Made by a program: the position numbers and the translations under genes. A stretch of DNA of 64,000 nt from Clostridia bacterium. Lineage in GTDB: Bacteria; Bacillota; Clostridia; Oscillospirales; CAG-272. Numbering within the stretch: the first letter of the stretch is position 1; the number at the start of each line of letters is the position of its first letter. The stretch spans positions 6,424 to 70,423 of the forward strand of contig JAFSSQ010000010.1 of NCBI GenBank assembly GCA_017450965.1. Reading direction: 5' to 3'. Under the pieces are notes generated by a model. That model had not been told where the DNA came from. It saw nothing but the letters and a program-made list of their open reading frames with translations, and did not search any database. Of the stretch, positions 1 to 64,000 are shown one piece after another.

Positions 1-1
1 C

Positions 2-559
2 AAGATCCGCTGCCGGAACACGAAGGACTCGGTCGAGTTTCTTCTCGACGGGGCAAAGGTGGATCACTATCTCTCCGTGACGATGGATTTCGTCGTCGCC
101 GGGTGCGATCTGGTCGGCGGCGTGGAAGTTACGGTGCTCGACGATTTCACCGGGATCGACGACGCGCTCGTCAAGGGAAAAACGGTCACGCTGACCGGCG
201 AGCAGGCGCTCCGGTACGTCCGCACGCGCTACGGACTGGAGGACAGCACCAACCTCCGGCGGATGGAGCGGCAGCGGCAGTATATCAACGCCTGGTACGC
301 GAAAGCCGTTTCCCGGATCAAAGAAGACTCGGCCTTTGCGCTTGAGCTGGTCGATACCCTCGGCGATTACGTCGTGTACGATTCTTCCGAACACCGGCTG
401 CAGAAGTTTGCGGAAAAGTTTGACCGGTACGAGTTTCTCGGGATCCGGGAACCGGAAGGCCGGACCGAAGTCGGCGAGGAGTTTCTCGAGTTTTATCCGG
501 ACGAGGAGTCGCTTCGGCAGCTTGTGATCGATCTCTTTTACGAGCCGGCGGGCGCATAA
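2..559 (+). CDS. LCP (LytR-CpsA-Psr) family polysaccharide-peptidoglycan transferase, 5'-truncated by window edge
   Basis: Frame open from position 2. LTGEQALRYVRTRY...RRMERQRQY matches the LCP catalytic-arginine region. Sits at the head of a polysaccharide locus. Confidence 0.9.
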   Translation, partial: KIRCRNTKDSVEFLLDGAKVDHYLSVTMDFVVAGCDLVGGVEVTVLDDFTGIDDALVKGKTVTLTGEQALRYVRTRYGLEDSTNLRRMERQRQYINAWYAKAVSRIKEDSAFALELVDTLGDYVVYDSSEHRLQKFAEKFDRYEFLGIREPEGRTEVGEEFLEFYPDEESLRQLVIDLFYEPAGA

Positions 560-825
560 CGAGTTCCCGCGGATCGCAAGCGTAAACGCAACGGGACGCG
601 CCGGGGCGGAGGACGCCGCGCGGAGAGAAAAAGGCAGGATACGTATTCTCCATAGAGATGATTCCTTTTGAATTGGTGCGTCGGACTCAATTCTGCCAAG
701 AATCTTTCGCTATGGACTCTTTTTTGCTGTTGGAGTTTGATCTGAAACAGCGGCCGGCGGGTTGATCGGTTGGGTCTCCGTCAGCGGGAGCGTTACAGTT
801 CATACGGGTAAAGGATTGCGCAAAT

Positions 826-1971
826 ATGATTAAGATTTGCTTTTGCACGACGGTTCCTTTCACAATCAAGTCGTTTCTTCTCGATTTTGTCGCCTATATC
901 CACGAGGAGAAAGGCTGGGATATCAGTTTTATTTGCGGCGAGGATGACGAGTTCGGAAAAAGCCTCCCCGAATATATCCACTACTATCCCGTAAAGATGC
1001 GGAGAGGAGTCAATCTTGACGGGCTCAGAGCCATTTGTGAGATAAAAAGAATATGCAAACGCGAAAAGTTTGATCTGATCCAGTATTCCACGCCGAACGC
1101 CTCGCTCTACGTTTCGCTTGCAAGCAAGTCCGCCAAAATACCGGTCCGCCTCTATTGTCAGTGGGGATTGGTTTACGTTGGGTTTCACGGGATAAAAAAG
1201 CGGGTATTTAAAGCCATTGAAAAAACGGTGTGCCGATCGTCCACGTGGATCGAACCTGACAGCAGGAGCAATCTGGAGTTTGCACACAAAGAGGGGCTCT
1301 ACCCCGCCGAAAAAGGATCTGTGATATGGAACGGCAGCGCTTGCGGAGTCGATCTGGACAAGTTTGATATTTCGAAAAAAGAAGAATATAGAAAACAGAT
1401 CCGGGAGGCGTATGCCGTTCCGCCCGATGCGTTCGTGTTCGGGTTTGTCGGGCGGATTACGCGCGACAAGGGGATAAACGAACTTCTGGAAGCCTATCGG
1501 AGGATCCGCGCGGAGCACCCAAACACGTATCTGATCATGGTGGGGCGCGAAGAGGAAGACGGTACGATCAACCGGGAGCTTTACGATTGGTCAAAAAACG
1601 ATCCGGGCATCCTCTATACCGGTTATTCAAGTACAGTGGAACAAATGCTTTCCGCGATGGACTGCTACGTCCTGCCAAGCTACAGGGAAGGCTTTGGAAC
1701 GGGAACCATCGAAGCGGAAGCCATGGGGCTCCCCGTCATTGTAACGAACATTCCCGGCTCAAAGGACGCGGTGCTTCCGGGCGAAACGGGACTGCTCGTG
1801 GAGAAGGCCGATACGGACGCATTGTACGACGCCATGAAGCAAATGCTTTTTGAGGCAAAGAAATACAGCGAAAAAGGTTATTCGTTTGTCAAAGAAAACT
1901 TTGAGCGGCAGCAGTTGTTCAAATATTTATTGGAAGATCGAGAGAAACTAATAAATCGGTATTTGCGGTGA
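826..1971 (+). CDS. GT4 glycosyltransferase
   Basis: FVGRITRDKGINELL and LPSYREGFGTGTIEAEAMGLPVI are GT4 C-terminal motifs. Confidence 0.92.
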   Translation: MIKICFCTTVPFTIKSFLLDFVAYIHEEKGWDISFICGEDDEFGKSLPEYIHYYPVKMRRGVNLDGLRAICEIKRICKREKFDLIQYSTPNASLYVSLASKSAKIPVRLYCQWGLVYVGFHGIKKRVFKAIEKTVCRSSTWIEPDSRSNLEFAHKEGLYPAEKGSVIWNGSACGVDLDKFDISKKEEYRKQIREAYAVPPDAFVFGFVGRITRDKGINELLEAYRRIRAEHPNTYLIMVGREEEDGTINRELYDWSKNDPGILYTGYSSTVEQMLSAMDCYVLPSYREGFGTGTIEAEAMGLPVIVTNIPGSKDAVLPGETGLLVEKADTDALYDAMKQMLFEAKKYSEKGYSFVKENFERQQLFKYLLEDREKLINRYLR

Positions 1972-1981
1972 GGAAAAAGTC

Positions 1982-2842
1982 TTGAGAGTTGTTATCCTTG
2001 GCAAACAAAGCTATATCGGTAACCATGTCGGAGACTGGCTTGCTTCGCGGGAAGAAAGCGTGAGTGTGGATTATGTGGATTCTTACACGCAATGGGAGAC
2101 GTATGATTTTTCCGGTGTTGACTCCGTGATCCACGTGGCCGGGATCGTACATCATCCGGAAATAACGGATTGGGACATTTACAGACAAGTCAATGTGGAT
2201 CTGCCCTTGGGTGTAGCGTCCAGGGCAAAAGCGGCCGGGGTACACCAGTTTGTTTTTTTTAGCACTATGGGGGTTTATGGCAGAGGGAAGAGACTAAAAC
2301 CCAACTATATAACAAAAGACGATACTCCAAACAGTAAGACTCCGTATGGAAAAAGCAAGTATATGGCCGAACAAGGGTTGCGGGAGCTTGAAGGCCAAGA
2401 CTTCAAAGTCGTCGTCATTCGGCCGCCTAATGTTTATGGGAAAGGGTGCCCGGGAGGCTATATTTCCGGGTTCATGTCTGTGGTAAAGCGGTTGCCGAGC
2501 ATTCCTGCCTGCTATGAAAATGTAAAACAGAGCATGATTTACATCGACAATCTATGCGAACTGGTGAGATATATCGTTAAGAAAAAGCTGGACGGAGTTT
2601 TTGAACCCCAAGACGAGAATGCCGTAAGTGCTGTTGAATTAATGATGGGAATCGCTTCGGGCATGGGGTTAAAGAGAAAAAAGTCCAGACTGCTTGGGAT
2701 CTGCGTAATGCTTTTCTCGTTTTTGCCGATTGTAAAAAAAGCTTACGGCGGAATAGAATATGAAAAAAACAAATCGGTATTCACCGGTTTCCATTACGTA
2801 GTGACTGCTTTTGATCAGGCAATAAAAAACACGGTTTCTTGA
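1982..2842 (+). CDS. NAD-dependent epimerase/dehydratase (extended SDR)
   Basis: GKQSYIG nucleotide-binding start, FFSTMGVYG, YGKSK (YxxxK), IRPPNVYG. TTG start with upstream GAGG. Confidence 0.88.
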   Translation: MRVVILGKQSYIGNHVGDWLASREESVSVDYVDSYTQWETYDFSGVDSVIHVAGIVHHPEITDWDIYRQVNVDLPLGVASRAKAAGVHQFVFFSTMGVYGRGKRLKPNYITKDDTPNSKTPYGKSKYMAEQGLRELEGQDFKVVVIRPPNVYGKGCPGGYISGFMSVVKRLPSIPACYENVKQSMIYIDNLCELVRYIVKKKLDGVFEPQDENAVSAVELMMGIASGMGLKRKKSRLLGICVMLFSFLPIVKKAYGGIEYEKNKSVFTGFHYVVTAFDQAIKNTVS

Positions 2843-2855
2843 GGGAGAACAAGGC

Positions 2856-3518
2856 ATGAAAATAATGGCGATCGGAGCACATCTTGACGATATTGAGATT
2901 GCGTGCGGAGGAACGCTGGCAAAGGCGCTTCAAGCGGGTCATGAAGTCAAAGTGCTTGTCATGAGCAAATCCGGATACACAAACAAAGAAGGAATTGTTC
3001 AACGGCCTGATGAACTTGCCGTGAAAGAAGGATTGGAAGCGCTTCAAACATTAGGTGTGTCAGACATTGAGATTCTTGATTTCCCGACAAAAGACATTCC
3101 GTTTTGCTCTGAGGTGGTAAATGCCATAGATGTACGGATGGCGAAGTTTAACCCAGACGTTATTTTTACTCATCATCCGTTTGATACTCATCAGGCGCAT
3201 GAAGGTGTGGCAAAGGCAACGATTGCGGCGGCACGAAGAAAGAACACCGTGTTTTTTTACGAACCGATTACTCCTTCCGGGCGTTCCTATGTTCCCTTTA
3301 AACCGTCGCTATACGTAGATATAGAATCCACGCTTGATAAAAAAATAGAATCTTTGAAGTGCCACAAGAGCGAGTACAATAAGTTTGGAGCCGAAGATTG
3401 GATCGAAGGTGTTCGGTGCCGTTGCGGATTCCGCGGATATGAAATCGGGAAGAAGTTTGCTGAAGCGTTTGAAATTCTGCGACTTGAATTGAGCTTTGAA
3501 AAAAGAGCGTTGATATGA
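2856..3518 (+). CDS. PIG-L/LmbE family de-N-acetylase
   Basis: GAHLDDIEIACGGTL and THHPFDTHQAH metal-binding motifs; SLKCHKSE; AEAF. Confidence 0.9.
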   Translation: MKIMAIGAHLDDIEIACGGTLAKALQAGHEVKVLVMSKSGYTNKEGIVQRPDELAVKEGLEALQTLGVSDIEILDFPTKDIPFCSEVVNAIDVRMAKFNPDVIFTHHPFDTHQAHEGVAKATIAAARRKNTVFFYEPITPSGRSYVPFKPSLYVDIESTLDKKIESLKCHKSEYNKFGAEDWIEGVRCRCGFRGYEIGKKFAEAFEILRLELSFEKRALI

Positions 3519-4741
3519 TAGATTTTCGCCGCCAAGATATACGTAAGCTTGAAACCGAGTTTGGTATTCCGTTATATGTATTTGACGAAGCTGCTTTTAT
3601 CCATAACTATTTCAAGCTTGAAACGGCTCTTAGACAATACTATCCGAAATACCGGGTATCATACTCCTTTAAAACGAACTATACTCCATATATGTGTTCC
3701 GTTGTAAACAGACTGGGCGGTTATGCCGAAGTGGTTTCGGGGATGGAATACGATATTGCCAAGAGAGTTGGATTCGCAGCCGAAAAGATAATCTTTAATG
3801 GTCCGAACAAGGGGGAAGACGGGGTTAAAGCGCTGCTGGATGGTTGCATTGTCAACGTTGATAATTTTGACGAGTTGGATTTGGTATGCCGGATAGTTAA
3901 TGAGCATCCGGAGACAAAGTTTGAGATCGGCTTGCGTGTTAATATTGACGTCGGTCAGACTTTTATTTCGCGCTTCGGTATGGATACCACGGAATTGGAT
4001 AGAGCTTTTGAGATTGTGGATCATGTTGATAATCTGGAGGTTGTCGGTCTCCACTGCCATATCAGCCGTTGCAGAGGTGTAGACGTGTGGCGGGAGCGCA
4101 CAAGGGTAATGTTGGAGCTGTCAGATCGTTATTTTTCAAACAGGCAACCGAAATATATTGACTTAGGAAGCGGAATGTTCGGGGAAATGGACGCTGAGCT
4201 GAAAGCGCAGTTCGGCGTAGTTCCTTCTTATGATGATTATGCAGAAGCGACAACAAAACAGATGGCAGAGCATTATAGCAGGTATACCGATCATCAGAAG
4301 CCCGTTTTGTTCACGGAGCCCGGAACAACGCTTATCAACAAGTACGTTGATTTCATAGGAAGGGTAGACGCTATTAAATCGATCAAAGGAAAGACTTTTG
4401 CCATACTGAATTGCAGCGAGCACAATTTAGGCGAGACTTGCACCCTTAAAAAGTTGCCCGTGAAGGTCGTGCATTCCGGACCGCGCTCAAAATATTACAA
4501 AGACGTTGATTTGGTCGGTTATACTTGCCTTGAGCAAGATGTTATGTATGCAGAATACAGCGGATATCTTGCGCCCGGAGATTATGTGCAGTTTGGTAAT
4601 GTGGGCGGTTACTCCAATGTTTACAAGCCGCCGTTTATATGGCCGAACTGTGCAATGGTAGTTAAGAAAGAGACCGGAGAGTATCAGGTAATAAAACGCA
4701 AAGAATCATATGCTGATATTCTTCACACATATGCGTTTTAA
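3515..4741 (+). CDS. PLP-dependent group IV (diaminopimelate/ornithine decarboxylase-like) decarboxylase
   Basis: YSFKTN (PLP lysine), FNGPNK, GLHCH, DLGSG, EPG, GYTCLEQD, GGYS. ATGA overlap with the PIG-L gene. Confidence 0.85.
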   Translation: MIDFRRQDIRKLETEFGIPLYVFDEAAFIHNYFKLETALRQYYPKYRVSYSFKTNYTPYMCSVVNRLGGYAEVVSGMEYDIAKRVGFAAEKIIFNGPNKGEDGVKALLDGCIVNVDNFDELDLVCRIVNEHPETKFEIGLRVNIDVGQTFISRFGMDTTELDRAFEIVDHVDNLEVVGLHCHISRCRGVDVWRERTRVMLELSDRYFSNRQPKYIDLGSGMFGEMDAELKAQFGVVPSYDDYAEATTKQMAEHYSRYTDHQKPVLFTEPGTTLINKYVDFIGRVDAIKSIKGKTFAILNCSEHNLGETCTLKKLPVKVVHSGPRSKYYKDVDLVGYTCLEQDVMYAEYSGYLAPGDYVQFGNVGGYSNVYKPPFIWPNCAMVVKKETGEYQVIKRKESYADILHTYAF

Positions 4742-4755
4742 GCGAGATTAGGAAG

Positions 4756-5796
4756 ATGGAACAGCTCAGAGATATAACGGTGATGATTACAGCTGCGGGC
4801 AACGTGTTTATGCCGGGAACAACCGCGTGCCTTACAGAGAACGGGGAGAGAAATCTTCGATTGATCGGTGTGGATATGAATCATGATCCCAGCATATTAC
4901 AGATGTGTGATACGTATTATCCCGTACCGCGCGGAGATGATCCGGGTTATATCGATACACTTTTCAATATCTGTGAAAAAGAGCATGTTGAGATTGTTTT
5001 GCCTATTATGACAATCGAGCTGAATGCTTTAGCTAGAAACAGAGCAGGATTTGAAGCAATCGGAACAAAGCTTTCTGTCTCGGATACAGCGGCCCTTGAA
5101 ATTGCAAATGATAAAATCAAGTTATTTGATTTTATGGTTCAGCACGGAATCCGTTGCGCAGATTACAAGAGCGTTCACAATATGGAAACGTTTGAGAAAG
5201 CGGTAAAGGAGCTCGGATATCCTTATAAACGTATCTGTGTAAAGGCAACGAACGGGAGCGGAAGCAGAGGATTCCGGATCATAGATGAAACGCGAACTCG
5301 CTTTCATGCGTATATGCATGAGAAACCGAGTTCGTGTTATATCAGACTGTCCGAGATGGAGGAGATACTGGCGGAAGCCGACGAGTTTCCCGAATTGATG
5401 ATAATGGAGTACCTTCCCGGAAACGAGTATACCGTAGATTTGTTGGCGGATAAAGGAAAGGTATTATACTGTTGCTGTAGAAAAAGTCTTGGTATGGATA
5501 ATGGCATCATGCTGAACAGCGAGGTCGTTGAGAACAATGCTGTCGAAGCGTTATGCAGGGAAGTAACCGAGGAATTGAAACTTGAGGGGAATATCGGATT
5601 TGACGTTTTAGAAAGAGAAGACGGCACTCCCTTTATAGTCGAATGTAATCCCAGACTTACAGCGGGAATCCCCGTGTTCAGAATGGCAGGAGTAAATCTG
5701 CCGTATTTGAATGTAAAAAGACTGTTGGGAGAAAAGCTCCCGGATTGCAAGCCAGAGGTTGGTAAGATTGTAAGGCGACGCTGGCTTGAAATGTGA
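4756..5796 (+). CDS. ATP-grasp domain protein (carbamoyl-phosphate synthase-like)
   Basis: ANDKIKL, VKATNGSGSRG, MEYLPGNEYTVD, FIVECNPRLTAG. Confidence 0.88.
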   Translation: MEQLRDITVMITAAGNVFMPGTTACLTENGERNLRLIGVDMNHDPSILQMCDTYYPVPRGDDPGYIDTLFNICEKEHVEIVLPIMTIELNALARNRAGFEAIGTKLSVSDTAALEIANDKIKLFDFMVQHGIRCADYKSVHNMETFEKAVKELGYPYKRICVKATNGSGSRGFRIIDETRTRFHAYMHEKPSSCYIRLSEMEEILAEADEFPELMIMEYLPGNEYTVDLLADKGKVLYCCCRKSLGMDNGIMLNSEVVENNAVEALCREVTEELKLEGNIGFDVLEREDGTPFIVECNPRLTAGIPVFRMAGVNLPYLNVKRLLGEKLPDCKPEVGKIVRRRWLEM

Positions 5797-5850
5797 TGAA
5801 GAGAGTTTTTTCTTAAGCGTTTCGTATGATTTTTGTATAGGATGGGAGCA

Positions 5851-6747
5851 ATGGACAATAAACTGGTTACCGTATTTACTCCTACATATAACCGCGCTGA
5901 CATTATTCACAGATGCTATGAAAGTCTGTGCAATCAAACTACGTTTAATTTCAAATGGTTGATCGTAGATGACGGGTCATCGGACGTCACGCGTGACATT
6001 GTTAAGCAATGGATAAAAAGAGATAACAAATTTGAGATTACATATATTTACAAAAAGAACGGAGGACTGCATACAGCCTATAATACAGCGCTTGAAGCGG
6101 CGGATTGTGAGTTGTTTGTTTGCTTTGAGTCAGACGATATCTTCGCTCCGGATGCCATGGAAAAAATAGAGAAGATCTGGGGAAAAATAAAGGAAAAAGG
6201 ATACGTGGGATTTATTACTTTATGTAAGGATATGTCGGGAAAACTAATCGGAACGAAGTATCCGGATGATCTTGAATGCGTATATTTTTGGAAGCATAGA
6301 CGAATTGCGCCGGGCGATAAACAGTATGTTTTTAAAACAGAGTTAATAAAAAAAGTATTTCCCATGCCTGTATATGAAGGAGAGAAGTTTTTTGATCCGG
6401 TATACAGTTTCTACGCTCTGGATCAATATGGGCCATTAGGTGTGACAAACGAGTCTTTTGATATAGTTGATTATCAAAAGGGAGGATTAACAGATACTGT
6501 TATGTATCACTACTGTAATAGTCCTAACAGTTTTGCAGAGTTTAGGAAGATGTATATGCAACTTCCCGAATCTTCCTTTGGTTATTTAATTCGGCAGAAC
6601 ATTCATTATGTATCGTCGTGCTTCTTGGCACGTCATAAACTTACAACAGCGATAGCGGATTCCCCCCGAAAAGCGTATACGATTTTATCTATCGTTCCGG
6701 GTATACTGTTTGCCATTTATATAAAAGTTTTTTATAATAAGTTGTAG
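5851..6747 (+). CDS. GT2 glycosyltransferase
   Basis: VFTPTYNRA, WLIVDDGSSD, KKNGGLHTAYN, FESDD. ATG 5851 chosen because GGAG precedes it. Confidence 0.9.
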   Translation: MDNKLVTVFTPTYNRADIIHRCYESLCNQTTFNFKWLIVDDGSSDVTRDIVKQWIKRDNKFEITYIYKKNGGLHTAYNTALEAADCELFVCFESDDIFAPDAMEKIEKIWGKIKEKGYVGFITLCKDMSGKLIGTKYPDDLECVYFWKHRRIAPGDKQYVFKTELIKKVFPMPVYEGEKFFDPVYSFYALDQYGPLGVTNESFDIVDYQKGGLTDTVMYHYCNSPNSFAEFRKMYMQLPESSFGYLIRQNIHYVSSCFLARHKLTTAIADSPRKAYTILSIVPGILFAIYIKVFYNKL

Positions 6748-6842
6748 AGAGAATATGCGTTTTTTATCATGCTGTTAACGATTGCTCCAAAACGCTTTTT
6801 GATTTGAACAGTTTTTATAAACTATCCACTCAAGGTAAGGAT

Positions 6843-7562
6843 ATGATACCGAAAATCATTCACTACTGCTGGTTCGGCGGAAATCCGCTGCCGAAGTCGG
6901 CGCGCAAGTGTATTGAAAGCTGGAAAAAGTTTTTCCCGGACTTTGAGATCCGGGAATGGAACGAATCCAACTACGACGTAAAAAAAATACCGTACGTCGC
7001 CGAGGCCTATGAAGCAAAAAAATACGCTTTTGTCAGCGATTACGCCCGCTTTGATATTCTCTGTCAGTATGGCGGCGTTTACTTTGATACCGACGTAGAG
7101 GTGATCCGCCCCTTTGACGATATTCTGGAGAGGGGCGCCTTTATGGGGTGTGAAACGGACGGAGAGGACGTAAATCCCGGGCTTGGTATAGCCGCTCCTC
7201 CCGGGCTCGGCATCTATCGGGAAATCCTGGATTATTACGCGACGCAGCATTTTCAAGACGCGGACGGCTCGCTCAATACGGAGACCGTGGTAACAAAGAC
7301 GACAAGGATCTTAAAAGAACACGGATGGCAAAACGGCCCGGGGATCCAGCGCGTTTCGGAAATCAGCGTGTACCCCAAAGCGTATTTCAACCCGATGGAT
7401 AACAACACGGGGAAGATGCGGATCACGGAACAGACGCATTCCATCCACTGGTATTCGATGTCCTGGATGCCGAAAAGACAGGTCCTGATCCGGGGCGTCA
7501 CGCGGGTGTTTCACCGTTTGTTCGGAGTGGATTGTTTTCGCTTCTTAAAAAAGAACGGATGA
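6843..7562 (+). CDS. GT32 (DXD, OCH1-like) glycosyltransferase
   Basis: MIPKIIHYCWFGG, AFVSDYARF, GGVYFDTDVE. ATG 6843 after AAGG. Confidence 0.92.
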   Translation: MIPKIIHYCWFGGNPLPKSARKCIESWKKFFPDFEIREWNESNYDVKKIPYVAEAYEAKKYAFVSDYARFDILCQYGGVYFDTDVEVIRPFDDILERGAFMGCETDGEDVNPGLGIAAPPGLGIYREILDYYATQHFQDADGSLNTETVVTKTTRILKEHGWQNGPGIQRVSEISVYPKAYFNPMDNNTGKMRITEQTHSIHWYSMSWMPKRQVLIRGVTRVFHRLFGVDCFRFLKKNG

Positions 7563-7575
7563 AAGGGACGGGGCT

Positions 7576-8439
7576 ATGATCACCGTTTTTACGCCGACGT
7601 ATAACAGAGCCGACAAGTTGGAACGGCTGTTTTCAAGTTTAATGAAACAGTCGGATCCGGATTTTGAATGGTTGGTGATCGACGACGGATCGGCGGATCA
7701 TACCGAACAGCTGATAACCCGCCTGTCAAAGGGAGCCCATTTTCCGGTCCGGTATTACCGGCAGGAAAACGGCGGAAAGCACCGCGCGTACAACCGGGCG
7801 CTGGAGATCGCTGCCGGAGAATGGTTTTTCTGTGTGGATTCGGACGACCGGCTTGCCGGGAACGCCCTGAAAACGCTGCGCGCCTATCTGGAAAACTGTG
7901 ATGCGCAGATCGTCGCCGCGTACAAGTCCGATGCAAACGGAACGATGCTGAGCGGCGCGTTTCCTTCCGGCGTACGGCGCGGATCCCTCTACGATCTGGA
8001 GCATCGCTGCCGCTGTACGGGTGAGTTTACCCTCGTTTTTCAAACCGCCTATGCGTCGCGTTTCCCCTTTCCGACGTTTGAAGGCGAGAGATTTATGACG
8101 GAGTCCGTCGTTTACGACAGAATGGCGAAGGACGAAACGGCAGGATTTCTCCCGGCGGTCATAACGGTCTGCGAGTATCAGGCGGACGGATTAACGGGAA
8201 ACATCCAAAAAAGCATGAAGGAAAACCCCGCCGGTTTTTGCCTTTATTTCATGCAAAGGATCGACTTGCAGGAAACCGGCCTGAAACGGTGGATCACAGC
8301 GGGAAAGTATCACGCTTTCCGTTTCTTTGCGGGCGCCCAAAAAAGCGTTTACAAAGGAACGCATACGGTACCGGTATTATTAGCGAAACCGCTCGGAGTG
8401 GTATTCCGGTTTTATTATCGATTCTTCAGAGGGTTTTGA
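7576..8439 (+). CDS. GT2 glycosyltransferase
   Basis: VFTPTYNRA, VIDDGSAD, ENGGKHRAYN, CVDSDD. Same subfamily as 5851-6747. Confidence 0.9.
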   Translation: MITVFTPTYNRADKLERLFSSLMKQSDPDFEWLVIDDGSADHTEQLITRLSKGAHFPVRYYRQENGGKHRAYNRALEIAAGEWFFCVDSDDRLAGNALKTLRAYLENCDAQIVAAYKSDANGTMLSGAFPSGVRRGSLYDLEHRCRCTGEFTLVFQTAYASRFPFPTFEGERFMTESVVYDRMAKDETAGFLPAVITVCEYQADGLTGNIQKSMKENPAGFCLYFMQRIDLQETGLKRWITAGKYHAFRFFAGAQKSVYKGTHTVPVLLAKPLGVVFRFYYRFFRGF

Positions 8440-8452
8440 TGGAGATTGTTCT

Positions 8453-9598
8453 ATGCGGAAATGGGTGAATACTGCCATTGTCGGCATGTTCTGGCTGCTG
8501 AGTCTGGTGAAAGCAACGGGATTTGACGACGCTCACCGTATCACCGATCGCGCCCGTATCGTTCTGCTTCTGATCACCGCGGCGGTGATCGTGCTGGAGT
8601 CAAAGGCAAACCACGGCGTCACGGTGAAAAAAAACGACTGTTTCTTGTTCGGCGGGATGGCGCTCGTTTTTCTGGCAAGCTCGTTTCTGAACGGAAAAGG
8701 AGCGCAGCCGCTTGAGTATCTTTATGCGTTTCTGGTCGTTTTTTTGATTTCCAGGCTTCGGCTCGACGAATCCGACTTTGAGCGAATCGGCTTTTGTTTC
8801 GGGCTGGCCGGATTTGCCGTGCTGTACATTTACAAACAAACGACGCTGCTCGACGGCTGGAACGAGAACTCCATCGCGATGATCGGTTTGTTCAGCTATC
8901 TCGTCTTTCTGATCCCGCTGTTTCGCGTCCGGGAGAAGAAGACGAAGGCGCTTATCGCTTTTACGGCGATCGCTTTTTCATATTTTATCAACTACACGGG
9001 ATCCAGATCGTGTATTGTTTTTCTGGCGATCGCGCTCCTCTTTGCCATCGGTCTTCTCGATCGGAAAATCCTTTACAGAGGGAGCGGTTTCATCTATATC
9101 ATTTTGCTCGCTCCGCTGTTCGTTGCCGTTTTTTTTGTGCTGATTCCTTCCGCAGATGTCTTCCGGAAGCTGGATATGTGGAGCATCGTTCGTTCCGGAA
9201 AAACGTTTTTGAACGGACGGAACATATTATGGCAATACGGGTTCCGGATTTTTTTCAAGGATCCGTGGCTGGGCTGCGGAAACTTGATGAGAGCAAACTG
9301 GCACAACAGCGCCGTTTGCGTTTTGACGGCGTACGGCGCGCTGGGATACTATTTCTGGATCCAATCCTTCCATACCCTGCTCGGGAAGGCAAGGCCTTTT
9401 TGGGACGACTATTTAATCCAGGGATGTATATGCGGTTTTATGGTCATCTACCTTCAGCAATCCGTTGAACTGGGGCTCGTATCCACAGCGCCCGATCTGA
9501 TCCCGTATATAATTCTGGGAATGATGTTCGGAAGGATCAATTATATCCGAAGCACAAGGAGTTATTCTAACGATGTGGTATGCTTGATTAAGGAATGA
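8453..9598 (+). CDS. wzy: Wzy-type polysaccharide polymerase
   Basis: Polytopic membrane protein with N-x-N-x-x-A, SRS, NGRNILW, PWLGCG and HNS motifs, inside a Wzx-containing locus. Confidence 0.8.
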   Translation: MRKWVNTAIVGMFWLLSLVKATGFDDAHRITDRARIVLLLITAAVIVLESKANHGVTVKKNDCFLFGGMALVFLASSFLNGKGAQPLEYLYAFLVVFLISRLRLDESDFERIGFCFGLAGFAVLYIYKQTTLLDGWNENSIAMIGLFSYLVFLIPLFRVREKKTKALIAFTAIAFSYFINYTGSRSCIVFLAIALLFAIGLLDRKILYRGSGFIYIILLAPLFVAVFFVLIPSADVFRKLDMWSIVRSGKTFLNGRNILWQYGFRIFFKDPWLGCGNLMRANWHNSAVCVLTAYGALGYYFWIQSFHTLLGKARPFWDDYLIQGCICGFMVIYLQQSVELGLVSTAPDLIPYIILGMMFGRINYIRSTRSYSNDVVCLIKE

Positions 9599-9862
9599 AG
9601 GTTTTTTTGAATCTGTTTTGAAAAACGCGGTTTTTTGTTGTCGCTTTTCAAAAAGAGAAATCAGTGTGAAATCGGTAAACGGATTAAGTTGCGCCGATTG
9701 ATATGCTGCCTTGCGGATGAAGAACTGAGAACAGGGAAGAATTTCTCCCGTTCTGCGCCATAGTTTGCCTTTTTCAAGTATATTATATCAGAAAGCGGAA
9801 AAATTTGCGGCTTTCGTTTTCGTTTTTATTTGCGCCGGCACCGCACCGTCGAGTGGATTGAT

Positions 9863-11008
9863 ATGAGAATTATTATGCCCTCTTTTGAACCTTTAGAATG
9901 GATGCCGCCGACAATTAATCTTTTGAAAAAACTTGACGCAGCAGGACACGAAGTTGTGTTTATAACCATTTTCCCGTGCGAATATCTAAAAAAAATGAAC
10001 CTTTCTCGCGCAAGCAATGTTTCGCTTTGCTCCAGAAGGATATCTTTTCAAGATAAGGTAAAATATACGCCGGTTTTATCAGGCTTTTTATATCGGGTCG
10101 ATACAATGATAAAGAAGAGCATCGCCAGACGCTTGAGAAACGTGATTGATGAGGAGCTGAATAAGGGCGGTAAGCTTTGGATAGTCAATGAAATGACAGT
10201 TCTTCTCGCGGGCGCTCATTGTATCAAAAATCACGAGTTTGCTTTTTTGATTTATGAATTGCATGAGGATCTATTCTATGCAAGAAACATAAAAAAAGTT
10301 GCGCAGAAAGCCTCGGCGGTTGTTGTTCCGGATTATTTCAGAGCACACATTATGAAAAGCCGGTATAACTTAAAGCAACTTCCATTTGTTTTGCCGAATA
10401 GGTCGGATATTGATTTTGAAAAAATGTTTGAGACGGAAAGGAACAAAAAAGCGATAGAACAGATAAAACTCTCCAAGGCTGAAGGAAATAGAATTCTTGT
10501 GTATATGGGTGGTGTAAATCAAGAACGTCCTCTTGAAGGCCTTCTTGAAGCAATACAAAGAATCGGCTCATGGAAACTTGCCATTATTGGCAAGCCATCG
10601 CAATATTTAGATGAATTACAGAGAGAATACAGCGAGTGTATCCTTAACCTTGGCGCTTTTTCTCCGCCCGATCATCTGACAATAGCACAGTTTTGCGATA
10701 TAGGCGTATTGAACTATGTCAGTATTAACAAAAAACAAGGATTGAACGCAATCTTTTGTGCGCCGAATAAGATTTATGAGTATACGGGGCTTGGTCTTCC
10801 GGTGATTGGCAACGATATTCCGGGTTTGCGGTTTTGTATTTCAACAAGTATGTGTGGCGAACTGGTAGATTATGATGATCCTTCTTCAATTGAAACGGCG
10901 TTAAATACTATCGTAAATCGATATGAGGAATACTCGGAAGCAGCAAGAGATTTTTATAGGGCCACCAATACCGATGAAACGCTAAAAAGAATAATAAGTG
11001 CGGTTTAG
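9863..11008 (+). CDS. GT4-like glycosyltransferase, visibly AT-richer than its neighbours
   Basis: LVYMGGVNQERPL and CAPNKIYEYTGLGLPVIGNDIPG. Start placed at ATG 9863 (MRIIMPSFEP). Confidence 0.82.
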   Translation: MRIIMPSFEPLEWMPPTINLLKKLDAAGHEVVFITIFPCEYLKKMNLSRASNVSLCSRRISFQDKVKYTPVLSGFLYRVDTMIKKSIARRLRNVIDEELNKGGKLWIVNEMTVLLAGAHCIKNHEFAFLIYELHEDLFYARNIKKVAQKASAVVVPDYFRAHIMKSRYNLKQLPFVLPNRSDIDFEKMFETERNKKAIEQIKLSKAEGNRILVYMGGVNQERPLEGLLEAIQRIGSWKLAIIGKPSQYLDELQREYSECILNLGAFSPPDHLTIAQFCDIGVLNYVSINKKQGLNAIFCAPNKIYEYTGLGLPVIGNDIPGLRFCISTSMCGELVDYDDPSSIETALNTIVNRYEEYSEAARDFYRATNTDETLKRIISAV

Positions 11009-11114
11009 AAGAGAAAGGTTAAGTATTTTCGCTGACCGATCTGCTGTTATATGGGGCGTTGAGCTATATAACGTTTGCCTTTTTTGAATGCGAATGTAGA
11101 GTTTCGCAATTCAA

Positions 11115-11399
11115 ATGTGGGTAAAAATTTGCTTTTTTGCATTTAAACTATCTTATATAGCCTATCTCGGCCAGCTGATCACGGGGGCGGAGATGGCGAT
11201 ATGCAACTATTATTATAAAACTTCTCCTTTGAGCCGCAAAGAACGGCTCGATGCGCTGCAAACCCTTTGCGGCGACGAGTATCTCCGGGCCGCGATAACC
11301 GAATACGGCGCGGACAGAAAGAGCAAATGGATTCTGGGCAGAAAATACCTTTCCCTGATCTTATACGCAAAACTTGCCAATCTGAAGCACGGGAGATAA
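11115..11399 (+). pseudogene. Probable C-terminal remnant of a glycosyltransferase
   Basis: AICNYYYKTSPLSRKERLDALQTLC...RKYLSLILYAKL resembles the helical tails of GT2 enzymes. No catalytic N-terminus and no convincing start/RBS. Composition changes near 11160. Confidence 0.45.
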
Positions 11400-11429
11400 G
11401 AAAGCGAGATTGACAGAAAGGAGCGGTCC

Positions 11430-12989
11430 ATGCCTAAAATCAGCGTTATTATGCCGGCGTATAACGCGGAAAAGTATATCGGAGAAGCTATTGACAGCAT
11501 TTTGAATCAGACTTTTACCGATTTCGAGTTTATTATTCTTGACGACGGATCTGTCGATCACACGGCGGAGCTTGTTGCGGGATATTCGGATCCCAGGATC
11601 CGTTTCCTGCAGAACGAGCGCAACTTGGGCGTGGCCGAGACCTTGAATAGAGGGCTACAGCTCGCCGCCGGGGAATACGTCGCCCGGATGGATGCCGACG
11701 ATATCGCGATGCCGACCCGCTTTGAGAAGCAGATTGCCTATATGGAGGAGCATCCGGACGTCGCCGTTTTGGGGACGGGGATCGAGGTATTCGGAGCGAA
11801 ACGTCATACGACCGTTTTTTCTCAATCATACGAGGAACTGAAGATCGATCTGCTTTTTGCGTGCTGCTTTGCGCATCCTACCGTTATGATGCGGACGGAG
11901 TTATTGCGAAACGGCGGTTACGCTTACGATCCTTCCTTTAACAGGATGGAAGACTATGACCTTTGGGACAGGATCTCGGAGAGATATTCCATCGCCTCGA
12001 TCCCGGACGTTTTATTGCGCTACAGAACGCATCCCCTGCAGGTCACGCACAAAAAAACGCCGGAAGACGTCCGGCAGATCCGGGAGATCAAGAAAAGGCA
12101 GCTTGCAAGGCTGGGGATCGAGACCGCCGGAGAGGGCGCGGAATGCTTTTTTGGCTGCTGCGACGGGAGTTTTTCGCCGACAAAGGAAAACGTTCTCCTT
12201 CTGAATCAATTCTTTCAAACCCTCAGGCGGAGCAACGCCGAAAGGCGGGTTTATCGCGTCAGTCTTTTAAAAAAGCATCTGAAGAGCGTTTCCGCCAATC
12301 TCCTGGATAAGCTGCCGCTTTCGGAGGCGATCGCTCTTTCGGGCCGCTGCGGAGTTTGCGGTATTCCTTATGCGGCCAAGCGATCAGTCCGCGGACTTTT
12401 TTCCCGGGTAAGGGGAAAAAGACAGCAAAAGAGGCGGCAGGCAAGACTGAAAACCAAGGATTTTTCCATCCTTTGCAATAACTGCTGGGGCGGTTTCCTT
12501 TATCAGTTTTTCGGGTTGCCGTATCGAACGCCGACGGTGGGACTTTTTTTTCTCGGAAGGGACTTTGTCAAGTTCGCCGCCGATTTTGAGCGCTATCTCG
12601 CGCAAGAGCTCGTCTTCATCCCATGGGAGAGCAGCGCGTACTACGACTTTCTGAAAGACGAGACCCCCTATCCGGTCGCAAAGCTGGATGATATCGAGAT
12701 CTATTTCATGCACTATCATTCCGAAGAGGAAGCGCGGGAAAAATGGAACAGGCGCAAAGAACGGATCAACCGCGATAAGCTGCTGTTCAAGCTTTCCGAG
12801 CGGGAGGGCTGCTCGAGAGAAGACGTTGAACGGTTCGTTGCCCTTCCCCTGAAAAACAAAATCTGTTTCAGTTACGACCGGGTGGAGGGAGCGATCCGCG
12901 TCCCGGAGCTGGAGGGATTTGTCGGCGATGAGACGCCGCTTGTCGAGCCTTACTACGACAAATTCGAACTGCTGAACGGTATTAGGTGA
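11430..12989 (+). CDS. GT2 glycosyltransferase fused to a DUF1919-like domain
   Basis: N-terminal ISVIMPAYNAEKY, DDGSVD, RMDADD, EDY. C-terminal FSILCNNCWGGFLY...TPTVGLF, FMHYHSEEEAREKWNRRKERIN. Confidence 0.85.
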   Translation: MPKISVIMPAYNAEKYIGEAIDSILNQTFTDFEFIILDDGSVDHTAELVAGYSDPRIRFLQNERNLGVAETLNRGLQLAAGEYVARMDADDIAMPTRFEKQIAYMEEHPDVAVLGTGIEVFGAKRHTTVFSQSYEELKIDLLFACCFAHPTVMMRTELLRNGGYAYDPSFNRMEDYDLWDRISERYSIASIPDVLLRYRTHPLQVTHKKTPEDVRQIREIKKRQLARLGIETAGEGAECFFGCCDGSFSPTKENVLLLNQFFQTLRRSNAERRVYRVSLLKKHLKSVSANLLDKLPLSEAIALSGRCGVCGIPYAAKRSVRGLFSRVRGKRQQKRRQARLKTKDFSILCNNCWGGFLYQFFGLPYRTPTVGLFFLGRDFVKFAADFERYLAQELVFIPWESSAYYDFLKDETPYPVAKLDDIEIYFMHYHSEEEAREKWNRRKERINRDKLLFKLSEREGCSREDVERFVALPLKNKICFSYDRVEGAIRVPELEGFVGDETPLVEPYYDKFELLNGIR

Positions 12990-12993
12990 AAAT

Positions 12994-13977
12994 ATGGCAA
13001 AGGTATCGGTCATCGTTCCTGTATATAACGTTCGGGACTATCTTTCCGGCGCGGTGGAGTCTTTGCTGCGGCAGACGGAACGGGATATTGAGATCATTTT
13101 GGTAGACGACGGCTCAACGGACGGTTCCGGCGCTCTCTGCGATCGGTTTGCCGAACGGGATAAGCGGATCAAAGTGCTCCACAAGGAAAACGGCGGCCTC
13201 TCTTCCGCAAGGAACGCCGGCGCAAAAGAAGCGTCGGCGGCGTACGTGCTGTTTTTGGACGGGGACGATTACCTCTGCGACGACGCCGTGGAGACGCTTG
13301 CGCTTGCTTCCGACCGGTATCACCCGGACGTTGTCCAGTTTCTTTACAAAGAGGTCGAAACAACGGGACGGCAGTCCCGGCACGAGACGGAAAGCTGGAC
13401 GGCTTTTACGGCGAGCGAGCCGGCGGCGCTGTTTGAAAATCTGTACCGGCTCGGCGGCGTGGCCGCTTCCGGCTGCACAAAGCTGATCAAAAGGCAGCTC
13501 GTTTTGGACTTTCCGTTTGAAAAGATCCGCCACGAAGATGAGATGTGGTGTACCAGAGTTTTTCCTACCGGTATTACGGTACTCTACCTTCCCGACGTTC
13601 TCTATTGCTATGTGATGCGGGAAGGCAGCATCATCCACGCGGAGTTTCATTCAAGCAAGCTGGATGCTTTCAAGGTGCAGGAGGAACGGATCCGAGTATT
13701 GAGCGATCTGTCTTTGCACAATTTGGTTGAAAGAGAATATGCGAAGATGTTTCTTTCGGTGCTGCTTTTATACCGCGAAGCCTTTCGGTGCGGTGACGAA
13801 CACGGCTGCAGCGCCATGAAAGAGCAGTTTCAAAAAAACAAAAAAGCAATGCTGCGCAGCAGATACATAAAAGGGAAATATAAGATCCTGCTGATGCTTA
13901 TGACACGGAGCTTTTCTTCGGTTAAGTTGTTTGTAAAGCAACAACGACTATCAAACGCTGAAAAAGCCGAAATATGA
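12994..13977 (+). CDS. GT2 glycosyltransferase
   Basis: VSVIVPVYNV, VDDGSTDGS, ENGGLSSARNAG, FLDGDD, HED. Confidence 0.93.
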   Translation: MAKVSVIVPVYNVRDYLSGAVESLLRQTERDIEIILVDDGSTDGSGALCDRFAERDKRIKVLHKENGGLSSARNAGAKEASAAYVLFLDGDDYLCDDAVETLALASDRYHPDVVQFLYKEVETTGRQSRHETESWTAFTASEPAALFENLYRLGGVAASGCTKLIKRQLVLDFPFEKIRHEDEMWCTRVFPTGITVLYLPDVLYCYVMREGSIIHAEFHSSKLDAFKVQEERIRVLSDLSLHNLVEREYAKMFLSVLLLYREAFRCGDEHGCSAMKEQFQKNKKAMLRSRYIKGKYKILLMLMTRSFSSVKLFVKQQRLSNAEKAEI

Positions 13978-14090
13978 TCCATGCAGGAAACTTCTGCCTA
14001 TCAGACAAAAAGGAAGGATTATCATTTTCCGAGGAAGATGCAGTCTGTTGACGTTTTCCAAGCAACAAGAAACGAGCGTTTTGAGTAAAA

Positions 14091-15653
14091 ATGAGAACGA
14101 AAAACTCAATTATCAATATTTTCACCGGTCTGGTCGGTCAAATCGTGGTTGCGATAGCCGGTTTCGCCGGCAGAACGGTTTTTATCCACGTATTAGGGTC
14201 AACGTATCTTGGCGTCAGCGGCTTGTTCAGCAATATCCTTACCTTACTTTCGTTTGCCGAGCTGGGAATCGGACAGGCCATCGTTTTCAGTCTATATAAG
14301 CCGATCGCCGAAAACGACGAAGACAAGATCTGCGCTTTGATGCGGCTGTACGAAAAGGCGTACCGGTTTCTTTTCTTTCTTGTGTTGGGCATCGGCTTGT
14401 TTATTCTTCCGTTCCTTCCTTATATCATAAAGGATATCGATTCCATTCCCAACATACGAACGATTTATTGTTTGTACGTGATCAACTCGGCGGCGTCGTA
14501 TCTGTTTTCTTATCGCAGCACCTTTATCACGGCCAGCCAGAAGAACTATATTATCAATATCTTTTACGTTGCAAGCACGATTTTGATGACGGTATTCCAG
14601 ATTGCCGGTCTTCTGCTTTTCAAAAACTATTTCGTTTATTTAGGGATTCAAATCGCTTTCGGTGTGATCCAGAACGTCTTTTCTTATATCTACTCCAGCC
14701 GGAAATACCCGTTTTTGAAAAGAAAAGACGTGCCGCCGCTGCCCGACCAAGAGTTCAAAAGTATCAAGAAAAACGTCGGTGCCCTGATCATCTATAAAAT
14801 CGGAACGCTTGCGCTGAACTCGACGGATAACATTATCATCTCCGCATACGTAGGGCTCATCGCGGTAGGACTGCATTCCAACTACGTTTTGCTTACCTCC
14901 GTCGTAGGAGCCTTTCTTTCTACGATTTTCGGAAACTTAACGGCCAGCATCGGCAATCTGAACGCTACGGAGACGACAGAAAAGAGAGTTCATATTTTCA
15001 ACGTCCTTAATTTTGCAACGTTCTGGTTCTATTCCGTTTGCTCCATTTGCCTGTTCGTGTGTATGACTCCCTTTATTTACGCGTGGATCGGGGAGGAGTA
15101 CGTTCTGCCGCTTTCCGTATCGTTGATCGTGGCGATCAATTTCTATATAGCCGGGATGCTGTTCGCTCCCTTCAATTTCAGGCAGACCATGGGATTGTTC
15201 GTACAGGGGAGAATGCGCCCGATTATTTCAGCGGTGATCAATATCGGGGTATCCATTTGGTTTGCTATCCTTTGGGGACTGCCCGGCGTTCTCTGGGGTA
15301 CGGCCGTAGCGCGGCTTACGACAAACGTGTGGTTTGACCCCTATCTGATATTCAAAAAAGGACTAAACGTTTCGCCGGTCCCCTATTTTATCGATTATAT
15401 CAAGAAGTTTTTGCTTTTCCTTTTGATGGGCTTTGTTTGCTGGTACGTTTCAAGCAAGATATTGCTTACAAGTATTCTGGGGGTCCTGATAAAGGCCATC
15501 GTTTCTTTCGTGATATGCAACGGCGTGATTTTGGCGCTTTATTCCAGGACAAGCGAGTTCCGATACCTGAAAAGCGTGCTGGTAAACATCAGATCGATTG
15601 TGGCGAGGAAAAAGAATGACTCTGATTCAACGGTTGAAAAAACTCAGGATTGA
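14091..15653 (+). CDS. wzx: Wzx polysaccharide flippase
   Basis: MRTKNSIINI...LSFAELGIG...LYKPIA; about 12-14 hydrophobic segments. Confidence 0.88.
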   Translation: MRTKNSIINIFTGLVGQIVVAIAGFAGRTVFIHVLGSTYLGVSGLFSNILTLLSFAELGIGQAIVFSLYKPIAENDEDKICALMRLYEKAYRFLFFLVLGIGLFILPFLPYIIKDIDSIPNIRTIYCLYVINSAASYLFSYRSTFITASQKNYIINIFYVASTILMTVFQIAGLLLFKNYFVYLGIQIAFGVIQNVFSYIYSSRKYPFLKRKDVPPLPDQEFKSIKKNVGALIIYKIGTLALNSTDNIIISAYVGLIAVGLHSNYVLLTSVVGAFLSTIFGNLTASIGNLNATETTEKRVHIFNVLNFATFWFYSVCSICLFVCMTPFIYAWIGEEYVLPLSVSLIVAINFYIAGMLFAPFNFRQTMGLFVQGRMRPIISAVINIGVSIWFAILWGLPGVLWGTAVARLTTNVWFDPYLIFKKGLNVSPVPYFIDYIKKFLLFLLMGFVCWYVSSKILLTSILGVLIKAIVSFVICNGVILALYSRTSEFRYLKSVLVNIRSIVARKKNDSDSTVEKTQD

Positions 15654-16770
15654 TGGGAAAATCGCGTTTTATCGCGCGCTTCCTCTCCGCAAAAACAAAA
15701 TCATCATGTGGGCCAACAGCTTCAAGCAATACGGGGACAGCCCCAAATACGTTACGGAATACCTTCTCCAAAACGTTCCTGGAACTTTTGATATCGTTTG
15801 GGTGTTTGAAACGGACAGGGACATACCGGCGGAACTGCCGGATTCGGTTCGCGTCGTCCGTTATTTCTCGATCGGGTATCTGAAAGAATTACATACGGCA
15901 AAGTATATTATCTGCAATATGCGGACCGGCCCGGCGCATTACTGGAAAAAAAGGAAAGGGCAGTTTTATATCCAAACCTGGCACAGCTCTCTCCGCTTGA
16001 AGAAGATAGAGCGGGACGCGGAGGATCATCTCCCGGAGAGTTATATCGAAACCTGCAAGGAAGATTCCCGGAGAATCGATCTGATCCTCTCCGGGTGTAA
16101 GTTCAGCACGGAGATATTCCGCCGTTCCTTCTGGTATGACGGCGAGATTTTGGAAAGCGGCACGCCCCGGTGCGACGTTCTGCTCTCGCCGACCGACGAG
16201 AACAGAAAAAAAGTCAGAGCGCGTTACGGGATACCGGCAGAAGAGAAGCTCGCTCTCTACGCTCCCACCTTCCGGCAAAACCGCGCCTCCGATTTTCAGG
16301 GACTGGATTTCAACCGGTTGAGAGCCGCGCTGGAAGAAGGCGGAGAGCGGTGGACCGTGGGAGCAAGGCTGCACCCGAACGTTCTGTCGGATGCGGCCTG
16401 CGAAGGCGCCGTTCCGATGTCCGATTATTCGGATATGCAGGAATTGATCGCCGCGGCCGATCTTCTGATCACCGACTATTCGTCCTGTATGTTTGATATG
16501 GCTATTGCCGGGAAGCCCTGTATTCTCTACGTTCCGGATCTGGAAGAGTATCTGGAAAAAGAGCGCGGGCTGTACTTTGAGATCGGATCGCTTCCGTTTC
16601 CCACCGCCGGGAATATGGAAGAACTTGTCGGCGTGATCCGCCGTTTTGACCGCGGCGAATACCAAAAACGGCTCGGATCTTTCCTCGACTCCATCGGAAG
16701 CTTTGAAGACGGCAACGCGGCAAAGCGCGTTTGCGAGTATATTCTCAGACAAGAGGCGACAAAAAGATGA
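15616..16770 (+). CDS. CDP-glycerol glycerophosphotransferase (TagB/TagF family)
   Basis: QTWHSS, G-T-PRCD, LYAPTFR, RLHP, LITDYSSCMFD. Confidence 0.9.
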   Translation: MTLIQRLKKLRIDGKIAFYRALPLRKNKIIMWANSFKQYGDSPKYVTEYLLQNVPGTFDIVWVFETDRDIPAELPDSVRVVRYFSIGYLKELHTAKYIICNMRTGPAHYWKKRKGQFYIQTWHSSLRLKKIERDAEDHLPESYIETCKEDSRRIDLILSGCKFSTEIFRRSFWYDGEILESGTPRCDVLLSPTDENRKKVRARYGIPAEEKLALYAPTFRQNRASDFQGLDFNRLRAALEEGGERWTVGARLHPNVLSDAACEGAVPMSDYSDMQELIAAADLLITDYSSCMFDMAIAGKPCILYVPDLEEYLEKERGLYFEIGSLPFPTAGNMEELVGVIRRFDRGEYQKRLGSFLDSIGSFEDGNAAKRVCEYILRQEATKR

Positions 16771-17225
16771 AGAAGATCATCGGATATACGACCGGCGTCT
16801 ACGATATGTTCCATATCGGGCATCTCAACGTGATCCGCCGGGCAAAAGAACAATGCGACTACTTGATCGTCGGCGTCAGCACGGATGAACTGGTCGAAAA
16901 GGATAAGGGAAAACGGCCGGTCATCCCGTTTGAGGAACGCGCCGAAATCATCAAAGCTCTGCGTTTTGTGGATGAGGTCGTTGCGCAGCCGGACAAAAAC
17001 AAGTTTGCCGCGTGGGAACGCTATCATTTCCAGAAAATGTTTGTCGGCGACGATTGGAAAGGAACCCCGCAGTGGAACGCGTTTGAAAAGCAGTTTGCGC
17101 CGGTCGGCGTGGAGATCGTGTATCTTCCGCACACGGACGGCGTTTCCAGCACGAAGCTGACGGGCGTGATCAAGGAAATGCTTGACGAGCATCCGGACTT
17201 TAACGGCAACGCCGACAAGAGGTGA
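16767..17225 (+). CDS. tagD: Glycerol-3-phosphate cytidylyltransferase
   Basis: GYTTGVYDMFHIGH (HxGH), VGVSTDE, VGDDW, YLPHTDGVSST. ATGA coupling to the TagF-family gene. Confidence 0.9.
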   Translation: MKKIIGYTTGVYDMFHIGHLNVIRRAKEQCDYLIVGVSTDELVEKDKGKRPVIPFEERAEIIKALRFVDEVVAQPDKNKFAAWERYHFQKMFVGDDWKGTPQWNAFEKQFAPVGVEIVYLPHTDGVSSTKLTGVIKEMLDEHPDFNGNADKR

Positions 17226-17231
17226 TAGGAT

Positions 17232-17816
17232 TTGAAAAACTGGTTACTCGCCCTGAAGATCCTGTTTCCGGAATATATGACGCTGATTTTGCTTGCCGGC
17301 GGCAGCTTCGTTCTCTGGCGCTTGCTCGCGGCAAAGTTCCGCGGCCGCGCCGCGTGGAGGGGCGTCCATATCGTTTTGTCTGTCCTGGCTGTCGCGGGGA
17401 TCCTCCGGTTTTCCGTGTTCGGCAGAGAGAGCGACGGGGCGCGCCGGTTCATTCTGTTTGCGGACAGCGAACCGTGGGATTTTATTCCGGAGTTATACCG
17501 GAACCTATTCCTTTATTATCCGCTGGGGCTTTTCCTGCCGCACGCGATCGGCGGGGAAAAGACCGCCCGGCGGCGCGGGATCTGCGTTTTGTCGGCGTTT
17601 TTGCTCTCGGTTGCGGTGGAGGCGTGGCAATACGCCTTCGGGACCGGGGTCGCTCAGCTTTCGGACGTGCTGATGAATACGGCGGGCGCGGCGATCGGGG
17701 CGGCGTCTTGCGCCGGAGTATCCCGCGCGGGAGCGAAAACCCGGCTTGTCCTCTGCAAACGTCAGAGTACGGGCGGCATCGGCAACGAAAACGTTTCAAG
17801 AGAGAATCTGTCATGA
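17232..17816 (+). CDS. VanZ-like membrane protein
   Basis: NLFLYYPLG...SVAVEAWQY...DVLMNTAGA motif set. Confidence 0.8.
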   Translation: MKNWLLALKILFPEYMTLILLAGGSFVLWRLLAAKFRGRAAWRGVHIVLSVLAVAGILRFSVFGRESDGARRFILFADSEPWDFIPELYRNLFLYYPLGLFLPHAIGGEKTARRRGICVLSAFLLSVAVEAWQYAFGTGVAQLSDVLMNTAGAAIGAASCAGVSRAGAKTRLVLCKRQSTGGIGNENVSRENLS

Positions 17817-18845
17817 AACAAAAGAACCGGACCATATCCGCGATCCGTATGCTGGCGACCTTGATGGTTGTGACGTTACATATTACCCAGCGTTTGGAGG
17901 GTCGCTTTGACCGTCTCCACTATGCGACAGACTGGCTGAACCTCGGTCTTGTGATGTTTTCAGCATTTCCGGATTCTTATACGCCAATCGGGACGTGGAA
18001 AACCGGGGCCGGTGGTTTCGGCACAGACTCGTCGAATTGATTGTGCCCGGCGAGATCACCGTTGTCCTGACCGTTGTTTTCTATTCTTTGCTGGTGGGGA
18101 AAATCAGTTTCGGGAAGATCCTGATCTCTCTTGCCTCCGGTCTCGGTCTGGAAGCGTTTCTCCCCGACGGCTGGATGTTTATCCAGTTGTGGTTTTTGAC
18201 ATACATCATAGTCTGTTACGCTACCGTCCCCTGGATACAGAAGATCGACGTAAAACGGATGCGCCCGCTCGCGTTTTGGGGGATGCTGGGCGGAATGACC
18301 GTTTTGCTGCAGGGGACCGGCTCGCTGCTTTCCCTGCGGTTTGGTTTTCCCTCCCTGAGTTGGGGCGTTTTGCTGCGGTTTTATCTTGCCTATTTTGTTT
18401 TCCGGCGTTATCCGATCGAAAGCAAAACGTGCAGGAAGGTGATGACCGCGCTCTCCGTTGTTTCCGCGGCGCTCATAGCGGGCGTGAGCTTTGTTCGCTA
18501 CGGCATAGCTCCCGCGGGGGGGGGGGGACAGGCGCGCCGGCGGAACTGTTCTTTATTTACACGCAGACCTTTGCGGGAACCGTCCTGTTTTACTGGCTGT
18601 TTCAGGCGTTCAACAAAGCAAGGCCGCCCGAGATCATTCTCGAGATCTCCGATCGGTATTCGTTCCCGGTCTATTTAACACATTGTCTTTTCATCGGATA
18701 CAGCACCTCGGTCATAGATAAAGCGCCCGGCGTGGGATCGGGAATACTTCTGGCGCTCGGATGCACCGCGATCGCAAGCGTGATTTTGGAGTATCTGAAT
18801 CGCTTGGCGCATCGCTTGATCAAACGCGGCGACAAGAGCGGCTGA
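17813..18845 (+). pseudogene. Acyltransferase-3 (OafA-like) polysaccharide O-acyltransferase with two frameshifts
   Basis: Starts MKQKNRTISAIRMLATLMVVTLH. One more T in the T4 run at 17957-17960 restores MFFSISGFLY. The G12 run at 18516-18527 is out of frame; G10 or G13 joins it to ...YSFPVYLTH... and the stop at 18845. Confidence 0.85.
18516..18527 (+). repeat. G12 homopolymer tract (candidate slipped-strand switch)
   Basis: cccgc-GGGGGGGGGGGG-acaggc, exactly at the frame junction of the acyltransferase. Confidence 0.85.
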
Positions 18846-18923
18846 ACTTCCCCTTGAATAATCTCTGCCGCAAGTCCCCGCGCTTGGCAAAGGACAAAAA
18901 ACATCCGGCAGGCGCTCTCACAC

Positions 18924-18976
18924 AAAAAATCTCCCGTCCGGCGGACCTGCAAGCGTCCGCCGGACGGGAGTTTTTT
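18924..18976. terminator. Bidirectional intrinsic terminator
   Basis: 16-bp perfect stem ctcccgtccggcggac/gtccgccggacgggag, with an A-run before and T6 after, between convergent genes. Confidence 0.88.
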
Positions 18977-18984
18977 ATCGTTTC

Positions 18985-20493
18985 TCAGGGCAGGGTGATC
19001 TCGGCGCTGACCGTGCCGCTCACAGCGTCCCAGGAGTCGACCGCTTTGACAAGGACGCGGTAGGACCCGGCTTTGTCCATCGTGATCGAATAGGTAAAGG
19101 TCTTCTGCATCTCCGCCGCGGTCGCGCGGGCGTAGAAATCGCTGACGGCGAGGACGGTCTTTTCCGTTTTGCCCGTGGCGGTATCCACGACCTGCATTTC
19201 GTAGTGGTGGACGAAGTCGTCGTCCGTGCCCGCCGGGAGGGAGAGAGTCAGGGTGTGCCCGTCGCCGGCCGTCAGCGTGAGCGGGCCGGAGAGGGAGGGC
19301 GCGGCGTTCGCCGCTTCCCGTTCGGCTCTGCGGTAGAGGGTGAGGTGCGAGCCGTCCGCCTGCGGAGCGGGGAGCTCCCACGCCGTTTTGATCTCCTTCT
19401 TTTCGGAGAAGAGCAGGCGGGTGATCCGGACGTTGCCGCCTTCGTCGATCTGGACGAGCAGCCCGGTCGAAACGTCTCCGTTGGGGACGGCGAGCTGCGT
19501 CTTGTCGTTTTCCATGTTGTCGTACTTTTCGAGCTCAAAGGCGGTGTTCGAGGTGGAGCCGCAGTTGACCGCGGTAAAGGCGGTCTGCATGATGGAGCGC
19601 TCGTCGAAGACCGGCGTGTGGGTGTGTCCGGTGAAGACGATGACCTGCGGATATTTTTCCAGGACCGCCCCGAGGTTTTCGGTGCGCCAGCGGCTGTGCC
19701 CCGGCTCGTGATCCGCCTCGCTGCCGTAGGTCGTGTCCGCGATCGTCGGATGCGTTACCACAAAGACGTAAGAGGAGGGATCCTTTGCCGTGAGATCGGC
19801 AAGCGTATGGTCGATCCAGGTCAAAACCTCCGCGGCAAAGGGCGTGCCGTAGCCGTAGCTCGCCGGCTCCACGATGAGGAAATGATACCCGAAGAGGACG
19901 CTGTGCCGGTATCCTTTTTCCAGATCGGAGTCAACGTCCATCGCGTAGTAGTCCGCGCCGAGGTACGTTTCCTTCAGCGAGGGCTGGAAGGTCAGGGTAG
20001 AGCGGGTGTCGTGATTGCCGACGGCGACCAGCACGTTCGTTCCGAGCGATTTTGCTTTGTAATCGGAGAGGATCGTCGCAAAGCGCGAGATCTCCAGGTT
20101 GGCCGACTTGTCGCCTTTCGAGGTGTTGGAGACCATATCGCCCGCGACCACGAGCCCGCGCAGACCGTTCGGGTCGGACTTGGCGGCCTCGGCCAGCAGC
20201 TGGTTCAGCGCGTTGGTGAACATCCCCTTGTTTTTGGTCGCGCTGACGCTGATATGCACGTCGGAGATCGCGCCGAAGGAGAAGACGATCTTCGTTTCGT
20301 CAAACGACGGCAGGGGCTCTTTTTCCGCGGGAGCGGTCTCCTCCGGCGCCGTCTCGGCGGGGGCGGTCGAGGGCGTTTCCGTCAGCGCGCCGGTCTCTTC
20401 CGGCGGGAGGGCCGGATCGGCGGCGCAGCCGCAGCAGCCGATCATAGCGGCAAAGGACAGCAGGATAAAGAAAAGCGGGTGTTTGTGTTTCAT
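18985..20493 (-). CDS. Lipoprotein, calcineurin-like metallophosphoesterase with C-terminal beta domain
   Basis: Signal peptide ending MIGCCGC, PETA-rich linker, then ISDVH, AGDM, GNHD, THP, GHTH motifs. Confidence 0.85.
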   Translation of the reverse strand: MKHKHPLFFILLSFAAMIGCCGCAADPALPPEETGALTETPSTAPAETAPEETAPAEKEPLPSFDETKIVFSFGAISDVHISVSATKNKGMFTNALNQLLAEAAKSDPNGLRGLVVAGDMVSNTSKGDKSANLEISRFATILSDYKAKSLGTNVLVAVGNHDTRSTLTFQPSLKETYLGADYYAMDVDSDLEKGYRHSVLFGYHFLIVEPASYGYGTPFAAEVLTWIDHTLADLTAKDPSSYVFVVTHPTIADTTYGSEADHEPGHSRWRTENLGAVLEKYPQVIVFTGHTHTPVFDERSIMQTAFTAVNCGSTSNTAFELEKYDNMENDKTQLAVPNGDVSTGLLVQIDEGGNVRITRLLFSEKKEIKTAWELPAPQADGSHLTLYRRAEREAANAAPSLSGPLTLTAGDGHTLTLSLPAGTDDDFVHHYEMQVVDTATGKTEKTVLAVSDFYARATAAEMQKTFTYSITMDKAGSYRVLVKAVDSWDAVSGTVSAEITLP

Positions 20494-20560
20494 CGTTTTT
20501 TCCTCTGTTCTACCTTCCGGGCGGTTTCGCCCGGCGGATCGTTTCAATTGATTTCAGTTT

Positions 20561-20589
20561 ATCATATCACAAACCGGCGGGAAAAGCAA
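20561..20589 (-). promoter_or_regulatory. SigA-type promoter for the phosphoesterase
   Basis: TTGCTT-N17-TATGAT with a TG extension, on the minus strand. Confidence 0.6.
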
Positions 20590-20698
20590 TTTTTTTCTTC
20601 CCGCCCGGGCAACAAGCGGTAAAAAGACGCCAAGAATAGGCAAAAAAGCCGCCGCCGCTTTCCGCTTTGGCATATCTTGCAAAACTGCGGGAAGGCCC

Positions 20699-20727
20699 TT
20701 GCGTTTTCCGCCCGGCGGTGGTATACT
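20699..20727 (+). promoter_or_regulatory. SigA-type promoter for rbsK-SIS
   Basis: TTGCGT-N17-TATACT with extended -10 (TGn). Confidence 0.65.
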
Positions 20728-20766
20728 GGACGCAAAGAAAACGATAACCGAAAAGAGGGAAAGAAT

Positions 20767-21741
20767 ATGACAAAACGGAAACCTCGGATCCTCGTGGCGG
20801 GGAGTTTGGTGATGGACCTGATCTGCTCCGCGCCGCGCTTTCCGCAGAGCGGGGAGACGGTGATCGGCACGGATTTTTCCACCGCGCCGGGCGGAAAAGG
20901 CGCCAACCAGGCGGTCCAGGCCGCCCGCCTCGGCGCCGAGGTCGCGATGGTCGGCAAGATTGGGCGCGACGACTTCGGCCGGCAGATCCTTTCGTCGCTC
21001 CGGGAGTCCGGCGTCGATACGTCGGGAGTGCGCCTCTCGGAGAGCCGCCCCACCGCGATCGGCAATATCCAGCTTGAGGTGACGGAGGCGGGGACCGCCA
21101 ACCGGATCCTCGTCATTCCCGGCGCCAATATGGACTGGGAGGAGCGCGATCTCGCCCTGCTCGAGGAAAAGATCCCCGGCTGCGGGATGCTGATTTTGCA
21201 GCTGGAGATCCCGACGGAGGTCGACCTTGCCGCGGCGCGGATCGCCCGCCGCTACGGCGTTCCCGTGATGCTCAATTCCGCGCCCTCCGCGCCGATCCCG
21301 GAGGAGCTGCTTTCCGGACTTGACTATATCTCGCCGAACGAGCACGAGGCGTACGACCTCACCGGCGTGCGCGTGAGCGACCTTTCCTCCGCCCGCGAGG
21401 CGGCGGATATTCTGCTCCGGCGCGGAGTGAAAAACGTGATCATCACCCTCGGCAGCCGCGGCGCCGTCTTCTCGGACGGGACGCGCTTTCTGCACGGGCC
21501 GTGCGTGGACTTTGCGCCGACCCTCGACCCCACCGCCGCGGGAGACAGCTTCGTCGGCGCGTTCTCCGTCGCCGTCTGCCTCGGCGCGGAGCCGGAGGAG
21601 GCGCTCACCTTCGCCAACCACACCGCGGCGATCACCGTCTCCCGGATGGGCGCGCAGCCCAGTCTCCCCGCGCTGCCGGAGGTAACGGACTTTCTGAAAC
21701 GAAACGGACACGACGTGTCCCGCTATACGGAGGATCTTTGA
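20767..21741 (+). CDS. rbsK: Ribokinase-like PfkB kinase
   Basis: GSLVMD, PGGKGANQAVQAARLG, QLEIP, PNEHE, DPTAAGDSFVGA, AAITVSRMGAQPS. Substrate may not be ribose. Confidence 0.85.
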   Translation: MTKRKPRILVAGSLVMDLICSAPRFPQSGETVIGTDFSTAPGGKGANQAVQAARLGAEVAMVGKIGRDDFGRQILSSLRESGVDTSGVRLSESRPTAIGNIQLEVTEAGTANRILVIPGANMDWEERDLALLEEKIPGCGMLILQLEIPTEVDLAAARIARRYGVPVMLNSAPSAPIPEELLSGLDYISPNEHEAYDLTGVRVSDLSSAREAADILLRRGVKNVIITLGSRGAVFSDGTRFLHGPCVDFAPTLDPTAAGDSFVGAFSVAVCLGAEPEEALTFANHTAAITVSRMGAQPSLPALPEVTDFLKRNGHDVSRYTEDL

Positions 21742-21742
21742 G

Positions 21743-22339
21743 ATGGACGCTGTCGCCAGATTTACCGAAACCGTCCGCAGGGAGCTGGACGCTTTCCTCG
21801 CGGACATGAAAACGGAGGACTTTCTCCCCGCCGCCCGACTGATCCGGGAGGCGGAGGAAGCGGGCGGCCGCCTGCACGTTACGGGGATCGGCAAGCCGGC
21901 GCATATCGCCGCCTACGCCGCCTCCCTCTTTTCCTCCACCGGAACGCCCGCCTACTTCCTGCACGGCACGGAGGCGGTCCACGGCTCCTGCGGGCAGCTC
22001 GCGCCCGGGGACGCGGTGATCTGCATCTCCAACAGCGGGGAGACGGCGGAGCTGAAGGCGACCGCCGCGGCGATCCGCCGCAACGGCTGCAAGGTGATCG
22101 CCGTAACGGGCAACCCGGACTCCTGGCTCGGCCGCTTTGCGGACGTAACGCTCGCCGCGCCCGTCCGGGAGGAGGGCGGACCGCTCAACCGCGCGCCGCG
22201 CGCCTCCTTCCTCGTGGAAACGATCGTTTTGCAGGGGCTCTCGATCGTATTGCAGGAAAAGCGAGGGCTCACCCCGCAGGAGTACGTCCTGCGCCACCCC
22301 GGCGGCTCGCTCGGGCAGCTGCGGGAAAACGAAAAATAA
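21743..22339 (+). CDS. Single-domain SIS sugar-phosphate isomerase, KpsF/GutQ (arabinose-5-phosphate isomerase)-like, no CBS domains
   Basis: TGIGKPAHIA, STGTPAYFLHGTEAVHG, ISNSGET, HPGGSLG. Confidence 0.82.
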   Translation: MDAVARFTETVRRELDAFLADMKTEDFLPAARLIREAEEAGGRLHVTGIGKPAHIAAYAASLFSSTGTPAYFLHGTEAVHGSCGQLAPGDAVICISNSGETAELKATAAAIRRNGCKVIAVTGNPDSWLGRFADVTLAAPVREEGGPLNRAPRASFLVETIVLQGLSIVLQEKRGLTPQEYVLRHPGGSLGQLRENEK

Positions 22340-22360
22340 AAACGCCGCGTTCGCGGCGCA

Positions 22361-22402
22361 AAAGAGGACCGGTCCCCACTGGCGGCGGGGACCGGTCTTT
22401 TC
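22361..22402. terminator. Bidirectional intrinsic terminator
   Basis: 11-bp stem gaccggtcccc/ggggaccggtc followed by tttt, between convergent genes. Confidence 0.8.
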
Positions 22403-24046
22403 TCATTTGTTTAAGGTGATCTCAAGCAAAAAGGTATTGTAGCAAGGATCCCAGGTCGACATCACAAAGGCGATCTTCCGGCCGCCGTCCCGCGAGAGGG
22501 CGGGGCAGCTGAAGCCGCCGTACACGCCCGCCCCGACCGAGGGGAAGGTGATGTCGGCCGAGAGGGCGTAGGGCCCTTCCGGCTTTTTGGCGGTGTAGAG
22601 GTGGAAGACGTTGTCCTTTTTGAAGGAGACGATCCACTCGCCGAGGTACTCGTTATAGAAGATCGTGTTCTCCGATACGCGCGCGTCGATCAGCGGGAAC
22701 TCGCTCCGGATCCCCGCCTCGCCCGCCGTCCAGACGGCGCTGCCGTCCGCGTCGTAGCCGGTGAGGTACTCGTAGGCGGAGAGCGTTTCGATCTTGTCCG
22801 CGTCCACCCGCATCATCCGGGCAAAGCCGAGCCGCCCGCCGGTGATCCCGGTCAGGTAGACCTTGCCGTCCGCGGGGTTGTAGGCGGGCGAGATCTGGCA
22901 GAACTTCGTGTCTCCTTCCCAGCGGATCCCGTCGACGATCTGCCACGTCTTGCCGTCGTCAGCGGATTTGGCGAGCCCGCCGTAGTTGCAGTCCCAGCCG
23001 TTGTCGGTGCTCCACTCGCGCACCGACATAAAGTAGAAGTAGAGGTTATCGCCGAGGGAGATCGCGCCCGTCGGGATCTTCGAATACTCGGTTTTCGGCT
23101 TTTTCATCCCGGGGATCAGCTCGGTCGCAAAGTCGCCGGAGGAGGCGTACATCCCGTCGAAGACGATGCCGTTGGTGTAATCGAGGTCGGTCGTGTAGGC
23201 GGCGGTGTTGGTGCGCCAGCCGTCCTTGCGCTCCCCGCCGGAGAAGGTATCGCCGAAGAAGAACCAGAGCGTGTCCTTGTGCAGAACGGGGAAGCCGAGG
23301 TCAAGCCCGCACACGTTGTAGAGAGAATGGGTGCGGTTGACCGAATACTCGCCCGTCAGCATGGCGATCGTCCTCACGCCCGTCACGGCGCGGAGGGGGG
23401 AGGAGGCGTTCCCGGTCACGGCGGTCGAGATCACGGCGGTATGCAGCTTTTCCACGACCGCGGTCCCCTGCTTTTCGTAGTCGTTGTAGGAGGAGAAACG
23501 GCTGACCGAGAGGGTGCGGCTGAGGGAGAGCCCGTCCCCGTCCCGCTCGAGGCACCGGCCGACCAGCCAGTCGACCGCGTTCAGTACCTCCGCGTCGCTG
23601 CCGCCGAGCAGGTAGATCGCCGTGCGGCCGTCCGTTTCCTCGACGAAAACGGAAAACTCCGTTTCCCGCAGGCGGGTCTCGTTTTTCTCCTTGCGGGAGG
23701 AAAACCCGACGACGATCTCCGCCTCGCCCGGCTCCGGCGTTTCGCGGTCGGTCGAGGCGGCCAGCCGCACCCCGGTCGCGTCCCGGACGTACTCCCGCAG
23801 AGAGGAGACGGCCGCTTTGACGGAGGCGGAGGCGTTATCCGCCCGGATCAGGGTAAAGGCGGAGGCGCCGCCCGAAACGAGCCGGATCCGCCCGTCGGCG
23901 GGCGCGGCGGGAGCCGCCGTTTCGCTTTCCGCCGGAGCGGAGGTCTCACCGGTCGCCGCGGGGGCCTTGTCACAGGCAAGGAGAAAAAGAAAAGGGAAGA
24001 GGGAGATCAGAAAGAGGGAAAACAGTTTCACAGAAAAACGGTTCAT
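22403..24046 (-). CDS. Lipoprotein with N-terminal alpha/beta accessory domain and DUF4185 (GH183-like endo-D-arabinofuranase) domain
   Basis: Lipobox LLAC; GLDLG, FFGDTF, WRTN, IPTGAI, YFYFMSV, S-x-D-x-G-x-T-W box, VSE. Confidence 0.75.
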   Translation of the reverse strand: MNRFSVKLFSLFLISLFPFLFLLACDKAPAATGETSAPAESETAAPAAPADGRIRLVSGGASAFTLIRADNASASVKAAVSSLREYVRDATGVRLAASTDRETPEPGEAEIVVGFSSRKEKNETRLRETEFSVFVEETDGRTAIYLLGGSDAEVLNAVDWLVGRCLERDGDGLSLSRTLSVSRFSSYNDYEKQGTAVVEKLHTAVISTAVTGNASSPLRAVTGVRTIAMLTGEYSVNRTHSLYNVCGLDLGFPVLHKDTLWFFFGDTFSGGERKDGWRTNTAAYTTDLDYTNGIVFDGMYASSGDFATELIPGMKKPKTEYSKIPTGAISLGDNLYFYFMSVREWSTDNGWDCNYGGLAKSADDGKTWQIVDGIRWEGDTKFCQISPAYNPADGKVYLTGITGGRLGFARMMRVDADKIETLSAYEYLTGYDADGSAVWTAGEAGIRSEFPLIDARVSENTIFYNEYLGEWIVSFKKDNVFHLYTAKKPEGPYALSADITFPSVGAGVYGGFSCPALSRDGGRKIAFVMSTWDPCYNTFLLEITLNK

Positions 24047-24102
24047 AACGGCCTCACAAGGGGGCCGGGCGCCGCCCGGTCCCGGTTTTTTAGAGGAAGA
24101 AA

Positions 24103-24138
24103 GCGGGACCGTAGGCGCGAAAACGCCTGCGGTCCCGC
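24103..24138 (-). terminator. Internal stem-loop (partial terminator or stabiliser)
   Basis: gcgggaccg.aggcg/cgcct.cggtcccgc stem followed by tttctt on the minus strand, between two co-oriented genes. Confidence 0.55.
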
Positions 24139-24146
24139 GCGTTTTG

Positions 24147-25490
24147 TCAGTTTTCGTTTGCGGAGCGGCAGCGGAAGAAGAGGATCGCAGAGGCAACGCA
24201 CCCGCAGAGAGAAACGATCAGGAGGATAATGGCGTAGACGGGAACAGAGGAGGAGCCGGAGCCGCTGCTCGCGGGGGTCGTTTCCGCGGCGGTCTCGGCG
24301 GGCGCCTTGGTCTCGGCGGCCTGCGTTTCGGCGGGCTTGGTCTCGACGGTCGCCTGGGTCTCCGCCGCGTCCGTTTCACCGGGCGCTGCGGTCTCGGGGG
24401 CGGCCGTTTCGGGCGCTTCGGTCTCGACCGGGACCTTCGACGCGTCGTAGAGGACCTGGTCAAAGCCGGTCGCTTTCGTCAGGAGGTCGGCGTTGGGCGT
24501 CTCCCAGGCGGAGGCGTCCAGGGTAATCCCCTGCGAGAACTTTTCGTGCTCGCCGACGTCGCCGGTGACGATCATTCCCTTTTTCGCGAAGGTGCCGCCG
24601 TTGATCTTCAGGACGGCGGTCCCTTTGATGCTGCCGGAGCCGGCAACGGCGCCGGTGATTTCCGTCGTGTCGATGAAGTCGCCGCCGTTGATGACGACGG
24701 TGGCGTTGCCTTCGACCGTCCCGGTGCCGAGGACGCGGATCGACTTTTTGAAGGTACCGCCGTTGATGGTCAGCAGGACGTCGCCCTTGATCGTGCCGTC
24801 GCCCGCGGCAAAGACTTCCGCGTTGATCTCGCCGCCGTTGATGGTAACGGAAACGCTTCCTTCATTGACGCAGTTGAGCTTCTGGTTGTTCCGGGTGCCG
24901 CCGCGGATCATCTGCCAGGAGCCGCCGTTGATGGTCAGATCGCCGCCGTGCGCGGCGTCCTGCGCGGCGTCGTCGTTACGGCCGGCGGTGATGCCGATGT
25001 AGTTGGAGCTGCCGTCTTTGACGCACTCCACGTCCTCGCCGATCACGACCTTGTTGCCGTTGCAGCAGTAGAGCGAGGTGCTCTTCTGGACGCGGATCTT
25101 CAGATGGTCGAGCGTGTGCGCGCTGTTGAAGTAGAGCCACATATCGGAGAGCAGCGCGGCTTCCGCCGTCGTACGGTAGTCGGTCCCGTTCCAGACGCTG
25201 GTCAGCGTATAGGCGCCCGTGGCGGTTTCCGGCGTGCGGTAGTCGGAGCCGTCGGCGGAGCGGGAGAGGGTCAGCGGTCCGCAGATCACGATCATGCCGC
25301 CGTTCGGCAGCGCGGCGTAAGCGGCGTTCAGAGAGGCCTTCGCCTTCTCGGGGGAGGAGCCGTCGGAGAGGTCGCTTCCGTTATCGCTGATAAAGCAGAC
25401 GTCATCCGCCGCCGCCGCGGGCGCGGCGGCGAGGGGGACGAGGAGCGTCAGGACAAGGAGAAGAGAGAGAAGATAACAAATCTTTTTCAT
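24147..25490 (-). CDS. Secreted, C-terminally anchored surface protein with a probable beta-solenoid domain
   Basis: Signal peptide; FISDNGSDLSDGSSPEKA start motif; repeated (L/V)xINGG units; PETAAP linker; C-terminal TM plus basic tail; AAAGGAG RBS. Confidence 0.7.
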   Translation of the reverse strand: MKKICYLLSLLLVLTLLVPLAAAPAAAADDVCFISDNGSDLSDGSSPEKAKASLNAAYAALPNGGMIVICGPLTLSRSADGSDYRTPETATGAYTLTSVWNGTDYRTTAEAALLSDMWLYFNSAHTLDHLKIRVQKSTSLYCCNGNKVVIGEDVECVKDGSSNYIGITAGRNDDAAQDAAHGGDLTINGGSWQMIRGGTRNNQKLNCVNEGSVSVTINGGEINAEVFAAGDGTIKGDVLLTINGGTFKKSIRVLGTGTVEGNATVVINGGDFIDTTEITGAVAGSGSIKGTAVLKINGGTFAKKGMIVTGDVGEHEKFSQGITLDASAWETPNADLLTKATGFDQVLYDASKVPVETEAPETAAPETAAPGETDAAETQATVETKPAETQAAETKAPAETAAETTPASSGSGSSSVPVYAIILLIVSLCGCVASAILFFRCRSANEN

Positions 25491-25522
25491 GATAGGTACT
25501 CCTTTCTGAAATCCCGGCGGGA

Positions 25523-27037
25523 TCAGTTGCCGAGTGTTTCGCGGAGCTTGACGTACTCGGCTTTCGCGGCGTCCACGTTCGCGGCGTAGACAGAGGCGAA
25601 GCCGTTGGTTCCGCGGATCGCTTCGGTGCGCAGATTGGTGATGATCTTAGCGGGATCGAGGGTAACGCCGAGGTCAAAGGTGCGATCCTGCAGGATCAGG
25701 GTCAGCATGTCGACGTTGAGGTCGTGGTCGCGCACGCTGCGGGTCCCGAAGACGTGATCAAAGAACACCGTCTTGATGTCGCGCTGATTGAGATAGCCCA
25801 TCGCGTTGATCACGGCGACGGTCTCGGTCTGATGCTCGGTCGCGCCGTAGGGGATCGTAACGATCGACATCTGCGGGCTCTGGATCAGAGAGTTGTAGCT
25901 TTCCTGCTTTTCGTCGAATTTGGGGAAGGGCAGGAAGCCGTAGTCGTCCTGCATATCCCAGAGCTGGAAGGAGCCGCAGATCGTCTCGGCGAAGAAGAGG
26001 AAGCGGCCGGTGGAGAAATAGATGCCGGATTTGCCGGCCAGGCTCGTGCCGCCGGAGTAGGAGGTGTCGTGCACGTTGAGGGTGGTGTCGTGAGAGAAGA
26101 CGCGGGTCAGCTGCTCCAGAGCGGCGACCTTCCGGTCGGTCAGCTCGAAGAGCGTCGGCCAGTTCTCGTCGTCGGACGCCGCGCAGGTCTCGTCCATGCC
26201 GTTGAGCGTGTACTCAAAGGTCTGGTTGCCGCAGACAAGGCCGTACTGGTCGTATTCGTAATCCATCTTGTCGTTGGCGTTCAGGTCATCGGTGCCGGCG
26301 GCGATCATTTCGTTCCACTTGTCGATCGTCCACTTGCCCTCGCGGACGAGCTGGAAGGCGTCCTCGAGGTTGAGAGTCTTCCCGAGCGTGTAGTTGTACA
26401 TGATGCAGGCGGTGGATTTCCAGGCCATGATGTTCATTTCGCCCATCGCGAAGTAACGGTACTTGCCGCCCCAGTTGAGGGTGTCGTTGACCGTCTTGTT
26501 CCACCAGGGATCGTCGAAGTTGAGCCCTTCCACCTCGTTGAGGTTGGTGACAAGCGCGCCGGAGAGGAGTTTGGTCATCTGGGTCCCGTTGGAGAAGTAG
26601 GAGTCGTAGGTGTGGTCGCCGGAGTTGACCTCCCGGCGGATCGTGTCGCCCGCGTTGGTGTGGGTCTTCTGGTCGTGGAGAATGGTGCAGTCAAAGGTGT
26701 CTTCGATCTCGCTGTTGCGGCGGTAGAGCGCCTCGGAGAGGACTTCTCCGTCCGAGTTGCCGGCGATATCGTAGTTGATCCACCAGTTCGTGTCGCCGCC
26801 GGTCAGGAAGTAGATGGTGGCGCCGTCAAAGTTCTTTTTGCCGAATTTTTCCTCAAGAGAGAGGTTCGAGGCCGCCGCGTTGTCGGTCTCCGTGGAGCCG
26901 GCGGGCGTCGTGCCGGAGGGGCCGGCCGGAGAAGGATTGCGGGCCGCTCCCGCGATGATGACCGTCATCCAGACGGCCACGGCGAGGAAGACGACAAAGA
27001 GCGCGGCGAAGATAGGGCTGCTTTTTTTAGAAAGCAT
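25523..27037 (-). CDS. Extracellular solute-binding protein (carbohydrate ABC SBP-like)
   Basis: N-terminal TM anchor; WWNKTVN, GKWTIDKW, DDYGFLPFPKFDEKQ features typical of clostridial sugar SBPs; AGGAGG RBS. Confidence 0.8.
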   Translation of the reverse strand: MLSKKSSPIFAALFVVFLAVAVWMTVIIAGAARNPSPAGPSGTTPAGSTETDNAAASNLSLEEKFGKKNFDGATIYFLTGGDTNWWINYDIAGNSDGEVLSEALYRRNSEIEDTFDCTILHDQKTHTNAGDTIRREVNSGDHTYDSYFSNGTQMTKLLSGALVTNLNEVEGLNFDDPWWNKTVNDTLNWGGKYRYFAMGEMNIMAWKSTACIMYNYTLGKTLNLEDAFQLVREGKWTIDKWNEMIAAGTDDLNANDKMDYEYDQYGLVCGNQTFEYTLNGMDETCAASDDENWPTLFELTDRKVAALEQLTRVFSHDTTLNVHDTSYSGGTSLAGKSGIYFSTGRFLFFAETICGSFQLWDMQDDYGFLPFPKFDEKQESYNSLIQSPQMSIVTIPYGATEHQTETVAVINAMGYLNQRDIKTVFFDHVFGTRSVRDHDLNVDMLTLILQDRTFDLGVTLDPAKIITNLRTEAIRGTNGFASVYAANVDAAKAEYVKLRETLGN

Positions 27038-27061
27038 CGTGGTTTCCTCCTTTTTTTTGTT

Positions 27062-29203
27062 TTATTTGCGGAAAAGAACAACTTTCTTTTCCTTGGCTTT
27101 CAGGGTGAGGGGGAAGGAAAGACGCTTGCCGCTCTCCGCGTCGTAGGCCTTCAGGGAGGCGGGCAGGGAGAGGAGCTCGGTATCCAGGACGGGGGAGACG
27201 GTCTCGTCGTGGTAAGCGGTGTTGTAAAGGTGCAGGATCGCGCTCCCGCCCCCGGCGGCGCGCTTCACCCCGCGGCGGACGGTCTCCGGGATCCCGGAGA
27301 GGCCGACGGTGTCGGTAAAGGTGCCGTCCCGGTAGATCTCCGGATACTTCGCCCAGAGCGCGTGCAGACGCTTGGAGGTGGGGTAAACGTAGGGGTGCTC
27401 CAGCAGGGGAGAGAAGACGGAGAAGGCGTAGCCCGCCATATTGTCTCCGATCTCGCCGCTGGCCTGCATACCGAGCATCGGGCGGTGCATTACGTAGGTA
27501 AGCGCCTCCGGACGCGCGTAAGAGGCCTTGGGGTTGCCCCATTTCCGCCACCAGTGCATGCACATGATGTCGATGTACGGATCGTAGGCGTCGCCCACGC
27601 CCTCGCAGCCGCAGATGTAATCGTCCGGACGGTATTTTTTGATCATCCGGTAGACCTTCGAGAAGAAGCGGCGATAGCCCTCGTTGAACGCGGTGGCCGG
27701 CGTTTTGTGGCCGTGGGTGCGGTCGTAGCAGAGGTAGGCGGGCATCGTCATCAGCTCGTCAAAGTAGATCCCGTCCGCGCCGAGCTTCATCACCGTTTCC
27801 ATCGCGCGCACCGCGGCGTTCGTCCAGGCGTCGGACATCGGGCACTGCGCGACGAAGTACTGGCGCGAGGTGCCGGGATACCGCTCGATCCAGACGTTGC
27901 CGTCCGGCTTCTTGATCGCGCAGTCGATGCCGATGCGGTCGGCGACCTTGCCGGGGCGGCGGAACCATTTCGACTCGCGGTCGGCGATGTGGACGTTGAC
28001 GTAGAAGATCGCCTTCATCCCCGCCTCGTGGACCTGGCGGATCGCCTCGCGGAGGCCTTCCTTGCCGCCGAGCTCCTTGACCGGCTCGTAGTCGGGATAC
28101 CAGGCGTCAAGCCCGCCGACGTGCCAGCCGATGAAGAGGACGAGGTCGGAGCCGCCTTCGTCCCTTGCGCGGACGGCGGCCTTGAGGAAGGTGTTAAAGT
28201 CCGGGGAGCCCATCCCGTCCGCGTTCAGGCAGCGGCAGGACATATCGGCGGGCGCCGTCACGGTCTTGGCCGGCGCGTCCTCGGTGTATTTGAGATGGTA
28301 ATAGGAAGGGAAGGAAACGCACTGATACACCGCCATCCCGCGGACGTTCTTTCCCGCCTGCGTCCGGCCGGGACCCTTTTCCGGGGCCGAAGCGCGGAAG
28401 CGGTTGTAAACGTCGGCGGCGAAATGCCAGTCGCCCTCGCCGGCGCCGAGGCAGATCGGAGCGAGCGTGGAGCCCTGACCGGGCGCGAGGAAAGGCCAGT
28501 GGCGGATGTAGAGCTTGCCGCTCTTTTCAAAGCCGAACTGCTTGTAGGAGTGGTCCTTGTCGTGGTGGCCGAGATAGAGGTGCTCCTTCTCGTTGTAAAC
28601 GGCGCAGCACTGCGCGGAGAAGGGAACGGGGTAGTTGGTGACGATCACGTTTTCGGTATACGTGTCGTTGTCGCCGATGGTGGAACGGAACTGGATGCGG
28701 TTCTCGGTCGTGAAGTCGCTGCCCTCGGCCGGGGAACGGAAGGCCTTTTTGAAGAGGGAGCCGTCCTGGATCGGCCAGTAGAGGGAGTCGTCCCCGCCTT
28801 CGACCCCGGAGAGGTCGGGATAGCGGAGACTGACGAGCACGCCCTTTTCGGAGCGGTTCTCCGTCCGGAGAGAGGCCTCGACGCAGCGCCCGCCTTCGGT
28901 GAAGCGGAGTTCTTCCTCGAAGACGACGAGCATGCCGTTTTCCGCAACGGTGCGGCGGATCACGAGACGGTCCTTTCCTTTCTTTTCAAAAGCGGCGGGC
29001 CGGCCCTTCACCGTGAAGGTCGCGGCGGTCTCGGCGTCGGGACGGCTGTCCCAGATGTCAGACACGCCGGAGTCAAACACAAAGCTGATCCAGCTGTCGG
29101 CGCGCCGCAGGTACTCCCGGCCGGTGGTCTTGTTCTTGAGACCGGTCAGGCACCCGTCCGAGTTCCGGAAAGACAAGCGAAGATACTGAGATTCAAAAAT
29201 CAT
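27062..29203 (-). CDS. Cytoplasmic DUF6259-like putative glycoside hydrolase (TIM barrel)
   Basis: IGW...DAWYPDY, LGGKEGLREAIRQVHEAG, YVN, QCP, DGIYFDEL, EG...D. No signal peptide. ATG 29203 with AAGGA RBS. Confidence 0.6.
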   Translation of the reverse strand: MIFESQYLRLSFRNSDGCLTGLKNKTTGREYLRRADSWISFVFDSGVSDIWDSRPDAETAATFTVKGRPAAFEKKGKDRLVIRRTVAENGMLVVFEEELRFTEGGRCVEASLRTENRSEKGVLVSLRYPDLSGVEGGDDSLYWPIQDGSLFKKAFRSPAEGSDFTTENRIQFRSTIGDNDTYTENVIVTNYPVPFSAQCCAVYNEKEHLYLGHHDKDHSYKQFGFEKSGKLYIRHWPFLAPGQGSTLAPICLGAGEGDWHFAADVYNRFRASAPEKGPGRTQAGKNVRGMAVYQCVSFPSYYHLKYTEDAPAKTVTAPADMSCRCLNADGMGSPDFNTFLKAAVRARDEGGSDLVLFIGWHVGGLDAWYPDYEPVKELGGKEGLREAIRQVHEAGMKAIFYVNVHIADRESKWFRRPGKVADRIGIDCAIKKPDGNVWIERYPGTSRQYFVAQCPMSDAWTNAAVRAMETVMKLGADGIYFDELMTMPAYLCYDRTHGHKTPATAFNEGYRRFFSKVYRMIKKYRPDDYICGCEGVGDAYDPYIDIMCMHWWRKWGNPKASYARPEALTYVMHRPMLGMQASGEIGDNMAGYAFSVFSPLLEHPYVYPTSKRLHALWAKYPEIYRDGTFTDTVGLSGIPETVRRGVKRAAGGGSAILHLYNTAYHDETVSPVLDTELLSLPASLKAYDAESGKRLSFPLTLKAKEKKVVLFRK

Positions 29204-29498
29204 AACGTTATCCTTTGATCCTTCTTTAAGATATGGTACGCTGAGTCTATTGTAGCATCGGCGAAAAAAGAGGGGAATATCATTTATTGGGCGATCGCTT
29301 GTCATTTCTTGCCGTCGGACGGGGGGAAGGGCCGCGCCCGGCTCCGGGAGCGGGGAGATCGGCCGAAAAAAGACAAAGCGATATATAAAATATAGAAATA
29401 ATAGGAAAAACCGGATTAAAGAAGATAAAAAGGGAGAGATAGAGAAAAAGGTTTTTTGTCTTTTTCTTTACAAAAATTGGCATATCAAGGAGAAAGTC

Positions 29499-29527
29499 TT
29501 GCGTTTACGCGCGAGCGGTGCTATTCT
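29499..29527 (+). promoter_or_regulatory. SigA-type promoter for the PfkB-ADH-FSA operon
   Basis: TTGCGT-N17-TATTCT with extended -10; closely resembles the promoter at 20699. Confidence 0.6.
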
Positions 29528-29561
29528 TTTGCTGAACAATCAGGCAAGGAGGCAGACCCTC

Positions 29562-30509
29562 ATGGCGACAGTTTACGGATTCGGTACGGCGGCGGTGGAT
29601 TTCCGCATCCGCACCGCGGATTTCGGCGATCTTTACAAGGACAAGCTCCTGGCGCAGACCATCGCGGAGATGGGCGGCGGCGCCGTGGCAAACTTCCTTT
29701 CCCAGGTCTCCCGTCTCGGCGGCAAGACCGCGTTTCTCGGCAAACTCGGCAGGGACGTGCCGGGGAAGAAGATCGTTTCTCTCCTGGAAGCGGAGGGGAT
29801 CGACTGCTCGCATATCCTGTATTCCGACACGCTCTGCTCTCCCTTCAACGTGGCCGCCTATTCCGGCGAGGGGATGCGCCGCCGCTGCGGCTTTCTGCTC
29901 CCGAACAGTCTTGCGTCGCTTGACGGGGAGGATATTTCCGCTCTGACGGAGGCGATCCGCCCGGAGGATCTGGTGATGGTCGAGATCGGAGAGATCCCGC
30001 CGGCCGCCGTGCTGTCCTTTATGCGGAAGGTGCGCGCGAAAGGGGCCAAACTCTTTATCGACGTGGACCTCGACCCCATCCGCCAGTGCGGCTTTACCCC
30101 AAAAGAGTTCGACGAGGTCTGCCGGCTCTCCGACGTCCTGATCCCGAACGTGGTCTCCCTCGGGGCGCTCTACCCCGATATGACGGCGCCCGCTTTGGCG
30201 GAAACGCTGTTTAAGATCTACGAAAAGCCCTGCGTGGTTTCCGCCGGACGGGACGGCGCCTTCTTCGCGGACCGGCCCGGTCCCGCGCAGAACGTCCCGG
30301 TCTACGAGGTCGAGGTGGTCGACACCGTCGGCGCGGGGGACGCGTTCCACGGCGGATTTGTTTACGGAATGCTTTCCGGCCTGCCGATCGGAGAGGCGGT
30401 GCGCTGCGGCTGCGTCTGCGGCGCGCTCAACTGCCGTACCTTCGGCGCGCGGGAAGGGATGGCGCGCAGGGAAGACCTGGACCGCGCCCTGAAAGGAGAA
30501 AACGGATGA
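29562..30509 (+). CDS. PfkB family carbohydrate kinase
   Basis: GGGAVAN, GKLGRD, PN, VDTVGAGDAFHGG, CGALNC...GAR. AGGAGG RBS. Confidence 0.9.
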   Translation: MATVYGFGTAAVDFRIRTADFGDLYKDKLLAQTIAEMGGGAVANFLSQVSRLGGKTAFLGKLGRDVPGKKIVSLLEAEGIDCSHILYSDTLCSPFNVAAYSGEGMRRRCGFLLPNSLASLDGEDISALTEAIRPEDLVMVEIGEIPPAAVLSFMRKVRAKGAKLFIDVDLDPIRQCGFTPKEFDEVCRLSDVLIPNVVSLGALYPDMTAPALAETLFKIYEKPCVVSAGRDGAFFADRPGPAQNVPVYEVEVVDTVGAGDAFHGGFVYGMLSGLPIGEAVRCGCVCGALNCRTFGAREGMARREDLDRALKGENG

Positions 30510-31717
30510 GTTCTTATTACAGCTTGCTCGAGACGGCGACCGACGCGCAAAAGCAGATCGCCGCGCTCCGGTTCCCCGGAGACGACGCCGCGGAAAAGGG
30601 GATCTTCCTCGGCTGCGGCGCCGCGCTGAAGGCCGGAGAGTTTCTGAAAAAGAGAGGAGCGTCCCGGGTGGCGGTCGTCGCCGACCGGATCCTCGAAAAG
30701 GTCGGGCTGCTCACGCCCGTCCTCGATTCTCTGAAGGAAAACGGCCTCGCGTACGACGTGTTTTCCGATATCGCGCCCGAGCCGCATACCGACGATCTGG
30801 CCGCGGCGGAGGCGTTTGCCCGCGCTCTTGCGGCGGACGCGGTGCTCGGCTTCGGCGGCGGCAGCTCGCTCGATACCGCAAAGGTCACGGCCTGCGCCCT
30901 GTCCGGCGCGGCGTCTTCTGTCGATCTGATCACCGGCAAAGCGCCGGTTTCCCGCGCCGTCCCGCTGATCCTGCTGCCCACGACCTCCGGTACGGGGAGC
31001 GAGGTCAGCCCTTACGCCGTGGCGAGCCACGAGGGCAAAAAGGTCTTTATTTCCTCGCCCGCCGCGATCGCGGACGCCGCTCTCGTCGACCCGCTGATGA
31101 CGGTCACGATGCCGCCGTCCGTTACCGCCTGCACCGGGCTTGACGCTCTCACGCACGCGGTGGAGGGCATGTGCGGCTGCCCCAACCCCTTCACGAAAGC
31201 GCTGGCCAAAGAGGCGACGGAGATCGTCTTCTCCTCTCTCCCGGCGGCGGTCGCGGAGCCGGAAAACCTCGACGCGCGTACGAAAATGTCCTACGCCTCG
31301 GTGCTCGGGATGATGGCGTACACGCAGGGAGGCGGGCTCTACGCGCACAGCGCCTCGTATATCATCACCCTGCAAAAGAACAAACCCCACGGGCTCGGCT
31401 GCGGACTGACGCTGCCGTACACGCTCGCGCTCAACCTCGCCGAGATCCGGGATCTGCTCACGGGCCTGATCCCCGCGATCAAAGCAAGCGGGCTCGCGGC
31501 GCCGGCAAGCGCCGATGAGGTGCCCGCCGCCTTCCTTGCGCTGGTGAAGAAGGTCGGCGTTCCCGCCACGCTGGCGGAGATCGGCTATACCGAAGCGGAC
31601 GTTCCCGCCTTCGGCCACGCCCTCTTTGCCGATTACTACCGCGCGAAAAATCCGAAAAAAGCCGACGAAGCCGACCTTGTCGCGCTGGCCGGCCGGATGC
31701 TGACCGGGACGATCTGA
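30506..31717 (+). CDS. Iron-containing alcohol dehydrogenase
   Basis: GGGSSLDTAK, PTTSGTGSEVS, DALTH, H...PHG metal ligands. Confidence 0.88.
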   Translation: MSSYYSLLETATDAQKQIAALRFPGDDAAEKGIFLGCGAALKAGEFLKKRGASRVAVVADRILEKVGLLTPVLDSLKENGLAYDVFSDIAPEPHTDDLAAAEAFARALAADAVLGFGGGSSLDTAKVTACALSGAASSVDLITGKAPVSRAVPLILLPTTSGTGSEVSPYAVASHEGKKVFISSPAAIADAALVDPLMTVTMPPSVTACTGLDALTHAVEGMCGCPNPFTKALAKEATEIVFSSLPAAVAEPENLDARTKMSYASVLGMMAYTQGGGLYAHSASYIITLQKNKPHGLGCGLTLPYTLALNLAEIRDLLTGLIPAIKASGLAAPASADEVPAAFLALVKKVGVPATLAEIGYTEADVPAFGHALFADYYRAKNPKKADEADLVALAGRMLTGTI

Positions 31718-31772
31718 TCCCGCTGAAACCGCTCTCAAAAAAATTGATATATTTTTCAGGAGGAAACAAGTT

Positions 31773-32486
31773 ATGGAAATTTACGGTGCCGGTTCTCTCG
31801 AGGACGTGCGGATTTGCACGGAGCTCGGCGTCACGGGGATCCTCACGAATCCCCAGGGCTTTGAGCAGTATTATCAGGGCAAGATGACGCTCCGCGAGAT
31901 CACCGAAGCTCTCCTCAAAGCGAGCGACGACGGCCGCGACATCCCGGTCTTCATCCAGGTCCACGGACGTGACGCGGAGGAGATCGCCCACCGCGTGGAG
32001 GAGCTGCACGAGCTCAACCCCCGCCGCGTCTGCGGCAAGATCATCGCGGACGAAAAGGGCTTCCGCGCGATCAAAAAACTGCACGACGAAGGCATCCGCT
32101 GCGTCGCGACCTGCCTCTTCTCGCTCTCTCAGGCGGCGGTCGCCGCGATGGTCGGCGCTTACGCGATCTGCCCGTTCGTCTCCCGCGCGACCGCGATGGA
32201 GATGGATATGTTCGGCATCATCCGCAGCATCAAAGAGTGCTACCGTGACACGCCGAACGCGCCCCGCATCCTCGCCGCCAGCATCAAGAGCACCGCGGAC
32301 GTCAACGGCGCTTACGCCGCCGGTACGGACGCCGTCGCGCTCCGCTATCCGATGCTCCAGCAGATGATGGACCACGTCCTCACCACCCGCGCGGAAGCGC
32401 TCTTCGCCAAGAACTGGGCGAACGTCAAGGGCGAGGACATGAGCTACATGAAGGAAAAGATCAAACTCGAAGGCATCGCGGAATAA
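31773..32486 (+). CDS. Fructose-6-phosphate aldolase/transaldolase family protein, atypical active site
   Basis: TNP, FIQV, Schiff-base K (VCGKII), T-x-LFS, PFVSR, LAASIK. Confidence 0.8.
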   Translation: MEIYGAGSLEDVRICTELGVTGILTNPQGFEQYYQGKMTLREITEALLKASDDGRDIPVFIQVHGRDAEEIAHRVEELHELNPRRVCGKIIADEKGFRAIKKLHDEGIRCVATCLFSLSQAAVAAMVGAYAICPFVSRATAMEMDMFGIIRSIKECYRDTPNAPRILAASIKSTADVNGAYAAGTDAVALRYPMLQQMMDHVLTTRAEALFAKNWANVKGEDMSYMKEKIKLEGIAE

Positions 32487-32500
32487 AGCGAAAAAAAGCG

Positions 32501-32536
32501 AAAAAAGGACGGGAAGCAGCGCTTCCCGTCTTTTTT
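32501..32536. terminator. Bidirectional intrinsic terminator
   Basis: gacgggaagc/gcttcccgtc stem flanked by A6 and T6. Confidence 0.85.
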
Positions 32537-32542
32537 ATTCTC

Positions 32543-33451
32543 TTATCCGATCTCAAACGCCGCCAGCAGCCGCCGGAACGTGTCCTGCCCGTCGAGACAG
32601 GTGTCGGTAAGCCAGCCCTTTTCGTTCTCCCATTCGGCGAGCCCGCGATAATAAAATGCCTTTTTGCCGTCCTCGATGAGGAAGGGAACGATCCGGTACC
32701 GCAAGCACTCCTTGAGCGCGATCAGCCGCCCGACGCGGCCGTTTCCGTCCTGGAACGGATGGATCTTTTCAAACGCCGCGTGGAAGGCGACGATATCTTC
32801 CACGGAGATTTCCGGTTTCGCGTTGTAACCGGCGAGCAGCTCTTTCATCCGCGCCGGCACGTCTTTCGGCTTCATCGTTTCCCGCCCTCCCACAACGTTG
32901 GGGCGTTTTTTGTACTCTCCCACGGCAAACCAGGCAAGCGTGGAATCTTTTGTGTCGTGTTTCAGGATAAAGTGCAGTTTTTTGATGATCGCCTCGGAGA
33001 GCGGTTCCTCGGCGCAGTCGATCACGTAATCGATGGCGCGGAAGTGATGTACCGTCTCCAGAACGTCGTCGACCGGAACGCCGTCGCCGATAGTCAGCGT
33101 GTTCGTTTCGTAGATCAGACGCGTCTGATCCTCGGTCAGACGGCTGCCTTCGATATGGTTGGAGTTGTAGGTCATACGCACCTGCAGCTCGTGATACAGA
33201 CCGCCCGAGAGTTTCGCTTCTTTTTCTTCGCGCAGGGTCTGCAGGATCGGATTGTCCGAGATTTCACGGACGAGGTCTTCCGGACGGCACACAAAGAAAG
33301 CGGCGAGCTTTTTCATCACGGCAGGGGAAAGTTTTTCGCCCTTGCCGATCTTGGCGACCGTCCGCGACGAGAGCCCGAGCAGCCGTGTCAGATCCGATCG
33401 CCCGATCCCGCGCTCCTTCAGTTTTTCTTCAAGCCCATGGTAGGAAATCAT
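32543..33451 (-). CDS. Fic family protein with N-terminal Cro/C1-type HTH
   Basis: Canonical HPFQDGNGRVGR and TYNSNHIEG; N-terminal HTH (LTRLLGLSSRTVAKI). Confidence 0.93.
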   Translation of the reverse strand: MISYHGLEEKLKERGIGRSDLTRLLGLSSRTVAKIGKGEKLSPAVMKKLAAFFVCRPEDLVREISDNPILQTLREEKEAKLSGGLYHELQVRMTYNSNHIEGSRLTEDQTRLIYETNTLTIGDGVPVDDVLETVHHFRAIDYVIDCAEEPLSEAIIKKLHFILKHDTKDSTLAWFAVGEYKKRPNVVGGRETMKPKDVPARMKELLAGYNAKPEISVEDIVAFHAAFEKIHPFQDGNGRVGRLIALKECLRYRIVPFLIEDGKKAFYYRGLAEWENEKGWLTDTCLDGQDTFRRLLAAFEIG

Positions 33452-33475
33452 AGCTATCCCCCTTCATCTTTACTT

Positions 33476-33504
33476 ATTATAGCACAAAGGACGCAAAAAG
33501 TAAA
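33476..33504 (-). promoter_or_regulatory. Promoter of the Fic gene
   Basis: TTTACT-N17-TATAAT with extended -10. Confidence 0.55.
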
Positions 33505-33580
33505 GATTTCAGGCAAAAAATCCTCTGAAAAGGAAAGATTCCCTCCGGCCGCGGCGAAACCGCGCCCGGAGGGAGGGAAG

Positions 33581-33620
33581 AAGCCCCCGGCTGCCCGATG
33601 AACGAGCCGGGGGCTTTTGC
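33581..33620 (-). terminator. Hairpin ending the RM-island operon
   Basis: aagcccccggct/agccgggggctt stem; a second hairpin lies at 33539-33579. Confidence 0.6.
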
Positions 33621-33638
33621 TTTTATACGTTATAATTA

Positions 33639-34403
33639 CTAGGCTCTTTGCGCTGAGGCATAGAAATTTGCTTTTTCCGGGCATAAGGAAGCAACCTCAA
33701 TGATTATAAGCCGCGGGGTTTTTCCGAACGGGGGCGAAATATAGGGAGAAAACCACAAAACAAAATCAGCTCCACATTGTTTTATTTTTTTTAAAAAATC
33801 AATGTCGTAACATGGATGATGGAGTGCCTTGCTGGTTTTTCCGTTTTTGTTGATGACGCGAAAATGCTCATGTTCGGATATATCGCACACTACAAAAGCA
33901 AGGTGGTCACATTCCGGATGATTCTTTTTATAATATGATATTTTGTTCTTGTGGCTATCGATCACGCGGCAAAAATTCTGATAGTATTGGTCATAATCCG
34001 GTTCCATTTTGTCTTCATACTCGAACATTATGTTAGTAACAGCTGGGAATTGGTTTGTAATACTTGATTTTATAATCTCCTTTGCTGAAAAAGCGCCTTC
34101 TCTTGCAGGGGGATTATCCGGGCTTCCGCCGGGCTTTGTCTTTTCATAATCATTGACACTCATGAATTCAAGCATCAGTTTCTTTTCGGAATTGATGTAA
34201 TCGGGCGGATTGCTTGTGTTTTCAGAGTTGTCAAGCCAACCGTTCGATTCTTTCAAAGTTTTGAAACACTTTTTTTCAAGAGGGGATCCGGTAAGATAAA
34301 CGACTTGTTTTTTTGTTGTTTTAATTAAATGTTCAAAAGCATACTTTTCTTTTTGGAAAAGATCATGAACAAATTTCCCGTTTTGAATCATTCCAAAAGC
34401 CAT
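33639..34403 (-). CDS. Hypothetical protein, possible PD-(D/E)xK-like nuclease
   Basis: AT-rich 254-aa ORF 8 bp after res; PPDY...LMLEF motif. Confidence 0.55.
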   Translation of the reverse strand: MAFGMIQNGKFVHDLFQKEKYAFEHLIKTTKKQVVYLTGSPLEKKCFKTLKESNGWLDNSENTSNPPDYINSEKKLMLEFMSVNDYEKTKPGGSPDNPPAREGAFSAKEIIKSSITNQFPAVTNIMFEYEDKMEPDYDQYYQNFCRVIDSHKNKISYYKKNHPECDHLAFVVCDISEHEHFRVINKNGKTSKALHHPCYDIDFLKKIKQCGADFVLWFSPYISPPFGKTPRLIIIEVASLCPEKANFYASAQRA

Positions 34404-34411
34404 TTTTTCAT

Positions 34412-36565
34412 TTATCCGCCTGATTTAATGATCGGAGATTTCATAAACCTCTGAAACTGTTCCAGCGTCATATTCCTTTCGTTTCCGTTTGCCAACTGTG
34501 TGATATGCCATTCATCGCCCTTATAAACTGGAAGGTAGAACATATATTCAGTAAGAAGCGATGCTTGTTTATAACACCTTTTAAGTTCCTCAACTTTGAC
34601 CTTGTAGGCGGTGGAGTCAAACGCCGTCGGCGTTGCATTAGATATGTTAACGCTCTTTACTTCAAACAAATGAATTCTATCAAAAGAATCCTTCATAATG
34701 AAATCCGGATACGACGAGTGAACGCCGCCTAAGCAGTATTCAAACTTTATTTCGGAGTTTAATAAAAAGTTTTTACCCCATAAGTATTTTTGTGCGGCAT
34801 CTATCCTTTCCGGCTCGATTTCGCCAAAAAGATCAACTTGACCGGCTTTCGGATTTCGTTTACCCGTCAACACACGTTTTCCGACGCGCTTTCCGTCAAA
34901 CCCCTCTGTATCAGACGAAACGAGTTCTTTGATAATGCTTGCCCATTCGCGTTCAGCTTCACTATCAAACGAGAACTTATCCTTGCCGTCTCTTCTTCTC
35001 CATACCCAGTCTCCGATGTTTACATAATTGCGATTATCAACATAGGAAGAGGTAACGGGGAACGATACTTCGCGCGGTGTGCCGGCGTCATCGGTTGTTA
35101 ACTCCATACTCTCCGCATAATCGCAAGAGTAACGGTTACTTTCCGCCTCGATTTTCTCCGCGTGCTCGGCAACTCTCCACCATTTTTCGATATTGTTGCC
35201 AATGTATTCATAGCAGAGATCCCTTGCAGCGTTATCCAGCTTTTGAGTTGCCTTGTATAGATCAAAAATGTTTGAATAACTGGATACGTTCGGCTGGCTC
35301 GACAAAAACTCCTCAAGATCAAATCCGGTTTTTTTCGTGAGCGGCTTCAAGCGTGTAGTATGTATTCTGATTGCGTTTGTAATATCCTCCGGCTCGTCCC
35401 ACAAACGAACGCCGATGGTTTTTCTAACGTTATCATCGATGTTTGCCCATATCCAAGCCGTCATTGCAAGTTCTTGCGCTTGCGGAGAAAGATGCTCATA
35501 ATCAAGCAACCTCGGATTCCTTCTGACTCTGCCTATAACCTGCTCGCCGAGGATGGGACTTTGTACAGATCTGACTTGATATAACATACAAGCTCTTGGA
35601 ATATCCCATCCCTCGGATATAACCATCTTGAAAATGATAACATCAATGCCACTTGTGTTTTCTTTAGCATAGTCTTTCCATTTGGAAACAGGGAGGACAC
35701 GACACTTATCGGTAGTTTCGCTTTTTATGCCGTTTTCTTTTTTTTCGTCGACAATAAGCATCCAGTTCAAGTTTCGTCTTTTGAGTTCAGGGAAAACTAA
35801 ATTGTTTAACTCATCAACCCCTTGTTCGCCATTGGATATTTGAATAATAAGGCACGGATTAATATTAAGAAGGTCAAGGTAGTTTTGCTTAATTTCTTCA
35901 AACTTGTTGATCGCGTCGCCAAGATTATCTTTTTCTTCTCCCTCAACAATATGTTTGATCAATTTTGCGTTTTCCGCATCGGTTGATTTGATCTCTACAT
36001 CGGGGTACTGTCCTTTTGTGGGATCCGGTGTTGCAGAGAAGTTCAACACTTTTGCAAAATAAGTGTGAGATAGAATATCAAGATTGTTTGTTGCGCTGTG
36101 GCACTCGTCTTTGATAAGATATACTTCCTTGTGGTTTTTCCAAGAATAGCAGCCGGTTATTTCCTGAAAAAACGCATCCATTGCTGCCCCTTGCATCAAT
36201 CTGCTTCCTTCTCTGTAAAGGTCGCGAGGAAGAACATATACATTGTAATCCGTGGGAATATACAACCGTTCTTCTCCCGAAAGTTCGGATGAAATCAGAT
36301 ACGGATTCAGATGCGGGAATGCCCCTGTTTGTTGATACTCGCAAAACTTTGAATAGTTCTGTCCTGCAAGATCGCCTTTCGATAACGAGGATACCAAAAA
36401 TACTATATCATCATTTTGTTCGAGAACACGATTCATCAAATCAGCCATCATATATGTTTTGCCGCTGCCGGTAGGAGCTTTGAACGTGATCTCGTTTTTG
36501 TCACGGAGCTGTTCAACCAGTTCCAAAACAGCGTTGAGTTGAAGATCTTTCGCTTCCTGTAACAT
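34412..36565 (-). CDS. res: Type III restriction endonuclease subunit (SF2 helicase + PD-(D/E)xK)
   Basis: APTGSGKT, DECH, SAT, EGWD, QVIGRVRR, C-terminal YPDF...FEVK. TAATG coupling to mod. Confidence 0.9.
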   Translation of the reverse strand: MLQEAKDLQLNAVLELVEQLRDKNEITFKAPTGSGKTYMMADLMNRVLEQNDDIVFLVSSLSKGDLAGQNYSKFCEYQQTGAFPHLNPYLISSELSGEERLYIPTDYNVYVLPRDLYREGSRLMQGAAMDAFFQEITGCYSWKNHKEVYLIKDECHSATNNLDILSHTYFAKVLNFSATPDPTKGQYPDVEIKSTDAENAKLIKHIVEGEEKDNLGDAINKFEEIKQNYLDLLNINPCLIIQISNGEQGVDELNNLVFPELKRRNLNWMLIVDEKKENGIKSETTDKCRVLPVSKWKDYAKENTSGIDVIIFKMVISEGWDIPRACMLYQVRSVQSPILGEQVIGRVRRNPRLLDYEHLSPQAQELAMTAWIWANIDDNVRKTIGVRLWDEPEDITNAIRIHTTRLKPLTKKTGFDLEEFLSSQPNVSSYSNIFDLYKATQKLDNAARDLCYEYIGNNIEKWWRVAEHAEKIEAESNRYSCDYAESMELTTDDAGTPREVSFPVTSSYVDNRNYVNIGDWVWRRRDGKDKFSFDSEAEREWASIIKELVSSDTEGFDGKRVGKRVLTGKRNPKAGQVDLFGEIEPERIDAAQKYLWGKNFLLNSEIKFEYCLGGVHSSYPDFIMKDSFDRIHLFEVKSVNISNATPTAFDSTAYKVKVEELKRCYKQASLLTEYMFYLPVYKGDEWHITQLANGNERNMTLEQFQRFMKSPIIKSGG

Positions 36566-38205
36566 TACTTGTCTTCCTCCAGACGCTTTTTCCAATCAGC
36601 GTCACTTTCAAGAACCTTTTGAGTTCCTTCAAAGTTCCGACAAATCCACTCGATCTTTTCTTTCAACGTGCTGAATTTCTCTTGACCGTACAACGTTTCA
36701 TCAATCACGTCAAAAGCCGTCTGCCCCGGAACACTTTCAAAATTAGCAACCTCCGCAATCTCATACACGTCAAGACTGCCGCCTAAAGGTTCATTGTCAT
36801 TAGCCCATTTGAAGTCGGTTGATCCGTCATAACAACTGCCAGTCATTGTTCTTTTTAACCTTTTTGAAGTAACATCATAGGCAATGCCGTGTGGATTTAC
36901 AGGTGTTTTTTCGTTTATTTGGCAGAGAACAAATCGTCTCTTTCCGTCATCTTGTTTATTCAATTCAAGAACCGCTTGACCTGTAGTTCCGCTTCCTGCA
37001 AAAAAGTCTAAAACCGTTGCTTCCTTTTTCCAATAAGTAGTCGATTTTAATAAGAGCTGGACAAGACCGACAGGCTTTGGATTGTCAAATGTATCGTCCA
37101 AAATCTCTTCTAATTGTGCGGTGCCATCTTCGTTTGTTTCACAGTTATAAAATACTTGAGATAGCATATTCCCCATTTTTTTGATTTCGCCGCCATCCTT
37201 TACAAGGTTGGGTCTAAATGGCACTTGGCTAATCGTAATAATGCTTCCTTTTGAGATCTCGTCATCAAGCGTTTCTTGACTATATCTCCATTCGCCTTCA
37301 AGCACCATCTCATTTATGTTTGTTCCATCCTCAATTACAACATCATTTAGTAGTCTTGTAATGATATTCCCGTTTGACATATCTTGTGCCTTGACTGTGC
37401 CATCAGGCATATTGAACCTAACGCGATTGGGTGGGAAATGCAATTTCCCCATAGTGTTTCCTGCGTTATTGAAAGGGTATTTTTTTCCAACAGTTGTTGT
37501 TTCAACAGAAAACGGAAAAGTTTCTTGATAATTAGCCACATAGCAAAGAATGTACTCGAACATTGTCCCAAAGTTCTTTGACAAGAATGACGGTTTTTTC
37601 TTTTTTTGCCAAATAATTGTTCCCGAGTAGTTTCTCTCTTGAAACACTTCATCCATTAGGCATTTTACATACGCATAATTACGATCATCAATACTACAAA
37701 ATATCACACCTGTTTCAGATAACAACATCTTCGCAAGTGTCAATCTGGAATAAAGCATGGACAATAAATTATCACGTGTCAATGCATTCTCATAATTTGT
37801 CTGAGCAAATTCGCCCATGCTGTCTTTCCCATACGGTGGATCAATATAAATAACATCAATTTTGCCCTTGTACTGAATAAGCAAATTGAGCAAACCGTCG
37901 TAATTATCGCCAATAATCAATTTGTTCGGCGACTTATCCGACCCATCTGAAAAACTCAATTCTTCGTTTTTCTTGAAATACTTTATAGCGGGCTCGGTTT
38001 TTTCAAGGCGTTTATCAAAATGGAATCCCGTCCTCTTATAAGTTGTACCGAGTTCGGCAATAAAAATTGCTTCCGTCAGCGTGTCGGCGTTTTGAATAAG
38101 CTTTTTAAGAAGATCAGCGTTGCTCTTTTCGATAATACCGTCTTCCATACGGCGATCCAGTTCGTTTATCAGTTCCTGCCGGCTTTGTTCAAAAACTGTT
38201 TTCAT
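36565..38205 (-). CDS. mod: Type III DNA methyltransferase subunit
   Basis: IYIDPPY and VLDFFAGSGTTG in beta-class order. ATG 38205 with GGAG RBS. Confidence 0.92.
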   Translation of the reverse strand: MKTVFEQSRQELINELDRRMEDGIIEKSNADLLKKLIQNADTLTEAIFIAELGTTYKRTGFHFDKRLEKTEPAIKYFKKNEELSFSDGSDKSPNKLIIGDNYDGLLNLLIQYKGKIDVIYIDPPYGKDSMGEFAQTNYENALTRDNLLSMLYSRLTLAKMLLSETGVIFCSIDDRNYAYVKCLMDEVFQERNYSGTIIWQKKKKPSFLSKNFGTMFEYILCYVANYQETFPFSVETTTVGKKYPFNNAGNTMGKLHFPPNRVRFNMPDGTVKAQDMSNGNIITRLLNDVVIEDGTNINEMVLEGEWRYSQETLDDEISKGSIITISQVPFRPNLVKDGGEIKKMGNMLSQVFYNCETNEDGTAQLEEILDDTFDNPKPVGLVQLLLKSTTYWKKEATVLDFFAGSGTTGQAVLELNKQDDGKRRFVLCQINEKTPVNPHGIAYDVTSKRLKRTMTGSCYDGSTDFKWANDNEPLGGSLDVYEIAEVANFESVPGQTAFDVIDETLYGQEKFSTLKEKIEWICRNFEGTQKVLESDADWKKRLEEDK

Positions 38206-38305
38206 TTTTATTATCTCCAATTCTTACTATTCGTTCAGTATTTGAGTATTTCAACGGATAGAACAAGTTTCATTTTGCAGAGAGCGGCGAGGACAACGCG
38301 GTAAA

Positions 38306-38695
38306 TCAAGAATTACTTTCGTGTACACTATCAATTGAATGAAAATAGCCAGAAAAAAAGACGATTGGGAAAAACAGAAAGCCGCAATAGACTTCAACAA
38401 TCATACATTTTGTTTTTTGGTACCAAGAAATGTGAATGTTCTCATTATCTCTTTTTATAGGCAAAGGAGGCAATTTGTTGCTGACCTTTTGGCACAGAAT
38501 GACGAAAGTGGTCTCTTCATTATCGATTTCTTTCACAAACTCAATTCTAATAGCATCAGTACTTTTTTCTTCTTTTATTTCGATCCTGCGAATGTTTTTA
38601 ATTACAATAGCCGCATCCCCCAATTCAATGGCTTTGCCTCGCTTTCTATCAGTTGGATCATTTTGCCATTCTTTACAGATGTTTTCAGCATTCAT
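38306..38695 (-). CDS. Hypothetical protein (AT-rich)
   Basis: AAAGGAG RBS and a TTGCTT-N17-TATAAT promoter upstream. No recognisable family. Confidence 0.55.
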   Translation of the reverse strand: MNAENICKEWQNDPTDRKRGKAIELGDAAIVIKNIRRIEIKEEKSTDAIRIEFVKEIDNEETTFVILCQKVSNKLPPLPIKRDNENIHISWYQKTKCMIVEVYCGFLFFPIVFFSGYFHSIDSVHESNS

Positions 38696-38766
38696 ATCAG
38701 TATCTCCTTTTTGATTTTTGTTACAGCGGGTTCAACCCCGAAGTTTTTAACAGTATTCTTTTTTGT

Positions 38767-38795
38767 ATTATACCATAAAACGTTCGAAAAAGCAA
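38767..38795 (-). promoter_or_regulatory. Promoter at the head of the RM island
   Basis: TTGCTT-N17-TATAAT with extended -10. Confidence 0.65.
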
Positions 38796-38841
38796 GCGTG
38801 ACCTTCCGCATAGGCGCGGCGCGGGACGGCTTTGCCGGCCG

Positions 38842-38877
38842 AAAAAATCTCCCTCCCGCCGGATCGGCGGGAGGGAG
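38842..38877 (-). terminator. Intrinsic terminator after the GRE activase
   Basis: 12-bp stem ctccctcccgcc/ggcgggagggag followed by atttttt on the minus strand. Confidence 0.8.
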
Positions 38878-38885
38878 GTTGGTTG

Positions 38886-39794
38886 TTACCGGAACCGTAC
38901 CGGTTTGTCGGTTTGCTTTTTGAGCGCCTCGAGGAAGGCGAGGTTTTCCTCGCGGGAGGCGAGGGGGGTATCGGCGAGGGCGTAGGGCCTGCCGAGCTCG
39001 CGGTATTTGCCGACGCCGAGCCGGTGATAGGGGAGCAGCTCCACGGCGGCGACGGGGAGGGGGGCGAGGAGGGCCGCCAGGTCCGCTGCAAACGCCCCGG
39101 TCATATTGACGCCGGGGATGAGGGGGACGCGGACGACCGTCTCGGTGAGCTTTGCCGCCGTCCGGAGATTTTCGAGGATCGGCTTGTTGCTTTGTCCGGT
39201 ATAACGGATATGTTCGGCCTCGTCGAGAAGCTTCACGTCAAAGTAGACGCGGTCGACCATGCCGGCGATCCGGGCAAAAACGGCGGGATCCGCGAAGCCG
39301 CAGGTTTCGATCATCACGTTGATCTTTTCCCGTTTGAGGCGTTCGATCAGCGCGAGAACGAAGTCCGCCTGGGCGGTTACCTCGCCGCCGGAGAGGGTGA
39401 CCCCGCCGCGAGAGTCCTCGTAGTAGTCCCGGTCCTTCAGTATGAGCTCGGTCAGCTCGTCGACGGTGTAGGGCTTGCCCGCCTCCCGGATCCGGTCAAA
39501 CGGGCATAGCGTTTCGCACCTTCCGCAAAAAACGCACTTGTCCGGGTCGGCCGACACGCCCTGTTCCGAAAGGGAGAGCGCGCCCTGCGGGCAGGCGGAA
39601 AGGCATTTTCGGCAGTCGGCGCACGCGCCGGCGGGCTTGATCATCAGCTCGGAGGAAAAACTCTGCGACTCGGGGTTGCAGCACCACGCGCAACGCATCG
39701 GACAACCCTTGAAAAAGACGGTCGTCCGGATGCCGTCCCCGTCGAACAGGCAGAAACGCTGAACGTCGAAGATCAGAGCAGTCGTTTTCACCAT
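38886..39794 (-). CDS. Glycyl-radical enzyme activating enzyme (radical SAM, with 2x[4Fe-4S] insert)
   Basis: DGDGIRTTVFFKGCPMRCAWCCNPES, CxxCxxCxxxCP twice, GVTLSGGE, LLPYH. Confidence 0.95.
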   Translation of the reverse strand: MVKTTALIFDVQRFCLFDGDGIRTTVFFKGCPMRCAWCCNPESQSFSSELMIKPAGACADCRKCLSACPQGALSLSEQGVSADPDKCVFCGRCETLCPFDRIREAGKPYTVDELTELILKDRDYYEDSRGGVTLSGGEVTAQADFVLALIERLKREKINVMIETCGFADPAVFARIAGMVDRVYFDVKLLDEAEHIRYTGQSNKPILENLRTAAKLTETVVRVPLIPGVNMTGAFAADLAALLAPLPVAAVELLPYHRLGVGKYRELGRPYALADTPLASREENLAFLEALKKQTDKPVRFR

Positions 39795-42130
39795 TTTTTA
39801 CCGCCCGATTCCTGGCAGGTCCTGCGGATGATGTCGTCCTGAAGCGCCCGCTCGATCGTGGTGAAGAGAACGGAGAAGCCCGCCACCCGGACCATCAGCG
39901 TGGGGTATTTTTCCGGGTGGATCTGCGCGTCGCGCAGGACCGCCTCGTCGAAGACGTTGAACTGGATATGCTGTCCGCCGTGCTTGAAGTAGGTCCGGAC
40001 GAGGTCGGCGATCTTCTCCTTGTTTTCGTCGGTGAGGAAGTTGGGGGTCAGCCGGAGATTGAGAAGACTGGAGCCGAGGACCTTCGTCGGGGTGAGTTTG
40101 ACCACCGAGTTGAGCAGCGCCGTCGCGCCGAGCTGATCCCTGCCGTGTCCCGCGGAAACGCCGCCGTCGGCGAGGTTGTCGAACGCCTTTCTCCCGTCCG
40201 GCGTCGCGCCCGTGTACTTGGCAAAGAGGACGTTCGAGGCGATGGTATAAAGCGCCAGGCGGTACTTGCCGCCGCGGGGAGAGGTGTACTTTTCCACCTC
40301 GCCGTAGAGGAAGTCGACAAGGTCCCGGCCGATCAGATCGACCGAATCGTCGTCGTTGCCGTACTTCGGCGATTTGTTTTTCAGCAGCGAGCGGAGATCC
40401 TCGCGGCCCTCAAAGTTGGAGAGGAGCGCGTCCTTCAGCTCGGAGAAGGAGACCGTTTTTTCGTCGTAGACGAACTTTTTCATCGCGCGGAGACTGTCGA
40501 TCACGTTGGGAACGGCAACCATCTGCAGGGTGGTCGAGTTGTACTTGGCGCCGCCCTCGAGATTTGTTTTGCCCGCGTCGAGACAGCCGCGGATAAAGGC
40601 GGAGACGAACGGCGTGGGGCAGAGCGAGCCGTGCAGCTCGTCGAGGACGTCGTCGCCCTTGATATTGAGCATCAGATAGTGGGCGAGCTGCGTCTTGAAG
40701 GCGGCGTAAAACGCCTCCCACGTCATCGTTTCCGCGTCTCCGGTGCGGAAGGGGAACTGCCGCTTGGCGACGGGATCGTACCCGTCGAAGAGCGTCAGCT
40801 CCAGCACCTTCGCCACGTTGAGGAAGCCCCCGGTGAGCCAGGGCTCCACGTTCCCGTTCCCCGTCGTCTCGGAGCAGCCGACGATGGTGTAGTCGTTCGC
40901 TTCCTTTTCGTCGTAGCCCATCGTCCGCATATTGGCGATGAGCGTTTTGTCGTTGAACATGGCGGGCATCCCGCCGCCGATGCGGACGGTGTCGAGAGCC
41001 GCGAGCAAAAACCGCTTGCTCGATTTTTCCTCGTTCCAGCGGATGGAGAGGGAGGGCTGGGGCAGAGCGATCTGCCGCGTCGCCGCGAGACAGAGGTAGG
41101 AGAGCTCGTTTTCCGCCGGGTTTCCGTCTTCGTCGATCCCGCCGACGATCAGGTTCTGGAACATGGGGTATCCGCCGAAGGCGATCGTGGAGACCTTATC
41201 CCGGATCTTGTTCAGCTCAAAGAACTTCAGCCACAAGAAGTGCAGCGTTTCCTCCAGCTCCTCGACCGGCACCCCTCTCTCGAGGTCGTGCTTGAAGTAG
41301 GGGAGCATATACTGGTCGAAGCGCCCGGGGGACATACTGTGGCCGCTCGCCTCGAGATGGAGCGCGAGATGCACGAGCCAGAAGGACTGCACCGCCTCGG
41401 CAAACGTTTCAGCGGGGCGGGCGGGGACTTTATGGAGGATGCGGGCGATCTCGGAGAGCTCCGCTTTCCTTTCTTCGTTTTCCTCCGTTTCCGCTTTTTC
41501 CCGCGCCAGCGCGGCGTAGCGCTCCGCGTAGGCGCAGATCGCCCGGAGAGAGATCTCGACCGCGTCGTAGTAGGCGGCGTGCTCTTCGGTGCGTTTTTCT
41601 TTTACTTCCTCCAGGATCCCGAGGATCCCCCGTTCGAGGAAGGAGCGGTAGTCGATCACGAGGTGCCCGATCCCGGAGCGCATCGCCGTGAGGATATACA
41701 CCAGCGAGGAGGCCGCGTCCTTCTGCTCGTCGGAGAGACGGAGGAAGGCGCGGTAGGCGATCGTTTTATCCTGCCAGTAGGGATAGATCGCGCGCAGCCG
41801 GGCTTTCGTCTCCTCGGAGATGAGGAAACGGTCGGTATTCCGGTCCGCGAGTCCGTCCATCTCGTTGATCACGAAGGTCATATCGTATTCGGGGTAGACG
41901 GGGCATCCCCTCGCCTTGCCGCAGAGCGAGCCGACGACCCGCTCAAGATCCCCGATGTGGATATCGGTCTTCCCGAGGATCTCGCGGAAGGCGACAGCGC
42001 GCCGAAGGACAGAGGGCATGCCCTCTGTCCTTTGGTAGCTTTCGGTGATGATCTCCGCCCGGTCCGCAAAGACCTCGGGCGGGAAGGAGCAGATAAAGTC
42101 CTTCAGTTTCCGGATCCGTTCTGTCATCAT
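39788..42130 (-). CDS. Glycyl radical enzyme, glycerol/diol-dehydratase-like clade, substrate unknown
   Basis: Gly loop RVAGFS, single-Cys loop GCSE, GIGH, ESGHS-like EASGHS, FGGYPMFQN, GATPDGR. Confidence 0.93.
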   Translation of the reverse strand: MMTERIRKLKDFICSFPPEVFADRAEIITESYQRTEGMPSVLRRAVAFREILGKTDIHIGDLERVVGSLCGKARGCPVYPEYDMTFVINEMDGLADRNTDRFLISEETKARLRAIYPYWQDKTIAYRAFLRLSDEQKDAASSLVYILTAMRSGIGHLVIDYRSFLERGILGILEEVKEKRTEEHAAYYDAVEISLRAICAYAERYAALAREKAETEENEERKAELSEIARILHKVPARPAETFAEAVQSFWLVHLALHLEASGHSMSPGRFDQYMLPYFKHDLERGVPVEELEETLHFLWLKFFELNKIRDKVSTIAFGGYPMFQNLIVGGIDEDGNPAENELSYLCLAATRQIALPQPSLSIRWNEEKSSKRFLLAALDTVRIGGGMPAMFNDKTLIANMRTMGYDEKEANDYTIVGCSETTGNGNVEPWLTGGFLNVAKVLELTLFDGYDPVAKRQFPFRTGDAETMTWEAFYAAFKTQLAHYLMLNIKGDDVLDELHGSLCPTPFVSAFIRGCLDAGKTNLEGGAKYNSTTLQMVAVPNVIDSLRAMKKFVYDEKTVSFSELKDALLSNFEGREDLRSLLKNKSPKYGNDDDSVDLIGRDLVDFLYGEVEKYTSPRGGKYRLALYTIASNVLFAKYTGATPDGRKAFDNLADGGVSAGHGRDQLGATALLNSVVKLTPTKVLGSSLLNLRLTPNFLTDENKEKIADLVRTYFKHGGQHIQFNVFDEAVLRDAQIHPEKYPTLMVRVAGFSVLFTTIERALQDDIIRRTCQESGGKKW

Positions 42131-42160
42131 AATAGGTTCCGACCCTTCCGACGCGCAGGA

Positions 42161-43177
42161 TCAGGGGTTCTGCGCGGCTTTTTTCTTCTGCGCGAGCTCG
42201 TAGGCGACCTGGATGCAGATCTGCTCCTGCCCCTCGGTGCAGCCGCGGAGGCCGATCTCCTTGATGATGTCGCGGGTGTCGACGCCGAACTTCGCCGCCG
42301 CGCGCCGCGCAAAGAGGATAAAGCTGGAGTAGACGCCGTAGCCGAGCATGATCTGGTCGCTCGTCAGCTCCATCGGGCGCGGCATCAGCGGTTTGAGGTA
42401 CTCGTCGCCCACGTCCATCGCCTTGTACATATCCACATTGGTGCGGTAGCCCTTGCGGTCCAGCGCGAGCAGCAGCGGCTCGACGGGGCAGTTGCCCGCG
42501 CCGGCGCCGAAGCCCTTGATGCAGGTGTCCACGTAGGTCGCGCCCGCGTCGATCGCCGCGAGGGTGTTGGCGACGGCAAGCTGCATATTGTTGTGCGCGT
42601 GGAAGCCGAGCGGAACGTCGATGTGCTTCTGGAGGGTGAAGATGCGCTCGTAGACTTCCTCCGGCAGGGCGGATCCGCCGCCGTCGAGGAGGTAGATCAC
42701 CTCGGCGCCGAATTTCTCGGAGATCTGGGCGTAGCGGAGCGTCTCCTCCACCGAGAGGAACTTGGCGAGCGGGAGGACCGCCCACGGGATCAGGCCCATC
42801 TCTTTCGCCATGCCGATATGCTGACGCGCGATGTCGCACTCGGACATCTGGGTGGCGAACCGGGCGACGGTGATGCCGTTTTCCTTCGCCATCTTCAGAT
42901 CGTACCGCGTCCCGATACCGGGGAGGGTGATGATCGCGAGCTTCGCGTTTTTCACCTTCGGGCGGACGGCTTTCATATACTCCTCGTCCGTCGCGGCGCC
43001 GAATCCGTACTGGATGGAGGAACCGCCGACGCCGTTTCCGTGGCCGAATTCGATGAAGTCGACGCCGGTGCTGTCGATCTGTTCCGCGAGCATCGCCATC
43101 TGCTCCGTCGTGTACTTGTGGCTCATCGCGTGCGAGCCGTCGCGGAGCGTGGAATCGAGAATGTTGATCCGTTTCAT
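42161..43177 (-). CDS. mhpE: 4-hydroxy-2-oxovalerate aldolase-like (DmpG/MhpE, DRE-TIM)
   Basis: LRDGSH, HGNGVGGSS, GFHAHNN, GFGAGAGN, GVYSSF. ATG 43177 with GGAGG RBS. Confidence 0.9.
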   Translation of the reverse strand: MKRINILDSTLRDGSHAMSHKYTTEQMAMLAEQIDSTGVDFIEFGHGNGVGGSSIQYGFGAATDEEYMKAVRPKVKNAKLAIITLPGIGTRYDLKMAKENGITVARFATQMSECDIARQHIGMAKEMGLIPWAVLPLAKFLSVEETLRYAQISEKFGAEVIYLLDGGGSALPEEVYERIFTLQKHIDVPLGFHAHNNMQLAVANTLAAIDAGATYVDTCIKGFGAGAGNCPVEPLLLALDRKGYRTNVDMYKAMDVGDEYLKPLMPRPMELTSDQIMLGYGVYSSFILFARRAAAKFGVDTRDIIKEIGLRGCTEGQEQICIQVAYELAQKKKAAQNP

Positions 43178-43179
43178 AA

Positions 43180-44061
43180 TCAGTGATTGCCTCCTTGTTT
43201 CAAGAGATGTTCGGCGATCCCTTCGCCGACCGCCAGCGCAGCGCTCGTCTCGATATCGAGATTGCCGCTGTATTTGGGGAGATAGTCGCCCGCGCCCTCG
43301 ATCTCGACCATGGTCGTGACCTGGTTGCCGTCGATCGTCGGCGGGAGCTTGAGGGAGTAACCGGGAACGTACTGCCGGACCCGTTCCACCATCCGGTTGA
43401 CCGCGTCGTTGATCTTCACCGGGTCGGGATCTTCCACGAGGCAGTAGATGGTGTTGCTCATCATGATGGGGGGCTTGGAGGGGTTGAGGAGAATGATCGC
43501 CTTGGATTTTTCCGCGCGGCCGACCACCCTCAGCGCCCGCGCCGTCGTGATGGTGAACTCGTCGATGCTGTCGCGGGTGCCGGGGCCGGCGCTGTCGCGC
43601 GCGATGCACGCCACGATCTCCGCGTAGTTGACCTTCGTCACCTCGCTGAGGGCGTACACGATCGGGATCGTCGCCTGTCCGCCGCAGGTGATCAGGTTGA
43701 GGTTCGGCTCGTTCTTGTACCCTTCCAGGTTGACGGGAGGGCAAACGTAGGGACCGATCGCGGCGGGGGTGAGGTCGACCGCGATCTTGCCGGCCGCCTT
43801 CAGGAGCGGCGCGTGCACCATGTGCGCGCTGGCGAGGGTGGCGTCGAAGACGATCTTGATGTCGTCATGCTCGAGGAGCCCTTCGATCCCGCGGTCGGTG
43901 GTCGGCACGCCGGCCGCCGCGGCGACGGGAAGGTGTTTCGAGGTGTCGTTGCCCACCATCAGCTTGAGCTCCATATACTTCGAGCGCTTGAGGATCTTGT
44001 ACATCAGGTCAAGCCCGATGTTGCCGGGACCGATGATTGCGACGGGGATTTTCTTTTCCAT
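43180..44061 (-). CDS. mhpF: Acylating acetaldehyde dehydrogenase (DmpF/MhpF)
   Basis: [44 protein letters not shown]. Confidence 0.93.
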
Positions 44062-44124
44062 ATGTTTTCTCCTTCTTTTGAGGTATTTTGGAACCGGTTG
44101 TAAAAGCGGAAGGCGCCGGCGGGG

Positions 44125-45009
44125 TCAGGGGGTCTGTTTGCCGCGCAGCTCCCGGAGGTAAGCGGAGGGACTCTGCCCGCACTGCATCTTGAAGAAACGG
44201 CTGAAGGAATAGATATCGGGGAACCCGAGCAGATCTCCCACCCGGGAGGGGGAAAGTCCCTCCTCCAGCTTCTTTTTGGCGTATTCGGAGCGCAGGGAAT
44301 TGCAGTATTTGATCAGCGAAACGCCGTAGGTGGAGCGGAACTTTTTGACCAGATAGAACTTGTTGTAGTGGAACTGCTCCGAGAGGTCGTCCAGATTGAA
44401 GCGGGAGTTGAGGAAGTTTGCGTCGATAAAACTCTTGACGCTGCTGATGAAGTCCGGCTCCTCGTGCGCGAAGCTGCGCAGCTCGGAGATGTTGTCGCGG
44501 ATGATCATGCGCAGAAGCGCCGTCATCTGCTCCTTGCAGATCAGCTGATAGAGGACCGGCTTGTTGTGATAGGTGCGGATCACGTCCTCCACCAGAGAGA
44601 GGAAGACCTTGCGGTTGCTGACGTTGAGGAAGGGGTATTCCAGCTCCCCGCCGAAAAAGTCCGGCTGGACGCAGCGCCGCTCCTCCTCGGTGAAATCGGC
44701 GAGGTTTTTGTAAGAGACGTAGGAAAGCTCGCTGGAGGGCGTGTAGGTCACGTCGAAATGGATATGCGCGTGGAGCGGAGAGGAGTCCGGCGGAACGACG
44801 ATCGTGTGGTTGACGCCGGGCGGGATCAGGATGATATCGCCCTGCTTCGTTTCGTAGGTCTTTTCGTTCATCAAAAGAGTAAAGCCGCTGGAGATGAACC
44901 AGATCAGCTCGTAGTCAAAGAGCGCCCGCTCCTTGAAGACAAGTCCGGGACGGAGGGTCGAGGTGAGCGCGGCCCGGACGTAAGGGGAAACGGCGTTGAC
45001 GTTCAGCAT
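44125..45009 (-). CDS. AraC/XylS family transcriptional regulator
   Basis: N-terminal cupin (YELIW, GDIILIPPG); C-terminal double HTH ending GFPDIYSFSRFFKMQCGQSPSAY. Confidence 0.93.
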   Translation of the reverse strand: MLNVNAVSPYVRAALTSTLRPGLVFKERALFDYELIWFISSGFTLLMNEKTYETKQGDIILIPPGVNHTIVVPPDSSPLHAHIHFDVTYTPSSELSYVSYKNLADFTEEERRCVQPDFFGGELEYPFLNVSNRKVFLSLVEDVIRTYHNKPVLYQLICKEQMTALLRMIIRDNISELRSFAHEEPDFISSVKSFIDANFLNSRFNLDDLSEQFHYNKFYLVKKFRSTYGVSLIKYCNSLRSEYAKKKLEEGLSPSRVGDLLGFPDIYSFSRFFKMQCGQSPSAYLRELRGKQTP

Positions 45010-45036
45010 ACTAAAACCCTCCTTTCGGACAAGCGG

Positions 45037-47718
45037 TCATTTTTTTGAAACTTCGATCTCCCACACAAACGACTGATAGAGGGTCGCCCGGGAGGTGATG
45101 ACCATCATGTAGCGGCCGCCCTCCCGCGTGTAAACGGAGGAGACGCGCGGCTCGTAGACCGCGCCCATCACGCCGCCCTGCTTGATGATCAGGACCGGAT
45201 CCGACCAGACGCCGTCCAGGGTCTTGGCCGTCCGCATCACGATACTGTTTTTCAGGTCGCCCGCGTAGGCGGTGCAGTAGAGGATGACCCACTCGCCGAG
45301 GTATTCGTTATACATCACGCCGACGCCGCCGACCGCGGCTTCGACCGCCGCGTAGTTGCTCATCATCGCGTCGTACCCGCGCTCGAAGATCCCGTTGCCG
45401 TTTTCGTCCCGCCCGGTCATGTACTCGTAGGCGGAGAAATCCTCGATCTGAGACGCCTTTACGCGCATGATGCGGCAGGCGCCCTTGCGCCCGCCGGGAA
45501 CGCCGAAGACGTAGACCCACTCCCCGTCAAGGACGGGATAGAGCTGGGCAAGCCCGTAGAGGGGGACCTGCGCCACGGGATCGGAAACGTCCGTTCCCGC
45601 CGGCCAGCGCAGATCGGAGGAGATCTCCCAGCTGCGGCCCATATCGGTCGACTTGGCGAGCGCGCCGTAGTTGCAGGGCCAGCAGCCGTTGCGGCCCGTG
45701 GTGCCCCACGCGTTGACCGACATATAGTAGAAATAGAGGGTATCGCCGATCTTCAGCCCGCCCGTCGGGATCTTCGACTCCTCCGTTCCCTTTTTGTGCA
45801 GGGAGGGGAGGAACTCTCCGGCAAAGGGCTTGCTCTGGTAGCTGTCGCCCATGTAAAAGCCGTCGATCCGGATCCCGTCGGTGTAGTCAAAGTCGCTGGT
45901 AAAGGCAAGACTGTTCGCGCGCCAGGTCTTGCCGAGGCCGTCTTCGGAGTTGCTGTCCCCGAACGCCAGCAAAACCGAGTCGCCGCAGTCGATCATATAG
46001 CCGCCGCCCACGCGCGCGATATCGTAGTTCGAGAGGGTGCGGTTGTCTGAGTATTCCCCGGTAAGGAGGGAAACGAAGCGCAGACTTTCGACCCGGTAGA
46101 GGGAATAGGCGGGGTCGTCCAGGGTGCGCGATTTTTCGCTGTAAAGACCGGCGAGCTGCGCCGGGCTGTTTTCCCGCTTTTTCTGCTCGGCGATCAGGGC
46201 GTCGACGTCCGCGATGCGGGTCTTCGCGTCGGGGCCGAGCGCGTCTTTCTCCGCGTCGGTCAGCGGCGTCGTCGCGGAAAGCGTAACGGAGGGCGGATCG
46301 GTATAGCGGATCCCGTTTGCGGTGAGGGCGGGCGCCCGTACGGCAAGGCAGGAGGCGTCGTTTTTCTCGGTGACGGTAAAGGCGCTGCCCGTGAGGGATA
46401 CGGCGCTTCCGAGGAGGAGACGGGCGCCGGGGTTGCCCTTGGCGACGGTCCCGGCGGGGAAGCTCCCGCCCGTGACGCAGAGGACCGTCTTCGCGTAGGT
46501 GGAAACGGTGATCGCGTCGGAGGTTACCTGGCGGACGGCCAGATCCTTTGAGAGGAAGGTGCCGCCGGTGATCTTGAGCGTGACGCTGCCGGTGACCGCG
46601 ACGGGATTGCGGTTCGGGTTGCTCTCGGTGCGGGAGAGGAGGTAGACCGGACCATCAAAGGTCCCGCCGCTGATCTCCATATAGACCGTGCCGGCGACGC
46701 TGTTCATCCCGGAGGCGGAGTTGAAATCCTGTCCCGAGGAGGCAATAAAACGTCCGCCCTTGACATAAACGCAGAAGGAGACGCCCTCGTCGACCGTGCC
46801 GAACGCGGACTTCGCGTCCATCCGGCTGTTGCCGCCGCGCAGATACTGCCAGGTCCCGGATTTCACCGTAACGGCGGCGTCCTTGTGGCAGCCGATCTGG
46901 TAGGCGTTCATATGGAGCGAGGAGGGGGCGTTGTAGCCGCCGAGCAGCGCGATATAAGTCGAAACGCCGCTCGCCCGGGAACACTCAACGTCCGCGCCGA
47001 CCGTAACGTTGTTGTACTGGAAACAGAAGAAGAGGTTGTTCTTTTCGGCGGAGACGGCCAGTCCCTCGAGAAGATAGTCGCCGTAGAAGTTCGCGTCGGC
47101 GGAGAAGGAGAGCTTCGCGCCGCTTGTCTTCCGGTAGTCGATCCCGTCCCGGACCGAGGTCAGGGTAACGGTCGCTTCGTTGGAGGGAAAGTAGTAGGTC
47201 TCGGGGAAGGTAAGCGGGCCGCAGACGACGACCGTGCCGCCCGTTTTTTTGGTTTTGCCGAGGCCGTCGGCAAGGGCGGCGGCGTTCTCGGGCGAGGAGC
47301 CGTCCTTTTTCCCGGCGCCTTTCTCTGTGACGAAGACGACCGGCGCGGCGGGATCCCCGCCCTGCAGCCCTTCGGGCGCTTCGGTCTCCGGCGCCGCCGT
47401 TTCGGGCGCCGCGGTCTCCGCCGATCCGCCCTGAGGGGGGGCGGTCTCCGGCGTTTCGGTCTCTGCGGGCTCCGTTTCCCGGCCGGCCGTCTCCGGCGCG
47501 GCGGTTTCCGTCTCACCGGTCTTTTTCGTTTCCGGCGCGGCGGTCTGCGGGACCTCCGTTTGTTCGGCGGTCCCGGCGGGCAGAGGCGCTTTTCCCGTTT
47601 CCGCCGTTTCTGACGAGACGGGGGAGGACGGCGCGGCGGGCGCGCAGCCGATCGGCAGAAGGGAGCAGAGCAGGACCAAAGCAAGCAAAGAGTGTCCGGT
47701 GCGACTCGTTCGTTTCAC
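45037..47718 (-). CDS. Lipoprotein: beta-solenoid-like domain + DUF4185/GH183-like domain lacking predicted catalytic residues
   Basis: Lipobox PIGC, ETAAP linker, DGSSPENA domain; FGD, WRAN, IPTGG, YYMSV, STDMGRSW. GxDLG replaced by RVGGG and VSE by VGG. Confidence 0.72.
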   Translation of the reverse strand: MKRTSRTGHSLLALVLLCSLLPIGCAPAAPSSPVSSETAETGKAPLPAGTAEQTEVPQTAAPETKKTGETETAAPETAGRETEPAETETPETAPPQGGSAETAAPETAAPETEAPEGLQGGDPAAPVVFVTEKGAGKKDGSSPENAAALADGLGKTKKTGGTVVVCGPLTFPETYYFPSNEATVTLTSVRDGIDYRKTSGAKLSFSADANFYGDYLLEGLAVSAEKNNLFFCFQYNNVTVGADVECSRASGVSTYIALLGGYNAPSSLHMNAYQIGCHKDAAVTVKSGTWQYLRGGNSRMDAKSAFGTVDEGVSFCVYVKGGRFIASSGQDFNSASGMNSVAGTVYMEISGGTFDGPVYLLSRTESNPNRNPVAVTGSVTLKITGGTFLSKDLAVRQVTSDAITVSTYAKTVLCVTGGSFPAGTVAKGNPGARLLLGSAVSLTGSAFTVTEKNDASCLAVRAPALTANGIRYTDPPSVTLSATTPLTDAEKDALGPDAKTRIADVDALIAEQKKRENSPAQLAGLYSEKSRTLDDPAYSLYRVESLRFVSLLTGEYSDNRTLSNYDIARVGGGYMIDCGDSVLLAFGDSNSEDGLGKTWRANSLAFTSDFDYTDGIRIDGFYMGDSYQSKPFAGEFLPSLHKKGTEESKIPTGGLKIGDTLYFYYMSVNAWGTTGRNGCWPCNYGALAKSTDMGRSWEISSDLRWPAGTDVSDPVAQVPLYGLAQLYPVLDGEWVYVFGVPGGRKGACRIMRVKASQIEDFSAYEYMTGRDENGNGIFERGYDAMMSNYAAVEAAVGGVGVMYNEYLGEWVILYCTAYAGDLKNSIVMRTAKTLDGVWSDPVLIIKQGGVMGAVYEPRVSSVYTREGGRYMMVITSRATLYQSFVWEIEVSKK

Positions 47719-47763
47719 GGCGTTCTCCTTTTCAATCCGGATCGGGAAATGCGTTATCCGTTT

Positions 47764-50205
47764 TCAGCCTTTTTTGGAGAGTTCGATTTCCCAGATGATG
47801 GAATTGTAGATATCCCAGCGCGAGGTGATGAGCATCATATAGCGCCCGCCCTCCCGCGTGTAAGCGGAACAGACGCGCGGCTCGTAGACGGCGCCGAAGG
47901 TCGCCTGCGACATAACGAGGACCGCCTCGGACCACTTGCCGTCAAGGGTCTTCGCGGCGCGCATCACGATGCTGTTTTTCAGGCTGCCCGTCTCCGGCGT
48001 GCAGTAGAACATCAGCCATTCGCCGAGGTATTCGTTGTACATCACGCCGACGCCGCCGACGCACTTGTCCACCGCGGCGCAGTTGGTCATCATCGCCTTC
48101 TCGCCGCGCTCGAAGATCGCGTTGCCGTTTTCGTCCCGCCCGGTCATATACTCGTAGGCGGTGAAGTTTTCGATCTGGGACTGTTTCACGCGCATCAGAC
48201 GGCAGTAGCCCCTGCGTCCGCCCGGTACGCCGAAGAAGTAGACGAAATCTCCGCTGAGGACGGGATAGAGCTGCGCAAAGCCCCATTCCGGGATCTCCTC
48301 GACGGGGTCGTCGACGTCGGTCCCCGCCGGCCAGCGCAGGTCGGAGGGCGTTTCCCAGCTGCGGCCGAAGTCGGTCGACTTGGCGATCCCGCCGTAGTTG
48401 CAGGGCCAGCAGCCGTTCCGGTCGGTCTCCCGCCAGCTCGCGACGGACATATAGCAGAAGTAGAGGGTATCGCCGATCTTTATCCCGCCCGTCGGGATCT
48501 TCGACTCTTCGGTCTTGTTCTTCGTGTCGTGCCCCGAAAGGAGGAACTCGCCGGAGAACGGCGCGCTCTGATAGGTATCGCCCATATAGAAGCCGTCCAG
48601 CGTGATCCCGTCGGTGTAGTCCCGATCGGTCGTGAAGGCGAGGGCGTTCGCGCGCCACGGTTTGCCGAGCTCGCCCTCGGGGTTGCAGTCGCCGAACGCG
48701 AGGAGGGTCGTATCGCCGCAATCGATCATATAGCCGCCGCCCGCGCCCGCGATATCGTAGTTGGTGATCGTTTTATTGATCGAATACTCGCCCGTCAGCA
48801 TCGAAACGAACTTCACGCTGCGCAGCGCGTCGAGGGAGTAGAGTTTATCGGGGTCGCGCAGACGCATCGAGGACGCCGGCGTGTTCTGTTCCAGCTTCCG
48901 GACCTTCGCCAGCGCGGCGGCGGTCTCGGAGATCAGGCTCTTTTCCTCTTCCGCGGTGAGGGGGCCGGTTTTCGGCTTCGTCTCGGGGAAGGGAGGCTCG
49001 GTGTAGGAAGGGGCGTTCGCCTTCAGGGTCGGCGCGGCGATCTGATCGGCGCTGCCGGAGAGGGTCTTTGTAAAGGACTTCGCGGTCACGCCCACGCCGT
49101 CGCTGAGGAGGACGCTGCTGCCCGATTCGCCCGTGGCGACCGTTCCCGCCGGGAAGGCGCCGCCGGAGACGCAGAGAACCGTTTCCGCGTGAGAGGAGAG
49201 GGCGGTCTTGTCGGAGGTGGTCTGGCGGACGGCCAGCTCCTTCGAGCGGAAGGTGCCGCCGGTGATCTTCAGCGTGACGCTGCCGGTAACGGACACGGGA
49301 TAGAGCTCCGTGTTGCTCCCGGTGCGGGAGAGGAGATAGACCGGGCCCTCAAAGGTCCCGCCGCTGATCTCCATATAGACCGTACCGGCGACGCTGTTCA
49401 TGCCGGAGGCGGAGTTGAGATCCCGTCCCGAGGCGGCGGAAAAGCTCCCGCCCTGCACGAAGATCGCAAAGGTGACGCCCTCGTCCACGGTGCCGAAGGT
49501 GGACTTCGCCTGGGTGCGGCGGTTGCCGCCGCGCAGGTACTGCCAGGAGCCGCCCTTCACCGTGACGGCGGCGTCCGCATGGCAGCTGACCTGTTCGACG
49601 TTGCGGTAGGCGCTGGAGGGGACGTTGTAGCCGCAGATCAGCGCGATGTCGGTCGAAACGCCGGACGCGCGGGTGCACTCTACGTCCGCGCCGAAGGTCA
49701 CGTTGTTGTACTGGAGGCAGAAGAGCAGGTCGGCTTTCTCGGCGGAGATCGTCAGGCCGTCAAAGAGATAGTCGCCGTAAAAGAAGGCGTTCGAGGAGAA
49801 GGCGAGCTTCGCGCCCGCCGCCGTCCGGTAGTCGACGCCCTCCCAGACGGAGGTCAGGGTAACGGAGGCGCCGTTGGAGGGGAAGAAATAATCTTCGTCA
49901 AAGGAAAGCGGCCCGCAGACGACGACGGTGCCGCCCGCTTTTTTGGTTTTGCCGAGGCCGTCGGCGAGGGTGGCGGCGTTCTCGGGCGAGGTGCCGTCCT
50001 TTTCGCCGGCGCCGTCCTGCGTCACGAAGACGGTCGCCGCTTCCGCGGCAAAATCGTCCTCGGGAAGGGCGGTGGTGCTGTCCTCCGGCGGGACGGACGG
50101 CTTATCGCAGGAGCCGAGCGCCGCGGCGCAGAAAAGGAGCGAAAGGATCATCGAAAGGATCCGGAAAAGCGGAGACGTGCGGGAGGCGTTTTTTGGTTGC
50201 TTCAT
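47764..50205 (-). CDS. Tandem paralog: lipoprotein with beta-solenoid-like + DUF4185/GH183-like domains lacking predicted catalytic residues
   Basis: Lipobox LGSC; colinear with 45037-47718; GAGGG and VGG at the catalytic positions. ATG 50205 with GGAG RBS. Confidence 0.72.
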   Translation of the reverse strand: MKQPKNASRTSPLFRILSMILSLLFCAAALGSCDKPSVPPEDSTTALPEDDFAAEAATVFVTQDGAGEKDGTSPENAATLADGLGKTKKAGGTVVVCGPLSFDEDYFFPSNGASVTLTSVWEGVDYRTAAGAKLAFSSNAFFYGDYLFDGLTISAEKADLLFCLQYNNVTFGADVECTRASGVSTDIALICGYNVPSSAYRNVEQVSCHADAAVTVKGGSWQYLRGGNRRTQAKSTFGTVDEGVTFAIFVQGGSFSAASGRDLNSASGMNSVAGTVYMEISGGTFEGPVYLLSRTGSNTELYPVSVTGSVTLKITGGTFRSKELAVRQTTSDKTALSSHAETVLCVSGGAFPAGTVATGESGSSVLLSDGVGVTAKSFTKTLSGSADQIAAPTLKANAPSYTEPPFPETKPKTGPLTAEEEKSLISETAAALAKVRKLEQNTPASSMRLRDPDKLYSLDALRSVKFVSMLTGEYSINKTITNYDIAGAGGGYMIDCGDTTLLAFGDCNPEGELGKPWRANALAFTTDRDYTDGITLDGFYMGDTYQSAPFSGEFLLSGHDTKNKTEESKIPTGGIKIGDTLYFCYMSVASWRETDRNGCWPCNYGGIAKSTDFGRSWETPSDLRWPAGTDVDDPVEEIPEWGFAQLYPVLSGDFVYFFGVPGGRRGYCRLMRVKQSQIENFTAYEYMTGRDENGNAIFERGEKAMMTNCAAVDKCVGGVGVMYNEYLGEWLMFYCTPETGSLKNSIVMRAAKTLDGKWSEAVLVMSQATFGAVYEPRVCSAYTREGGRYMMLITSRWDIYNSIIWEIELSKKG

Positions 50206-50278
50206 TTTTGGTTTTTCTCCTTGGGTTATTCGCAGAAAGAGCGGATTTTCCCTCTTCATCACTATCTTACCCTATTTC

Positions 50279-50308
50279 ATTATATTTGAGGAGAACGGAA
50301 GTTGTCAA
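50279..50308 (-). promoter_or_regulatory. Consensus SigA promoter for the DUF4185-AraC-mhpFE-GRE run
   Basis: TTGACA-N18-TATAAT on the minus strand. Confidence 0.75.
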
Positions 50309-50313
50309 GATGT

Positions 50314-50326
50314 TTGGCATTTCTTG
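50314..50326. promoter_or_regulatory. Candidate operator TTGGCATWTCWWG (also at 20667-20679 and 29477-29489)
   Basis: Three copies, each in an upstream intergenic region of the catabolic locus. Confidence 0.5.
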
Positions 50327-50445
50327 GTTTTGTTTTCTTTTTTTCTTTGCCTGAGAGCGCCGCGGGGAGAACGCTTCGGATCGCTGCGGCGGAAAAAGCG
50401 GCGTTTTTTTGTTAATAAAAGGGAAAAAACGATACGCCGGGCGGA

Positions 50446-50474
50446 TTGACAAAAGAGGACGCGGGCGATATAAT
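50446..50474 (+). promoter_or_regulatory. Consensus SigA promoter for the partner-switching operon
   Basis: TTGACA-N17-TATAAT. Confidence 0.8.
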
Positions 50475-50550
50475 GGCATTATCATGCGGAAAGATGAACC
50501 GGAGAGCGGCGCCGCGGTTCCGCGGCGCCGACCGGAAAAGGAGAAGCAGT

Positions 50551-52698
50551 ATGCCTGAGAAAAGCATTCGGGATATGAACCGGCTCGAGCGGCAGCATTA
50601 TTCGCTTGCCGCCCGAACCTTCCGCGCCACGGTCATGGGGGCGATCCTCCTGGGGCTCGCGGCGCTCGTGTTCGGGCTCGGACTCTACGCGTACGCGCTG
50701 GGAGAACAGTGCGTCGCGGAAGCGTTCAATCTTTCCCGCACGACGGCGGCTCTGATGGAGCAGACCGTTGACGTCGGTCCCCTTGCCGAGGAGGTCATCA
50801 CGCGCTACCGCGCCCTTCCGGAGGAGCGCCGGCAGGAGATGGGAACAGACGCTTACCGGGCGGCGTTCGCCGATATTACCGAGCGCGAGGATTACCGGTA
50901 CGTGCGCGAGTTTCTTGCCGCCTTCCGGGAGACGAGCGAGGTCTACGATATCTATCTCGCCGCCTACGACCGCGAGAACTGCGCGATCGTCTATATCGCC
51001 GATCCCGAGGAGGACGAGGCGTACGTTTGCCTGCCCGGCGACTGGGAAAGCGTCCCGGAGCGGGAGGTAAACAAGTTCCTTTCCTGGGACGGCAGCGGCC
51101 GTCTCTACGACATCGGCAGCACGGAGAAATACGGCTGGCTCGCGACGAGCGGCGTCCCGATCAAAAACGCCGAGGGCGAGGAGGTCGCGTTCGTTCTCGC
51201 CGACGTTTCGCTGACCAGCATCGCGGGCAGGATGAAGAGCTTTCTCCTCCGGTACGCGATTACGATGTTCGTTCTCGTCAATCTGGTGGCGGTCTTTATG
51301 ACCCGGCACATGAAAAAAACGCTCGTCGCTCCGATCAACCGGATCGCGGAGGCGGCAAAAGAGTATATCCGGGACAAACAGGAAGGGAAGACCGATATCG
51401 ATCACTTCTCCAATCTGAAGATCGCGACGGGCGACGAGGTCGAAAACCTCGCGCTTCTGATGGCGGATATGGAAAAGGGCCTTTCCGACTACGAGGAGAA
51501 TCTCACGAAGATCACCGCAGAAAAGGAGCGCGTCGGCACCGAGCTGGCGCTGGCGACCCGGATCCAGGCGGATATGCTCCCGAACATTTTCCCCGCGTTC
51601 CCCGAGCGTCCCGACTTTGACGTGTACGCCTCGATGACCCCGGCGAAGGAGGTCGGCGGCGACTTCTACGACTTCTTCCTCGTGGACGACGAACACCTGG
51701 CGCTCGTGATGGCGGACGTTTCCGGCAAGGGGGTCCCGGCGGCGCTGTTTATGATGATCTCGAAGATCCTCGTGCAGAATTACGCGATGATGGGCCGCAG
51801 CCCGAAAGAGGTGCTGGAAGCGGTGAACGCGCAGATCTGCGCCAACAACCGCGAGGAAATGTTCGTCACGGTATGGTTCGGCATCCTCGATCTCACGACA
51901 GGCACCCTGACGGCCGCCAACGCCGGCCACGAGTATCCGGTGCTCAAGCAGCCGGACGGCGATTTTGAGCTGATCAAAGACAAGCACGGGTTCGTCATCG
52001 GCGGGATGGAGGGCGCGCGCTACAAGGAGTACGAGCTGAAGCTCGATCCGGGCGCCAAGCTCTTCCTTTATACCGACGGCGTTGCGGAAGCGACCGACAG
52101 CGCGGACGCCCTCTTCGGCACGGCGCGGATGCTGGAAACGCTGCGCGCCGCCCAGAACGAAGAGCCGAAGGAGATCCTCGAGGCCGTCGACCGCGCGGTC
52201 GCCCGCTTCGTCGGCGACGCGCCGCAGTTCGACGATCTGACGATGCTGTGTATGCATTATATCGGAAAGGAGCCCGGGAACATGAAGGATACGAAGGAAA
52301 TGACCGTGGAAGCGACCGTGGAAAACATTACCGCGGTGACCGACTTCGTCAACGCCGAGCTGGAGCGGCTCGACTGCCCGCTCAAGGCGCAGATGCAGAT
52401 CGACGTGGCGATCGACGAGCTCTTCGGCAACATCGCGCAGTACGCCTACCATCCCGAAACGGGATCGGCGACCGTGCGGGTCGAGGTGGAAAAAGAGCCG
52501 CTCGCCGTGGTGATCTCCTTTATCGACAACGGCAAGCCCTACGATCCGCTCGCGGCAGACGATCCCGACGTTACCCTTTCCGCGGAGGAGCGGAAGGCGG
52601 GCGGGCTCGGCGTCTTCCTCGTCAAGAAGACGATGGACGCCGTGAGCTATGAGTATAAAGACGGAAAAAACATTCTGAAGATCAAGAAAAACATCTGA
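50551..52698 (+). CDS. Membrane sensor-HAMP-SpoIIE/RsbU PP2C phosphatase fused to a C-terminal RsbW-like HATPase
   Basis: Two TMs, HAMP, EVGGDFYD, ADVSGKG, NAGH, YTDG, DDLT; then DELFGNIAQYAY, DNGKPYDP, GGLG. Confidence 0.9.
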   Translation: MPEKSIRDMNRLERQHYSLAARTFRATVMGAILLGLAALVFGLGLYAYALGEQCVAEAFNLSRTTAALMEQTVDVGPLAEEVITRYRALPEERRQEMGTDAYRAAFADITEREDYRYVREFLAAFRETSEVYDIYLAAYDRENCAIVYIADPEEDEAYVCLPGDWESVPEREVNKFLSWDGSGRLYDIGSTEKYGWLATSGVPIKNAEGEEVAFVLADVSLTSIAGRMKSFLLRYAITMFVLVNLVAVFMTRHMKKTLVAPINRIAEAAKEYIRDKQEGKTDIDHFSNLKIATGDEVENLALLMADMEKGLSDYEENLTKITAEKERVGTELALATRIQADMLPNIFPAFPERPDFDVYASMTPAKEVGGDFYDFFLVDDEHLALVMADVSGKGVPAALFMMISKILVQNYAMMGRSPKEVLEAVNAQICANNREEMFVTVWFGILDLTTGTLTAANAGHEYPVLKQPDGDFELIKDKHGFVIGGMEGARYKEYELKLDPGAKLFLYTDGVAEATDSADALFGTARMLETLRAAQNEEPKEILEAVDRAVARFVGDAPQFDDLTMLCMHYIGKEPGNMKDTKEMTVEATVENITAVTDFVNAELERLDCPLKAQMQIDVAIDELFGNIAQYAYHPETGSATVRVEVEKEPLAVVISFIDNGKPYDPLAADDPDVTLSAEERKAGGLGVFLVKKTMDAVSYEYKDGKNILKIKKNI

Positions 52699-52710
52699 AA
52701 GAGGTAGGAT

Positions 52711-53007
52711 ATGACGATCGAAAAAACCAAAACCGGAACGGCCCTTACCCTTGCCCCGGAAGGCCGCCTGGATACCGTGACGGCGCCGGAGTTCGAGGCG
52801 GCGATCGCGGAGAACGCGGAGGGCGTGACGGAGCTTTCCCTCGACTTTGCAAAACTTGACTACATCTCCTCGGCGGGACTCCGCGTGCTTCTTTCCGCGC
52901 AGAAACGGATGAACGCCGTCGGGAAGATGACCGTGAAAAACGTGAACGAAACGATCGCCGAGATCTTTGAGATCACCGGCTTTTCCGACATTCTTACGAT
53001 CGGGTAA
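52711..53007 (+). CDS. STAS anti-anti-sigma factor (RsbV/SpoIIAA-like)
   Basis: GRLDT, LDYISSAGLRVL, IFEITGF. Confidence 0.93.
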   Translation: MTIEKTKTGTALTLAPEGRLDTVTAPEFEAAIAENAEGVTELSLDFAKLDYISSAGLRVLLSAQKRMNAVGKMTVKNVNETIAEIFEITGFSDILTIG

Positions 53008-53019
53008 ACGGGCGGCGCG

Positions 53020-54774
53020 ATGATCAGAAAGATTTTCAGACAGATGCTCGTCACGCAGATCATCTCCGCGATGACGGTGATGCTTTGTATGCTGGTGGAC
53101 AGCATCATGATCGGCCGCTTCCTCGGCGTGAACTCGATGACCGCCTACGGACTGGCCACGCCGGTCCTCCTCGTCTTCGCCGCCTTCGGCAGTATGCTTT
53201 CGGCGGGGATCCAGGTGATGTGCGGCAAAACGATGGGCAGCGGCGATATGGAAGCGACCAACGGCTGCTTTTCCGTTTCCGTCGCGCTCGCCGCGGCGAT
53301 CTCTCTTGTCGGCACCGCGGCGGTGCTGCTCTTCACCGATCCGATCTGCGTTCTCCTCGGCGCCGGGCAGAATACGCCGGACAACGAGGTGTTCCGCCTT
53401 ACGCGCGACTATCTGCGCGGCTTTATCATCGGCGCGCCCGCGTTCATCTTCGCGCAGATCATGGTGCCTTTTATGCAGATCTCCGGCAGCCGGACCCGGC
53501 TCGTCGCCGCGGTCGCGGCGATGACGGTCGCGGATATCGCCCTCGACGTTCTCAACGTTTTCGTCGTGCACGAGGGGACCCTCGGCATGGGGCTTGCGTC
53601 GAGCATCAGCTATTATATCGCCTTCGTGATCGGCGCGCTTTACTTCTTCAAAAAGAGCTGTATCTTCCGTTTCCGCCCCGCGCTCCTGCGGAGGAAGACC
53701 GCGCTTGACCTGATCCGCTACGGGCTGCCGACGGTGATCAACCAGATCAGTCTGGTGCTGTTGGTGTTCGTACTCAACAAGGTGCTGCTCGAGGTCGGGC
53801 AAAACCTCGCCGTCGCCGCCTATTCGGTGATCTCGACGGTCGGCAATCTCTGCTACTGCTTCGGCTCCGGCATCGCGTCCGTCGCGCTGCTCCTCTCCTC
53901 GATCTTTTACAGCGACGAGGATAAGACCGAGCTGCGCGCGCTGATCAAAACCATGTTCTTCTACGCCGTCGCGCTGGACCTTGCGATGATCGCCGCCGTG
54001 CTGATCCTTGCCCCGCTGCTTGTCGGACTGTTTCTGACCGGGGAGCCGGAGGCGGCGGATATGGCGATCCTCGGGCTGCGGCTTTTCTCCCTCTCGCTGC
54101 TCCCCTGCTCGCTGAATACCTCCTACAAGAATTACCTGCAGGGGGTAAACCAAACAAAGTTCACGCAGGCGATCTCGGTGATGCAGAACTTTGCTTTCAC
54201 CGCGCTTTTCGCCTTCCTTCTCAGCCGGTTTCTCGGAACGACCGGCGTCTGGCTCGGCTATCTCTGCGGCGAAACGCTGACCCTTCTCGTCATCGTGATC
54301 GCGGTATGGAAGCGCTGCGGCCGCGTTTCCTTCTCCGCCGAGGCGTTCTCCTATCTCCCGCCCTCGTTCGGCGCGGGGGAGGGGGACTGCATGGAGGAGA
54401 CCCTCACCGATCTCGACGGCGCCGTGGCCGTTTCCGCGAAGGCGGCGGAGTTCTGCCGTCTGCACGGGGAGAACGCGCGCAACGGCGCGATGATCGCGCT
54501 CTGTATCGAGGAGATGGTCTCCAATATCGTGGAGCACGGCTTCACGAAGGATAACCGGGAGCACAGCGTCGACGTCCGGCTCCTTTTCAAGGGGGAAAAA
54601 CGCATGATCCGCATCCGCGACAACTGTCTCCATTTCGACCCGCTGCGCTATCTCGATCTCCACAAAACGGACGACCCGACCGCGCATATCGGGATCCGGA
54701 TGGTGATGAAAACGGTCAAAAACGCAAACTACGTCAACTCGCTCGGTCTGAATAACCTGACGCTGGAGATGTGA
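53020..54774 (+). CDS. MATE family transporter fused to a C-terminal RsbW-like HATPase
   Basis: VDSIMIGRFLG, two MATE repeats; tail IEEMVSNIVEHG...IRDN...FDP...IGIRMV. Confidence 0.85.
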   Translation: MIRKIFRQMLVTQIISAMTVMLCMLVDSIMIGRFLGVNSMTAYGLATPVLLVFAAFGSMLSAGIQVMCGKTMGSGDMEATNGCFSVSVALAAAISLVGTAAVLLFTDPICVLLGAGQNTPDNEVFRLTRDYLRGFIIGAPAFIFAQIMVPFMQISGSRTRLVAAVAAMTVADIALDVLNVFVVHEGTLGMGLASSISYYIAFVIGALYFFKKSCIFRFRPALLRRKTALDLIRYGLPTVINQISLVLLVFVLNKVLLEVGQNLAVAAYSVISTVGNLCYCFGSGIASVALLLSSIFYSDEDKTELRALIKTMFFYAVALDLAMIAAVLILAPLLVGLFLTGEPEAADMAILGLRLFSLSLLPCSLNTSYKNYLQGVNQTKFTQAISVMQNFAFTALFAFLLSRFLGTTGVWLGYLCGETLTLLVIVIAVWKRCGRVSFSAEAFSYLPPSFGAGEGDCMEETLTDLDGAVAVSAKAAEFCRLHGENARNGAMIALCIEEMVSNIVEHGFTKDNREHSVDVRLLFKGEKRMIRIRDNCLHFDPLRYLDLHKTDDPTAHIGIRMVMKTVKNANYVNSLGLNNLTLEM

Positions 54775-54790
54775 CAAGGAGGAGAGAGAT

Positions 54791-55357
54791 ATGGATCTTT
54801 TCAATAAAGCGATCGCGTTCGCGGCGGAGGCGCACGCCGGGACGCGGCGGAAAAACACGGATACGCCGTACATCCTGCATCCGCTGGAGGTCGCCGCGAT
54901 CGCGGGAACGATGACAAGCGACCCGGAGGTGCTCGCCGCCGCCGTGCTGCACGATACGGTGGAGGATACGCCGACCGAGCCCGGCGAGATCCGGGAGCGG
55001 TTCGGGGAGAGGATCGCCGCGCTCGTCGCGTCGGAAACGGAGGACAAGCGCCCCGGCGTCCCGCCGGAGGAAAGCTGGCAGATCCGCAAGGAGGAATCGC
55101 TTGAGAAGCTGAAAAACGCCGCCGATCCCGGCACAAAGATCCTCTGGCTTTCCGATAAACTCTCGAATATGCGCTCGTTTGCCCGGCTCCGCCGCCGGGA
55201 GGGCGACGGGCTCTGGGCGCGTTTTAACCAGAAGGATCCCGCCGGACAGGCGTGGTATTACCGGACCGTGGCCGCCTATACGGAAGAACTTTCCGATACC
55301 GACGCATGGCGCGAATACACCGATCTGATCGAAACGGTTTTTGAAGGAGTGGAATAA
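54791..55357 (+). CDS. HD-domain hydrolase, small alarmone hydrolase (Mesh1/SpoT-HD)-like
   Basis: AHAGTRRK, PYILHP, AAVLHDTVEDT, ETEDK, SDKLSN. Confidence 0.82.
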   Translation: MDLFNKAIAFAAEAHAGTRRKNTDTPYILHPLEVAAIAGTMTSDPEVLAAAVLHDTVEDTPTEPGEIRERFGERIAALVASETEDKRPGVPPEESWQIRKEESLEKLKNAADPGTKILWLSDKLSNMRSFARLRRREGDGLWARFNQKDPAGQAWYYRTVAAYTEELSDTDAWREYTDLIETVFEGVE

Positions 55358-55359
55358 GT

Positions 55360-56544
55360 ATGATGAACCTTACGCACGCAAGCGATAACGGCGCTCTGAC
55401 GATCGGGATCGCCGGGCATATCGACTCGACGAACGCCGCGGAGCTGGAAAAAGAGGTCTCGGCGCTCTGCGAGCGGTTTCAGCCGACCTCCGTTTCTCTC
55501 GATTGCGACAAGCTCGCTTATATTTCCTCGGCGGGGCTCCGCGTTGTGCTCCGCCTGAAAAAGGCGATCGCCGATACCAAACTGATCAACGTCAGCCCGG
55601 AGGTATACGAGGTCTTCGATATGACCGGGTTTACCGAGATGATGGAGATCCGCAAGGCGTACCGCGTGATCTCGGTCGAAGGGTGCGAGGTCATCGGGCA
55701 GGGCGCAAACGGCAAGGTGTACCGCATCGATCCGGACACGATCGTCAAGGTCTATCTTAACCCGGACGCGCTGCCGGAGATCCACCGCGAGCGCGAGCTG
55801 GCGCGCTCCGCGTTCGTCCTCGGCGTGCCGACGGCGATCCCCTACGACGTTGTCCGCATCGAGGGAGGCGGCTACGGCTCGGTGTTCGAGCTGCTCAACG
55901 CGACCAGCTTTGCCAAACTTCTTATCCGCGGGGAAAAGACCGTGGACGAGATCGCCGCCATGAGCGTGGATCTGCTCAAGCTGATCCATTCCACCGTCGT
56001 CAAGCCCGATACGATGCCCGATATGCGCGCCGTCGCGCTCGACTGGGCGGCGTTTCTCCGGGATTATCTGCCCGCCGACCAGTACGAAAAGCTCCATGCG
56101 CTGATCGCCGCCGTGCCGGAGGACGATCACATGATGCACGGCGACTATCATATCAAAAACGTCATGCTCCAGAACGGGGAGACCCTCTTGATCGATATGG
56201 ACACCCTCTGCCACGGGCACCCGGTCTTCGAGCTGGCGAGTATGTATAACGCCTACGTCGGGTATTCCGAGCTGGATCCCGACATCATCCGGAACTTCCT
56301 CGGCATCTCGCAGGAGACCGGCCGCGAGCTCTGGAGCCGGATGCTGGCGCTCTATTTCGCCGGAGCGGACGAAAACGCCCTGAAGCAGGCGGAGGAAAAA
56401 GCGATGATCGTGGGGTATACGCGCATCATGCGCCGCACGATCCGCCGCGGCGGGCTGAACAGCGAAGAGGGCAGAGCGGTCATCGAAAACTGCCGCCGGC
56501 GCTTCTCCGACCTTCTCCCGAGAACGGAGACCCTTACCTTCTGA
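55360..56544 (+). CDS. STAS domain fused to an APH/choline-kinase-like phosphotransferase
   Basis: N-terminal YISSAGLR STAS; IGQGANGKVY, VKVY, HGDYHIKNV, IDMD. Confidence 0.85.
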   Translation: MMNLTHASDNGALTIGIAGHIDSTNAAELEKEVSALCERFQPTSVSLDCDKLAYISSAGLRVVLRLKKAIADTKLINVSPEVYEVFDMTGFTEMMEIRKAYRVISVEGCEVIGQGANGKVYRIDPDTIVKVYLNPDALPEIHRERELARSAFVLGVPTAIPYDVVRIEGGGYGSVFELLNATSFAKLLIRGEKTVDEIAAMSVDLLKLIHSTVVKPDTMPDMRAVALDWAAFLRDYLPADQYEKLHALIAAVPEDDHMMHGDYHIKNVMLQNGETLLIDMDTLCHGHPVFELASMYNAYVGYSELDPDIIRNFLGISQETGRELWSRMLALYFAGADENALKQAEEKAMIVGYTRIMRRTIRRGGLNSEEGRAVIENCRRRFSDLLPRTETLTF

Positions 56545-56576
56545 CGCGCTCCGCGCCGCCGGAACAAAACATACGG

Positions 56577-56616
56577 AAAACGCCCGTCTGCAGGAAACAG
56601 ACGGGCGTTCTTTTCT
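56577..56616. terminator. Bidirectional intrinsic terminator
   Basis: aacgcccgtctg/cagacgggcgtt stem followed by a T-rich tail. Confidence 0.82.
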
Positions 56617-56631
56617 TTGTCCGGCGACGGA

Positions 56632-58041
56632 TCAGGAGGCCGGCGGCGTTCGGTCTTTCGCGCCGTTTTTCTTTTTTGCCGAGAGGACGAGGAAGACGGT
56701 ATAGGCGACGAAGAGGAGAAAGAAGATCCCGAGGGAGAGAAAGCATCCTTTCAGGCTCCCCGCGCTCAGATTGAGCAGAAGGAGGAGCGGGGCGACCGCC
56801 GCCATGGCGGGGAACTGAGAAAGGATGAAGATGCTGCCGGTCGGGGTTTCGTAGTTCGGATCCGTCTCGCGCAAGAGGATCATCCCGTTGGAGGCGGTGC
56901 CGGTCAGGGTGCCGAAGTTTACGAGAAACGCCTCGTGCTCGAAGCCCGCAAAGCACCGCTTGCAGATAAAGCGGACGTAAAAAACGGTCGCGGCCGCGCC
57001 AGCCGCCGAAAGGGCGGCGATCATCCACGCGTACTTGGCCACCATGCGGATATCGATGGCGGCGACGCCGGCGATGATCATCATATCGAAGGCAAAGCCG
57101 GAGATACGGTCCATCTGGTAGTTGTTGATGTAGCGGCTCGTGACGACTTTTTTGCGCTCAAAGCCGCGCATGGCCGCTTTGATCGCCGTGGCGCTGATCA
57201 CGCCCCAGATGAAATTGAAGCCCCAGGCGATATCGTTGAAGAGCTTGACGCCCGTCGCGTCGCTGAGCATGGCGAACAGGAACATGATCCCGAAGGCGCC
57301 GGCGTAGGCAAGCGCGACGAATGCGAACTGGATCGAGATCTTATCGACCGACTCGCAGTCCTCGATCTCGTTTTTTCCTTCAAAATCCTCCACCGTCCGG
57401 ACGGCGACGCCGGTTTTCGGGACGATCTGCCCCTTCTTTTTGAAGACGTTGATGTAAGCCACGCCGACCACCGAAGCGACGATAAAGCCGATCGAGGCGA
57501 TCGTCAGCCCGAAGCTGCCGTTGCCGTCAAAACCGTAGGCGCCGAAGTTGACGTCCCAGGTCAACGCGTTCCCCGGCCCCTGGCCGAAGCCGAGGGGAAG
57601 CAGCACGCCCGCGTCGTAAAAGAGCGCCGCGCCCGCCGCGTAAAAGAGGAGGGAGACCACGATCCCCACGACCGCCTGCAGCATATAGGTCCCGCCGGTG
57701 AGTAAGCCGTTTTGCACTGCGAGGAGCCCGAGCTTGCGGTTTTTGTTCTTTTCCACCGTCTTGAGCGCCATGGCGATAAAGCCGATCCCGAGCGCGTGGT
57801 AGGTCACGACCTGCATGATCCGCGCGTCGGTCAGCGGAGAGCCGCTCACCTTTTCGGCGATGAGATTGGCAAAAAAGAGCAAAAGCCCCCCGATCAGGGC
57901 GCTGGGGATAAACGCCTTCCGCAAAAACGGCACGCTCCGCCTCAGCGCGTTGCCGATAAGCAGCGCGATGAGGAGAAGGCCGAGGTTGACCGCAACGCTC
58001 CATACGGCGTCGTACTGGGTCAGATCAAATCGCCACGTCAT
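56632..58041 (-). CDS. gltS: Sodium/glutamate symporter family protein
   Basis: IPSALIGG, LGFGQGPGNA, NFGTLTGTASNG; about 12 TMs. Confidence 0.75.
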   Translation of the reverse strand: MTWRFDLTQYDAVWSVAVNLGLLLIALLIGNALRRSVPFLRKAFIPSALIGGLLLFFANLIAEKVSGSPLTDARIMQVVTYHALGIGFIAMALKTVEKNKNRKLGLLAVQNGLLTGGTYMLQAVVGIVVSLLFYAAGAALFYDAGVLLPLGFGQGPGNALTWDVNFGAYGFDGNGSFGLTIASIGFIVASVVGVAYINVFKKKGQIVPKTGVAVRTVEDFEGKNEIEDCESVDKISIQFAFVALAYAGAFGIMFLFAMLSDATGVKLFNDIAWGFNFIWGVISATAIKAAMRGFERKKVVTSRYINNYQMDRISGFAFDMMIIAGVAAIDIRMVAKYAWMIAALSAAGAAATVFYVRFICKRCFAGFEHEAFLVNFGTLTGTASNGMILLRETDPNYETPTGSIFILSQFPAMAAVAPLLLLLNLSAGSLKGCFLSLGIFFLLFVAYTVFLVLSAKKKNGAKDRTPPAS

Positions 58042-58042
58042 A

Positions 58043-59233
58043 TCAGTCTCCCGGATAAACAGATTTTTCCGTTTCGGTTTTTTGCGTTTTTTCGCCGAGC
58101 CGGTTCAAAAGAAAGAGGTATTTGACAGGATTAAAGCGTTTTCCGCCGCGCAGGGTATAGTCGTTTTCTTCATAGCGGAAGGTGAGGTTCCGCCCCGATA
58201 CGGCGGAGACCGAAGCGATCTTCGCCGTCTCGAAGACGCGCCCGCCGCACCGCAGCTGCGCACCGGTCAGGGTCAGCTTGCCCACGGCAAGCCGTTTTTT
58301 CTTTTCAAAGGGGGTCGAGAAGAAGAGCGTTACCCCCTCGTCGCTGAAAACCGTACCGTCCGGCAGGATCTCCATCTTCCGCACGGCGTTTTTCTGGAAG
58401 TTCCACCAGTCCACCAGCCGCCCGTACCCCTCAAGCCCGTGAAGGCGCAGATCCTCGCCGTACTCCGCGCGCAGACCGCAGCTCCGGCAGGTAAGGAAGG
58501 CGCCCTCGGAAAAAAGCGTTTCCGTTTGGCCGCAGCGCGGACAGGCAAAGAGCATCCGTTCGAGGTATTCCGCGCGCCGGCGGCTTTTGTAGCGGGCGCC
58601 GCTGTCGCTGTCAAAGACGGTCAGGGTCTCGGCGATCAGGCGGGAGAGCGCCCCGTCCTCCATCCCGGCGTATTCCGCGTACGGCAGCACGCGCCGGATC
58701 TCTCCGGTAAAGGGGCCGCGCCGCTTTTTGTGTTTGAAGCGAGGACTGACGCCGGTGCCGCCGCGGATGTTGAAGAGGACGAGGGTCGCCTTCGTCTTTT
58801 TGAAAAAAGAGGGAAGGCCCGGCGCGATCGGATAGCAAAACTCCGCGTAAGTGCGGTTCCCCTCGGGAAAGAGGAGGATCGACGCGCCGCTTTTCAGGAG
58901 CCGGAACATTTTGAGGACCGTTTTGGCGTCGGAGGCTTCCTTTTTTTTCGGAATGACCGAAAAATAAGAAAAAAGACGGCTCCGGAGCTTTCCCGAAAAG
59001 ATATGATCGGTCGCGACGGGATAGACGGGGGCGTCAAAAACGGGGAAGAGGCAGAAGGGGTCTTCGTCGGTCTGGTGATTGCTGAGGACGATCACGGGCT
59101 CCCCCTTTTTGATCCGGTACCGGTCGCGGCACCGGAAGCCGAGAAAGAGCCGCGTGTAGAGAAAGGAAAGCCGCCGTATGAAGAAAAACCACAGCTTATG
59201 CGATGGTTTTGCGTACCGTTCGTCTCGTTTCAT
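58043..59233 (-). CDS. Lysophospholipid acyltransferase (PlsC-like) with C-terminal extension
   Basis: NHQTDED (HxxxxD) and FPEGNRT. Start at MKRDERY (59233). Confidence 0.82.
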   Translation of the reverse strand: MKRDERYAKPSHKLWFFFIRRLSFLYTRLFLGFRCRDRYRIKKGEPVIVLSNHQTDEDPFCLFPVFDAPVYPVATDHIFSGKLRSRLFSYFSVIPKKKEASDAKTVLKMFRLLKSGASILLFPEGNRTYAEFCYPIAPGLPSFFKKTKATLVLFNIRGGTGVSPRFKHKKRRGPFTGEIRRVLPYAEYAGMEDGALSRLIAETLTVFDSDSGARYKSRRRAEYLERMLFACPRCGQTETLFSEGAFLTCRSCGLRAEYGEDLRLHGLEGYGRLVDWWNFQKNAVRKMEILPDGTVFSDEGVTLFFSTPFEKKKRLAVGKLTLTGAQLRCGGRVFETAKIASVSAVSGRNLTFRYEENDYTLRGGKRFNPVKYLFLLNRLGEKTQKTETEKSVYPGD

Positions 59234-59309
59234 GGGATGTTCGGAGCCGTTCTTCGCCCTTTCGTGTGGGATGCCCGCCGCCGCGGGAACGGAGGAAAAC
59301 GATAATGCT

Positions 59310-59338
59310 ATTCTAACACAGCGACAGCCTTTTTGCAA
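59310..59338 (-). promoter_or_regulatory. Promoter for acyltransferase-gltS
   Basis: TTGCAA-N17-TAGAAT with TG extension. Confidence 0.6.
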
Positions 59339-59444
59339 GGTTTTGGTGAAAAATTGCGCCGCCGCGCCGTCGGACCGGGAAAAAAGGCGGCGCCGGAGAA
59401 CGTTCCGGCGCCGTTTTTCGGTTTCTTTTTTTACGGGACGGCGG

Positions 59445-60032
59445 TCAGCCGCCGTAGGTCGTGATGATCTCCTCCGCGACCTGGCGCTTCGGAACACAGC
59501 GGTCCATCGCCTGCTTTTCCACGAACCGGTGCGCGTCCGGCTCGGTCATTTTCAGCTCGCTGATGAGCAGCCACTTCGCCCGGTTGACGAGCCGGATCTC
59601 GTTCATTTTTTCCTCGATGGAAAGCGTTTTGCTTTCCGTCTGCCGGATCCGCTCCCGCGCGCTGATCAGCCAGCCGGCCGCCGTCTGGAAGAGGGACCTC
59701 GCGATCGGCTTCTGCATCAGGAACACCCCGTGCCCGACCAGCCTGTCGTAAACGTCGGGATAGTGTTCGGCTTTGGCGAGGAAGAGGACCACGGTGCCGC
59801 CGGAGGAGACCGAGTCGACGGCAAAGCGGACGCCTGGGTCGTCGGGGAGCGGGGAATTGACGATGATAAAATCGAAATCCCGCTCCGCCGCGGCGCGCTT
59901 GGCCGCGCTGACGGCGCTTACCGTGCGGACCGGGGAAAAGGAGGCGGCGGGGAATAGCTCACCCAGAGCCTGATTGAAGCGTTCCGCCGAAGAAACGACA
60001 AGGACGCTGTAACACTGTTCTTGCAGACTCAA
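59445..60032 (-). CDS. ANTAR antitermination regulator with a pseudo-receiver domain (NitR/AmiR-like)
   Basis: C-terminal VNRAKWLLI...EPDAHRFVEKQAMD. Receiver has VVSS and IIVN where acidic residues are expected. TTG start after AAGGAGG. Confidence 0.85.
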   Translation of the reverse strand: MSLQEQCYSVLVVSSAERFNQALGELFPAASFSPVRTVSAVSAAKRAAAERDFDFIIVNSPLPDDPGVRFAVDSVSSGGTVVLFLAKAEHYPDVYDRLVGHGVFLMQKPIARSLFQTAAGWLISARERIRQTESKTLSIEEKMNEIRLVNRAKWLLISELKMTEPDAHRFVEKQAMDRCVPKRQVAEEIITTYGG

Positions 60033-60068
60033 ACGCTCTCCCTCCTTTCCGCCGGCGGACACGCGCCG

Positions 60069-61280
60069 TTATTGACAGTAGGCTTTTAAGATCTCGGCCG
60101 GAACGCTCTCCCGGATAAAGGCGTCGGACGCCGCCGCGGCGCGCGCCTCGGTCAGATCGGCCGGCAGCTTTTGCAGGCCGGAGAGAACGTCCTCGCCCGC
60201 CCGGTAAAGGTTGAGATCGAACGGCTCCGGCAGGGCGATCTTCTCTCCGATCCCGCGCAGCCCCGCCCGGATCATCAGCGTCATGGCGAGATAGGGATTG
60301 GCCGTCGGGTCGGGGGAGCGGAGCTCCGCCCTCCGGTATTCGCCGTTCGCCGCGGGGAGGCGGATCAGCTGGGAGCGGTTTTCCGCCGAAAAGGAAACGT
60401 AGCGCGGCGCCTTCATCTCCCCGAGCCGGGCGTAGGACGCGGCGGTGGGGTTAAAGAAGAGCGTGCAGGGAACGGCCTTGTCCAGCACCCCCGCGATCAC
60501 CCGGAAGAGATGTTCGGAGGAGGGGTCGGGCCGGACGGAGCAGTTGATATGAAAGCCGTTTCCCGGCGCGTTTTCCAGCGGCTTCGGCGAAAAGTCGGCA
60601 AAAAGGCCGCTTCGCTGCGCCGCCGTTTTCACAACGGTCCGGAAGGTCATCACGTTGTCGGCGGCGGTCAGCGCCGTCGTATAGCGGAAGTCGATCTCGT
60701 TCTGTCCGGGTCCCTCCTCGTGATGGGAGCTTTCCGGGCAAATGCCCATCTTCTCGAGCGTCAGGCAGATCTCGCGGCGGACGTTTTCCCCCTTGTCCTC
60801 CGGCGCGATATCCATATAGCCGGCGCGGTCGTAGGGCGTTTTGGTCGGAAGACCGCGTTCGTCGAGCTCAAAGAGGTAAAACTCTTCTTCCGCCCCGAAG
60901 TAAAAGGTCAGGCCCGCCGCCGCGGCGTCGTCTTCCGCTTTTTTCAAAAGACTTCTCGTATCGCATTCAAACGGTCTGCCGTCCGGATAGGCGATCCGGC
61001 AGAACATCCGCACGACCTTGCCCTGCTCCGGCCGCCACGGGAGCCAGGTGAGCGTTTCCGGCTCGGGATGGAGGAACAGGTCGGAGCGGGCTTCGTCCCC
61101 GCCGAACCCGGCGACGGCGGAAGCGTCGAACGCGATCCCGTATTCAAACGCGCGCGGCAGCTCGTCCGGCATGATCGAGATATTTTTCTGTTTGCCGAAC
61201 ACGTCGCAGAACGCGAGCCGGATAAACTTCACGTCCTCCTCCGCCACGTACTGAAGGACCTCGTCTTTTGAATATTTCAT
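60069..61280 (-). CDS. glnA: Glutamine synthetase type I-like protein
   Basis: FDAS, EEEFYLF, HHEEGPGQNEI, PKP...GNGFHIN, NRSQLIRLP, ELRSPDPTANPYL. Confidence 0.85.
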   Translation of the reverse strand: MKYSKDEVLQYVAEEDVKFIRLAFCDVFGKQKNISIMPDELPRAFEYGIAFDASAVAGFGGDEARSDLFLHPEPETLTWLPWRPEQGKVVRMFCRIAYPDGRPFECDTRSLLKKAEDDAAAAGLTFYFGAEEEFYLFELDERGLPTKTPYDRAGYMDIAPEDKGENVRREICLTLEKMGICPESSHHEEGPGQNEIDFRYTTALTAADNVMTFRTVVKTAAQRSGLFADFSPKPLENAPGNGFHINCSVRPDPSSEHLFRVIAGVLDKAVPCTLFFNPTAASYARLGEMKAPRYVSFSAENRSQLIRLPAANGEYRRAELRSPDPTANPYLAMTLMIRAGLRGIGEKIALPEPFDLNLYRAGEDVLSGLQKLPADLTEARAAAASDAFIRESVPAEILKAYCQ

Positions 61281-61296
61281 CTCATTCTCCTGTTTT

Positions 61297-62016
61297 TCAA
61301 TTTGCCGTGTAGAGCTGTTTGTAGGGATTTTTGCTGTCCGGCGTTACGACCGTGAAGGGGGCGTCCATGATCTCGGACGCGTCCGCGCCGAAGAGTGCTG
61401 CGTACTCGGATACGTAGCGGAAGATCTCTTCCCGGTCCGCTTCCGTCGCGGGCCGCGCCGTGACCTGCGCGGGGAAGAGAACGTCCGTCCCGTCGGAGCG
61501 CAGGATCATCTTTCCGCCGTGCATCCCCGTGCAGGGGAAGTTGCCGACGATCCGCCCGCTCCCCCGCCCGAGCCCGAGCACCGCGATCACGCCGCCCGCC
61601 TGGTACTCGCCGAGGAAGCTGCCCGCCGTACCGCCGATCACCATCACCGGCACCTTTTCCCGGTATTCCTTCATGTGGATCCCGGCGCGGTATCCGGCGT
61701 TTTCCTTCACGTAGATCGCGCCGCCGCGCATCGCGTATCCCGCGGCGTCCCCGACGTTGCCGTGGACGACGATTTTGCCGTTGTTCATCGTATCGCCGAC
61801 GGCGTCCTGGGCGTTGCCCCGGACGGTGATCTCCGCGCCGTTGAGATAGGCGCCGAGCGCGTTGCCGGGGATCCCCCCGATCGTAACGGAGCCGCCGGAC
61901 ATCCCGGCGCAGAGAAACCGCTGGCCGAGACAGCCGGTCACCTCGCTGTCCCCCTCCGCCCGGCGGAGCGCGTCGTTGACGGCGCGATACCCGAGATCTT
62001 TTGCGTTGATTACCAT
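61297..62016 (-). CDS. Glutamate synthase alpha-subunit C-terminal (GXGXG) domain protein
   Basis: PGNALG, VGDTMNNG, AGYAMRGG, LGEYQAGG, GMHGG. Confidence 0.9.
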   Translation of the reverse strand: MVINAKDLGYRAVNDALRRAEGDSEVTGCLGQRFLCAGMSGGSVTIGGIPGNALGAYLNGAEITVRGNAQDAVGDTMNNGKIVVHGNVGDAAGYAMRGGAIYVKENAGYRAGIHMKEYREKVPVMVIGGTAGSFLGEYQAGGVIAVLGLGRGSGRIVGNFPCTGMHGGKMILRSDGTDVLFPAQVTARPATEADREEIFRYVSEYAALFGADASEIMDAPFTVVTPDSKNPYKQLYTAN

Positions 62017-62017
62017 A

Positions 62018-63250
62018 TTATACTACGCCTCCGAACTTTTGTCTACGGATTTCCGGTGAAAAGATCAAACTGGTGGCGGTTTTTTTCGTCAGCTCGAAGT
62101 CGACGGTGTCAAGCGGGATCCGCTCCCGGATCAGCGAGGTGTAGATCCCCGCCCGTTCCAGCGCGCCGACGAGGATAAAGCCCTTTAAGAGCCCGTCTTT
62201 GACAAAGAAACGCTTGATCGCGCCGCCCTCCCTTTCCGTTGTCATCTCGCCGTCGCAGACGCCGGCGGACATCACGGAAAGACCGAAAAAGCCGATCGCG
62301 TTCATCGGGATCGCGTTGTCAAGCGCCGCGTCGCCGCCCGCCATATTGACGCCGGCGGTCCGTCCCTGCAGAGAGGCGTTCGGGAGGATCGCGAGGACGC
62401 GGTTTGCGCCGAGGGAAGCGTCGTACCCCTCCGCGCAGTCGCCCGCGGCGTAAACGTCCGGCAGGCTCGTTTCCCCTTTTTCGTTGATCACGACGCCGTG
62501 GTTTACCCTGCCGCCGGCGTCTTTTACAAGCTCCGCGTTCGCCTTCACGCCGACGGCGAGCACGAGCAGATCAAAATCCGCCGTGTCGCCGTTTTTCATA
62601 TACGCGCGGTTTTCTTCAAAGCGTACGGCGGTATCGCCGAGCAGAAAGCGGATCCCGCGCGTTTCCAGATGCGCCTGCACCGGCGCGGCAGAGTCCCCGT
62701 CGAGGATGCTGGAGAGTACGCGGTCGGCGAGGTCGCACACCGTCACGCTGCCGACGCGCGCAAGGATCCCCTCGGCGCACTTCAGCCCGATCAGACCGGC
62801 GCCGACGATCAGGACGCGCGCGTCCGGCGTCAGGGCGCCTTCCAGCGCCAGCGCGTCGTCAAGCGTCATAAAAGTAAACTTCCGTTTGACCGTCTCCAGT
62901 CCCGCAAAAGGCGGTACAAACGGCCGCGACCCGGCGGCGACGCAGAGCGCGTCGTAGGGGAGGGAGGAGCCGTCGTCGAGCGATACGGTCTTTTTTTCCG
63001 GATTTATGGCGGCGGCGCGTCTTCCGTAGAGCGCGCGGCAGCCGTTTTCCTCATAAAATCCGTCGGGGCGGTATTTCATCCGTTCGGGATCGGTTTTGCC
63101 TTCCAGATAGTAGGAGATCAGCGGACGGCAGTAAACGGGACGGGCCTCCTCCGAGATCACGGTGATCCCGCCCTCGCCGTCAAGCGAGCGGATCCCCTCG
63201 ATACAGCCGACCGCCGCCGCTCCGTTGCCGATGATCACGTAGCGTTTCAT
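62018..63250 (-). CDS. FAD/NAD(P)-dependent pyridine nucleotide-disulphide oxidoreductase (partner of split GOGAT)
   Basis: IIGNGAAA, GAGLIGL, TSLPDVYAAGDC. Start at MKRYVII (63250). Confidence 0.88.
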   Translation of the reverse strand: MKRYVIIGNGAAAVGCIEGIRSLDGEGGITVISEEARPVYCRPLISYYLEGKTDPERMKYRPDGFYEENGCRALYGRRAAAINPEKKTVSLDDGSSLPYDALCVAAGSRPFVPPFAGLETVKRKFTFMTLDDALALEGALTPDARVLIVGAGLIGLKCAEGILARVGSVTVCDLADRVLSSILDGDSAAPVQAHLETRGIRFLLGDTAVRFEENRAYMKNGDTADFDLLVLAVGVKANAELVKDAGGRVNHGVVINEKGETSLPDVYAAGDCAEGYDASLGANRVLAILPNASLQGRTAGVNMAGGDAALDNAIPMNAIGFFGLSVMSAGVCDGEMTTEREGGAIKRFFVKDGLLKGFILVGALERAGIYTSLIRERIPLDTVDFELTKKTATSLIFSPEIRRQKFGGVV

Positions 63251-63684
63251 TCGGACTCGCTCCTTTCTTCGTAAACGATGGCGCCGTTCGGGCACCCGGC
63301 GACGCAGGCGGGCTCCCCGCGGCCGCTGCCGAGGCAGAGCTCGCACTTCTGCATGGCGCCGTCCTCCCCGGGCGCCAGCGCGCCGTAGGGACAGACGAGA
63401 ACGCAGGTCAGACACCCCACGCACTTCTGCCGGTCGATCACGACCACGCCCTCCCGCCTGGAGATGGCGCCGGCGATGCAGCTTTTCACGCAGAGGGGAT
63501 CAAGACAGTGGCGGCAGGAAACGGCAAAGGTGATCCGCTCGCCGCCTTCCACGTGGATCCGCGGGAAGATCTTTTTCCCCTTGAGGGAGGTCATGGCTTC
63601 CAGGTTGGAGTTCGCGAAGGCGCAGTTGTATTCGCACAGGTGACAGCCGAGGCACCATTCTTCTTTCACGTAGACGCGTTTCAT
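63247..63684 (-). CDS. 4Fe-4S dicluster ferredoxin-like protein
   Basis: CLGCHLCEYNC, CRHCLDPLCVKSC, CVGCLTCVLVCPYG, KCELC. Confidence 0.92.
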   Translation of the reverse strand: MKRVYVKEEWCLGCHLCEYNCAFANSNLEAMTSLKGKKIFPRIHVEGGERITFAVSCRHCLDPLCVKSCIAGAISRREGVVVIDRQKCVGCLTCVLVCPYGALAPGEDGAMQKCELCLGSGRGEPACVAGCPNGAIVYEERSESE

Positions 63685-63688
63685 CTCA

Positions 63689-64000
63689 TCATTCCCCCGC
63701 GTGGGAGATCCCGAGGATCTCCAGCTCTTTTTCGTTCAGTCCGACGCCCCGCAGCATCAGGCGGTTGCCGCGCAGCGCCTCGACGGAGTTGATCCCCATA
63801 CCGCCCATGATCTCCATGATCTCGTGCCGCCAGGCGGTCATCAGATTGACGAGCCGCGCGGAGCCGATATCGGGGTTGAGGCGCTTGACGAGGTCGGGGC
63901 GCTGGGTGGCGATCCCCCAGTTGCACCGGCCGGTCTGGCAGGTGCGGCAGAGGTGGCAGCCGAGCGCCAGCAGCGCCGCCGTGGCGACGTAGCAGGCGTC
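63689..64000 (-). CDS. Glutamate synthase FMN-binding subunit (GltB2-like), 3' end only
   Basis: Translating the minus strand from 64000 gives DACYVATAALLALGCHLCRTCQTGRCNWGIATQ...HAGE*, which carries the 3Fe-4S cysteine motif. This frame is absent from the ORF track because its start is outside the window. Confidence 0.9.
   Translation of the reverse strand, partial: DACYVATAALLALGCHLCRTCQTGRCNWGIATQRPDLVKRLNPDIGSARLVNLMTAWRHEIMEIMGGMGINSVEALRGNRLMLRGVGLNEKELEILGISHAGE

Follow-up and report, generated by a model that had tools for sequence, protein, structure and literature searches.

Our analysis of a 64,000-nucleotide stretch of DNA from a ruminant-gut Clostridia genome (the window, meaning this whole stretch) points to what is likely a new, testable anaerobic sugar route, possibly for D-arabinose. 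At its centre is a trio of kinase, iron alcohol dehydrogenase (Fe-ADH) and aldolase genes in one operon, which is linked to an operon for a glycyl radical enzyme (GRE).

Operon structure and the three enzymes

A preliminary description of this DNA had reported co-oriented pfkB, Fe-ADH and FSA-like genes under one promoter, ending at a strong terminator. We observed all three ORFs on the plus strand, arranged as follows.

29340-29561, plus strand: AT-rich regulatory region common to the trio and the divergent DUF6259 operon, containing TTGGCATATC
29562-30509, plus strand: pfkB kinase gene, 315 aa (Pfam PfkB, E = 3.6e-38)
30506-31717, plus strand: Fe-ADH gene, 403 aa (Pfam Fe-ADH, 3.1e-41; ADH_Fe_C, 3.2e-31)
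31773-32486, plus strand: TAL/FSA-fold aldolase gene, 237 aa (Pfam TAL_FSA, 7.1e-24)
32502-32536, no strand assigned: bidirectional intrinsic terminator (hairpin and T-run) at the operon end

The three genes form one operon. AGGAGG precedes the pfkB ATG, the pfkB stop and the Fe-ADH start overlap by four bases (ATGA), and a 55-bp gap separates Fe-ADH from the aldolase gene, whose ATG has GGAGG ahead of it. The terminator consists of a 16-pair hairpin followed by a T-run, and the remaining terminator-like matches were no more frequent than chance predicts (5 against an expected 4.7). A single promoter for all three genes is plausible; a sigma-70 scan of the 220-bp AT-rich stretch 5' of the operon returned no plus-strand match. 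The logic of kinase, aldolase and aldehyde reductase that had been read into the operon holds.

The scores of the kinase place it in an uncharacterised clade. It reached no NCBIfam equivalog, scoring 93.9 bits against ribokinase (TIGR02152; cut-off 299.65) and 95.8 against IolC (cut-off 300), and fell far under the cut-offs for tagatose, KDG and fructose kinases too. Scores against IolC, KDG kinase, YdjH and ribokinase were about equal, and the protein could be assigned to Pfam PfkB only, not to a named family. The DTVGAGD motif is kept, while the ribokinase motif GGKGAN reads GGGAVAN, without the Lys.

The dehydrogenase is a group III iron alcohol dehydrogenase of the FucO/DhaT-like type. Its best NCBIfam match was lactaldehyde reductase FucO (TIGR02638) at 201 bits, under the equivalog cut-off of 523, and its best PDB sequence matches were methanol dehydrogenases, 1,3-propanediol dehydrogenases and FucO (about 147-153 bits). 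The GGGS NAD motif is present, as are D223, H227, H281 and H295, the putative metal ligands by analogy with FucO and DhaT. Assignment as a GldA was ruled out by the FucO-like NCBIfam and PDB matches; the GldA models gave only about 28-31 bits.

The third product is, judged from its sequence, an atypical class I aldolase of the TAL/FSA fold. It is not the canonical FSA that "FSA-like" might imply, and belongs to a separate clade with 52-70% identity across at least seven phyla (Bacillota, Spirochaetota, Lentisphaerota, Planctomycetota, Verrucomicrobiota, Bacteroidota and Atribacterota). It passed Pfam PF00923 for the TAL/FSA superfamily (85.1 bits, cut-off 27) and fell short of the FSA equivalog TIGR00875 (93.8 bits, cut-off 245.95), of PRK12653 (77, cut-off 306) and of the TAL equivalog models. 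The AF2 model (pLDDT 93.4) matched short TAL/FSA structures with TM-scores of 0.83-0.93. The Schiff-base K89 and the phosphate-binding R138 and S170 are kept (FSA Lys85, Arg134 and Ser166) and are invariant in 35 family members; PDB entry titles (R134V/S166G, Lys86Ala) back the FSA numbering.

The position of FSA Asp6 is occupied by Gly5-Ala6-Gly7, part of an invariant Gly-Ala-Gly-Ser loop, and that of FSA Tyr131 by Phe135, also invariant in the clade (the T. thermophilus TAL row of the alignment has the same Asp as E. coli FSA). The protein does not match a short transaldolase either: the catalytic Glu (TacTal Glu60) is Gln62 and the Asp is missing, with Phe kept at the FSA Tyr131 position. 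Residues invariant and specific to the clade are GAGS, Q28, C110, C133, R191-Y192, H201 and E208, of which R191, Y192 and H201 are candidates for substitute acid/base residues. Enzymologically, the aldolase is of interest because its TAL/FSA scaffold does without the Asp, Glu or Tyr of the canonical machinery.

Linkage of the trio to a glycyl radical enzyme operon

We then considered the genes around the trio in the window.

20677-22339, plus strand: ribokinase-like kinase, then a single-domain KpsF/KdsD-like arabinose-5-phosphate isomerase (API) (Pfam, NCBIfam)
22403-29305, minus strand: GH183 (DUF4185) endo-D-arabinofuranase homologue, two unnamed proteins and a DUF6259 protein, divergent from the trio
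32543-38220, minus strand: inserted island with Fic/HTH, a 254-aa unknown protein, a ResIII helicase and an N6/N4 DNA methylase (GC about 40%; Pfam)
38886-39794, minus strand: GRE activase (Pfam, NCBIfam)
39788-42130, minus strand: GRE (Pfam, NCBIfam)
42161-43183, minus strand: DmpG-like aldolase (Pfam, NCBIfam)
43180-44061, minus strand: DmpF-like acylating aldehyde dehydrogenase (Pfam, NCBIfam)
44125-45009, minus strand: AraC-family regulator at the head of the GRE operon
45037-47718 and 47764-50262, minus strand: two GH183/DUF4185 paralogues at the head of the GRE operon

The kinase at 20677-22339 scored 308.7 against the ribokinase model (cut-off 299.65), and its partner isomerase gave 129 bits against the KpsF/API model across the SIS domain. 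The API-like gene is present although the window showed no genes for Kdo synthesis, which favours the D-arabinose reading developed below; no microcompartment shell genes were found among the genes scanned. The 5.7-kb, low-GC Fic/type III R-M island is a variable insertion between the trio and GRE operons; in relatives, a single Fic gene alone separates the two operons in G006, and G002 has no Fic at this site.

A 10-mer, TTGGCATATC, lies at 29477-29486, 85 nt 5' of the pfkB ATG, and is kept upstream of pfkB in three other genomes (G002, G006 and G003). The motif has three copies in the window, every one 5' of a locus operon: besides the pfkB copy, TTGGCATTTC at 50314 lies in the region upstream of the GH183 paralogues that head the GRE operon, and a third copy at 20667 lies by the ribokinase-like kinase/API pair. 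Because the 10-mer is common to the three promoter regions, it suggests that the trio, the GRE operon and the kinase/API operon may be co-regulated. A reading of the motif as a sigma-54 promoter was rejected, as the GG-to-GC spacing is two bases too short.

Across genomes, the tie between trio and GRE proved real. Within the genus, aldolase and GRE orthologues were both present in seven genomes and both absent in two. The preliminary description had proposed to look for genomes with these genes immediately next to the GRE, and would have taken a lack of co-occurrence as evidence against a link; we found same-strand neighbours in six loci (L029, L030, L037, L064, L065 and L071) and a partial trio sharing an operon with DmpF-DmpG-GRE-AE in four (L033, L069, L070 and L072), so that co-occurrence is clear. 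Trio genes lie in the same operon in about 10 of the 14 GRE-DmpF-DmpG loci with enough flank. In the aldolase tree, the GRE-linked enzymes form one well-supported clade plus one separate Victivallales case, and same-strand fusions are seen in four or more phyla, on two separate branches.

A reading of the trio as a generic sugar module, metabolically unrelated to a GRE that stands near it by accident, is already disfavoured, and we regard it as very improbable. The two operons of the window do converge, 6.4 kb apart and with separate promoters, and the trio and GRE-DmpFG are each also found alone; against this stand the recurrent same-strand fusions and the three-way co-occurrence of trio, GRE and GH183 in the genus.

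An orthologous GRE was absent from at least 18 of the 26 trio genomes, and six (G046, G048, G055, G057, G065 and G066) had no GRE of any kind. We reasoned that, with the trio mostly lacking an orthologous GRE, the most likely place of the GRE is after the aldolase or alongside it, and not ahead of it. Of the two routes offered earlier, cleavage of a sugar phosphate to glyceraldehyde-3-phosphate (G3P) and a small aldehyde, then reduced to an alcohol, fits this distribution, with the alcohol still only a possible GRE substrate. The other, with the order kinase, GRE, aldolase, was not supported. There, rearrangement or dehydration by the GRE would convert a phosphorylated anhydro- or polyol sugar to the deoxy-keto sugar phosphate cleaved by the aldolase, as in YbiW/PflD-FSA-GldA. 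A GRE making a deoxy substrate would explain the missing Asp of the aldolase, and the strict trio/GRE co-occurrence in the genus and the fused operons elsewhere agree with it, but the trio genomes that lack a GRE, four GRE-DmpFG loci without a trio, and a GRE nearer glycerol and propanediol dehydratases than YbiW or PflD make this order quite improbable.

The GRE gave 611 bits against glycerol dehydratase (GDH), 582 against propanediol dehydratase and 471-500 against PflD/YbiW. Its Cys loop reads GCSE, and GDH residues H446/D447 are replaced by L/T; by these substitutions, the predicted pocket differs from a plain diol-dehydratase pocket, and we counted the change of GDH Asp447 to Thr against the arabinose-5-phosphate (A5P) reading set out below. 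An analogy to the GRE-FSA-GldA sets for anhydrohexitols had also been drawn. It failed for all three components of the anhydroglycolysis set (a YbiW/PflD-type GRE, a canonical FSA and GldA), the GRE being nearer GDH, the aldolase not an FSA and the ADH not a GldA. All GRE orthologues of at least 48% identity adjoin DmpF-DmpG. Where GRE-DmpFG occurs without the trio, the loci encode TRAP or MFS transporters, suggesting an anionic GRE substrate, which likewise speaks against the A5P reading.

Gene counts across loci were obtained by tblastn labelling, not by longest-ORF clustering. The same pfkB clade adjoins the atypical aldolase in 27 of 28 loci, Fe-ADH is present in at least 16 aldolase-clade loci and DHDPS in 12, and frequent companions of the trio are Fe-ADH, a divergent DHDPS-type lyase and a TRAP/SSF/MFS transporter. 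No sugar isomerase recurs in the trio clusters, in keeping with an aldose phosphate being cleaved directly. In two loci, L064 and L065, the trio comes with a TRAP transporter while DHDPS is missing, a hint of an imported acid going straight to the kinase that speaks against the A5P reading.

D-arabinan context and candidate chemistry

DUF4185 is the GH183 endo-D-arabinofuranase family (PMC10115798), and the window holds three such genes. Within the genus, multi-copy GH183 occurred in exactly the seven genomes with trio and GRE, and in G003 and G007 GH183 genes flank the trio. By co-location and co-inheritance, the region qualifies as a GH183-based D-arabinan utilisation locus, its activity on D-arabinan being predicted. 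GH183 as a companion of the trio in other lineages was rejected, being absent from 23 of the 26 trio genomes outside the genus. In G041, a near relative, neither GH183 nor the GRE accompanies the trio; we counted both this and the lack of GH183 in most other lineages against the D-arabinan reading.

We propose that the pfkB kinase would phosphorylate a free sugar at a terminal hydroxyl, that the TAL-fold Schiff-base aldolase would split the sugar phosphate to G3P and a small aldehyde, and that the Fe-ADH would reduce this aldehyde; the trio would then be a self-sufficient catabolic module. In the genus it may be part of an acquired D-arabinan regulon with GH183, the ribokinase-like kinase and API, and the AraC regulator. 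The likeliest chemistry would run from D-arabinose to A5P, to G3P plus glycolaldehyde, and to ethylene glycol. The convergent operon of GRE, activase, DmpG and DmpF would be an add-on of strict anaerobes, in which the GRE may turn the C2 product into acetaldehyde and DmpF may convert this to acetyl-CoA, so that the pentose would end as G3P and acetyl-CoA. We hold this full sequence tentatively, at somewhat below an even chance; we infer every substrate in it, the cleavage of A5P to G3P and glycolaldehyde by the aldolase, the direction of the ADH reaction and the reaction of the GRE. Cleavage of this kind has a precedent in E. coli FSA, which interconverts A5P and glycolaldehyde plus G3P (PMC6900487, PMC9947464).

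Several observations count against the A5P reading. The scheme leaves DmpG without a role, and the aldolase has neither of the known acid/base residues. The ribokinase-like kinase and API of the locus could already convert D-arabinose to ribulose-5-phosphate, which makes the pfkB kinase look redundant.

In TalB and FSA, the Asp6-type residue hydrogen-bonds the hydroxyl of the nucleophilic carbon. Without it, a non-hydroxylated donor would suit the aldolase better than glycolaldehyde. The substrate could then be a 2-deoxy-aldose-5-phosphate, cleaved to G3P and acetaldehyde as by DERA, or a 2-keto-3-deoxy-6-phospho acid, cleaved to G3P and pyruvate as by KDPG aldolase, with ADH and DmpF taking acetaldehyde directly. 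The invariant Gly-Ala-Gly-Ser loop beside a kept phosphate site is consistent with such a donor, as are the near-equal scores of the kinase against IolC, KDG kinase, YdjH and ribokinase; TRAP transporters beside trio operons suggest acid substrates, and acetaldehyde is the canonical DmpF substrate. We nonetheless consider it unlikely: the GH183 locus shows no evident source of deoxy sugar, pyruvate as a product would leave the conserved aldehyde reductase without a role, several operons would carry three pyruvate aldolases (DHDPS, DmpG and the trio aldolase), and the GRE would be left without an explained role.

Outside the genus, the trio is accompanied by a YhcH anomerase, a DHDPS lyase, a BNR-repeat protein and a TRAP binding protein. 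In several phyla these companions, with esterases and with the binding protein being SiaP-like, agree with catabolism of ulosonic acids or amino sugars, in which a NanA-like lyase would act first and an aldose such as ManNAc-6-P would then be split to erythrose-4-P and N-acetylaminoacetaldehyde; reduction of the latter by the ADH would give N-acetylethanolamine, whose C-N bond the GRE would break. A bulky substituent on the donor carbon could be accommodated by the Gly-rich loop that replaces Asp6, and a GRE without GDH Asp447 could be suited to a leaving group that is not hydroxyl. This chemistry appears improbable, as the DHDPS protein is only remotely NanA-like (E about 1e-8), the binding protein is nearer 4PF6 than SiaP, and the companion genes are absent from the source genome, where the context is GH183. 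A conserved protein of about 125 aa that elsewhere adjoins the aldolase gene, in most cases with the TRAP genes on its other side, likewise has no homologue in the source genome, and BLASTP of propeller/BNR-like neighbours from other loci against the GH183, DUF6259 and unnamed proteins of the window found no similarity.

The best PDB match of the TRAP binding protein, above SiaP, was 4PF6, presumably a Kdo-binding protein. Kdo aldolase (EC 4.1.2.23) yields D-arabinose and pyruvate. The activity and its 1966 source are cited in PMC12199768. The companions of the trio outside the genus, with 4PF6 as the best match of the binding protein, can accordingly also be read in favour of D-arabinose. Returning to A5P cleavage, a wider form of this reading is a natural pentose-splitting pathway, in which D-arabinose, from D-arabinan in the genus or from Kdo-type ulosonic acids elsewhere, would be converted to A5P and cleaved by the new TAL-fold clade; in strict anaerobes, the C2 fragment would go by way of ethylene glycol to acetyl-CoA, with a new glycyl radical dehydratase and then DmpF as catalysts. 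We regard this general form as possible yet doubtful.

To our knowledge, A5P cleavage by FSA has so far been treated as a synthetic-biology reaction, so that its use in a natural pathway would be a novelty. If correct, the pathway would be a radical-enzyme equivalent of the phosphoketolase split, would provide the first genes for catabolism of Kdo and D-arabinose via A5P splitting and functions for three uncharacterised enzyme clades, and would give the orphan GRE-DmpFG module of several anaerobe phyla a physiological context and a short substrate list. It would also explain how ruminant-gut Clostridia gain energy from the D-arabinofuranose-containing cell-wall glycans of Actinobacteria.

Comparison with known systems

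The aldolase resembles E. coli FsaA/FsaB and the short (subfamily 4/5) transaldolases in its predicted TIM-barrel and in keeping the Schiff-base Lys, the TNP motif, a Gln at FSA position 59 and the Arg134/Ser166 equivalents. Unlike them, it is only 21-30% identical, fails their equivalog models, lacks Asp6, Tyr131 (Phe) and the TAL Glu, and is paired with a kinase (27 of 28 loci).

The succession of kinase, aldolase and Fe-ADH is that of the E. coli L-fucose/D-arabinose route (FucI, FucK, FucA, FucO), and there, too, the end product from D-arabinose is glycolaldehyde or ethylene glycol. In gut Firmicutes the fucose route is coupled to a GRE propanediol dehydratase, and dehydration of a diol by a GRE is also what we propose here. 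The trio differs in having no isomerase, a class I TAL-fold aldolase instead of a class II enzyme, and G3P instead of DHAP as the predicted triose; the GRE is not the canonical propanediol dehydratase, and DmpF/DmpG stand in place of PduP.

Like the sulfo-EMP and sulfo-TAL pathways, the operon combines a pfkB kinase (YihV there), an aldolase or TAL-fold enzyme (BmSF-TAL) and an aldehyde reductase, and DHPS, the product of the sulfoquinovose pathways, serves other organisms as a substrate for a GRE. The similarity is distant for both enzymes (63 bits for the kinase against sulfofructose kinase, about 45 for the aldolase against BmSF-TAL), no SQ isomerase, sulfoquinovosidase or exporter is found here, and the GRE is not HpsG, HpfG or IslA.

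Anhydroglycolysis uses YbiW/PflD GRE isomerases, FSA and GldA (reviewed in PMC13450708). It shares with our locus a GRE near a TAL/FSA-fold aldolase and a reductase of the Fe-ADH superfamily, with G3P and a small carbonyl as products, but here the GRE is not orthologous, PTS genes are absent and the trio mostly occurs without a GRE.

The closest parallel in enzyme types is engineered: in a glycolic-acid route (PMC6900487) and in the glycolaldehyde assimilation pathway 'SAGA' (PMC9947464, PMC13550131), a KdsD-type API and FSA interconvert Ru5P, A5P, and glycolaldehyde plus G3P, and the same enzyme types occur in our locus. Those pathways are synthetic and use a canonical FSA, whereas the route proposed here would be natural and catabolic, and would use a divergent aldolase.

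Organization of the trio locus

The preliminary description reported co-oriented pfkB, Fe-ADH and FSA-like genes, and all three were recovered precisely there on the forward strand, followed by a hairpin and T-run. The features of the locus are as follows.

20667-20676: TTGGCATWTC, upstream of the ribokinase-like/isomerase pair
20677-22339: ribokinase-like kinase and single-domain KpsF/KdsD-like arabinose-5-phosphate isomerase (API)
29477-29486: TTGGCATWTC, upstream of the trio
29562-30509, +: pfkB kinase, AGGAGG box before the ATG
30506-31717, +: iron alcohol dehydrogenase (ADH), start overlapping the kinase stop
31773-32486, +: TAL/FSA-family protein, 55 bp after the ADH gene, with its own GGAGG
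32502-32536: hairpin of 16 pairs with a T-run, 3' of the trio
32543-38220: 5.7-kb island of about 40% GC, encoding Fic/DOC-HTH, a 254-aa unknown protein, a ResIII helicase and an N6/N4 DNA methylase
50314-50323: TTGGCATWTC, upstream of the GH183b/c-AraC-DmpFG-GRE operon

The trio had also been placed under one promoter. A sigma-70 scan found no forward-strand promoter in the 220-bp AT-rich region upstream, and a single promoter is therefore no better than plausible.

The genome is a Clostridia MAG (2.07 Mb, roughly 60% GC, 98%-complete) whose nearest relatives are MAGs from ruminant and other animal guts. On the upstream side, genes divergent from the trio encode a DUF6259 protein, a pair of unnamed proteins and a member of DUF4185, which is GH183, the endo-D-arabinofuranase family (PMC10115798). 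Farther upstream, the ribokinase-like kinase attains the ribokinase equivalog score, and the CBS-less, single-SIS isomerase homologue begins one base past its gene. We saw no Kdo-synthesis genes within the window, so this pair could provide a direct route from D-arabinose through arabinose-5-P (A5P) to Ru5P. For an unnamed 504-aa protein (25523-27037) without a Pfam match, 11 or more paralogues (21-27% identity) are dispersed across the genome, a spread typical of sugar-binding lipoprotein families. Positions 1-19000 carry forward-strand genes for cell-surface polymer synthesis (GT2 glycosyltransferases, DUF1919, CDP-glycerol glycerophosphotransferase) at a lower 44-53% GC, a composition that differs from that of the catabolic locus.

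The island lies between two convergent catabolic operons, the trio and, beyond it on the reverse strand, a single operon of two further DUF4185 genes, an AraC regulator, DmpF, DmpG, the glycyl radical enzyme (GRE) and its activase. Its helicase and methylase form a type III-like restriction-modification pair. At the same site, one species of the genus (G006) has Fic alone, with an aldolase-to-GRE gap of about 2 kb, and another (G002) has the restriction-modification genes without Fic. The island is thus a variable insertion, and because its content varies among species the site looks like a defence-island hotspot.

The 64-kb window has exactly three copies of the 10-mer TTGGCATWTC, against 0.25 expected by chance, and the whole 2.07-Mb genome only six; the motif was picked post hoc, and these statistics are indicative only. 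G002, G006 and G003, three other species, keep it in front of pfkB, and the AraC regulator (44125-45009) may use it as an operator.

An atypical aldolase in a kinase-aldolase module

None of the three trio proteins reached a curated equivalog model. In the ADH, the GGGS motif and four metal ligands are present, and its closest resemblance is to FucO, DhaT and methanol dehydrogenases. In the kinase the catalytic GAGD motif is retained and the ribokinase Lys absent, and its distances to YdjH, KDG kinase, sulfofructose kinase and ribokinase are roughly equal. The aldolase shares 26-34% identity with the canonical TalC/FSA-type proteins that related genomes encode, and no more than about 30% with solved TAL/FSA structures. 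It belongs to a coherent family of 232-237-aa proteins, 52-70% identical to the window copy, found in Bacillota, Spirochaetota, Lentisphaerota, Planctomycetota, Verrucomicrobiota, Bacteroidota and Atribacterota. Its confident AF2 model (pLDDT 93.4) superposes on short transaldolases and FSA with TM 0.83-0.93.

The family alignment is invariant at the Schiff-base Lys, at the TNP motif, at the Gln matching FSA position 59 and at the Arg and Ser that bind phosphate. A terminal phosphate, three carbons away from the bond to be cut, is very probably still bound by the enzyme. An invariant Gly-Ala-Gly-Ser occupies the FSA/TAL Asp6 position, Phe the FSA Tyr131 position and Gln that of the TAL Glu. 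Since all three are replaced, the protein is, judged on the defining residues, neither FSA nor transaldolase. In TAL and FSA the Asp binds the donor hydroxyl; its loss suits a non-hydroxylated donor more than a hydroxylated one, and on this is based a rival reading in which the same module architecture acts on a non-hydroxylated donor. As no other TAL/FSA-family gene was detectable in this genome, a canonical transaldolase is apparently missing from the organism; contig C40 carries a split transketolase.

In a survey of 28 loci with an aldolase of this family, 27 have an adjoining pfkB gene of the same clade, at least 16 an adjoining Fe-ADH and 12 an adjoining gene for a divergent DHDPS-family lyase. 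Transporters (TRAP, SSF, MFS or ABC) are frequent, and a YhcH-type anomerase, esterases or a protein weakly matching BNR/Asp-box repeats are encoded at some loci; no sugar isomerase recurs across the 28. The module core is kinase plus aldolase, which argues that the kinase product would be the aldolase substrate, cleaved directly. One Clostridia sub-group of kinase-aldolase loci, without ADH and DHDPS, has a URO-D-family (uroporphyrinogen decarboxylase/MtaA-like) gene after pfkB (L043:11638-12789 and five other loci).

Linkage to the GRE-DmpFG module

Within the genus, aldolase and GRE orthologues are jointly present in the same seven genomes and jointly missing from two. Multi-copy GH183 follows the same pattern, G001 in the genus having a fragment only, and one fragment excepted it is missing from the 32 relatives outside the genus. 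A search for genomes where the trio genes directly adjoin the GRE, as the preliminary description had proposed, found them on the same strand beside DmpF-DmpG-GRE-activase in Ca. Limiplasma, in one Feifaniaceae MAG and one Victivallales MAG, on a Spirochaetes contig and on several metagenome contigs. DmpF-DmpG adjoin every GRE homologue of 48% identity or more and none of 46% or less. Trio genes occur in about 10 of the 14 GRE-DmpFG loci with enough flank. In the aldolase tree the GRE-linked copies, the window copy included, form one clade (100/99 support), with the Victivallales GRE-linked copy on its own separate branch.

In GRE-linked operons of other lineages the aldolase gene adjoins one for a conserved protein of ~125 aa without family assignment (motifs WYLIPHWRV, QPWESWY, THHVH and ERPDEVIGRLWYWYD), lying 3' of the aldolase (L023:10710-11090) or between TRAP genes and aldolase (L064:5999-6367, L065:5913-6302); it was not found in the window's genome.

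Of the 26 other trio genomes, at least 18 are without an orthologous GRE, and six lack any close GRE homologue; four GRE-DmpFG loci are accompanied by no trio but only by a TRAP or MFS transporter. Since each occurs alone, the modules are separable and their association is not obligatory. The GRE cannot be needed for making the aldolase substrate. Of the two routes first offered, this favours sugar phosphate to aldehyde, diol and GRE, and disfavours kinase to GRE to aldolase.

Compared with glycerol/propanediol dehydratases, the GRE pocket has Thr for Asp447 and Leu for His446, with Phe and Ile at the two positions separating PD from glycerol dehydratase. The DmpG catalytic motifs look intact. 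Some GRE-DmpFG loci are flanked by LarA-family genes (nickel hydroxy-acid racemase/epimerase) and by ETF with FAD-linked hydroxy-acid dehydrogenase or GlcD/CCG genes (L064:12767-17414, L023:1-1801, L063:1-1574), which hints at an alpha-hydroxy acid as substrate or product of the module.

D-arabinose as the candidate substrate

GH183 near the trio, the API homologue in the locus and TTGGCATWTC at three operons together point to D-arabinose as the substrate in this genus; in G003 and G007 the trio is flanked by GH183 genes. In other phyla the trio is accompanied by a TRAP binding protein, an anomerase (YhcH), a lyase (DHDPS) and a BNR protein, a set that matches the pattern of ulosonic-acid catabolism. 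The nearest PDB entry to the TRAP binding protein is 4PF6 (210 bits), which we take to be a Kdo complex; SiaP is farther (160 bits). Kdo aldolase (EC 4.1.2.23) yields pyruvate and D-arabinose, an activity cited with its source in PMC12199768. As the GH183 locus points to the same sugar, D-arabinose is the one expected from both contexts.

E. coli FSA interconverts A5P and glycolaldehyde plus G3P (PMC6900487, PMC9947464). The aldolase would likewise cleave A5P to G3P and glycolaldehyde, the FucO-like ADH would turn glycolaldehyde into ethylene glycol by reduction, and the GRE dehydratase with the acylating aldehyde dehydrogenase would convert this to acetyl-CoA, redox-neutrally and with ATP gain. 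This would account for the GRE add-on being seen in anaerobe-type lineages only. We hold this full D-arabinose/glycolaldehyde scheme tentatively, at somewhat below an even chance. Its weak points are that the missing Asp suits a non-hydroxylated donor better, that a second kinase is already in the locus, that most trio genomes lack GH183, that DHDPS is missing from some operons, that the GRE pocket deviates from the glycerol/propanediol dehydratases, that DmpG has no part in it despite intact-looking motifs, and that the hydroxy-acid chemistry hinted at by the LarA/dehydrogenase flanks is unplaced.

No natural pathway of the trio/GRE-DmpFG kind was described in the papers that our literature search returned. 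The pathway logic is already known from fucose/rhamnose catabolism, sulfo-EMP and anhydroglycolysis, but the enzymes are new: a clade of uncharacterised aldolases whose active site is rebuilt, the kinase dedicated to them, and the coupling of both to an orphan GRE-DmpFG module.

Follow-up and report, generated by a model that had tools for sequence, protein, structure and literature searches.

A gene in the 64,000-nucleotide stretch of a Clostridia bacterium analyzed here (the window) encodes a member of a conserved Asp6-less branch of the transaldolase/fructose-6-phosphate aldolase (TAL/FSA) family. The protein is probably a kinase-coupled sugar-phosphate aldolase that frees a small aldehyde, and D-arabinose 5-phosphate (A5P) is the best, though tentative, guess for its substrate. 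Transaldolases and FSAs, textbook enzymes that also find wide use as biocatalysts, have mechanisms explained by Asp6 plus either a Glu or a Tyr.

Gene, protein, and fold

The open reading frame (31773..32486, + strand; 237 aa) runs from an ATG at 31773 to a stop at 32486. A Shine-Dalgarno sequence, AGGAGG (31758..31763, + strand), was recognized by sequence inspection 9 nt 5' of the ATG, and a bidirectional hairpin terminator with a 16-bp stem and a T-run (32502..32536) marks the operon end. In Pfam, TAL_FSA (PF00923) was the sole family matched at E <= 0.01 (E = 7e-24, 85.1 bits versus a gathering cutoff of 27), and there was no match to PF01791, the DERA/DeoC family. A protein atlas search returned the annotation "transaldolase family" only. 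The AF2 model had a pLDDT of 93.8, and Foldseek aligned it with 3s0c, 1l6w, and 1wx0 at TM 0.83 to 0.85 and an rmsd of ~2 Å, with TacTal (3s0c) as the best structural match (TM 0.85) and FSA (1l6w) at TM 0.83. The aldolase is thereby predicted to adopt the short, decamer-type (beta/alpha)8 TAL/FSA barrel. Its signature comprises YGAGS, ILTNPQGF, FIQxHG, CIAT, ICPFVSR, R191, E208, and a 17-aa C-terminal extension.

Active-site residues

Residues were mapped by HMMER alignments to the Thermus and Thermoplasma transaldolases and by MAFFT with FsaA/FsaB from the E. coli genome, and both agreed. The Schiff-base lysine on strand 4 (FsaA K85) is K89, the phosphate site is kept (FsaA R134, S166, and K168 = R138, S170, and K172), and FsaA N28 and T109 correspond to N26 and T113. 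The FsaA Q59/Tal E60 site is occupied by Q62 and the FsaA Y131/Tal F132 site by F135. FsaA D6 aligns with G5 or, in an ungapped alignment of the N-terminus, with A6; the acid is absent in both cases. Elsewhere, FsaA T26 is replaced by L24, Met61 by His64, Pro187 by Arg191, A129 (Tal S130) by C133, and L107 (Tal N108) by V111 in the query and by Ile in the family. The original prediction, which had read Gln and Phe at the two catalytic sites, no conserved Asp6, and a retained Schiff-base lysine, was thus borne out on real-sequence alignments. The check that it proposed, by alignment and structure model, placed neither Glu nor Tyr at the canonical sites and gave the TAL/FSA fold.

The pattern is invariant in 121 homologues, all from uncultured bacteria of at least seven phyla: G5, A6, G7, Q62, K89, C133, F135, and R138 were present in 121/121, at identities down to 53%, which greatly exceeds chance expectation. 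L24 is invariant in the aldolase clade; among the 121, N26 and T113 are invariant, and S170 and K172 are invariant or nearly so. Approximately 45 further positions are invariant in homologues across the seven phyla, and the family-specific invariant polar residues are Q28, H64, R191, and E208. The last four appear to be better acid-base candidates than the Cys residues near the site (in TCLF and ICPF) that had been put forward as substitutes. A Cys substitution for the acid-base catalysts is not supported. C133 of ICPF is indeed invariant, but it sits at the A129/S130 position, lining the pocket for the donor C1, and the nearest sister sequences have Ser there; C114 of TCLF, in contrast, is variable among homologues (T59/C53/A6). 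C110 is conserved in 120/121.

Gln and Phe without Glu or Tyr also occur elsewhere, as the D/T/Q/F combination is seen in 15 of the 135 other family representatives, and the distinguishing trait of the clade is the extra loss of Asp6 and Thr26. Because Asp6, Glu, and Tyr are all missing while the lysine and the phosphate site stay, this lineage would be expected to differ in its proton relay, in the kind of donor that it takes, or in both.

A separate clade of the family

In a FastTree phylogeny of 141 sequences (midpoint root, single tree method), all 22 Asp6-less representatives formed one clade with a support of 0.97, and the query subclade (10 representatives) had a support of 0.997. The Asp6-less superclade has no solved or characterized member. 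The protein scored 93.8 bits against fsa_talC_mipB (TIGR00875), below the equivalog cutoff of 245.95, and 40.5 bits against the talAB transaldolase profile (TIGR00874; cutoff, 396). Where FSAs have Gln59 and Tyr131, Q62 is present but the Tyr131 site is F135, and the Asp6/Thr26 pair for the donor 3-OH is replaced by G5-A6 and L24. The transaldolase Phe at the 132/178 site is present (F135), but the Glu (TacTal E60/TalB E96) and Asp (D6/D17) are replaced by Q62 and G5/A6, and the DHA C1-hydroxyl binders Asn108/Ser130 (TalB N154/S176) by V/I111 and C133. An altered mechanism or substrate, as originally suggested, is supported by this low FSA/TalC score and the separate clade, by the conserved kinase-reductase-aldolase operon, which is unlike FSA or transaldolase contexts, and by the D6X/T26X replacements in E. 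coli FSA, which abolish F6P cleavage and shift donor specificity (PMC6099348).

Operon and surrounding genes

The aldolase is the last gene of an operon in which it follows a PfkB-family sugar kinase and a FucO-like iron alcohol dehydrogenase (Fe-ADH). The kinase (29562..30509, + strand; Pfam PfkB 3.6e-38) has its longest reading frame from TTG 29499, and the ATG at 29562 gives 315 aa. It lies far under every NCBIfam equivalog cutoff, and its PDB relatives (4du5, YdjH, KDG kinase, and ribokinases) are weak. The start of the Fe-ADH gene overlaps the kinase stop (30506..31717, + strand; group III; Pfam Fe-ADH 3e-41 and ADH_Fe_C). The best NCBIfam match of the Fe-ADH is lactaldehyde reductase (201 bits, below cutoff), GldA reaches only 1e-07, and its PDB relatives are methanol DH, 1,3-propanediol DH, and FucO. 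Among 36 aldolase loci, an orthologous PfkB kinase adjoins the aldolase in 32, and an Fe-ADH is found in 22, mostly immediately 5' of the aldolase. The module occurs in Clostridia, Spirochaetes, Verrucomicrobia, Planctomycetes, Lentisphaerae, Bacteroidota, and Atribacteria. Neither an isomerase family nor nucleoside or deoxyribose genes recurred across the 36 neighborhoods.

Upstream of the operon lie a ribokinase-like kinase (20677-21741, + strand; TIGR02152 308.7 bits, above cutoff), a single-SIS KpsF/GutQ-like arabinose-5-phosphate isomerase homologue (21743-22339, + strand; KpsF 1.8e-37, KdsD 8e-37), and a GH183 (DUF4185) endo-alpha-D-arabinanase-like protein (22403..24196, - strand; Pfam DUF4185 5.7e-62) that matches the "endo-alpha-D-arabinanase" of PDB 8hhv/8ic1 at 1.2e-33. 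Two further DUF4185/GH183-like genes are located at 45037-47718 (- strand; Pfam DUF4185 9.6e-51) and 47764-50262 (- strand; 7.2e-53). An inserted low-GC island (32543..38220, - strand; Pfam Fic, HTH_26, and N6_N4_Mtase) encoding a Fic/HTH protein, a helicase/nuclease-like protein, and a DNA methylase splits the aldolase operon from a glycyl radical enzyme (GRE) operon and lies outside the pathway; its GC content is 0.40 to 0.41 at 34 to 38 kb and 0.55 at 32 to 34 kb, against 0.60 to 0.65 in the flanks.

Beyond the island, all on the - strand, are a radical SAM glycyl-radical activating enzyme (38886..39794; Pfam Radical_SAM and Fer4), a GRE of an uncharacterized orthogroup (39788..42130; PFL-like 1.7e-195, Gly_radical), a DmpG/MhpE-type 4-hydroxy-2-oxovalerate aldolase (42161..43180; TIGR03217 386 bits, above cutoff; Pfam HMGL-like and DmpG_comm), a DmpF/MhpF-type acetylating acetaldehyde dehydrogenase (43180..44061; TIGR03215 409 bits, above cutoff), and an AraC-family regulator (44125..45009; Pfam HTH_18 and AraC_binding). 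The DmpG frame is open to 43744, and its true start is probably just past dmpF, since the match to the family starts only at residue 190. The GRE matched 1r8w (1.8e-182) and 5i2a (1.1e-173), with PflD and YbiW lower, and by sequence comparison it seems to be nearest to the B12-independent glycerol and propanediol dehydratases. It is 48 to 54% identical to GREs beside the aldolase cluster in other phyla. The 447- and 504-aa proteins of the window showed no similarity to the aldolase neighbors of 461 to 465 aa (L005, L007) and 414 aa (L003).

Distribution and genomic associations

The aldolase was found in 7/9 species of the genus and in 0/52 neighboring genera. The identical seven species carry 4 to 7 DUF4185 genes, the GRE, and the A5P-isomerase-like gene, and one 97%-complete species of the genus lacks all four. 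At locus L040 (aldolase 82% identical), five DUF4185 genes border the operon; at L001/L010, the orthologue (83% identical) has cell-division genes around it and no glycan genes. The 98%-complete genome has a transketolase, the aldolase as its sole TAL_FSA match, and, elsewhere, a canonical DeoC above cutoff. KdsA and KdsB were not found in the genome; thus, A5P would not serve Kdo synthesis here.

Associations in other phyla include a NanA/DapA-family lyase (19/36 aldolase loci) and a sialidase-like BNR protein (7 loci). For one TRAP binding protein, the best solved relatives by Foldseek were the sialic-acid-binding SiaP and 4pf6, whose ligand we take to be KDO; the four TRAP binding proteins share only 24 to 28% identity. 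Marine loci have fucosidase, sulfatase, and L-fuconate-type neighbors, compatible with lactaldehyde chemistry by the lyase and the ADH, the aldolase being uninvolved. Several partners were rejected as general ones. The GRE is not obligatory, as ten other aldolase-bearing genomes have only 28 to 42%-identical GREs or none; DUF4185 was not found in 9/10 other aldolase-bearing genomes, limiting the GH183 association to this genus; and the A5P isomerase was not found in 4/5 other Clostridia.

Proposed reaction

In the proposed reaction, the PfkB kinase would phosphorylate a free sugar at its terminal hydroxyl. The aldolase, as the last step of the module, would hold the sugar phosphate in the Arg138/Ser170/Lys172 site, form an imine between Lys89 and the sugar carbonyl, and release glyceraldehyde 3-phosphate (GAP) and a small free aldehyde, which the FucO-like Fe-ADH would reduce. 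Catalytic competence is favored by the retention of K89, N26, T113, R138, S170, and K172 and by the confident TAL/FSA fold; N26 corresponds to FSA N28, a 4-OH-binding residue that does not tolerate mutation (PMC6099348). Release of a small aldehyde is favored because the kinase/ADH adjacency is conserved, the ADH resembles small-aldehyde reductases, and no isomerase is recurrent. Most likely, an aldehyde and not a ketone serves as the donor, and the substrate is thus an aldose 5-phosphate; Leu24, Ile/Val111, and Cys133 occupy the C1 pocket of a ketose donor. The fixed D-threo stereochemistry of the family with glycolaldehyde as the donor leads to the D-arabino configuration.

On genomic context, we tentatively favor conversion of D-arabinose to A5P and then to glycolaldehyde and GAP. 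In this genus, D-arabinose may come from a D-arabinan-like glycan via GH183 enzymes, as suggested by the three GH183-like genes in the window, the L040 context, and the coinheritance with the A5P-isomerase-like gene. In other phyla, a Kdo-like ulosonic acid cleaved by the NanA-like lyase could be the source, as suggested by the NanA/DapA-family lyase, the SiaP-like TRAP protein, and the sialidase-like BNR protein; Kdo cleavage yields D-arabinose (EC 4.1.2.23). The ADH would then reduce glycolaldehyde to ethylene glycol, and in genomes with the GRE/DmpF module, dehydration of the glycol to acetaldehyde and oxidation to acetyl-CoA might follow. The E. coli enzyme FsaA splits A5P into glycolaldehyde and GAP with a KM of 0.65 mM, and KdsD plus FsaA form an engineered pathway (PMC6900487). 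A literature search for a natural A5P aldolase, a Kdo aldolase gene, and a GRE-linked pentose route found only synthetic pathways. An undescribed natural pentose route in its full length, from D-arabinan or a Kdo-like acid through D-arabinose and A5P to glycolaldehyde and GAP, with a dedicated Asp/Glu/Tyr-less aldolase and with glycolaldehyde passing to acetyl-CoA via ethylene glycol, the glycyl-radical dehydratase, and DmpF, is possible but doubtful.

Several points count against A5P. In E. coli FSA, D6 hydrogen-bonds the donor alpha-hydroxyl, and activity toward hydroxylated donors, glycolaldehyde among them, is lost in D6X/T26X variants, including D6A/T26L (PMC6099348). Because D6A/T26L mimics the family, a nonhydroxylated donor would be expected unless H64, Q28, or R191 compensates. 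The second kinase also seems redundant, since the ribokinase-like kinase and A5P isomerase of the window could convert D-arabinose to Ru5P. The rarity of DUF4185 outside the genus, the L001/L010 context, the TRAP divergence, and the neighbors in the marine loci weigh in the same direction.

Alternative explanations

The main rival, which we consider unlikely, is a DERA-like aldolase acting on a 2-deoxy-aldose 5-phosphate, namely 2-deoxy-D-erythro-pentose 5-phosphate, with acetaldehyde as a donor lacking the alpha-hydroxyl. The FSA variants that the site mimics favor propanal and butanal donors, lose F6P cleavage, and keep (3S,4R) selectivity (PMC6099348), and the donor pocket is fully nonpolar via A6/G5, L24, I111, and C133. 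D-Arabinose would pass through arabinitol(-P) to 2-deoxypentose-5-P and then to acetaldehyde and GAP, followed by DmpF or ADH; DmpF is an acetaldehyde dehydrogenase, and acetaldehyde is commonly reduced by Fe-ADHs. In GRE-bearing genomes, radical dehydration of a pentitol phosphate might be the source, as the GRE is glycerol-dehydratase-like and the product of glycerol dehydratase is a "2-deoxy" aldehyde. However, many aldolase genomes keep the Fe-ADH-aldolase-kinase set without an orthologous GRE (28 to 42% identical or absent, versus 48 to 54% within the orthogroup), nucleoside or deoxyribose genes are not recurrent, and the DeoC already in the genome speaks against this reading and excludes replacement of a missing DERA. 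A pyruvate-using, KDPG-type aldolase was rejected on its hydrophobic C1 pocket and on the adjacent ADH, which implies an aldehyde product; that idea came from the weak KDG-kinase resemblance of the kinase and nearby IclR/TRAP genes. An FSA-like deoxy-ketose phosphate aldolase, converting, for example, 1-deoxy-fructose 6-phosphate (DF6P) to GAP and hydroxyacetone and then 1,2-propanediol, is improbable. The module would then be a version of the "anhydroglycolysis" accessory set of E. coli (FsaA/B and GldA beside YbiW/PflD) in which a kinase supplies the substrate. In E. coli, fsaA adjoins ybiW-ybiY and gldA-fsaB adjoins pflD, and cleavage of DF6P to GAP and hydroxyacetone is a published pathway (review PMC13450708). 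Q62, the hydrophobic C1 pocket, the adjacent Fe-ADH, and the GRE of some genomes would suit it, but two residues are lost: Tyr131, the acid-base residue of FSA, and Asp6, the binder of the 3-OH that DF6P retains. In addition, T26L-type bulk disfavors ketone donors, the ADH is FucO-like and not GldA-like, and the GRE, which most aldolase loci lack, resembles the glycerol/propanediol dehydratases more closely than it does PflD/YbiW.

That the protein is a genuine transaldolase, transferring without release in the pentose-phosphate pathway, is very unlikely. At the Tyr/Phe site, transaldolases have Phe, as here, which leaves no tyrosine to protonate the enamine, and a genome with transketolase and only one PF00923 protein would accommodate such an enzyme. 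However, Glu60/96 and Asp6/17 are absent, Ile and Cys stand at the DHA-hydroxyl sites, the talAB score is far below cutoff, FSA D6 variants are devoid of F6P activity (PMC6099348), and the gene has a patchy accessory distribution and is cotranscribed with a kinase and an aldehyde reductase. Loss of three supposedly catalytic residues might instead indicate a noncatalytic or regulatory relic, but this is scarcely credible given the strictly invariant Schiff-base Lys, Asn26, Thr113, and phosphate site, the other conserved positions across seven phyla, the conserved operon with enzymes, and the strong RBS and terminator.

Comparison with known systems

FsaA/FsaB, for which A5P cleavage is a documented side activity, share with the aldolase the short fold, the strand-4 Lys, Gln at position 59, Thr109, the Arg/Ser/Lys phosphate site, the hydrophobic C1 pocket, a neighboring Fe-ADH gene, and, in some genomes, a nearby GRE. 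They differ in identity (~24%), in the C-terminal extension of the aldolase, and in Tyr131, Asp6, Thr26, Met61, and Pro187, which become Phe, Gly/Ala, Leu, His, and Arg. The aldolase is fed by a PfkB kinase and not by a PTS, its ADH is of another type, and its GRE belongs to another clade and is optional. The short transaldolases (TacTal 3s0c, Thermus 1wx0, and Thermotoga 1vpx) match the aldolase best in both sequence and structure (28% identity, TM 0.85), with a shared Phe at the 132 site, HP-type C-terminal helix motif, and TNP motif; in contrast, the aldolase has Gln for Glu60, Ile/Val for Asn108, Cys for Ser130, and no Asp6, and it lies in a catabolic operon and not in the pentose-phosphate pathway.

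The FSA D6X/T26X variants (Junker et al. 2018, PMC6099348) likewise have Ala/Gly at 6 and Leu at 26 with Asn28 kept, but those laboratory mutants retain Tyr131, whereas this is a natural lineage without it and with invariant Q28, H64, R191, and E208. Natural Ala/Leu and Ala/Ile pairs at 6/26 account for 9.25% and 19.85% of the Tal superfamily, ~29% in all (PMC6099348). DeoC/DERA, a class I aldolase with an aldehyde donor that converts an aldose 5-phosphate to GAP and has a ribokinase-family partner (DeoK), is a possible functional analogue, but it belongs to PF01791, which the aldolase does not match. The sulfofructose transaldolase BmSF-TAL (8bc3) is similarly a specialized catabolic offshoot of the TAL/FSA fold, but its match (8.7e-11) is weaker than those of ordinary transaldolases, and there are no sulfoquinovose genes nearby. 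In KdsD plus FsaA ("glycoptimus") and SAGA, an A5P isomerase and an FSA-type aldolase join pentose phosphates with glycolaldehyde and GAP. The window has homologues of both enzymes plus a predicted glycolaldehyde-type reductase, and this natural locus may carry out the same reaction; unlike the aldolase locus, "glycoptimus" and SAGA are man-made and use canonical FsaA.

By its natural possession of the two FSA replacements that engineers introduced for acceptance of nonhydroxylated aldehydes, the family offers a ready-made biocatalysis scaffold. Together with the conserved kinase and reductase partners, the links to D-arabinan-degrading and ulosonic-acid-type genes suggest that uncultured anaerobes of the rumen, gut, and sea have a catabolic route not yet described. 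Should A5P be the substrate, the FsaA reaction borrowed for synthetic glycolaldehyde pathways would already exist in nature. If true, this would be the first function for the Asp6-less part of the transaldolase superfamily.

Operon, fold and family of the aldolase homologue

The TAL/FSA homologue at 31773-32486 (+), referred to here as the aldolase, is an open frame of 237 amino acids (aa) with an AGGAGG 9 nt before the start codon, and a hairpin terminator with a 16-bp stem follows it (32502-32536). The gene closes a compact operon of three: a PfkB kinase (29562-30509, +) comes first, then a group-III Fe-ADH (30506-31717, +) that begins before the kinase frame has ended. This Fe-ADH is related (NCBIfam, PDB) to enzymes acting on small substrates, namely FucO and the propanediol and methanol dehydrogenases. 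The aldolase was assigned to TAL_FSA in Pfam (7e-24) but fell well under all curated NCBIfam cut-offs, scoring 93.8 bits against the FSA/TalC model (cut-off, 245.95) and 40.5 bits against the talAB model (cut-off, 396). Its AlphaFold model, built with 54 homologues as input, was confident (pLDDT, 93.8) and superposed on short transaldolases and FSA with TM values of 0.83-0.85.

A search of 5.8 billion proteins returned more than 120 homologues with 53-98% identity, almost all of them unnamed or labelled "transaldolase". When a profile was run against 1.84 billion representatives, the family appeared as one 50% cluster at 425 bits, followed by a few intermediates at 230-130 bits and then by ordinary Tal/FSA proteins. 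In all 121 aligned sequences, G5, A6, G7, T25, N26, P27, Q28, G29, Q62, K89, A112, T113, C133, F135, R138, and S170 were invariant, with H64, C110, R191, and E208 near-invariant; a dead enzyme is ruled out by this conservation pattern. The 36 loci found in species-representative genomes, every one metagenome-assembled, span Clostridia, Spirochaetes, Verrucomicrobia, Planctomycetes, Lentisphaerae, Bacteroidota, and Atribacteria. The original observation is real and robust, and the loss of acid-base residues is conserved rather than accidental.

Active-site residues

Residue calls were based on three independent alignments with the same outcome: HMMER with Thermus and Thermoplasma transaldolases, MAFFT with E. 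coli K-12 FsaA and FsaB (translated from the genome record), and an alignment with 135 wider-family representatives. The original prediction that Glu, Tyr, and Asp are all missing while the lysine is retained was borne out: Q62 stands at FsaA Q59 (Tal E60), F135 at Y131 (Tal F132), and K89 at K85, and none of the alignments placed Glu or Tyr at the canonical sites. FsaA D6 corresponds to G5 or, with a gap-free alignment of the first eight residues, to A6 (where strand 1 ends in the model), and T26 corresponds to L24. FsaA N28, T109, R134, S166, and K168 are kept as N26, T113, R138, S170, and K172, while M61 is replaced by H64, L107 (Tal N108) by V111 (Ile across the family), and P187 by R191. 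The suggestion that cysteines substitute as catalysts was not supported, with C133 at the pocket-lining A129 (Tal S130) position, which is Ser in the nearest relatives, and C114 variable.

In the tree, all 22 representatives without Asp at the D6 site fell into one clade (support, 0.97), and the query's subclade had a support of 0.997. In the sister groups, the acid-base pair reads Q/Y or E/F. The Asp6-less sister groups (P0134, P0136, P0148, P0152, P0154, P0143, and P0147) share the signature W-(I/L)-A...V and contain no solved or named member; for these and the query's group, no solved structure nearer than ordinary transaldolases was found. Since 15 other representatives (of 135) combine Q and F with a kept Asp6, the joint loss of Glu and Tyr is not unique to the query's clade. 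It is the added loss of Asp6/Thr26 that defines the clade.

In FSA, a hydrogen bond links D6 to the 3-OH of the nucleophilic carbon, T26 sets the orientation of D6, and N28 binds the 4-OH and tolerates no change (Junker et al., PMC6099348). D6X/T26X variants, including D6A/T26L, no longer cleaved F6P, were inactive with hydroxylated donors, and gained activity with non-hydroxylated ones; bulk at position 26 blocks the room for the ketone C1, favoring aldehyde donors (PMC6099348). A/L pairs occur naturally in 9% and A/I pairs in 20% of the Tal superfamily (PMC6099348), and the present family carries such a pair by nature, as A(G)/L. From these findings, an aldehyde donor is inferred, and hence an aldose phosphate bound via C1 as the substrate. 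The donor may also lack an alpha-hydroxyl, unless a polar residue particular to the family (Q28, H64, R191, or E208 of the C-terminal helix) takes over.

Locus and distribution in the genus

The window is one large catabolic locus. A ribokinase-like kinase, scoring above the equivalog cut-off for ribokinase, is in translational coupling with a single-SIS A5P (D-arabinose 5-phosphate) isomerase homologue of 198 aa, which is CBS-less and KpsF/GutQ-like (20677-22339); the pair is a candidate catabolic A5P-Ru5P link. A calcineurin-like phosphoesterase of 520 aa (18985-20547, -) adjoins the kinase gene. Next comes a GH183-like gene (22403-24196) matching a solved endo-alpha-D-arabinanase. Between it and the aldolase operon, a 747-aa DUF6259/GH-like protein and two Pfam-less proteins of 447 and 504 aa (24147-29305, -) are common to close relatives only (L008 and L009); they are candidates for new binding proteins or exo-acting glycosidases.

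A low-GC island (about 0.40; 32543-38220) with Fic and restriction-modification genes lies right at the junction of the aldolase operon and the glycyl radical enzyme (GRE) operon. It encodes an HTH-Fic protein (32543-33451), a 254-aa protein of unknown kind (33639-34403), a helicase/nuclease-like protein of 727 aa (34412-36595), and a DNA methylase (36565-38220), and resembles an inserted mobile element for defence or restriction-modification. Past it are the activase, GRE, DmpG, and DmpF (38886-44061) and AraC, with two further GH183-like genes beyond. The DmpF-DmpG-GRE-activase order is kept across phyla (also L006, L013, L014, and L021), and these GREs show 48-54% mutual identity, glycerol/propanediol dehydratases being nearest.

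In a related Eubacteriales MAG (L040; aldolase 82% identical), five DUF4185/GH183-like genes of 401-1306 aa directly flank the kinase-ADH-aldolase operon (L040:2393-18359). The aldolase, the isomerase, 4-7 DUF4185 genes, and the GRE orthologue (79-95% identical) occur together in seven of nine species in the genus, and one 97%-complete species lacks all four; these genomes are kin, and the co-occurrence may reflect one gain or loss event instead of independent evidence. The aldolase was absent from all 52 neighbouring genera. The genome encodes a canonical DeoC, a transketolase, and no second PF00923 protein. KdsA and KdsB are absent from this Gram-positive genome, so Kdo synthesis places no demand on A5P.

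Neighbourhoods across phyla

All ORFs within 7 kb of the aldolase gene were clustered for the 36 loci. The PfkB kinase was present at 32 loci, the Fe-ADH at 22 (usually directly upstream of the aldolase), a DapA/NanA-family lyase at 19, a MtaA/URO-D-like protein at 11, a sialidase-like BNR protein at 7, and the DmpF-DmpG-GRE-activase block at 6-7; no recurrent isomerase was found in this range. Several loci had a TRAP transporter with an IclR regulator, and the nearest relatives of one TRAP binding protein were PDB 4pf6 and the sialic-acid binder SiaP. Minimal modules were also seen, in which the aldolase and PfkB follow a 465-aa protein with Asp-box-like motifs and precede the MtaA/URO-D-like methyltransferase homologue (L028-L030 and L007), or have as neighbours an FAD oxidoreductase, a phosphoribosyltransferase-like protein, and a sulfatase (L032, L034, and L036). 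The URO-D-like partner might remove a methyl ether from a sugar. At L001/L010 (aldolase 83% identical), the three-gene operon lies between ftsZ and ATP-phosphofructokinase without glycan-degrading genes, and no DUF4185 was found in that genome; thus, the module can act on imported free sugar.

Proposed pathway and alternatives

D-arabinose is the one sugar released by both D-arabinan hydrolysis and Kdo aldol cleavage, and a pathway through A5P is therefore proposed. The PfkB kinase would make A5P, the aldolase would cut it to glyceraldehyde 3-phosphate and glycolaldehyde, and the Fe-ADH would make ethylene glycol, which GRE and DmpF, where present, would take to acetyl-CoA. Together, the three steps after the kinase would be redox-neutral. 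The ribokinase-like enzyme and isomerase could supply ribose or Ru5P to the same A5P pool, which would account for the second kinase. FsaA cleaves A5P, and KdsD plus FsaA form an engineered pathway (PMC6900487), homologues of both being in the window. A5P as the aldolase substrate is a tentative assignment, rated somewhat below an even chance, and the loss of hydroxylated-donor use upon D6/T26 replacement (Junker) is its main difficulty.

The active site is best matched by a DERA-like 2-deoxy-aldose-phosphate aldolase, which could act after a pentitol phosphate has undergone radical dehydration; however, a DeoC is already encoded in the genome, and the GRE orthologue is missing from most aldolase-bearing genomes, which still keep the ADH. 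Three features speak against an FSA-like aldolase for a deoxy-ketose, of the kind seen in E. coli anhydroglycolysis: the C1 pocket is filled, Tyr and Asp are missing, and the GRE is of another type. The missing residues also make a housekeeping transaldolase unlikely, as do the accessory distribution and the operon setting.

Should the GRE of the proposed A5P pathway feed DmpG instead of receiving the diol, the tail alone would change and the aldolase assignment would stay. The kinase and aldolase, with their recurrent partners, constitute a conserved, previously undescribed catabolic module.

Follow-up and report, generated by a model that had tools for sequence, protein, structure and literature searches.

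Which reaction is catalyzed by a glycyl radical enzyme (GRE) that keeps the catalytic residues of glycerol dehydratase (GD) in a remodelled pocket? The question is raised by a gene on contig JAFSSQ010000010.1, of which a stretch of 64,000 nt, the window, was analysed; all coordinates are positions within it. The gene lies in a compact operon, whose neighbouring genes overlap or nearly abut, with the following features in and next to it.

44125..45009, minus strand: AraC-family regulator (HTH_18, HTH_AraC, AraC_binding)
43180..44061, minus strand: DmpF-type CoA-acylating aldehyde dehydrogenase, 293 aa (TIGR03215; PF09290; alignment to 7z3s and 1nvm_B)
42161..43177, minus strand: DmpG-type 4-hydroxy-2-oxoacid aldolase, 338 aa from the ATG at MKRINIL (PF00682 and PF07836; TIGR03217; alignment to 1nvm_A)
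39788..42130, minus strand: GRE, 780 aa, clade A, defined by GC[ST]E, EPWLTGGF, ALY[ST]I and RVAGFS (translation, Pfam, NCBIfam, alignment and tree)
38886..39794, minus strand: GRE-activating radical SAM enzyme, 302 aa (TIGR02494; Pfam Radical_SAM, Fer4_12 and Fer4_7)
38849..38877, minus strand: intrinsic-terminator-like hairpin (13-bp stem with 11 G-C pairs, then a T run)

The open reading frame at 39788-42130 is translated without a stop into 780 residues and encodes an intact GRE. Residues 2-636 match the PFL-like domain (PF02901, E 1.7e-195) and residues 656-756 the Gly_radical domain (PF01228, E 3.1e-27) in Pfam. With its barrel, its glycine radical domain and an adjacent activase, it is confirmed as a member of the PFL-like GRE superfamily. 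The start of the activase gene and the stop of the GRE gene share 7 nt; the activase scores 297 bits against TIGR02494 (cut-off 174) and carries a CPMRCAWC cluster motif along with two ferredoxin-like cluster motifs; an adjacent dedicated activase with extra Fe-S motifs is also a trait of GD and propanediol dehydratase (PD). The strong terminator-like hairpin lies directly 3' of the activase gene and marks the end of the operon. Directly upstream of the operon and on the same strand is the AraC-family regulator, of which a copy with 86% identity occupies the same position in a relative locus, L014.

The GRE shares fold and length with GD of C. butyricum (DhaB1, 1r8w/1r9d) and PD of R. inulinivorans (5i2a) and is about 41% identical to each of them. 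The initial annotation had described the GIGH, GHS, GGYP, Cys-x-Glu and LY sites of GD as retained, and all of them were recovered by residue-by-residue alignment to GD (1r8w, 611-612 bits, E 1.8e-182) and a position map. H156 corresponds to GD H164, H264/S265 to H281/S282, Y321 to Y336, C419/E421 to C433/E435, Y628 to Y640 and G751 to G763. Tyr336 of GD is conserved across all relatives compared; the Tyr that contacts glycerol is presumably not this GGYP residue but Y339 (in PMY), the equivalent of which is Phe in the GRE (F324) as well as in PD. All 75 clade sequences compared carry the general-acid His H156. The Cys-x-Glu motif is likewise invariant throughout the clade, with a single catalytic Cys and a Glu two residues on instead of the PFL-type Cys-Cys pair, a feature by which eliminases are defined (PMC13450708). 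Taken together, Cys-x-Glu and the general-acid His support the 1,2-eliminase type that had been proposed.

The differences from GD that had been pointed out were found as well and are fixed or nearly so over about 75 clade sequences. In GCSE, V434 of GD is replaced by Ser; WLTGGF stands for WHDSAF (H446 to L432, D447 to T433, S448 to G434, A449 to G435), LYTIA for LYPSS (P641 to T, S642 to I, S643 to A) and RVAGFS for RVAGYS. The W-H-D motif with H446/D447 is invariant in GD, PD, 9rco and 30 related sequences, whereas W-L-T-G-G is present at this place in 75 of 75 clade members. Moreover, the clade has gained two cationic residues (K/R683 and, in the loop that precedes the catalytic His, R/K151), a one-residue insertion (G656) and Ser/Thr replacements in the Cys loop (T/S420, T422, T423), which give GC[ST]ETT in place of GCVEPQ. 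The clade signature is thus composed of GC[ST]E-T-T, EPWLTGGF, ALY[ST]I and RVAGFS with R/K151 and K/R683. Judged from the alignments, with this near-invariance set against the 30 GD/PD-type sequences, the pocket differences are not due to chance.

Part of the remodelled pocket can be compared with that of trans-4-hydroxy-L-proline dehydratase HypD (6vxe), a GRE eliminase with a carboxylate-bearing substrate and likewise a positively charged residue in the loop that precedes the catalytic His. In HypD, this Arg (R156), four residues before the equivalent His, stabilises the substrate carboxylate, the other ligands of which are Y450 and T645 (PMC7077986). By offset estimate, these two polar uncharged ligands fall at the segments T433-G435 and 629-632 remodelled in the clade; the mapping of residues to structures is based on sequence alignment and partly on literature numbering rather than on a coordinate model. 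The positions separating GD from PD are hydrophobic in the GRE (F324, I630) and would also suit an alkyl-ended substrate, which counts against a sugar acid.

In a FastTree phylogeny the GRE falls in its own 76-member clade (support 0.83), while GD, PD and 9rco group together in another clade of 33 members (support 1.0); by this tree, the clade is monophyletic and separate from the three, in line with the low identity and the absence of H446/D447. The GRE passed the subfamily cut-off of TIGR01774 (720.6 vs 678.2 bits). No NCBIfam equivalog cut-off for characterised GREs was reached and the query remained far below all of them: HypD (563 bits for a cut-off of 1100), HpsG (492/1000), HpfG (486/1000), CutC (458/1050), IAD (408/1100) and HPAD (309/1150). 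HypD also differs by its context, as no P5C reductase accompanies the clade GRE. The earlier suggestion of a new GRE class was overstated: because the catalytic residues are retained, the enzyme is best placed as an uncharacterised new subfamily inside the existing eliminase class, with a 1,2-elimination as the predicted reaction. No description of a GRE paired with DmpF/DmpG was found in the literature searched, and the GRE family review of June 2026 lists no enzyme with this context and points out that entire GRE clades are still without experimental validation (PMC13450708).

The most informative feature of the locus is this obligate partnership, on which the initial annotation of the GRE is silent. 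Flanking DNA is available for 22 clade loci, and in every one of them the DmpF/DmpG pair is next to the GRE; of 64 GRE loci that are more distant, none carries it. The hosts belong to Bacillota, Desulfobacterota, Nitrospirota and Verrucomicrobiota (Victivallales), with one unassigned metagenome contig, and were counted as at least five phyla. Beyond the GRE and the pair, no further gene is universal among the clade loci. Cultured hosts include Desulfosporosinus lacus DSM 15449, Desulfosporosinus sp. I2 and Desulfovibrio sp. 3_1_syn3.

Both partners resemble the enzymes of aromatic and steroid meta-cleavage (DmpG/DmpF, BphI/BphJ, MhpE/MhpF, HsaF/HsaG). The equivalog cut-offs were passed by DmpF (TIGR03215, 409 bits vs 282) and DmpG (TIGR03217, 388 bits vs 286), and the gene order, dehydrogenase then aldolase, is the same, the DmpF stop codon lying 2 nt ahead of the DmpG start. 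DmpF keeps its ten-residue active-site Cys motif (alignment to 7z3s and 1nvm_B); in DmpG, the communication domain is retained and the catalytic and metal motifs R17/D18/H21, H200/H202 and Y291 are intact (alignment to 1nvm). In contrast to the meta-cleavage systems, the GRE-linked pair has no hydratase or dioxygenase context and its hosts are strict anaerobes. The GRE-linked DmpG also forms its own sharply bounded subfamily with HGNG, DGGG and C-T-E-G-Q-E motifs, in which D53N, S171G, H297F, V322T and G323E are found among other changes; T-E-G-Q-E is present in 88 of 88 sequences of this type, while V-G-G-Q-E-D is invariant in 32 canonical ones. We take G323 to be the equivalent of BphI Gly-322, which lines the aldehyde tunnel according to BphI mutagenesis work. 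No cationic residue was gained in the subfamily, which argues for a neutral polar aldehyde over plain acetaldehyde or an anionic aldehyde. The same DmpFG subfamily, together with a TRAP transporter, is carried by a second, distant GRE clade, one locus of which also contains a DUF1537 acid-sugar-type kinase and an iron-containing alcohol dehydrogenase (Fe-ADH). A sister system is present in Sediminispirochaeta smaragdinae.

In the window, an accessory operon lies on the other side of a restriction-modification island.

29499..30509, plus strand: PfkB-family kinase (family and PDB matches; co-occurrence)
30506..31717, plus strand: Fe-ADH (NCBIfam comparison)
31773..32486, plus strand: divergent FSA/transaldolase-family protein (family match; co-occurs with the GRE)
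33557..38882, no strand: type III restriction-modification island (low GC, about 0.40)

The island, which contains Res (34412-36595), Mod (36565-38220) and a 254-aa open reading frame, occurs in L009 but is missing from L014, a collinear relative. It is context outside the pathway, and the accessory operon natively lies about 1.1 kb from the GRE operon. The kinase, the Fe-ADH and the FSA-like aldolase are often found in clade loci but not in the core loci. The PfkB kinase recurs with the GRE in 8 loci and has six PDB relatives at E <= 1e-15; the best two are uncharacterised and three of the six are presumably kinases of anionic sugars (YdjH, KDG kinase and sulfofructose kinase). For the Fe-ADH, the nearest NCBIfam models are reductases of small aldehydes (lactaldehyde, sulfoacetaldehyde, 4-hydroxybutyrate), every one below its cut-off. 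Any role given to the FSA-like protein, the kinase or a conserved protein of 122-130 aa is a guess. DUF4185 (GH183-like) genes flank the GRE locus in the source genome.

Organic-anion transporters (TRAP or MFS) accompany the GRE operon in at least 10 loci. All operon-adjacent transporters are of organic-anion types, namely three kinds of TRAP, an aromatic-acid/H+ symporter-type MFS and an SfMCT-like MFS (314.6 bits, where the model of the L-lactate transporter SfMCT has a cut-off of 320); the GRE locus of the window has no adjacent transporter. Regulators at clade loci include the IclR, GntR-FCD and CdaR "sugar diacid" families, which are usual for sugar acids, as well as AraC and sigma-54 two-component systems. 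The genomic context is DmpFG with anion transporters, as opposed to the shell genes, PduP-type dehydrogenase or dha-type 1,3-propanediol module of GD and PD. Microcompartment shell genes, already reported missing, were found neither in the part of the window that was annotated, which runs from about 9.8 kb to the end, nor in those seven clade loci whose gene lists carry Pfam annotations. No PduP-type aldehyde dehydrogenase replaces DmpF/DmpG in the clade loci and the core loci have no 1,3-propanediol dehydrogenase.

Because of the organic-anion transporters and the two cationic residues gained in pocket segments, the substrate is most likely anionic. A neutral pentitol or a deoxy-pentose, both proposed in the initial annotation, is thus unlikely, while the pentonate also proposed there fits best. 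Our leading reading, held at slightly under even chances, is that the GRE is a 1,2-eliminase, most likely a dehydratase, and acts on an anionic polyhydroxy compound taken up by the cell, of which a short aldonic acid of 4-6 carbons is the most plausible. In the predicted order of steps, the radical SAM activase would install the radical on G751 and a thiyl radical on C419 would abstract hydrogen from the carbinol carbon. E421 would then deprotonate the hydroxyl of this carbon while H156 protonates the neighbouring hydroxyl, which would leave as water, and hydrogen return would give a 2-keto-3-deoxy (4-hydroxy-2-oxo) acid. This acid may be cleaved by the co-transcribed DmpG-type aldolase into pyruvate and a small neutral, probably hydroxylated, aldehyde that the DmpF-type dehydrogenase would convert to acyl-CoA. 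Where present, the Fe-ADH could serve as a reductive outlet for the aldehyde in fermenters, and a phosphorylative side branch could be formed by the FSA-like aldolase and the PfkB kinase, in place of which one related locus has a DUF1537 kinase.

Such a route would parallel the non-phosphorylative Entner-Doudoroff or Dahms routes by radical, oxygen-sensitive chemistry. It would share with them the path from aldonate over 2-keto-3-deoxy-aldonate to pyruvate and aldehyde with an optional kinase branch, and would differ by a radical dehydratase in place of an IlvD/Edd or enolase-superfamily enzyme and by the capture of the aldehyde as acyl-CoA. However, aldonates are already dehydrated by non-radical enzymes (IlvD/Edd, the enolase superfamily, UxaA), and this counts against the reading, which does not account for the need of a radical enzyme. 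With slightly lower probability, the GRE would act on an aldonic acid or close anionic polyol at the alpha/beta position and found an oxygen-sensitive, three-enzyme "radical Entner-Doudoroff/Dahms" pathway, with the second GRE clade feeding the same aldolase subfamily, perhaps with a stereoisomer.

The regiochemistry could be different. The carboxylate may sit distally as in HypD, with a GD-like attack on a terminal diol, and by this analogy no direct DmpG substrate would be formed. The GRE would then dehydrate a carboxylate with hydroxyls on its omega and omega-1 carbons, or else a 2-keto-3-deoxy-pentonate in its furanose hemiketal form, an oxygen analogue of hydroxyproline, and the product aldehyde would go directly to DmpF while DmpG acts on another intermediate or in condensation. 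The closest solved relatives are indeed GD and PD, F324 and I630 are PD-like, the T433-G435 and 629-632 segments coincide with the carboxylate site of HypD and R/K151 is near its R156. Yet this reading, which we regard as unlikely, gives no clear job to a DmpG present in 22 of 22 loci with conserved catalytic motifs, and the established chemistry of DmpG/BphI does not allow its predicted products (e.g. 2,5-dioxopentanoate, malate semialdehyde) as substrates of DmpG. That the GRE is just a common B12-independent dehydratase of glycerol or 1,2-propanediol whose pocket residues have drifted is very doubtful. The best PDB matches and the TIGR01774 score would fit, but L/T replaces H446/D447 throughout the clade, the tree separates it from both enzymes, and anion transporters are found instead of shell genes, of a PduP-type aldehyde dehydrogenase substituting for DmpF/DmpG and, in core loci, of any 1,3-propanediol dehydrogenase. 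An isomerase or ether-cleaving enzyme of the YbiW/PflD/HplG type is improbable; it would open the cyclic ether of an acid sugar in anhydro or ring form, the leaving group being an alkoxide, H446/D447 loss and Gly-Gly would make room, and the keto-deoxy acid formed would be passed to the aldolases. A GD residue lost in the GRE was presumably near the leaving-group side of the pocket, which would fit. The recurrence of FSA-like and Fe-ADH genes at clade loci also recalls E. coli anhydroglycolysis (YbiW/PflD with FSA and GldA), in which a GRE, working with an alcohol dehydrogenase and an aldolase of the FSA family, makes a keto-deoxy compound that can be cleaved from an unusual derivative of a sugar (PMC13450708). 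Scores against PflD (500 bits), YbiW (471) and HplG (387) are all below those for GD, core loci lack FSA, kinase and ADH, clade loci have a kinase or TRAP where those pathways have a PTS, and the obligate DmpFG is missing from the latter. In addition, we know of no candidate anhydro-acid from ruminant gut or sediment habitats.

Less probable again is a route through glycolaldehyde and ethylene glycol. In this scheme, glyceraldehyde-3-phosphate and glycolaldehyde would arise from a pentose phosphate through PfkB and FSA, Fe-ADH would form ethylene glycol, the GRE acetaldehyde and DmpF acetyl-CoA. It would be redox-neutral and ATP-yielding with a canonical DmpF substrate, and both the Fe-ADH, nearest to lactaldehyde/glycolaldehyde reductase models, and the flanking DUF4185 genes speak in its favour. 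On the contrary, an enlarged pocket with gained cationic residues is the opposite of what a small neutral diol needs, anion transporters are present at core loci while ADH, kinase and FSA are lacking there, and DmpG would be superfluous although always kept. Still less is to be expected from a lyase that cleaves the C-S or C-N bond of a sulfonated or aminated hydroxy-acid, even if many hosts reduce sulfite and core-only loci are found in Desulfovibrio, Desulfosporosinus, Desulfitobacterium, Syntrophobacter and Nitrospiraceae. The clade retains the general-acid His, at a position that we take to be occupied by Gln in C-S lyases, and sulfite would be of no gain to fermentative gut hosts. C-S lyases anchor the sulfonate by an Arg-Gln-Arg triad, and although R/K151 is one residue off the sulfonate-binding IslA R189 and HpsG R183, relative to the His/Gln site (PMC13450708), no second Arg is present at the position of IslA R678 (A/S631 in the clade). 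The HpsG and HpfG scores are also far below their cut-offs of 1000.

The association of this GRE clade with DmpF/DmpG probably points to an undescribed anaerobic route from an imported sugar-acid-like compound to pyruvate and acyl-CoA. Finding the functions of uncharacterised GREs is an active field, and to date every new assignment has brought to light a further way in which microbes of the gut or the environment use a nutrient anaerobically. The hypothesis for the present clade is unusually clear-cut and testable, owing to a three-gene core, a predictable downstream chemistry (pyruvate and acyl-CoA), dedicated binding proteins and cultured hosts. If true, sugar acids would be converted to pyruvate and acyl-CoA by a GRE, a DmpG-type aldolase and a CoA-acylating dehydrogenase in gut fermenters and in sulfate and sulfite reducers. 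Its confirmation would bring a new substrate class for GRE eliminases, a new physiological role for DmpFG-type complexes beyond aerobic aromatic degradation and a new route of carbon flow in the ruminant gut and in sulfidogenic communities.

The window encodes a full-length and intact glycyl radical enzyme (GRE) of the eliminase type together with its activating enzyme.

39788-42130, minus strand: GRE, 780 open codons, with PF02901 at residues 2-636 (E 1.7e-195) and PF01228 at residues 656-756
38886-39794, overlapping the GRE stop codon: GRE-activating radical SAM enzyme (TIGR02494, 297 bits for a cut-off of 174)

The overall fold of the GRE is not in doubt. Its closest solved structures are the B12-independent glycerol dehydratase of C. 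butyricum (GD, 1r8w, 611.6 bits), the propanediol dehydratase of R. inulinivorans (PD, 5i2a, 582.5 bits) and a "glycyl radical protein" (9rco, 564.9 bits), all at 40-41% identity. Residue alignment to GD and a position map agreed that every motif listed in the initial annotation is present, and H156, H264/S265, C419-x-E421, Y628 and G751 were found to correspond to GD H164, H281/S282, C433-x-E435, Y640 and G763. The Tyr of GGYP is likewise there, but its counterpart had to be refined to GD Y336, while Y339, three residues on, is a Phe here (F324). Further changes from GD are WHDSAF to WLTGGF, GCVEPQ to GCSETT, LYPSS to LYTIA, RVAGYS to RVAGFS and S642 to I630. The positions of GD Y339 and S642 are those that we take to separate PD (F344, V696) from GD. 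The numbering could be cross-checked, since GD Phe333 and PD Phe338, named in a study of trans-4-hydroxy-L-proline dehydratase (HypD), coincide with the mapped F318 (PMC7077986).

A homologue search was conducted over 5.8 billion proteins. Among its best 120 matches, close relatives at 79-83% identity were continued by an unbroken run of sequences down to about 47%, all bearing the signature of the window GRE; below about 46%, the canonical GD/PD type (GCVEPQ, EGWHDAAF, LYPVSANV, RVAGYS) and a third type were found. Column statistics on 75 signature-bearing and 30 GD/PD-type sequences identified 25 positions that are fixed within each group yet different between them, and these fall in or beside the segments holding known catalytic residues. 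From GD/PD to the signature group they include N156 to T148, H446 to L432, D447 to T433, Ala to Gly at G434 and G435, G638 to A626, I694 to K683, N697 to G686 and Y764 to F752, along with a one-residue insertion (G656). At position 151, 67 of the 75 sequences have Arg or Lys against Phe or Tyr in GD/PD, and the Cys loop carries Thr or Ser at 420, 422 and 423. When GD, PD and 9rco were added to a FastTree phylogeny, the signature group formed one clade (76 sequences, support 0.83) and the three references fell in another (33 sequences, support 1.0). The differences are those of a coherent, distinct clade, hereafter clade A, and not drift.

In NCBIfam, the window GRE passed the broad subfamily model TIGR01774 alone and missed by a wide margin every equivalog cut-off of a characterised GRE: HypD (563 bits for 1100), HpsG (492 for 1000), HpfG (486 for 1000), CutC (458 for 1050), IAD (408 for 1100) and HPAD (309 for 1150). 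Both the tree and these missed cut-offs bear out the proposal that the enzyme is distinct from characterised GREs. Of the statement that it is "probably a new GRE class", the separate, uncharacterised clade stands; the appropriate rank is a new subfamily, a new class not being demonstrated. In a June 2026 review, none of the characterised eliminases and isomerases has the clade-A signature or context, and it is stressed that whole GRE clades still lack an assignment (PMC13450708). Within the searchable full text, GRE papers since 2024 included and subscription-only articles outside, no paper was found that characterises clade A or pairs a GRE with the two enzymes encoded upstream.

42161-43177, minus strand: DmpG-type 4-hydroxy-2-oxoacid aldolase, directly upstream of the GRE gene (TIGR03217, 388 bits against 286)
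43180-44061, minus strand: DmpF-type CoA-acylating aldehyde dehydrogenase (TIGR03215, 409 bits against 282)
44125-45009, minus strand: AraC-family regulator, upstream of the DmpF gene
38877-38849, minus strand: strong terminator-like hairpin, just after the activase gene

The four structural genes (DmpF, DmpG, GRE, activase) are spaced from a 7-nt overlap up to a 30-nt gap. Clade-A loci were collected both from metagenomes and from a GTDB set with a single genome for each species, and the window's proteins served as queries against them. DmpF and DmpG adjoin GRE and activase in 22/22 loci having flanking DNA (L001-L008, L010-L015 and L017-L024; two truncated loci were left out, L009, which starts with the GRE, and L016, on a contig of 3.8 kb), and in 0/64 loci whose GRE is less than 46% identical to that of the window. 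The partnership is obligate in genomic context. All-against-all clustering of the neighbourhood ORFs gave no further universal gene pointing to the substrate, and the reported absence of microcompartment genes extends to the clade loci with Pfam-annotated gene lists. Among the hosts are Clostridia of rumen and gut, Candidatus Limiplasma, Feifaniaceae and Victivallales as well as Desulfovibrio, Desulfosporosinus, Desulfitobacterium, Syntrophobacter and a Nitrospiraceae MAG; Desulfosporosinus lacus and Desulfovibrio sp. 3_1_syn3 are cultured.

Linkage of clade loci to organic-anion uptake is frequent, a transporter of this kind usually lying beside the core of GRE, activase, DmpF and DmpG. The transporters include TRAP systems with at least three unrelated binding-protein types, and Desulfosporosinus and the Nitrospiraceae MAG have MFS proteins of the aromatic-acid/H+ symporter type. 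The MFS protein of Desulfovibrio sp. 3_1_syn3 reaches 314.6 bits with the model of SfMCT, an L-lactate transporter, whose cut-off is 320 bits. TRAP binding proteins of different loci are non-orthologous, and against the PDB they gave remote matches only (at most 155 bits, across sialic-acid and other TRAP binders) and no specific assignment. Their genes include L003 4045-5127, L008 4813-5976, L007 6635-7717, L024 4058-5359 and, beside a GRE of another clade treated below, L089 11096-12100. Regulators are of the AraC, IclR, GntR-FCD or CdaR ("sugar diacid") type, or sigma-54 two-component systems. In the Desulfovibrio locus (L004), a three-subunit gluconate-2-dehydrogenase-like flavoprotein/cytochrome c complex is encoded at 4315-8103, directly upstream of the MFS and GRE genes and in their orientation, and would possibly perform a periplasmic step that makes the acid substrate. 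The core of the initial annotation, a 1,2-eliminase for a larger or different polyhydroxy substrate, holds and is sharpened by the DmpFG coupling and the anion-transporter linkage; the eliminase-type catalytic residues are intact and eliminase function is predicted from them.

A second operon in the window is convergent to the GRE operon, and an island lies between them.

29499-30509, convergent to the GRE operon: PfkB kinase
30506-31717, convergent to the GRE operon: iron-containing alcohol dehydrogenase (Fe-ADH)
31773-32486, convergent to the GRE operon: divergent FSA/transaldolase-family protein
33557-38882: type III restriction-modification island, 5.3 kb, low GC (about 0.40), with Res, Mod and a 254-aa ORF without family

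The island sits between the GRE-operon terminator and a Fic gene followed by the accessory operon. Since a relative at 91% protein identity (L014) lacks exactly 33557-38882 and is otherwise collinear, the island is an insertion; it is present in a 95% relative (L009) at 85-88% nucleotide identity. Without it, some 1.1 kb separates the end of the GRE operon from the accessory operon, with the Fic gene between. Eight loci combine the GRE with the PfkB kinase and the FSA-like aldolase (L003, L005/L019, L006, L009, L014, L017, L023 and the window), all from fermentative lineages and most with a detected Fe-ADH; loci of sulfate- or sulfite-respiring lineages have the core only. The PfkB and FSA-like proteins are too divergent from PDB and NCBIfam entries for a substrate to be named. 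Of the six relatives that the PfkB protein has in the PDB, three phosphorylate anionic sugars: YdjH, KDG kinase and sulfofructose kinase. In L003, L005 and L017, the accessory genes share one operon with TRAP genes and a conserved 122-130-aa protein. The latter, whose gene has the TRAP genes on one side and the FSA-like gene on the other (L003 6999-7367, L005 6894-7286, L017 about 7740-8100), has no Pfam or NCBIfam match and its motifs include YxGYxWYLIPxWRV, QPWESxY, THHVHYA and TEERPDE.

Three DUF4185 (GH183-like) genes, all on the minus strand, flank both operons (22403-24196, 45037-47718 and 47764-50262); two of them immediately precede the AraC gene in its own orientation, the nearer one at 27 nt, which suggests that in this organism a glycan-derived product may supply the pathway. 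Beside this cluster are a second PfkB-family kinase (20677-21741, plus strand, 212 bits) and a metallophosphoesterase (18985-20547, minus strand). In the rumen relatives L010-L013, which are 80% identical, the GRE operon is succeeded by a gene for a metallophosphoesterase-GDSL fusion. Positions 1-17000, of lower GC (0.44-0.48) and with glycosyltransferases and a CDP-glycerol glycerophosphotransferase, look like a cell-wall polymer biosynthesis cluster.

The GRE-linked DmpGs are a sharply bounded subfamily. Aligned to the DmpG structure 1nvm and its Thermus counterpart 4lrs, they have intact metal and catalytic motifs and show fixed differences. In a database search with the window DmpG, about 90 sequences at 53% identity or more had HGNG, DG[GS]G and C-T-E-G-Q-E, and 30 sequences at or below 53%, with the two PDB references, had HGDG, DSAG and V-G-G-Q-E-D. 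Column statistics on 88 subfamily sequences versus these 32 gave ten fixed changes: D53N, L88I, H115Q, S171G, R228K, L230F, H297F, V322T, G323E and I329C. In BphI mutagenesis work, the Gly replaced in G323E (BphI Gly-322/323) reportedly lines the aldehyde tunnel to the dehydrogenase, and the change is a lead. Plain acetaldehyde is made less likely by the polar changes. The CdaR regulators raised the option of an anionic aldehyde (tartronate semialdehyde, glyoxylate), which was disfavoured because no cationic residue but a Glu has been gained in the subfamily.

DmpG-subfamily members without a GRE were sought, and the two divergent members traced, in Sediminispirochaeta smaragdinae (L089) and on a metagenome contig (L090), are each accompanied by DmpF, a TRAP system and a GRE of another clade.

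L089, 15316-17658: second-clade GRE, linked to the same DmpFG subfamily and TRAP genes
L090, 6686-9046: second-clade GRE, linked to the same DmpFG subfamily and TRAP genes

Two GRE clades therefore feed one dedicated aldolase-dehydrogenase subfamily. The second-clade GRE is 38% identical to that of the window, with EVGCVEPQ, QGFY-AGY, GFQSIS and Gln at the Tyr640 equivalent. L090 also has a DUF1537-type kinase (11211-12527), of what we take to be the four-carbon acid-sugar kinase family, then an Fe-ADH, so that kinase and Fe-ADH recur with both DmpFG-linked clades. A third uncharacterised group, 39-45% identical to the window GRE (EVGCVEPQ, EGYYP[SG]GF, GLQSISAHA), lies beside TRAP genes without DmpFG, for example in Oscillibacter (L025, L031, L036, L042, L046, L050, L069, L070, L072, L077), and is a further anion-linked GRE. 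The window's genome holds two more GRE genes on another contig (C64, 6759-7067 and 15172-15483; open frames of 748 and 746 aa).

Our leading though still tentative model, the most economical for the three-enzyme core, is a three-step pathway. The GRE would dehydrate an imported hydroxy-acid to a 4-hydroxy-2-oxo (2-keto-3-deoxy) acid, DmpG would split this into pyruvate and an aldehyde, and DmpF would turn the aldehyde into an acyl-CoA. The last two steps build on the established chemistry of DmpG and DmpF, and the GRE eliminase chemistry behind the first is established as well (PMC13450708). As the model needs C2 hydrogen abstraction and loss of the C3 hydroxyl from a 2,3,4-trihydroxy acid, the substrate would be an aldonate, with tetronates (threonate, erythronate), pentonates, 5- or 6-deoxy-aldonates and hexonates as candidates. 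The substrate is most likely anionic: a carboxylate ligand would suit the two cationic residues gained, R/K151 and K/R683, and the Cys loop with its many hydroxyls. In HypD, the substrate carboxylate is held by an Arg on the loop before the catalytic His and by polar residues (PMC7077986); that Arg occupies a loop position neighbouring R/K151, and the polar ligands lie in segments remodelled here. In fermenters, the Fe-ADH would provide a reductive outlet for the aldehyde; respiring hosts need none, which would explain its distribution. A phosphorylative branch may consist of the kinase together with the FSA-like aldolase.

The aldonate model is weakest in that it leaves the need for radical chemistry unexplained, given how common aldonate dehydratases of the non-radical kind are. 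A GD-like attack on a terminal diol, with the carboxylate distal, is less likely, and an ether-opening isomerase like YbiW/HplG is improbable. Three further readings rank low: an ethylene glycol route is quite improbable, and both an ordinary diol dehydratase of plain GD/PD type, despite GD and PD being the nearest structures, and a C-S (sulfonate) or C-N lyase are very improbable.

DNA near-identical to the locus comes mainly from bovine and sheep gut metagenomes, and the host genome is of 2.07 Mb and about 98% complete. A clade-A member was found in at least 16 of 185,579 species-representative genomes; the system is therefore rare, yet phylogenetically widespread. With cultured hosts at hand and clear assays, the clade is a strong candidate for functional discovery.
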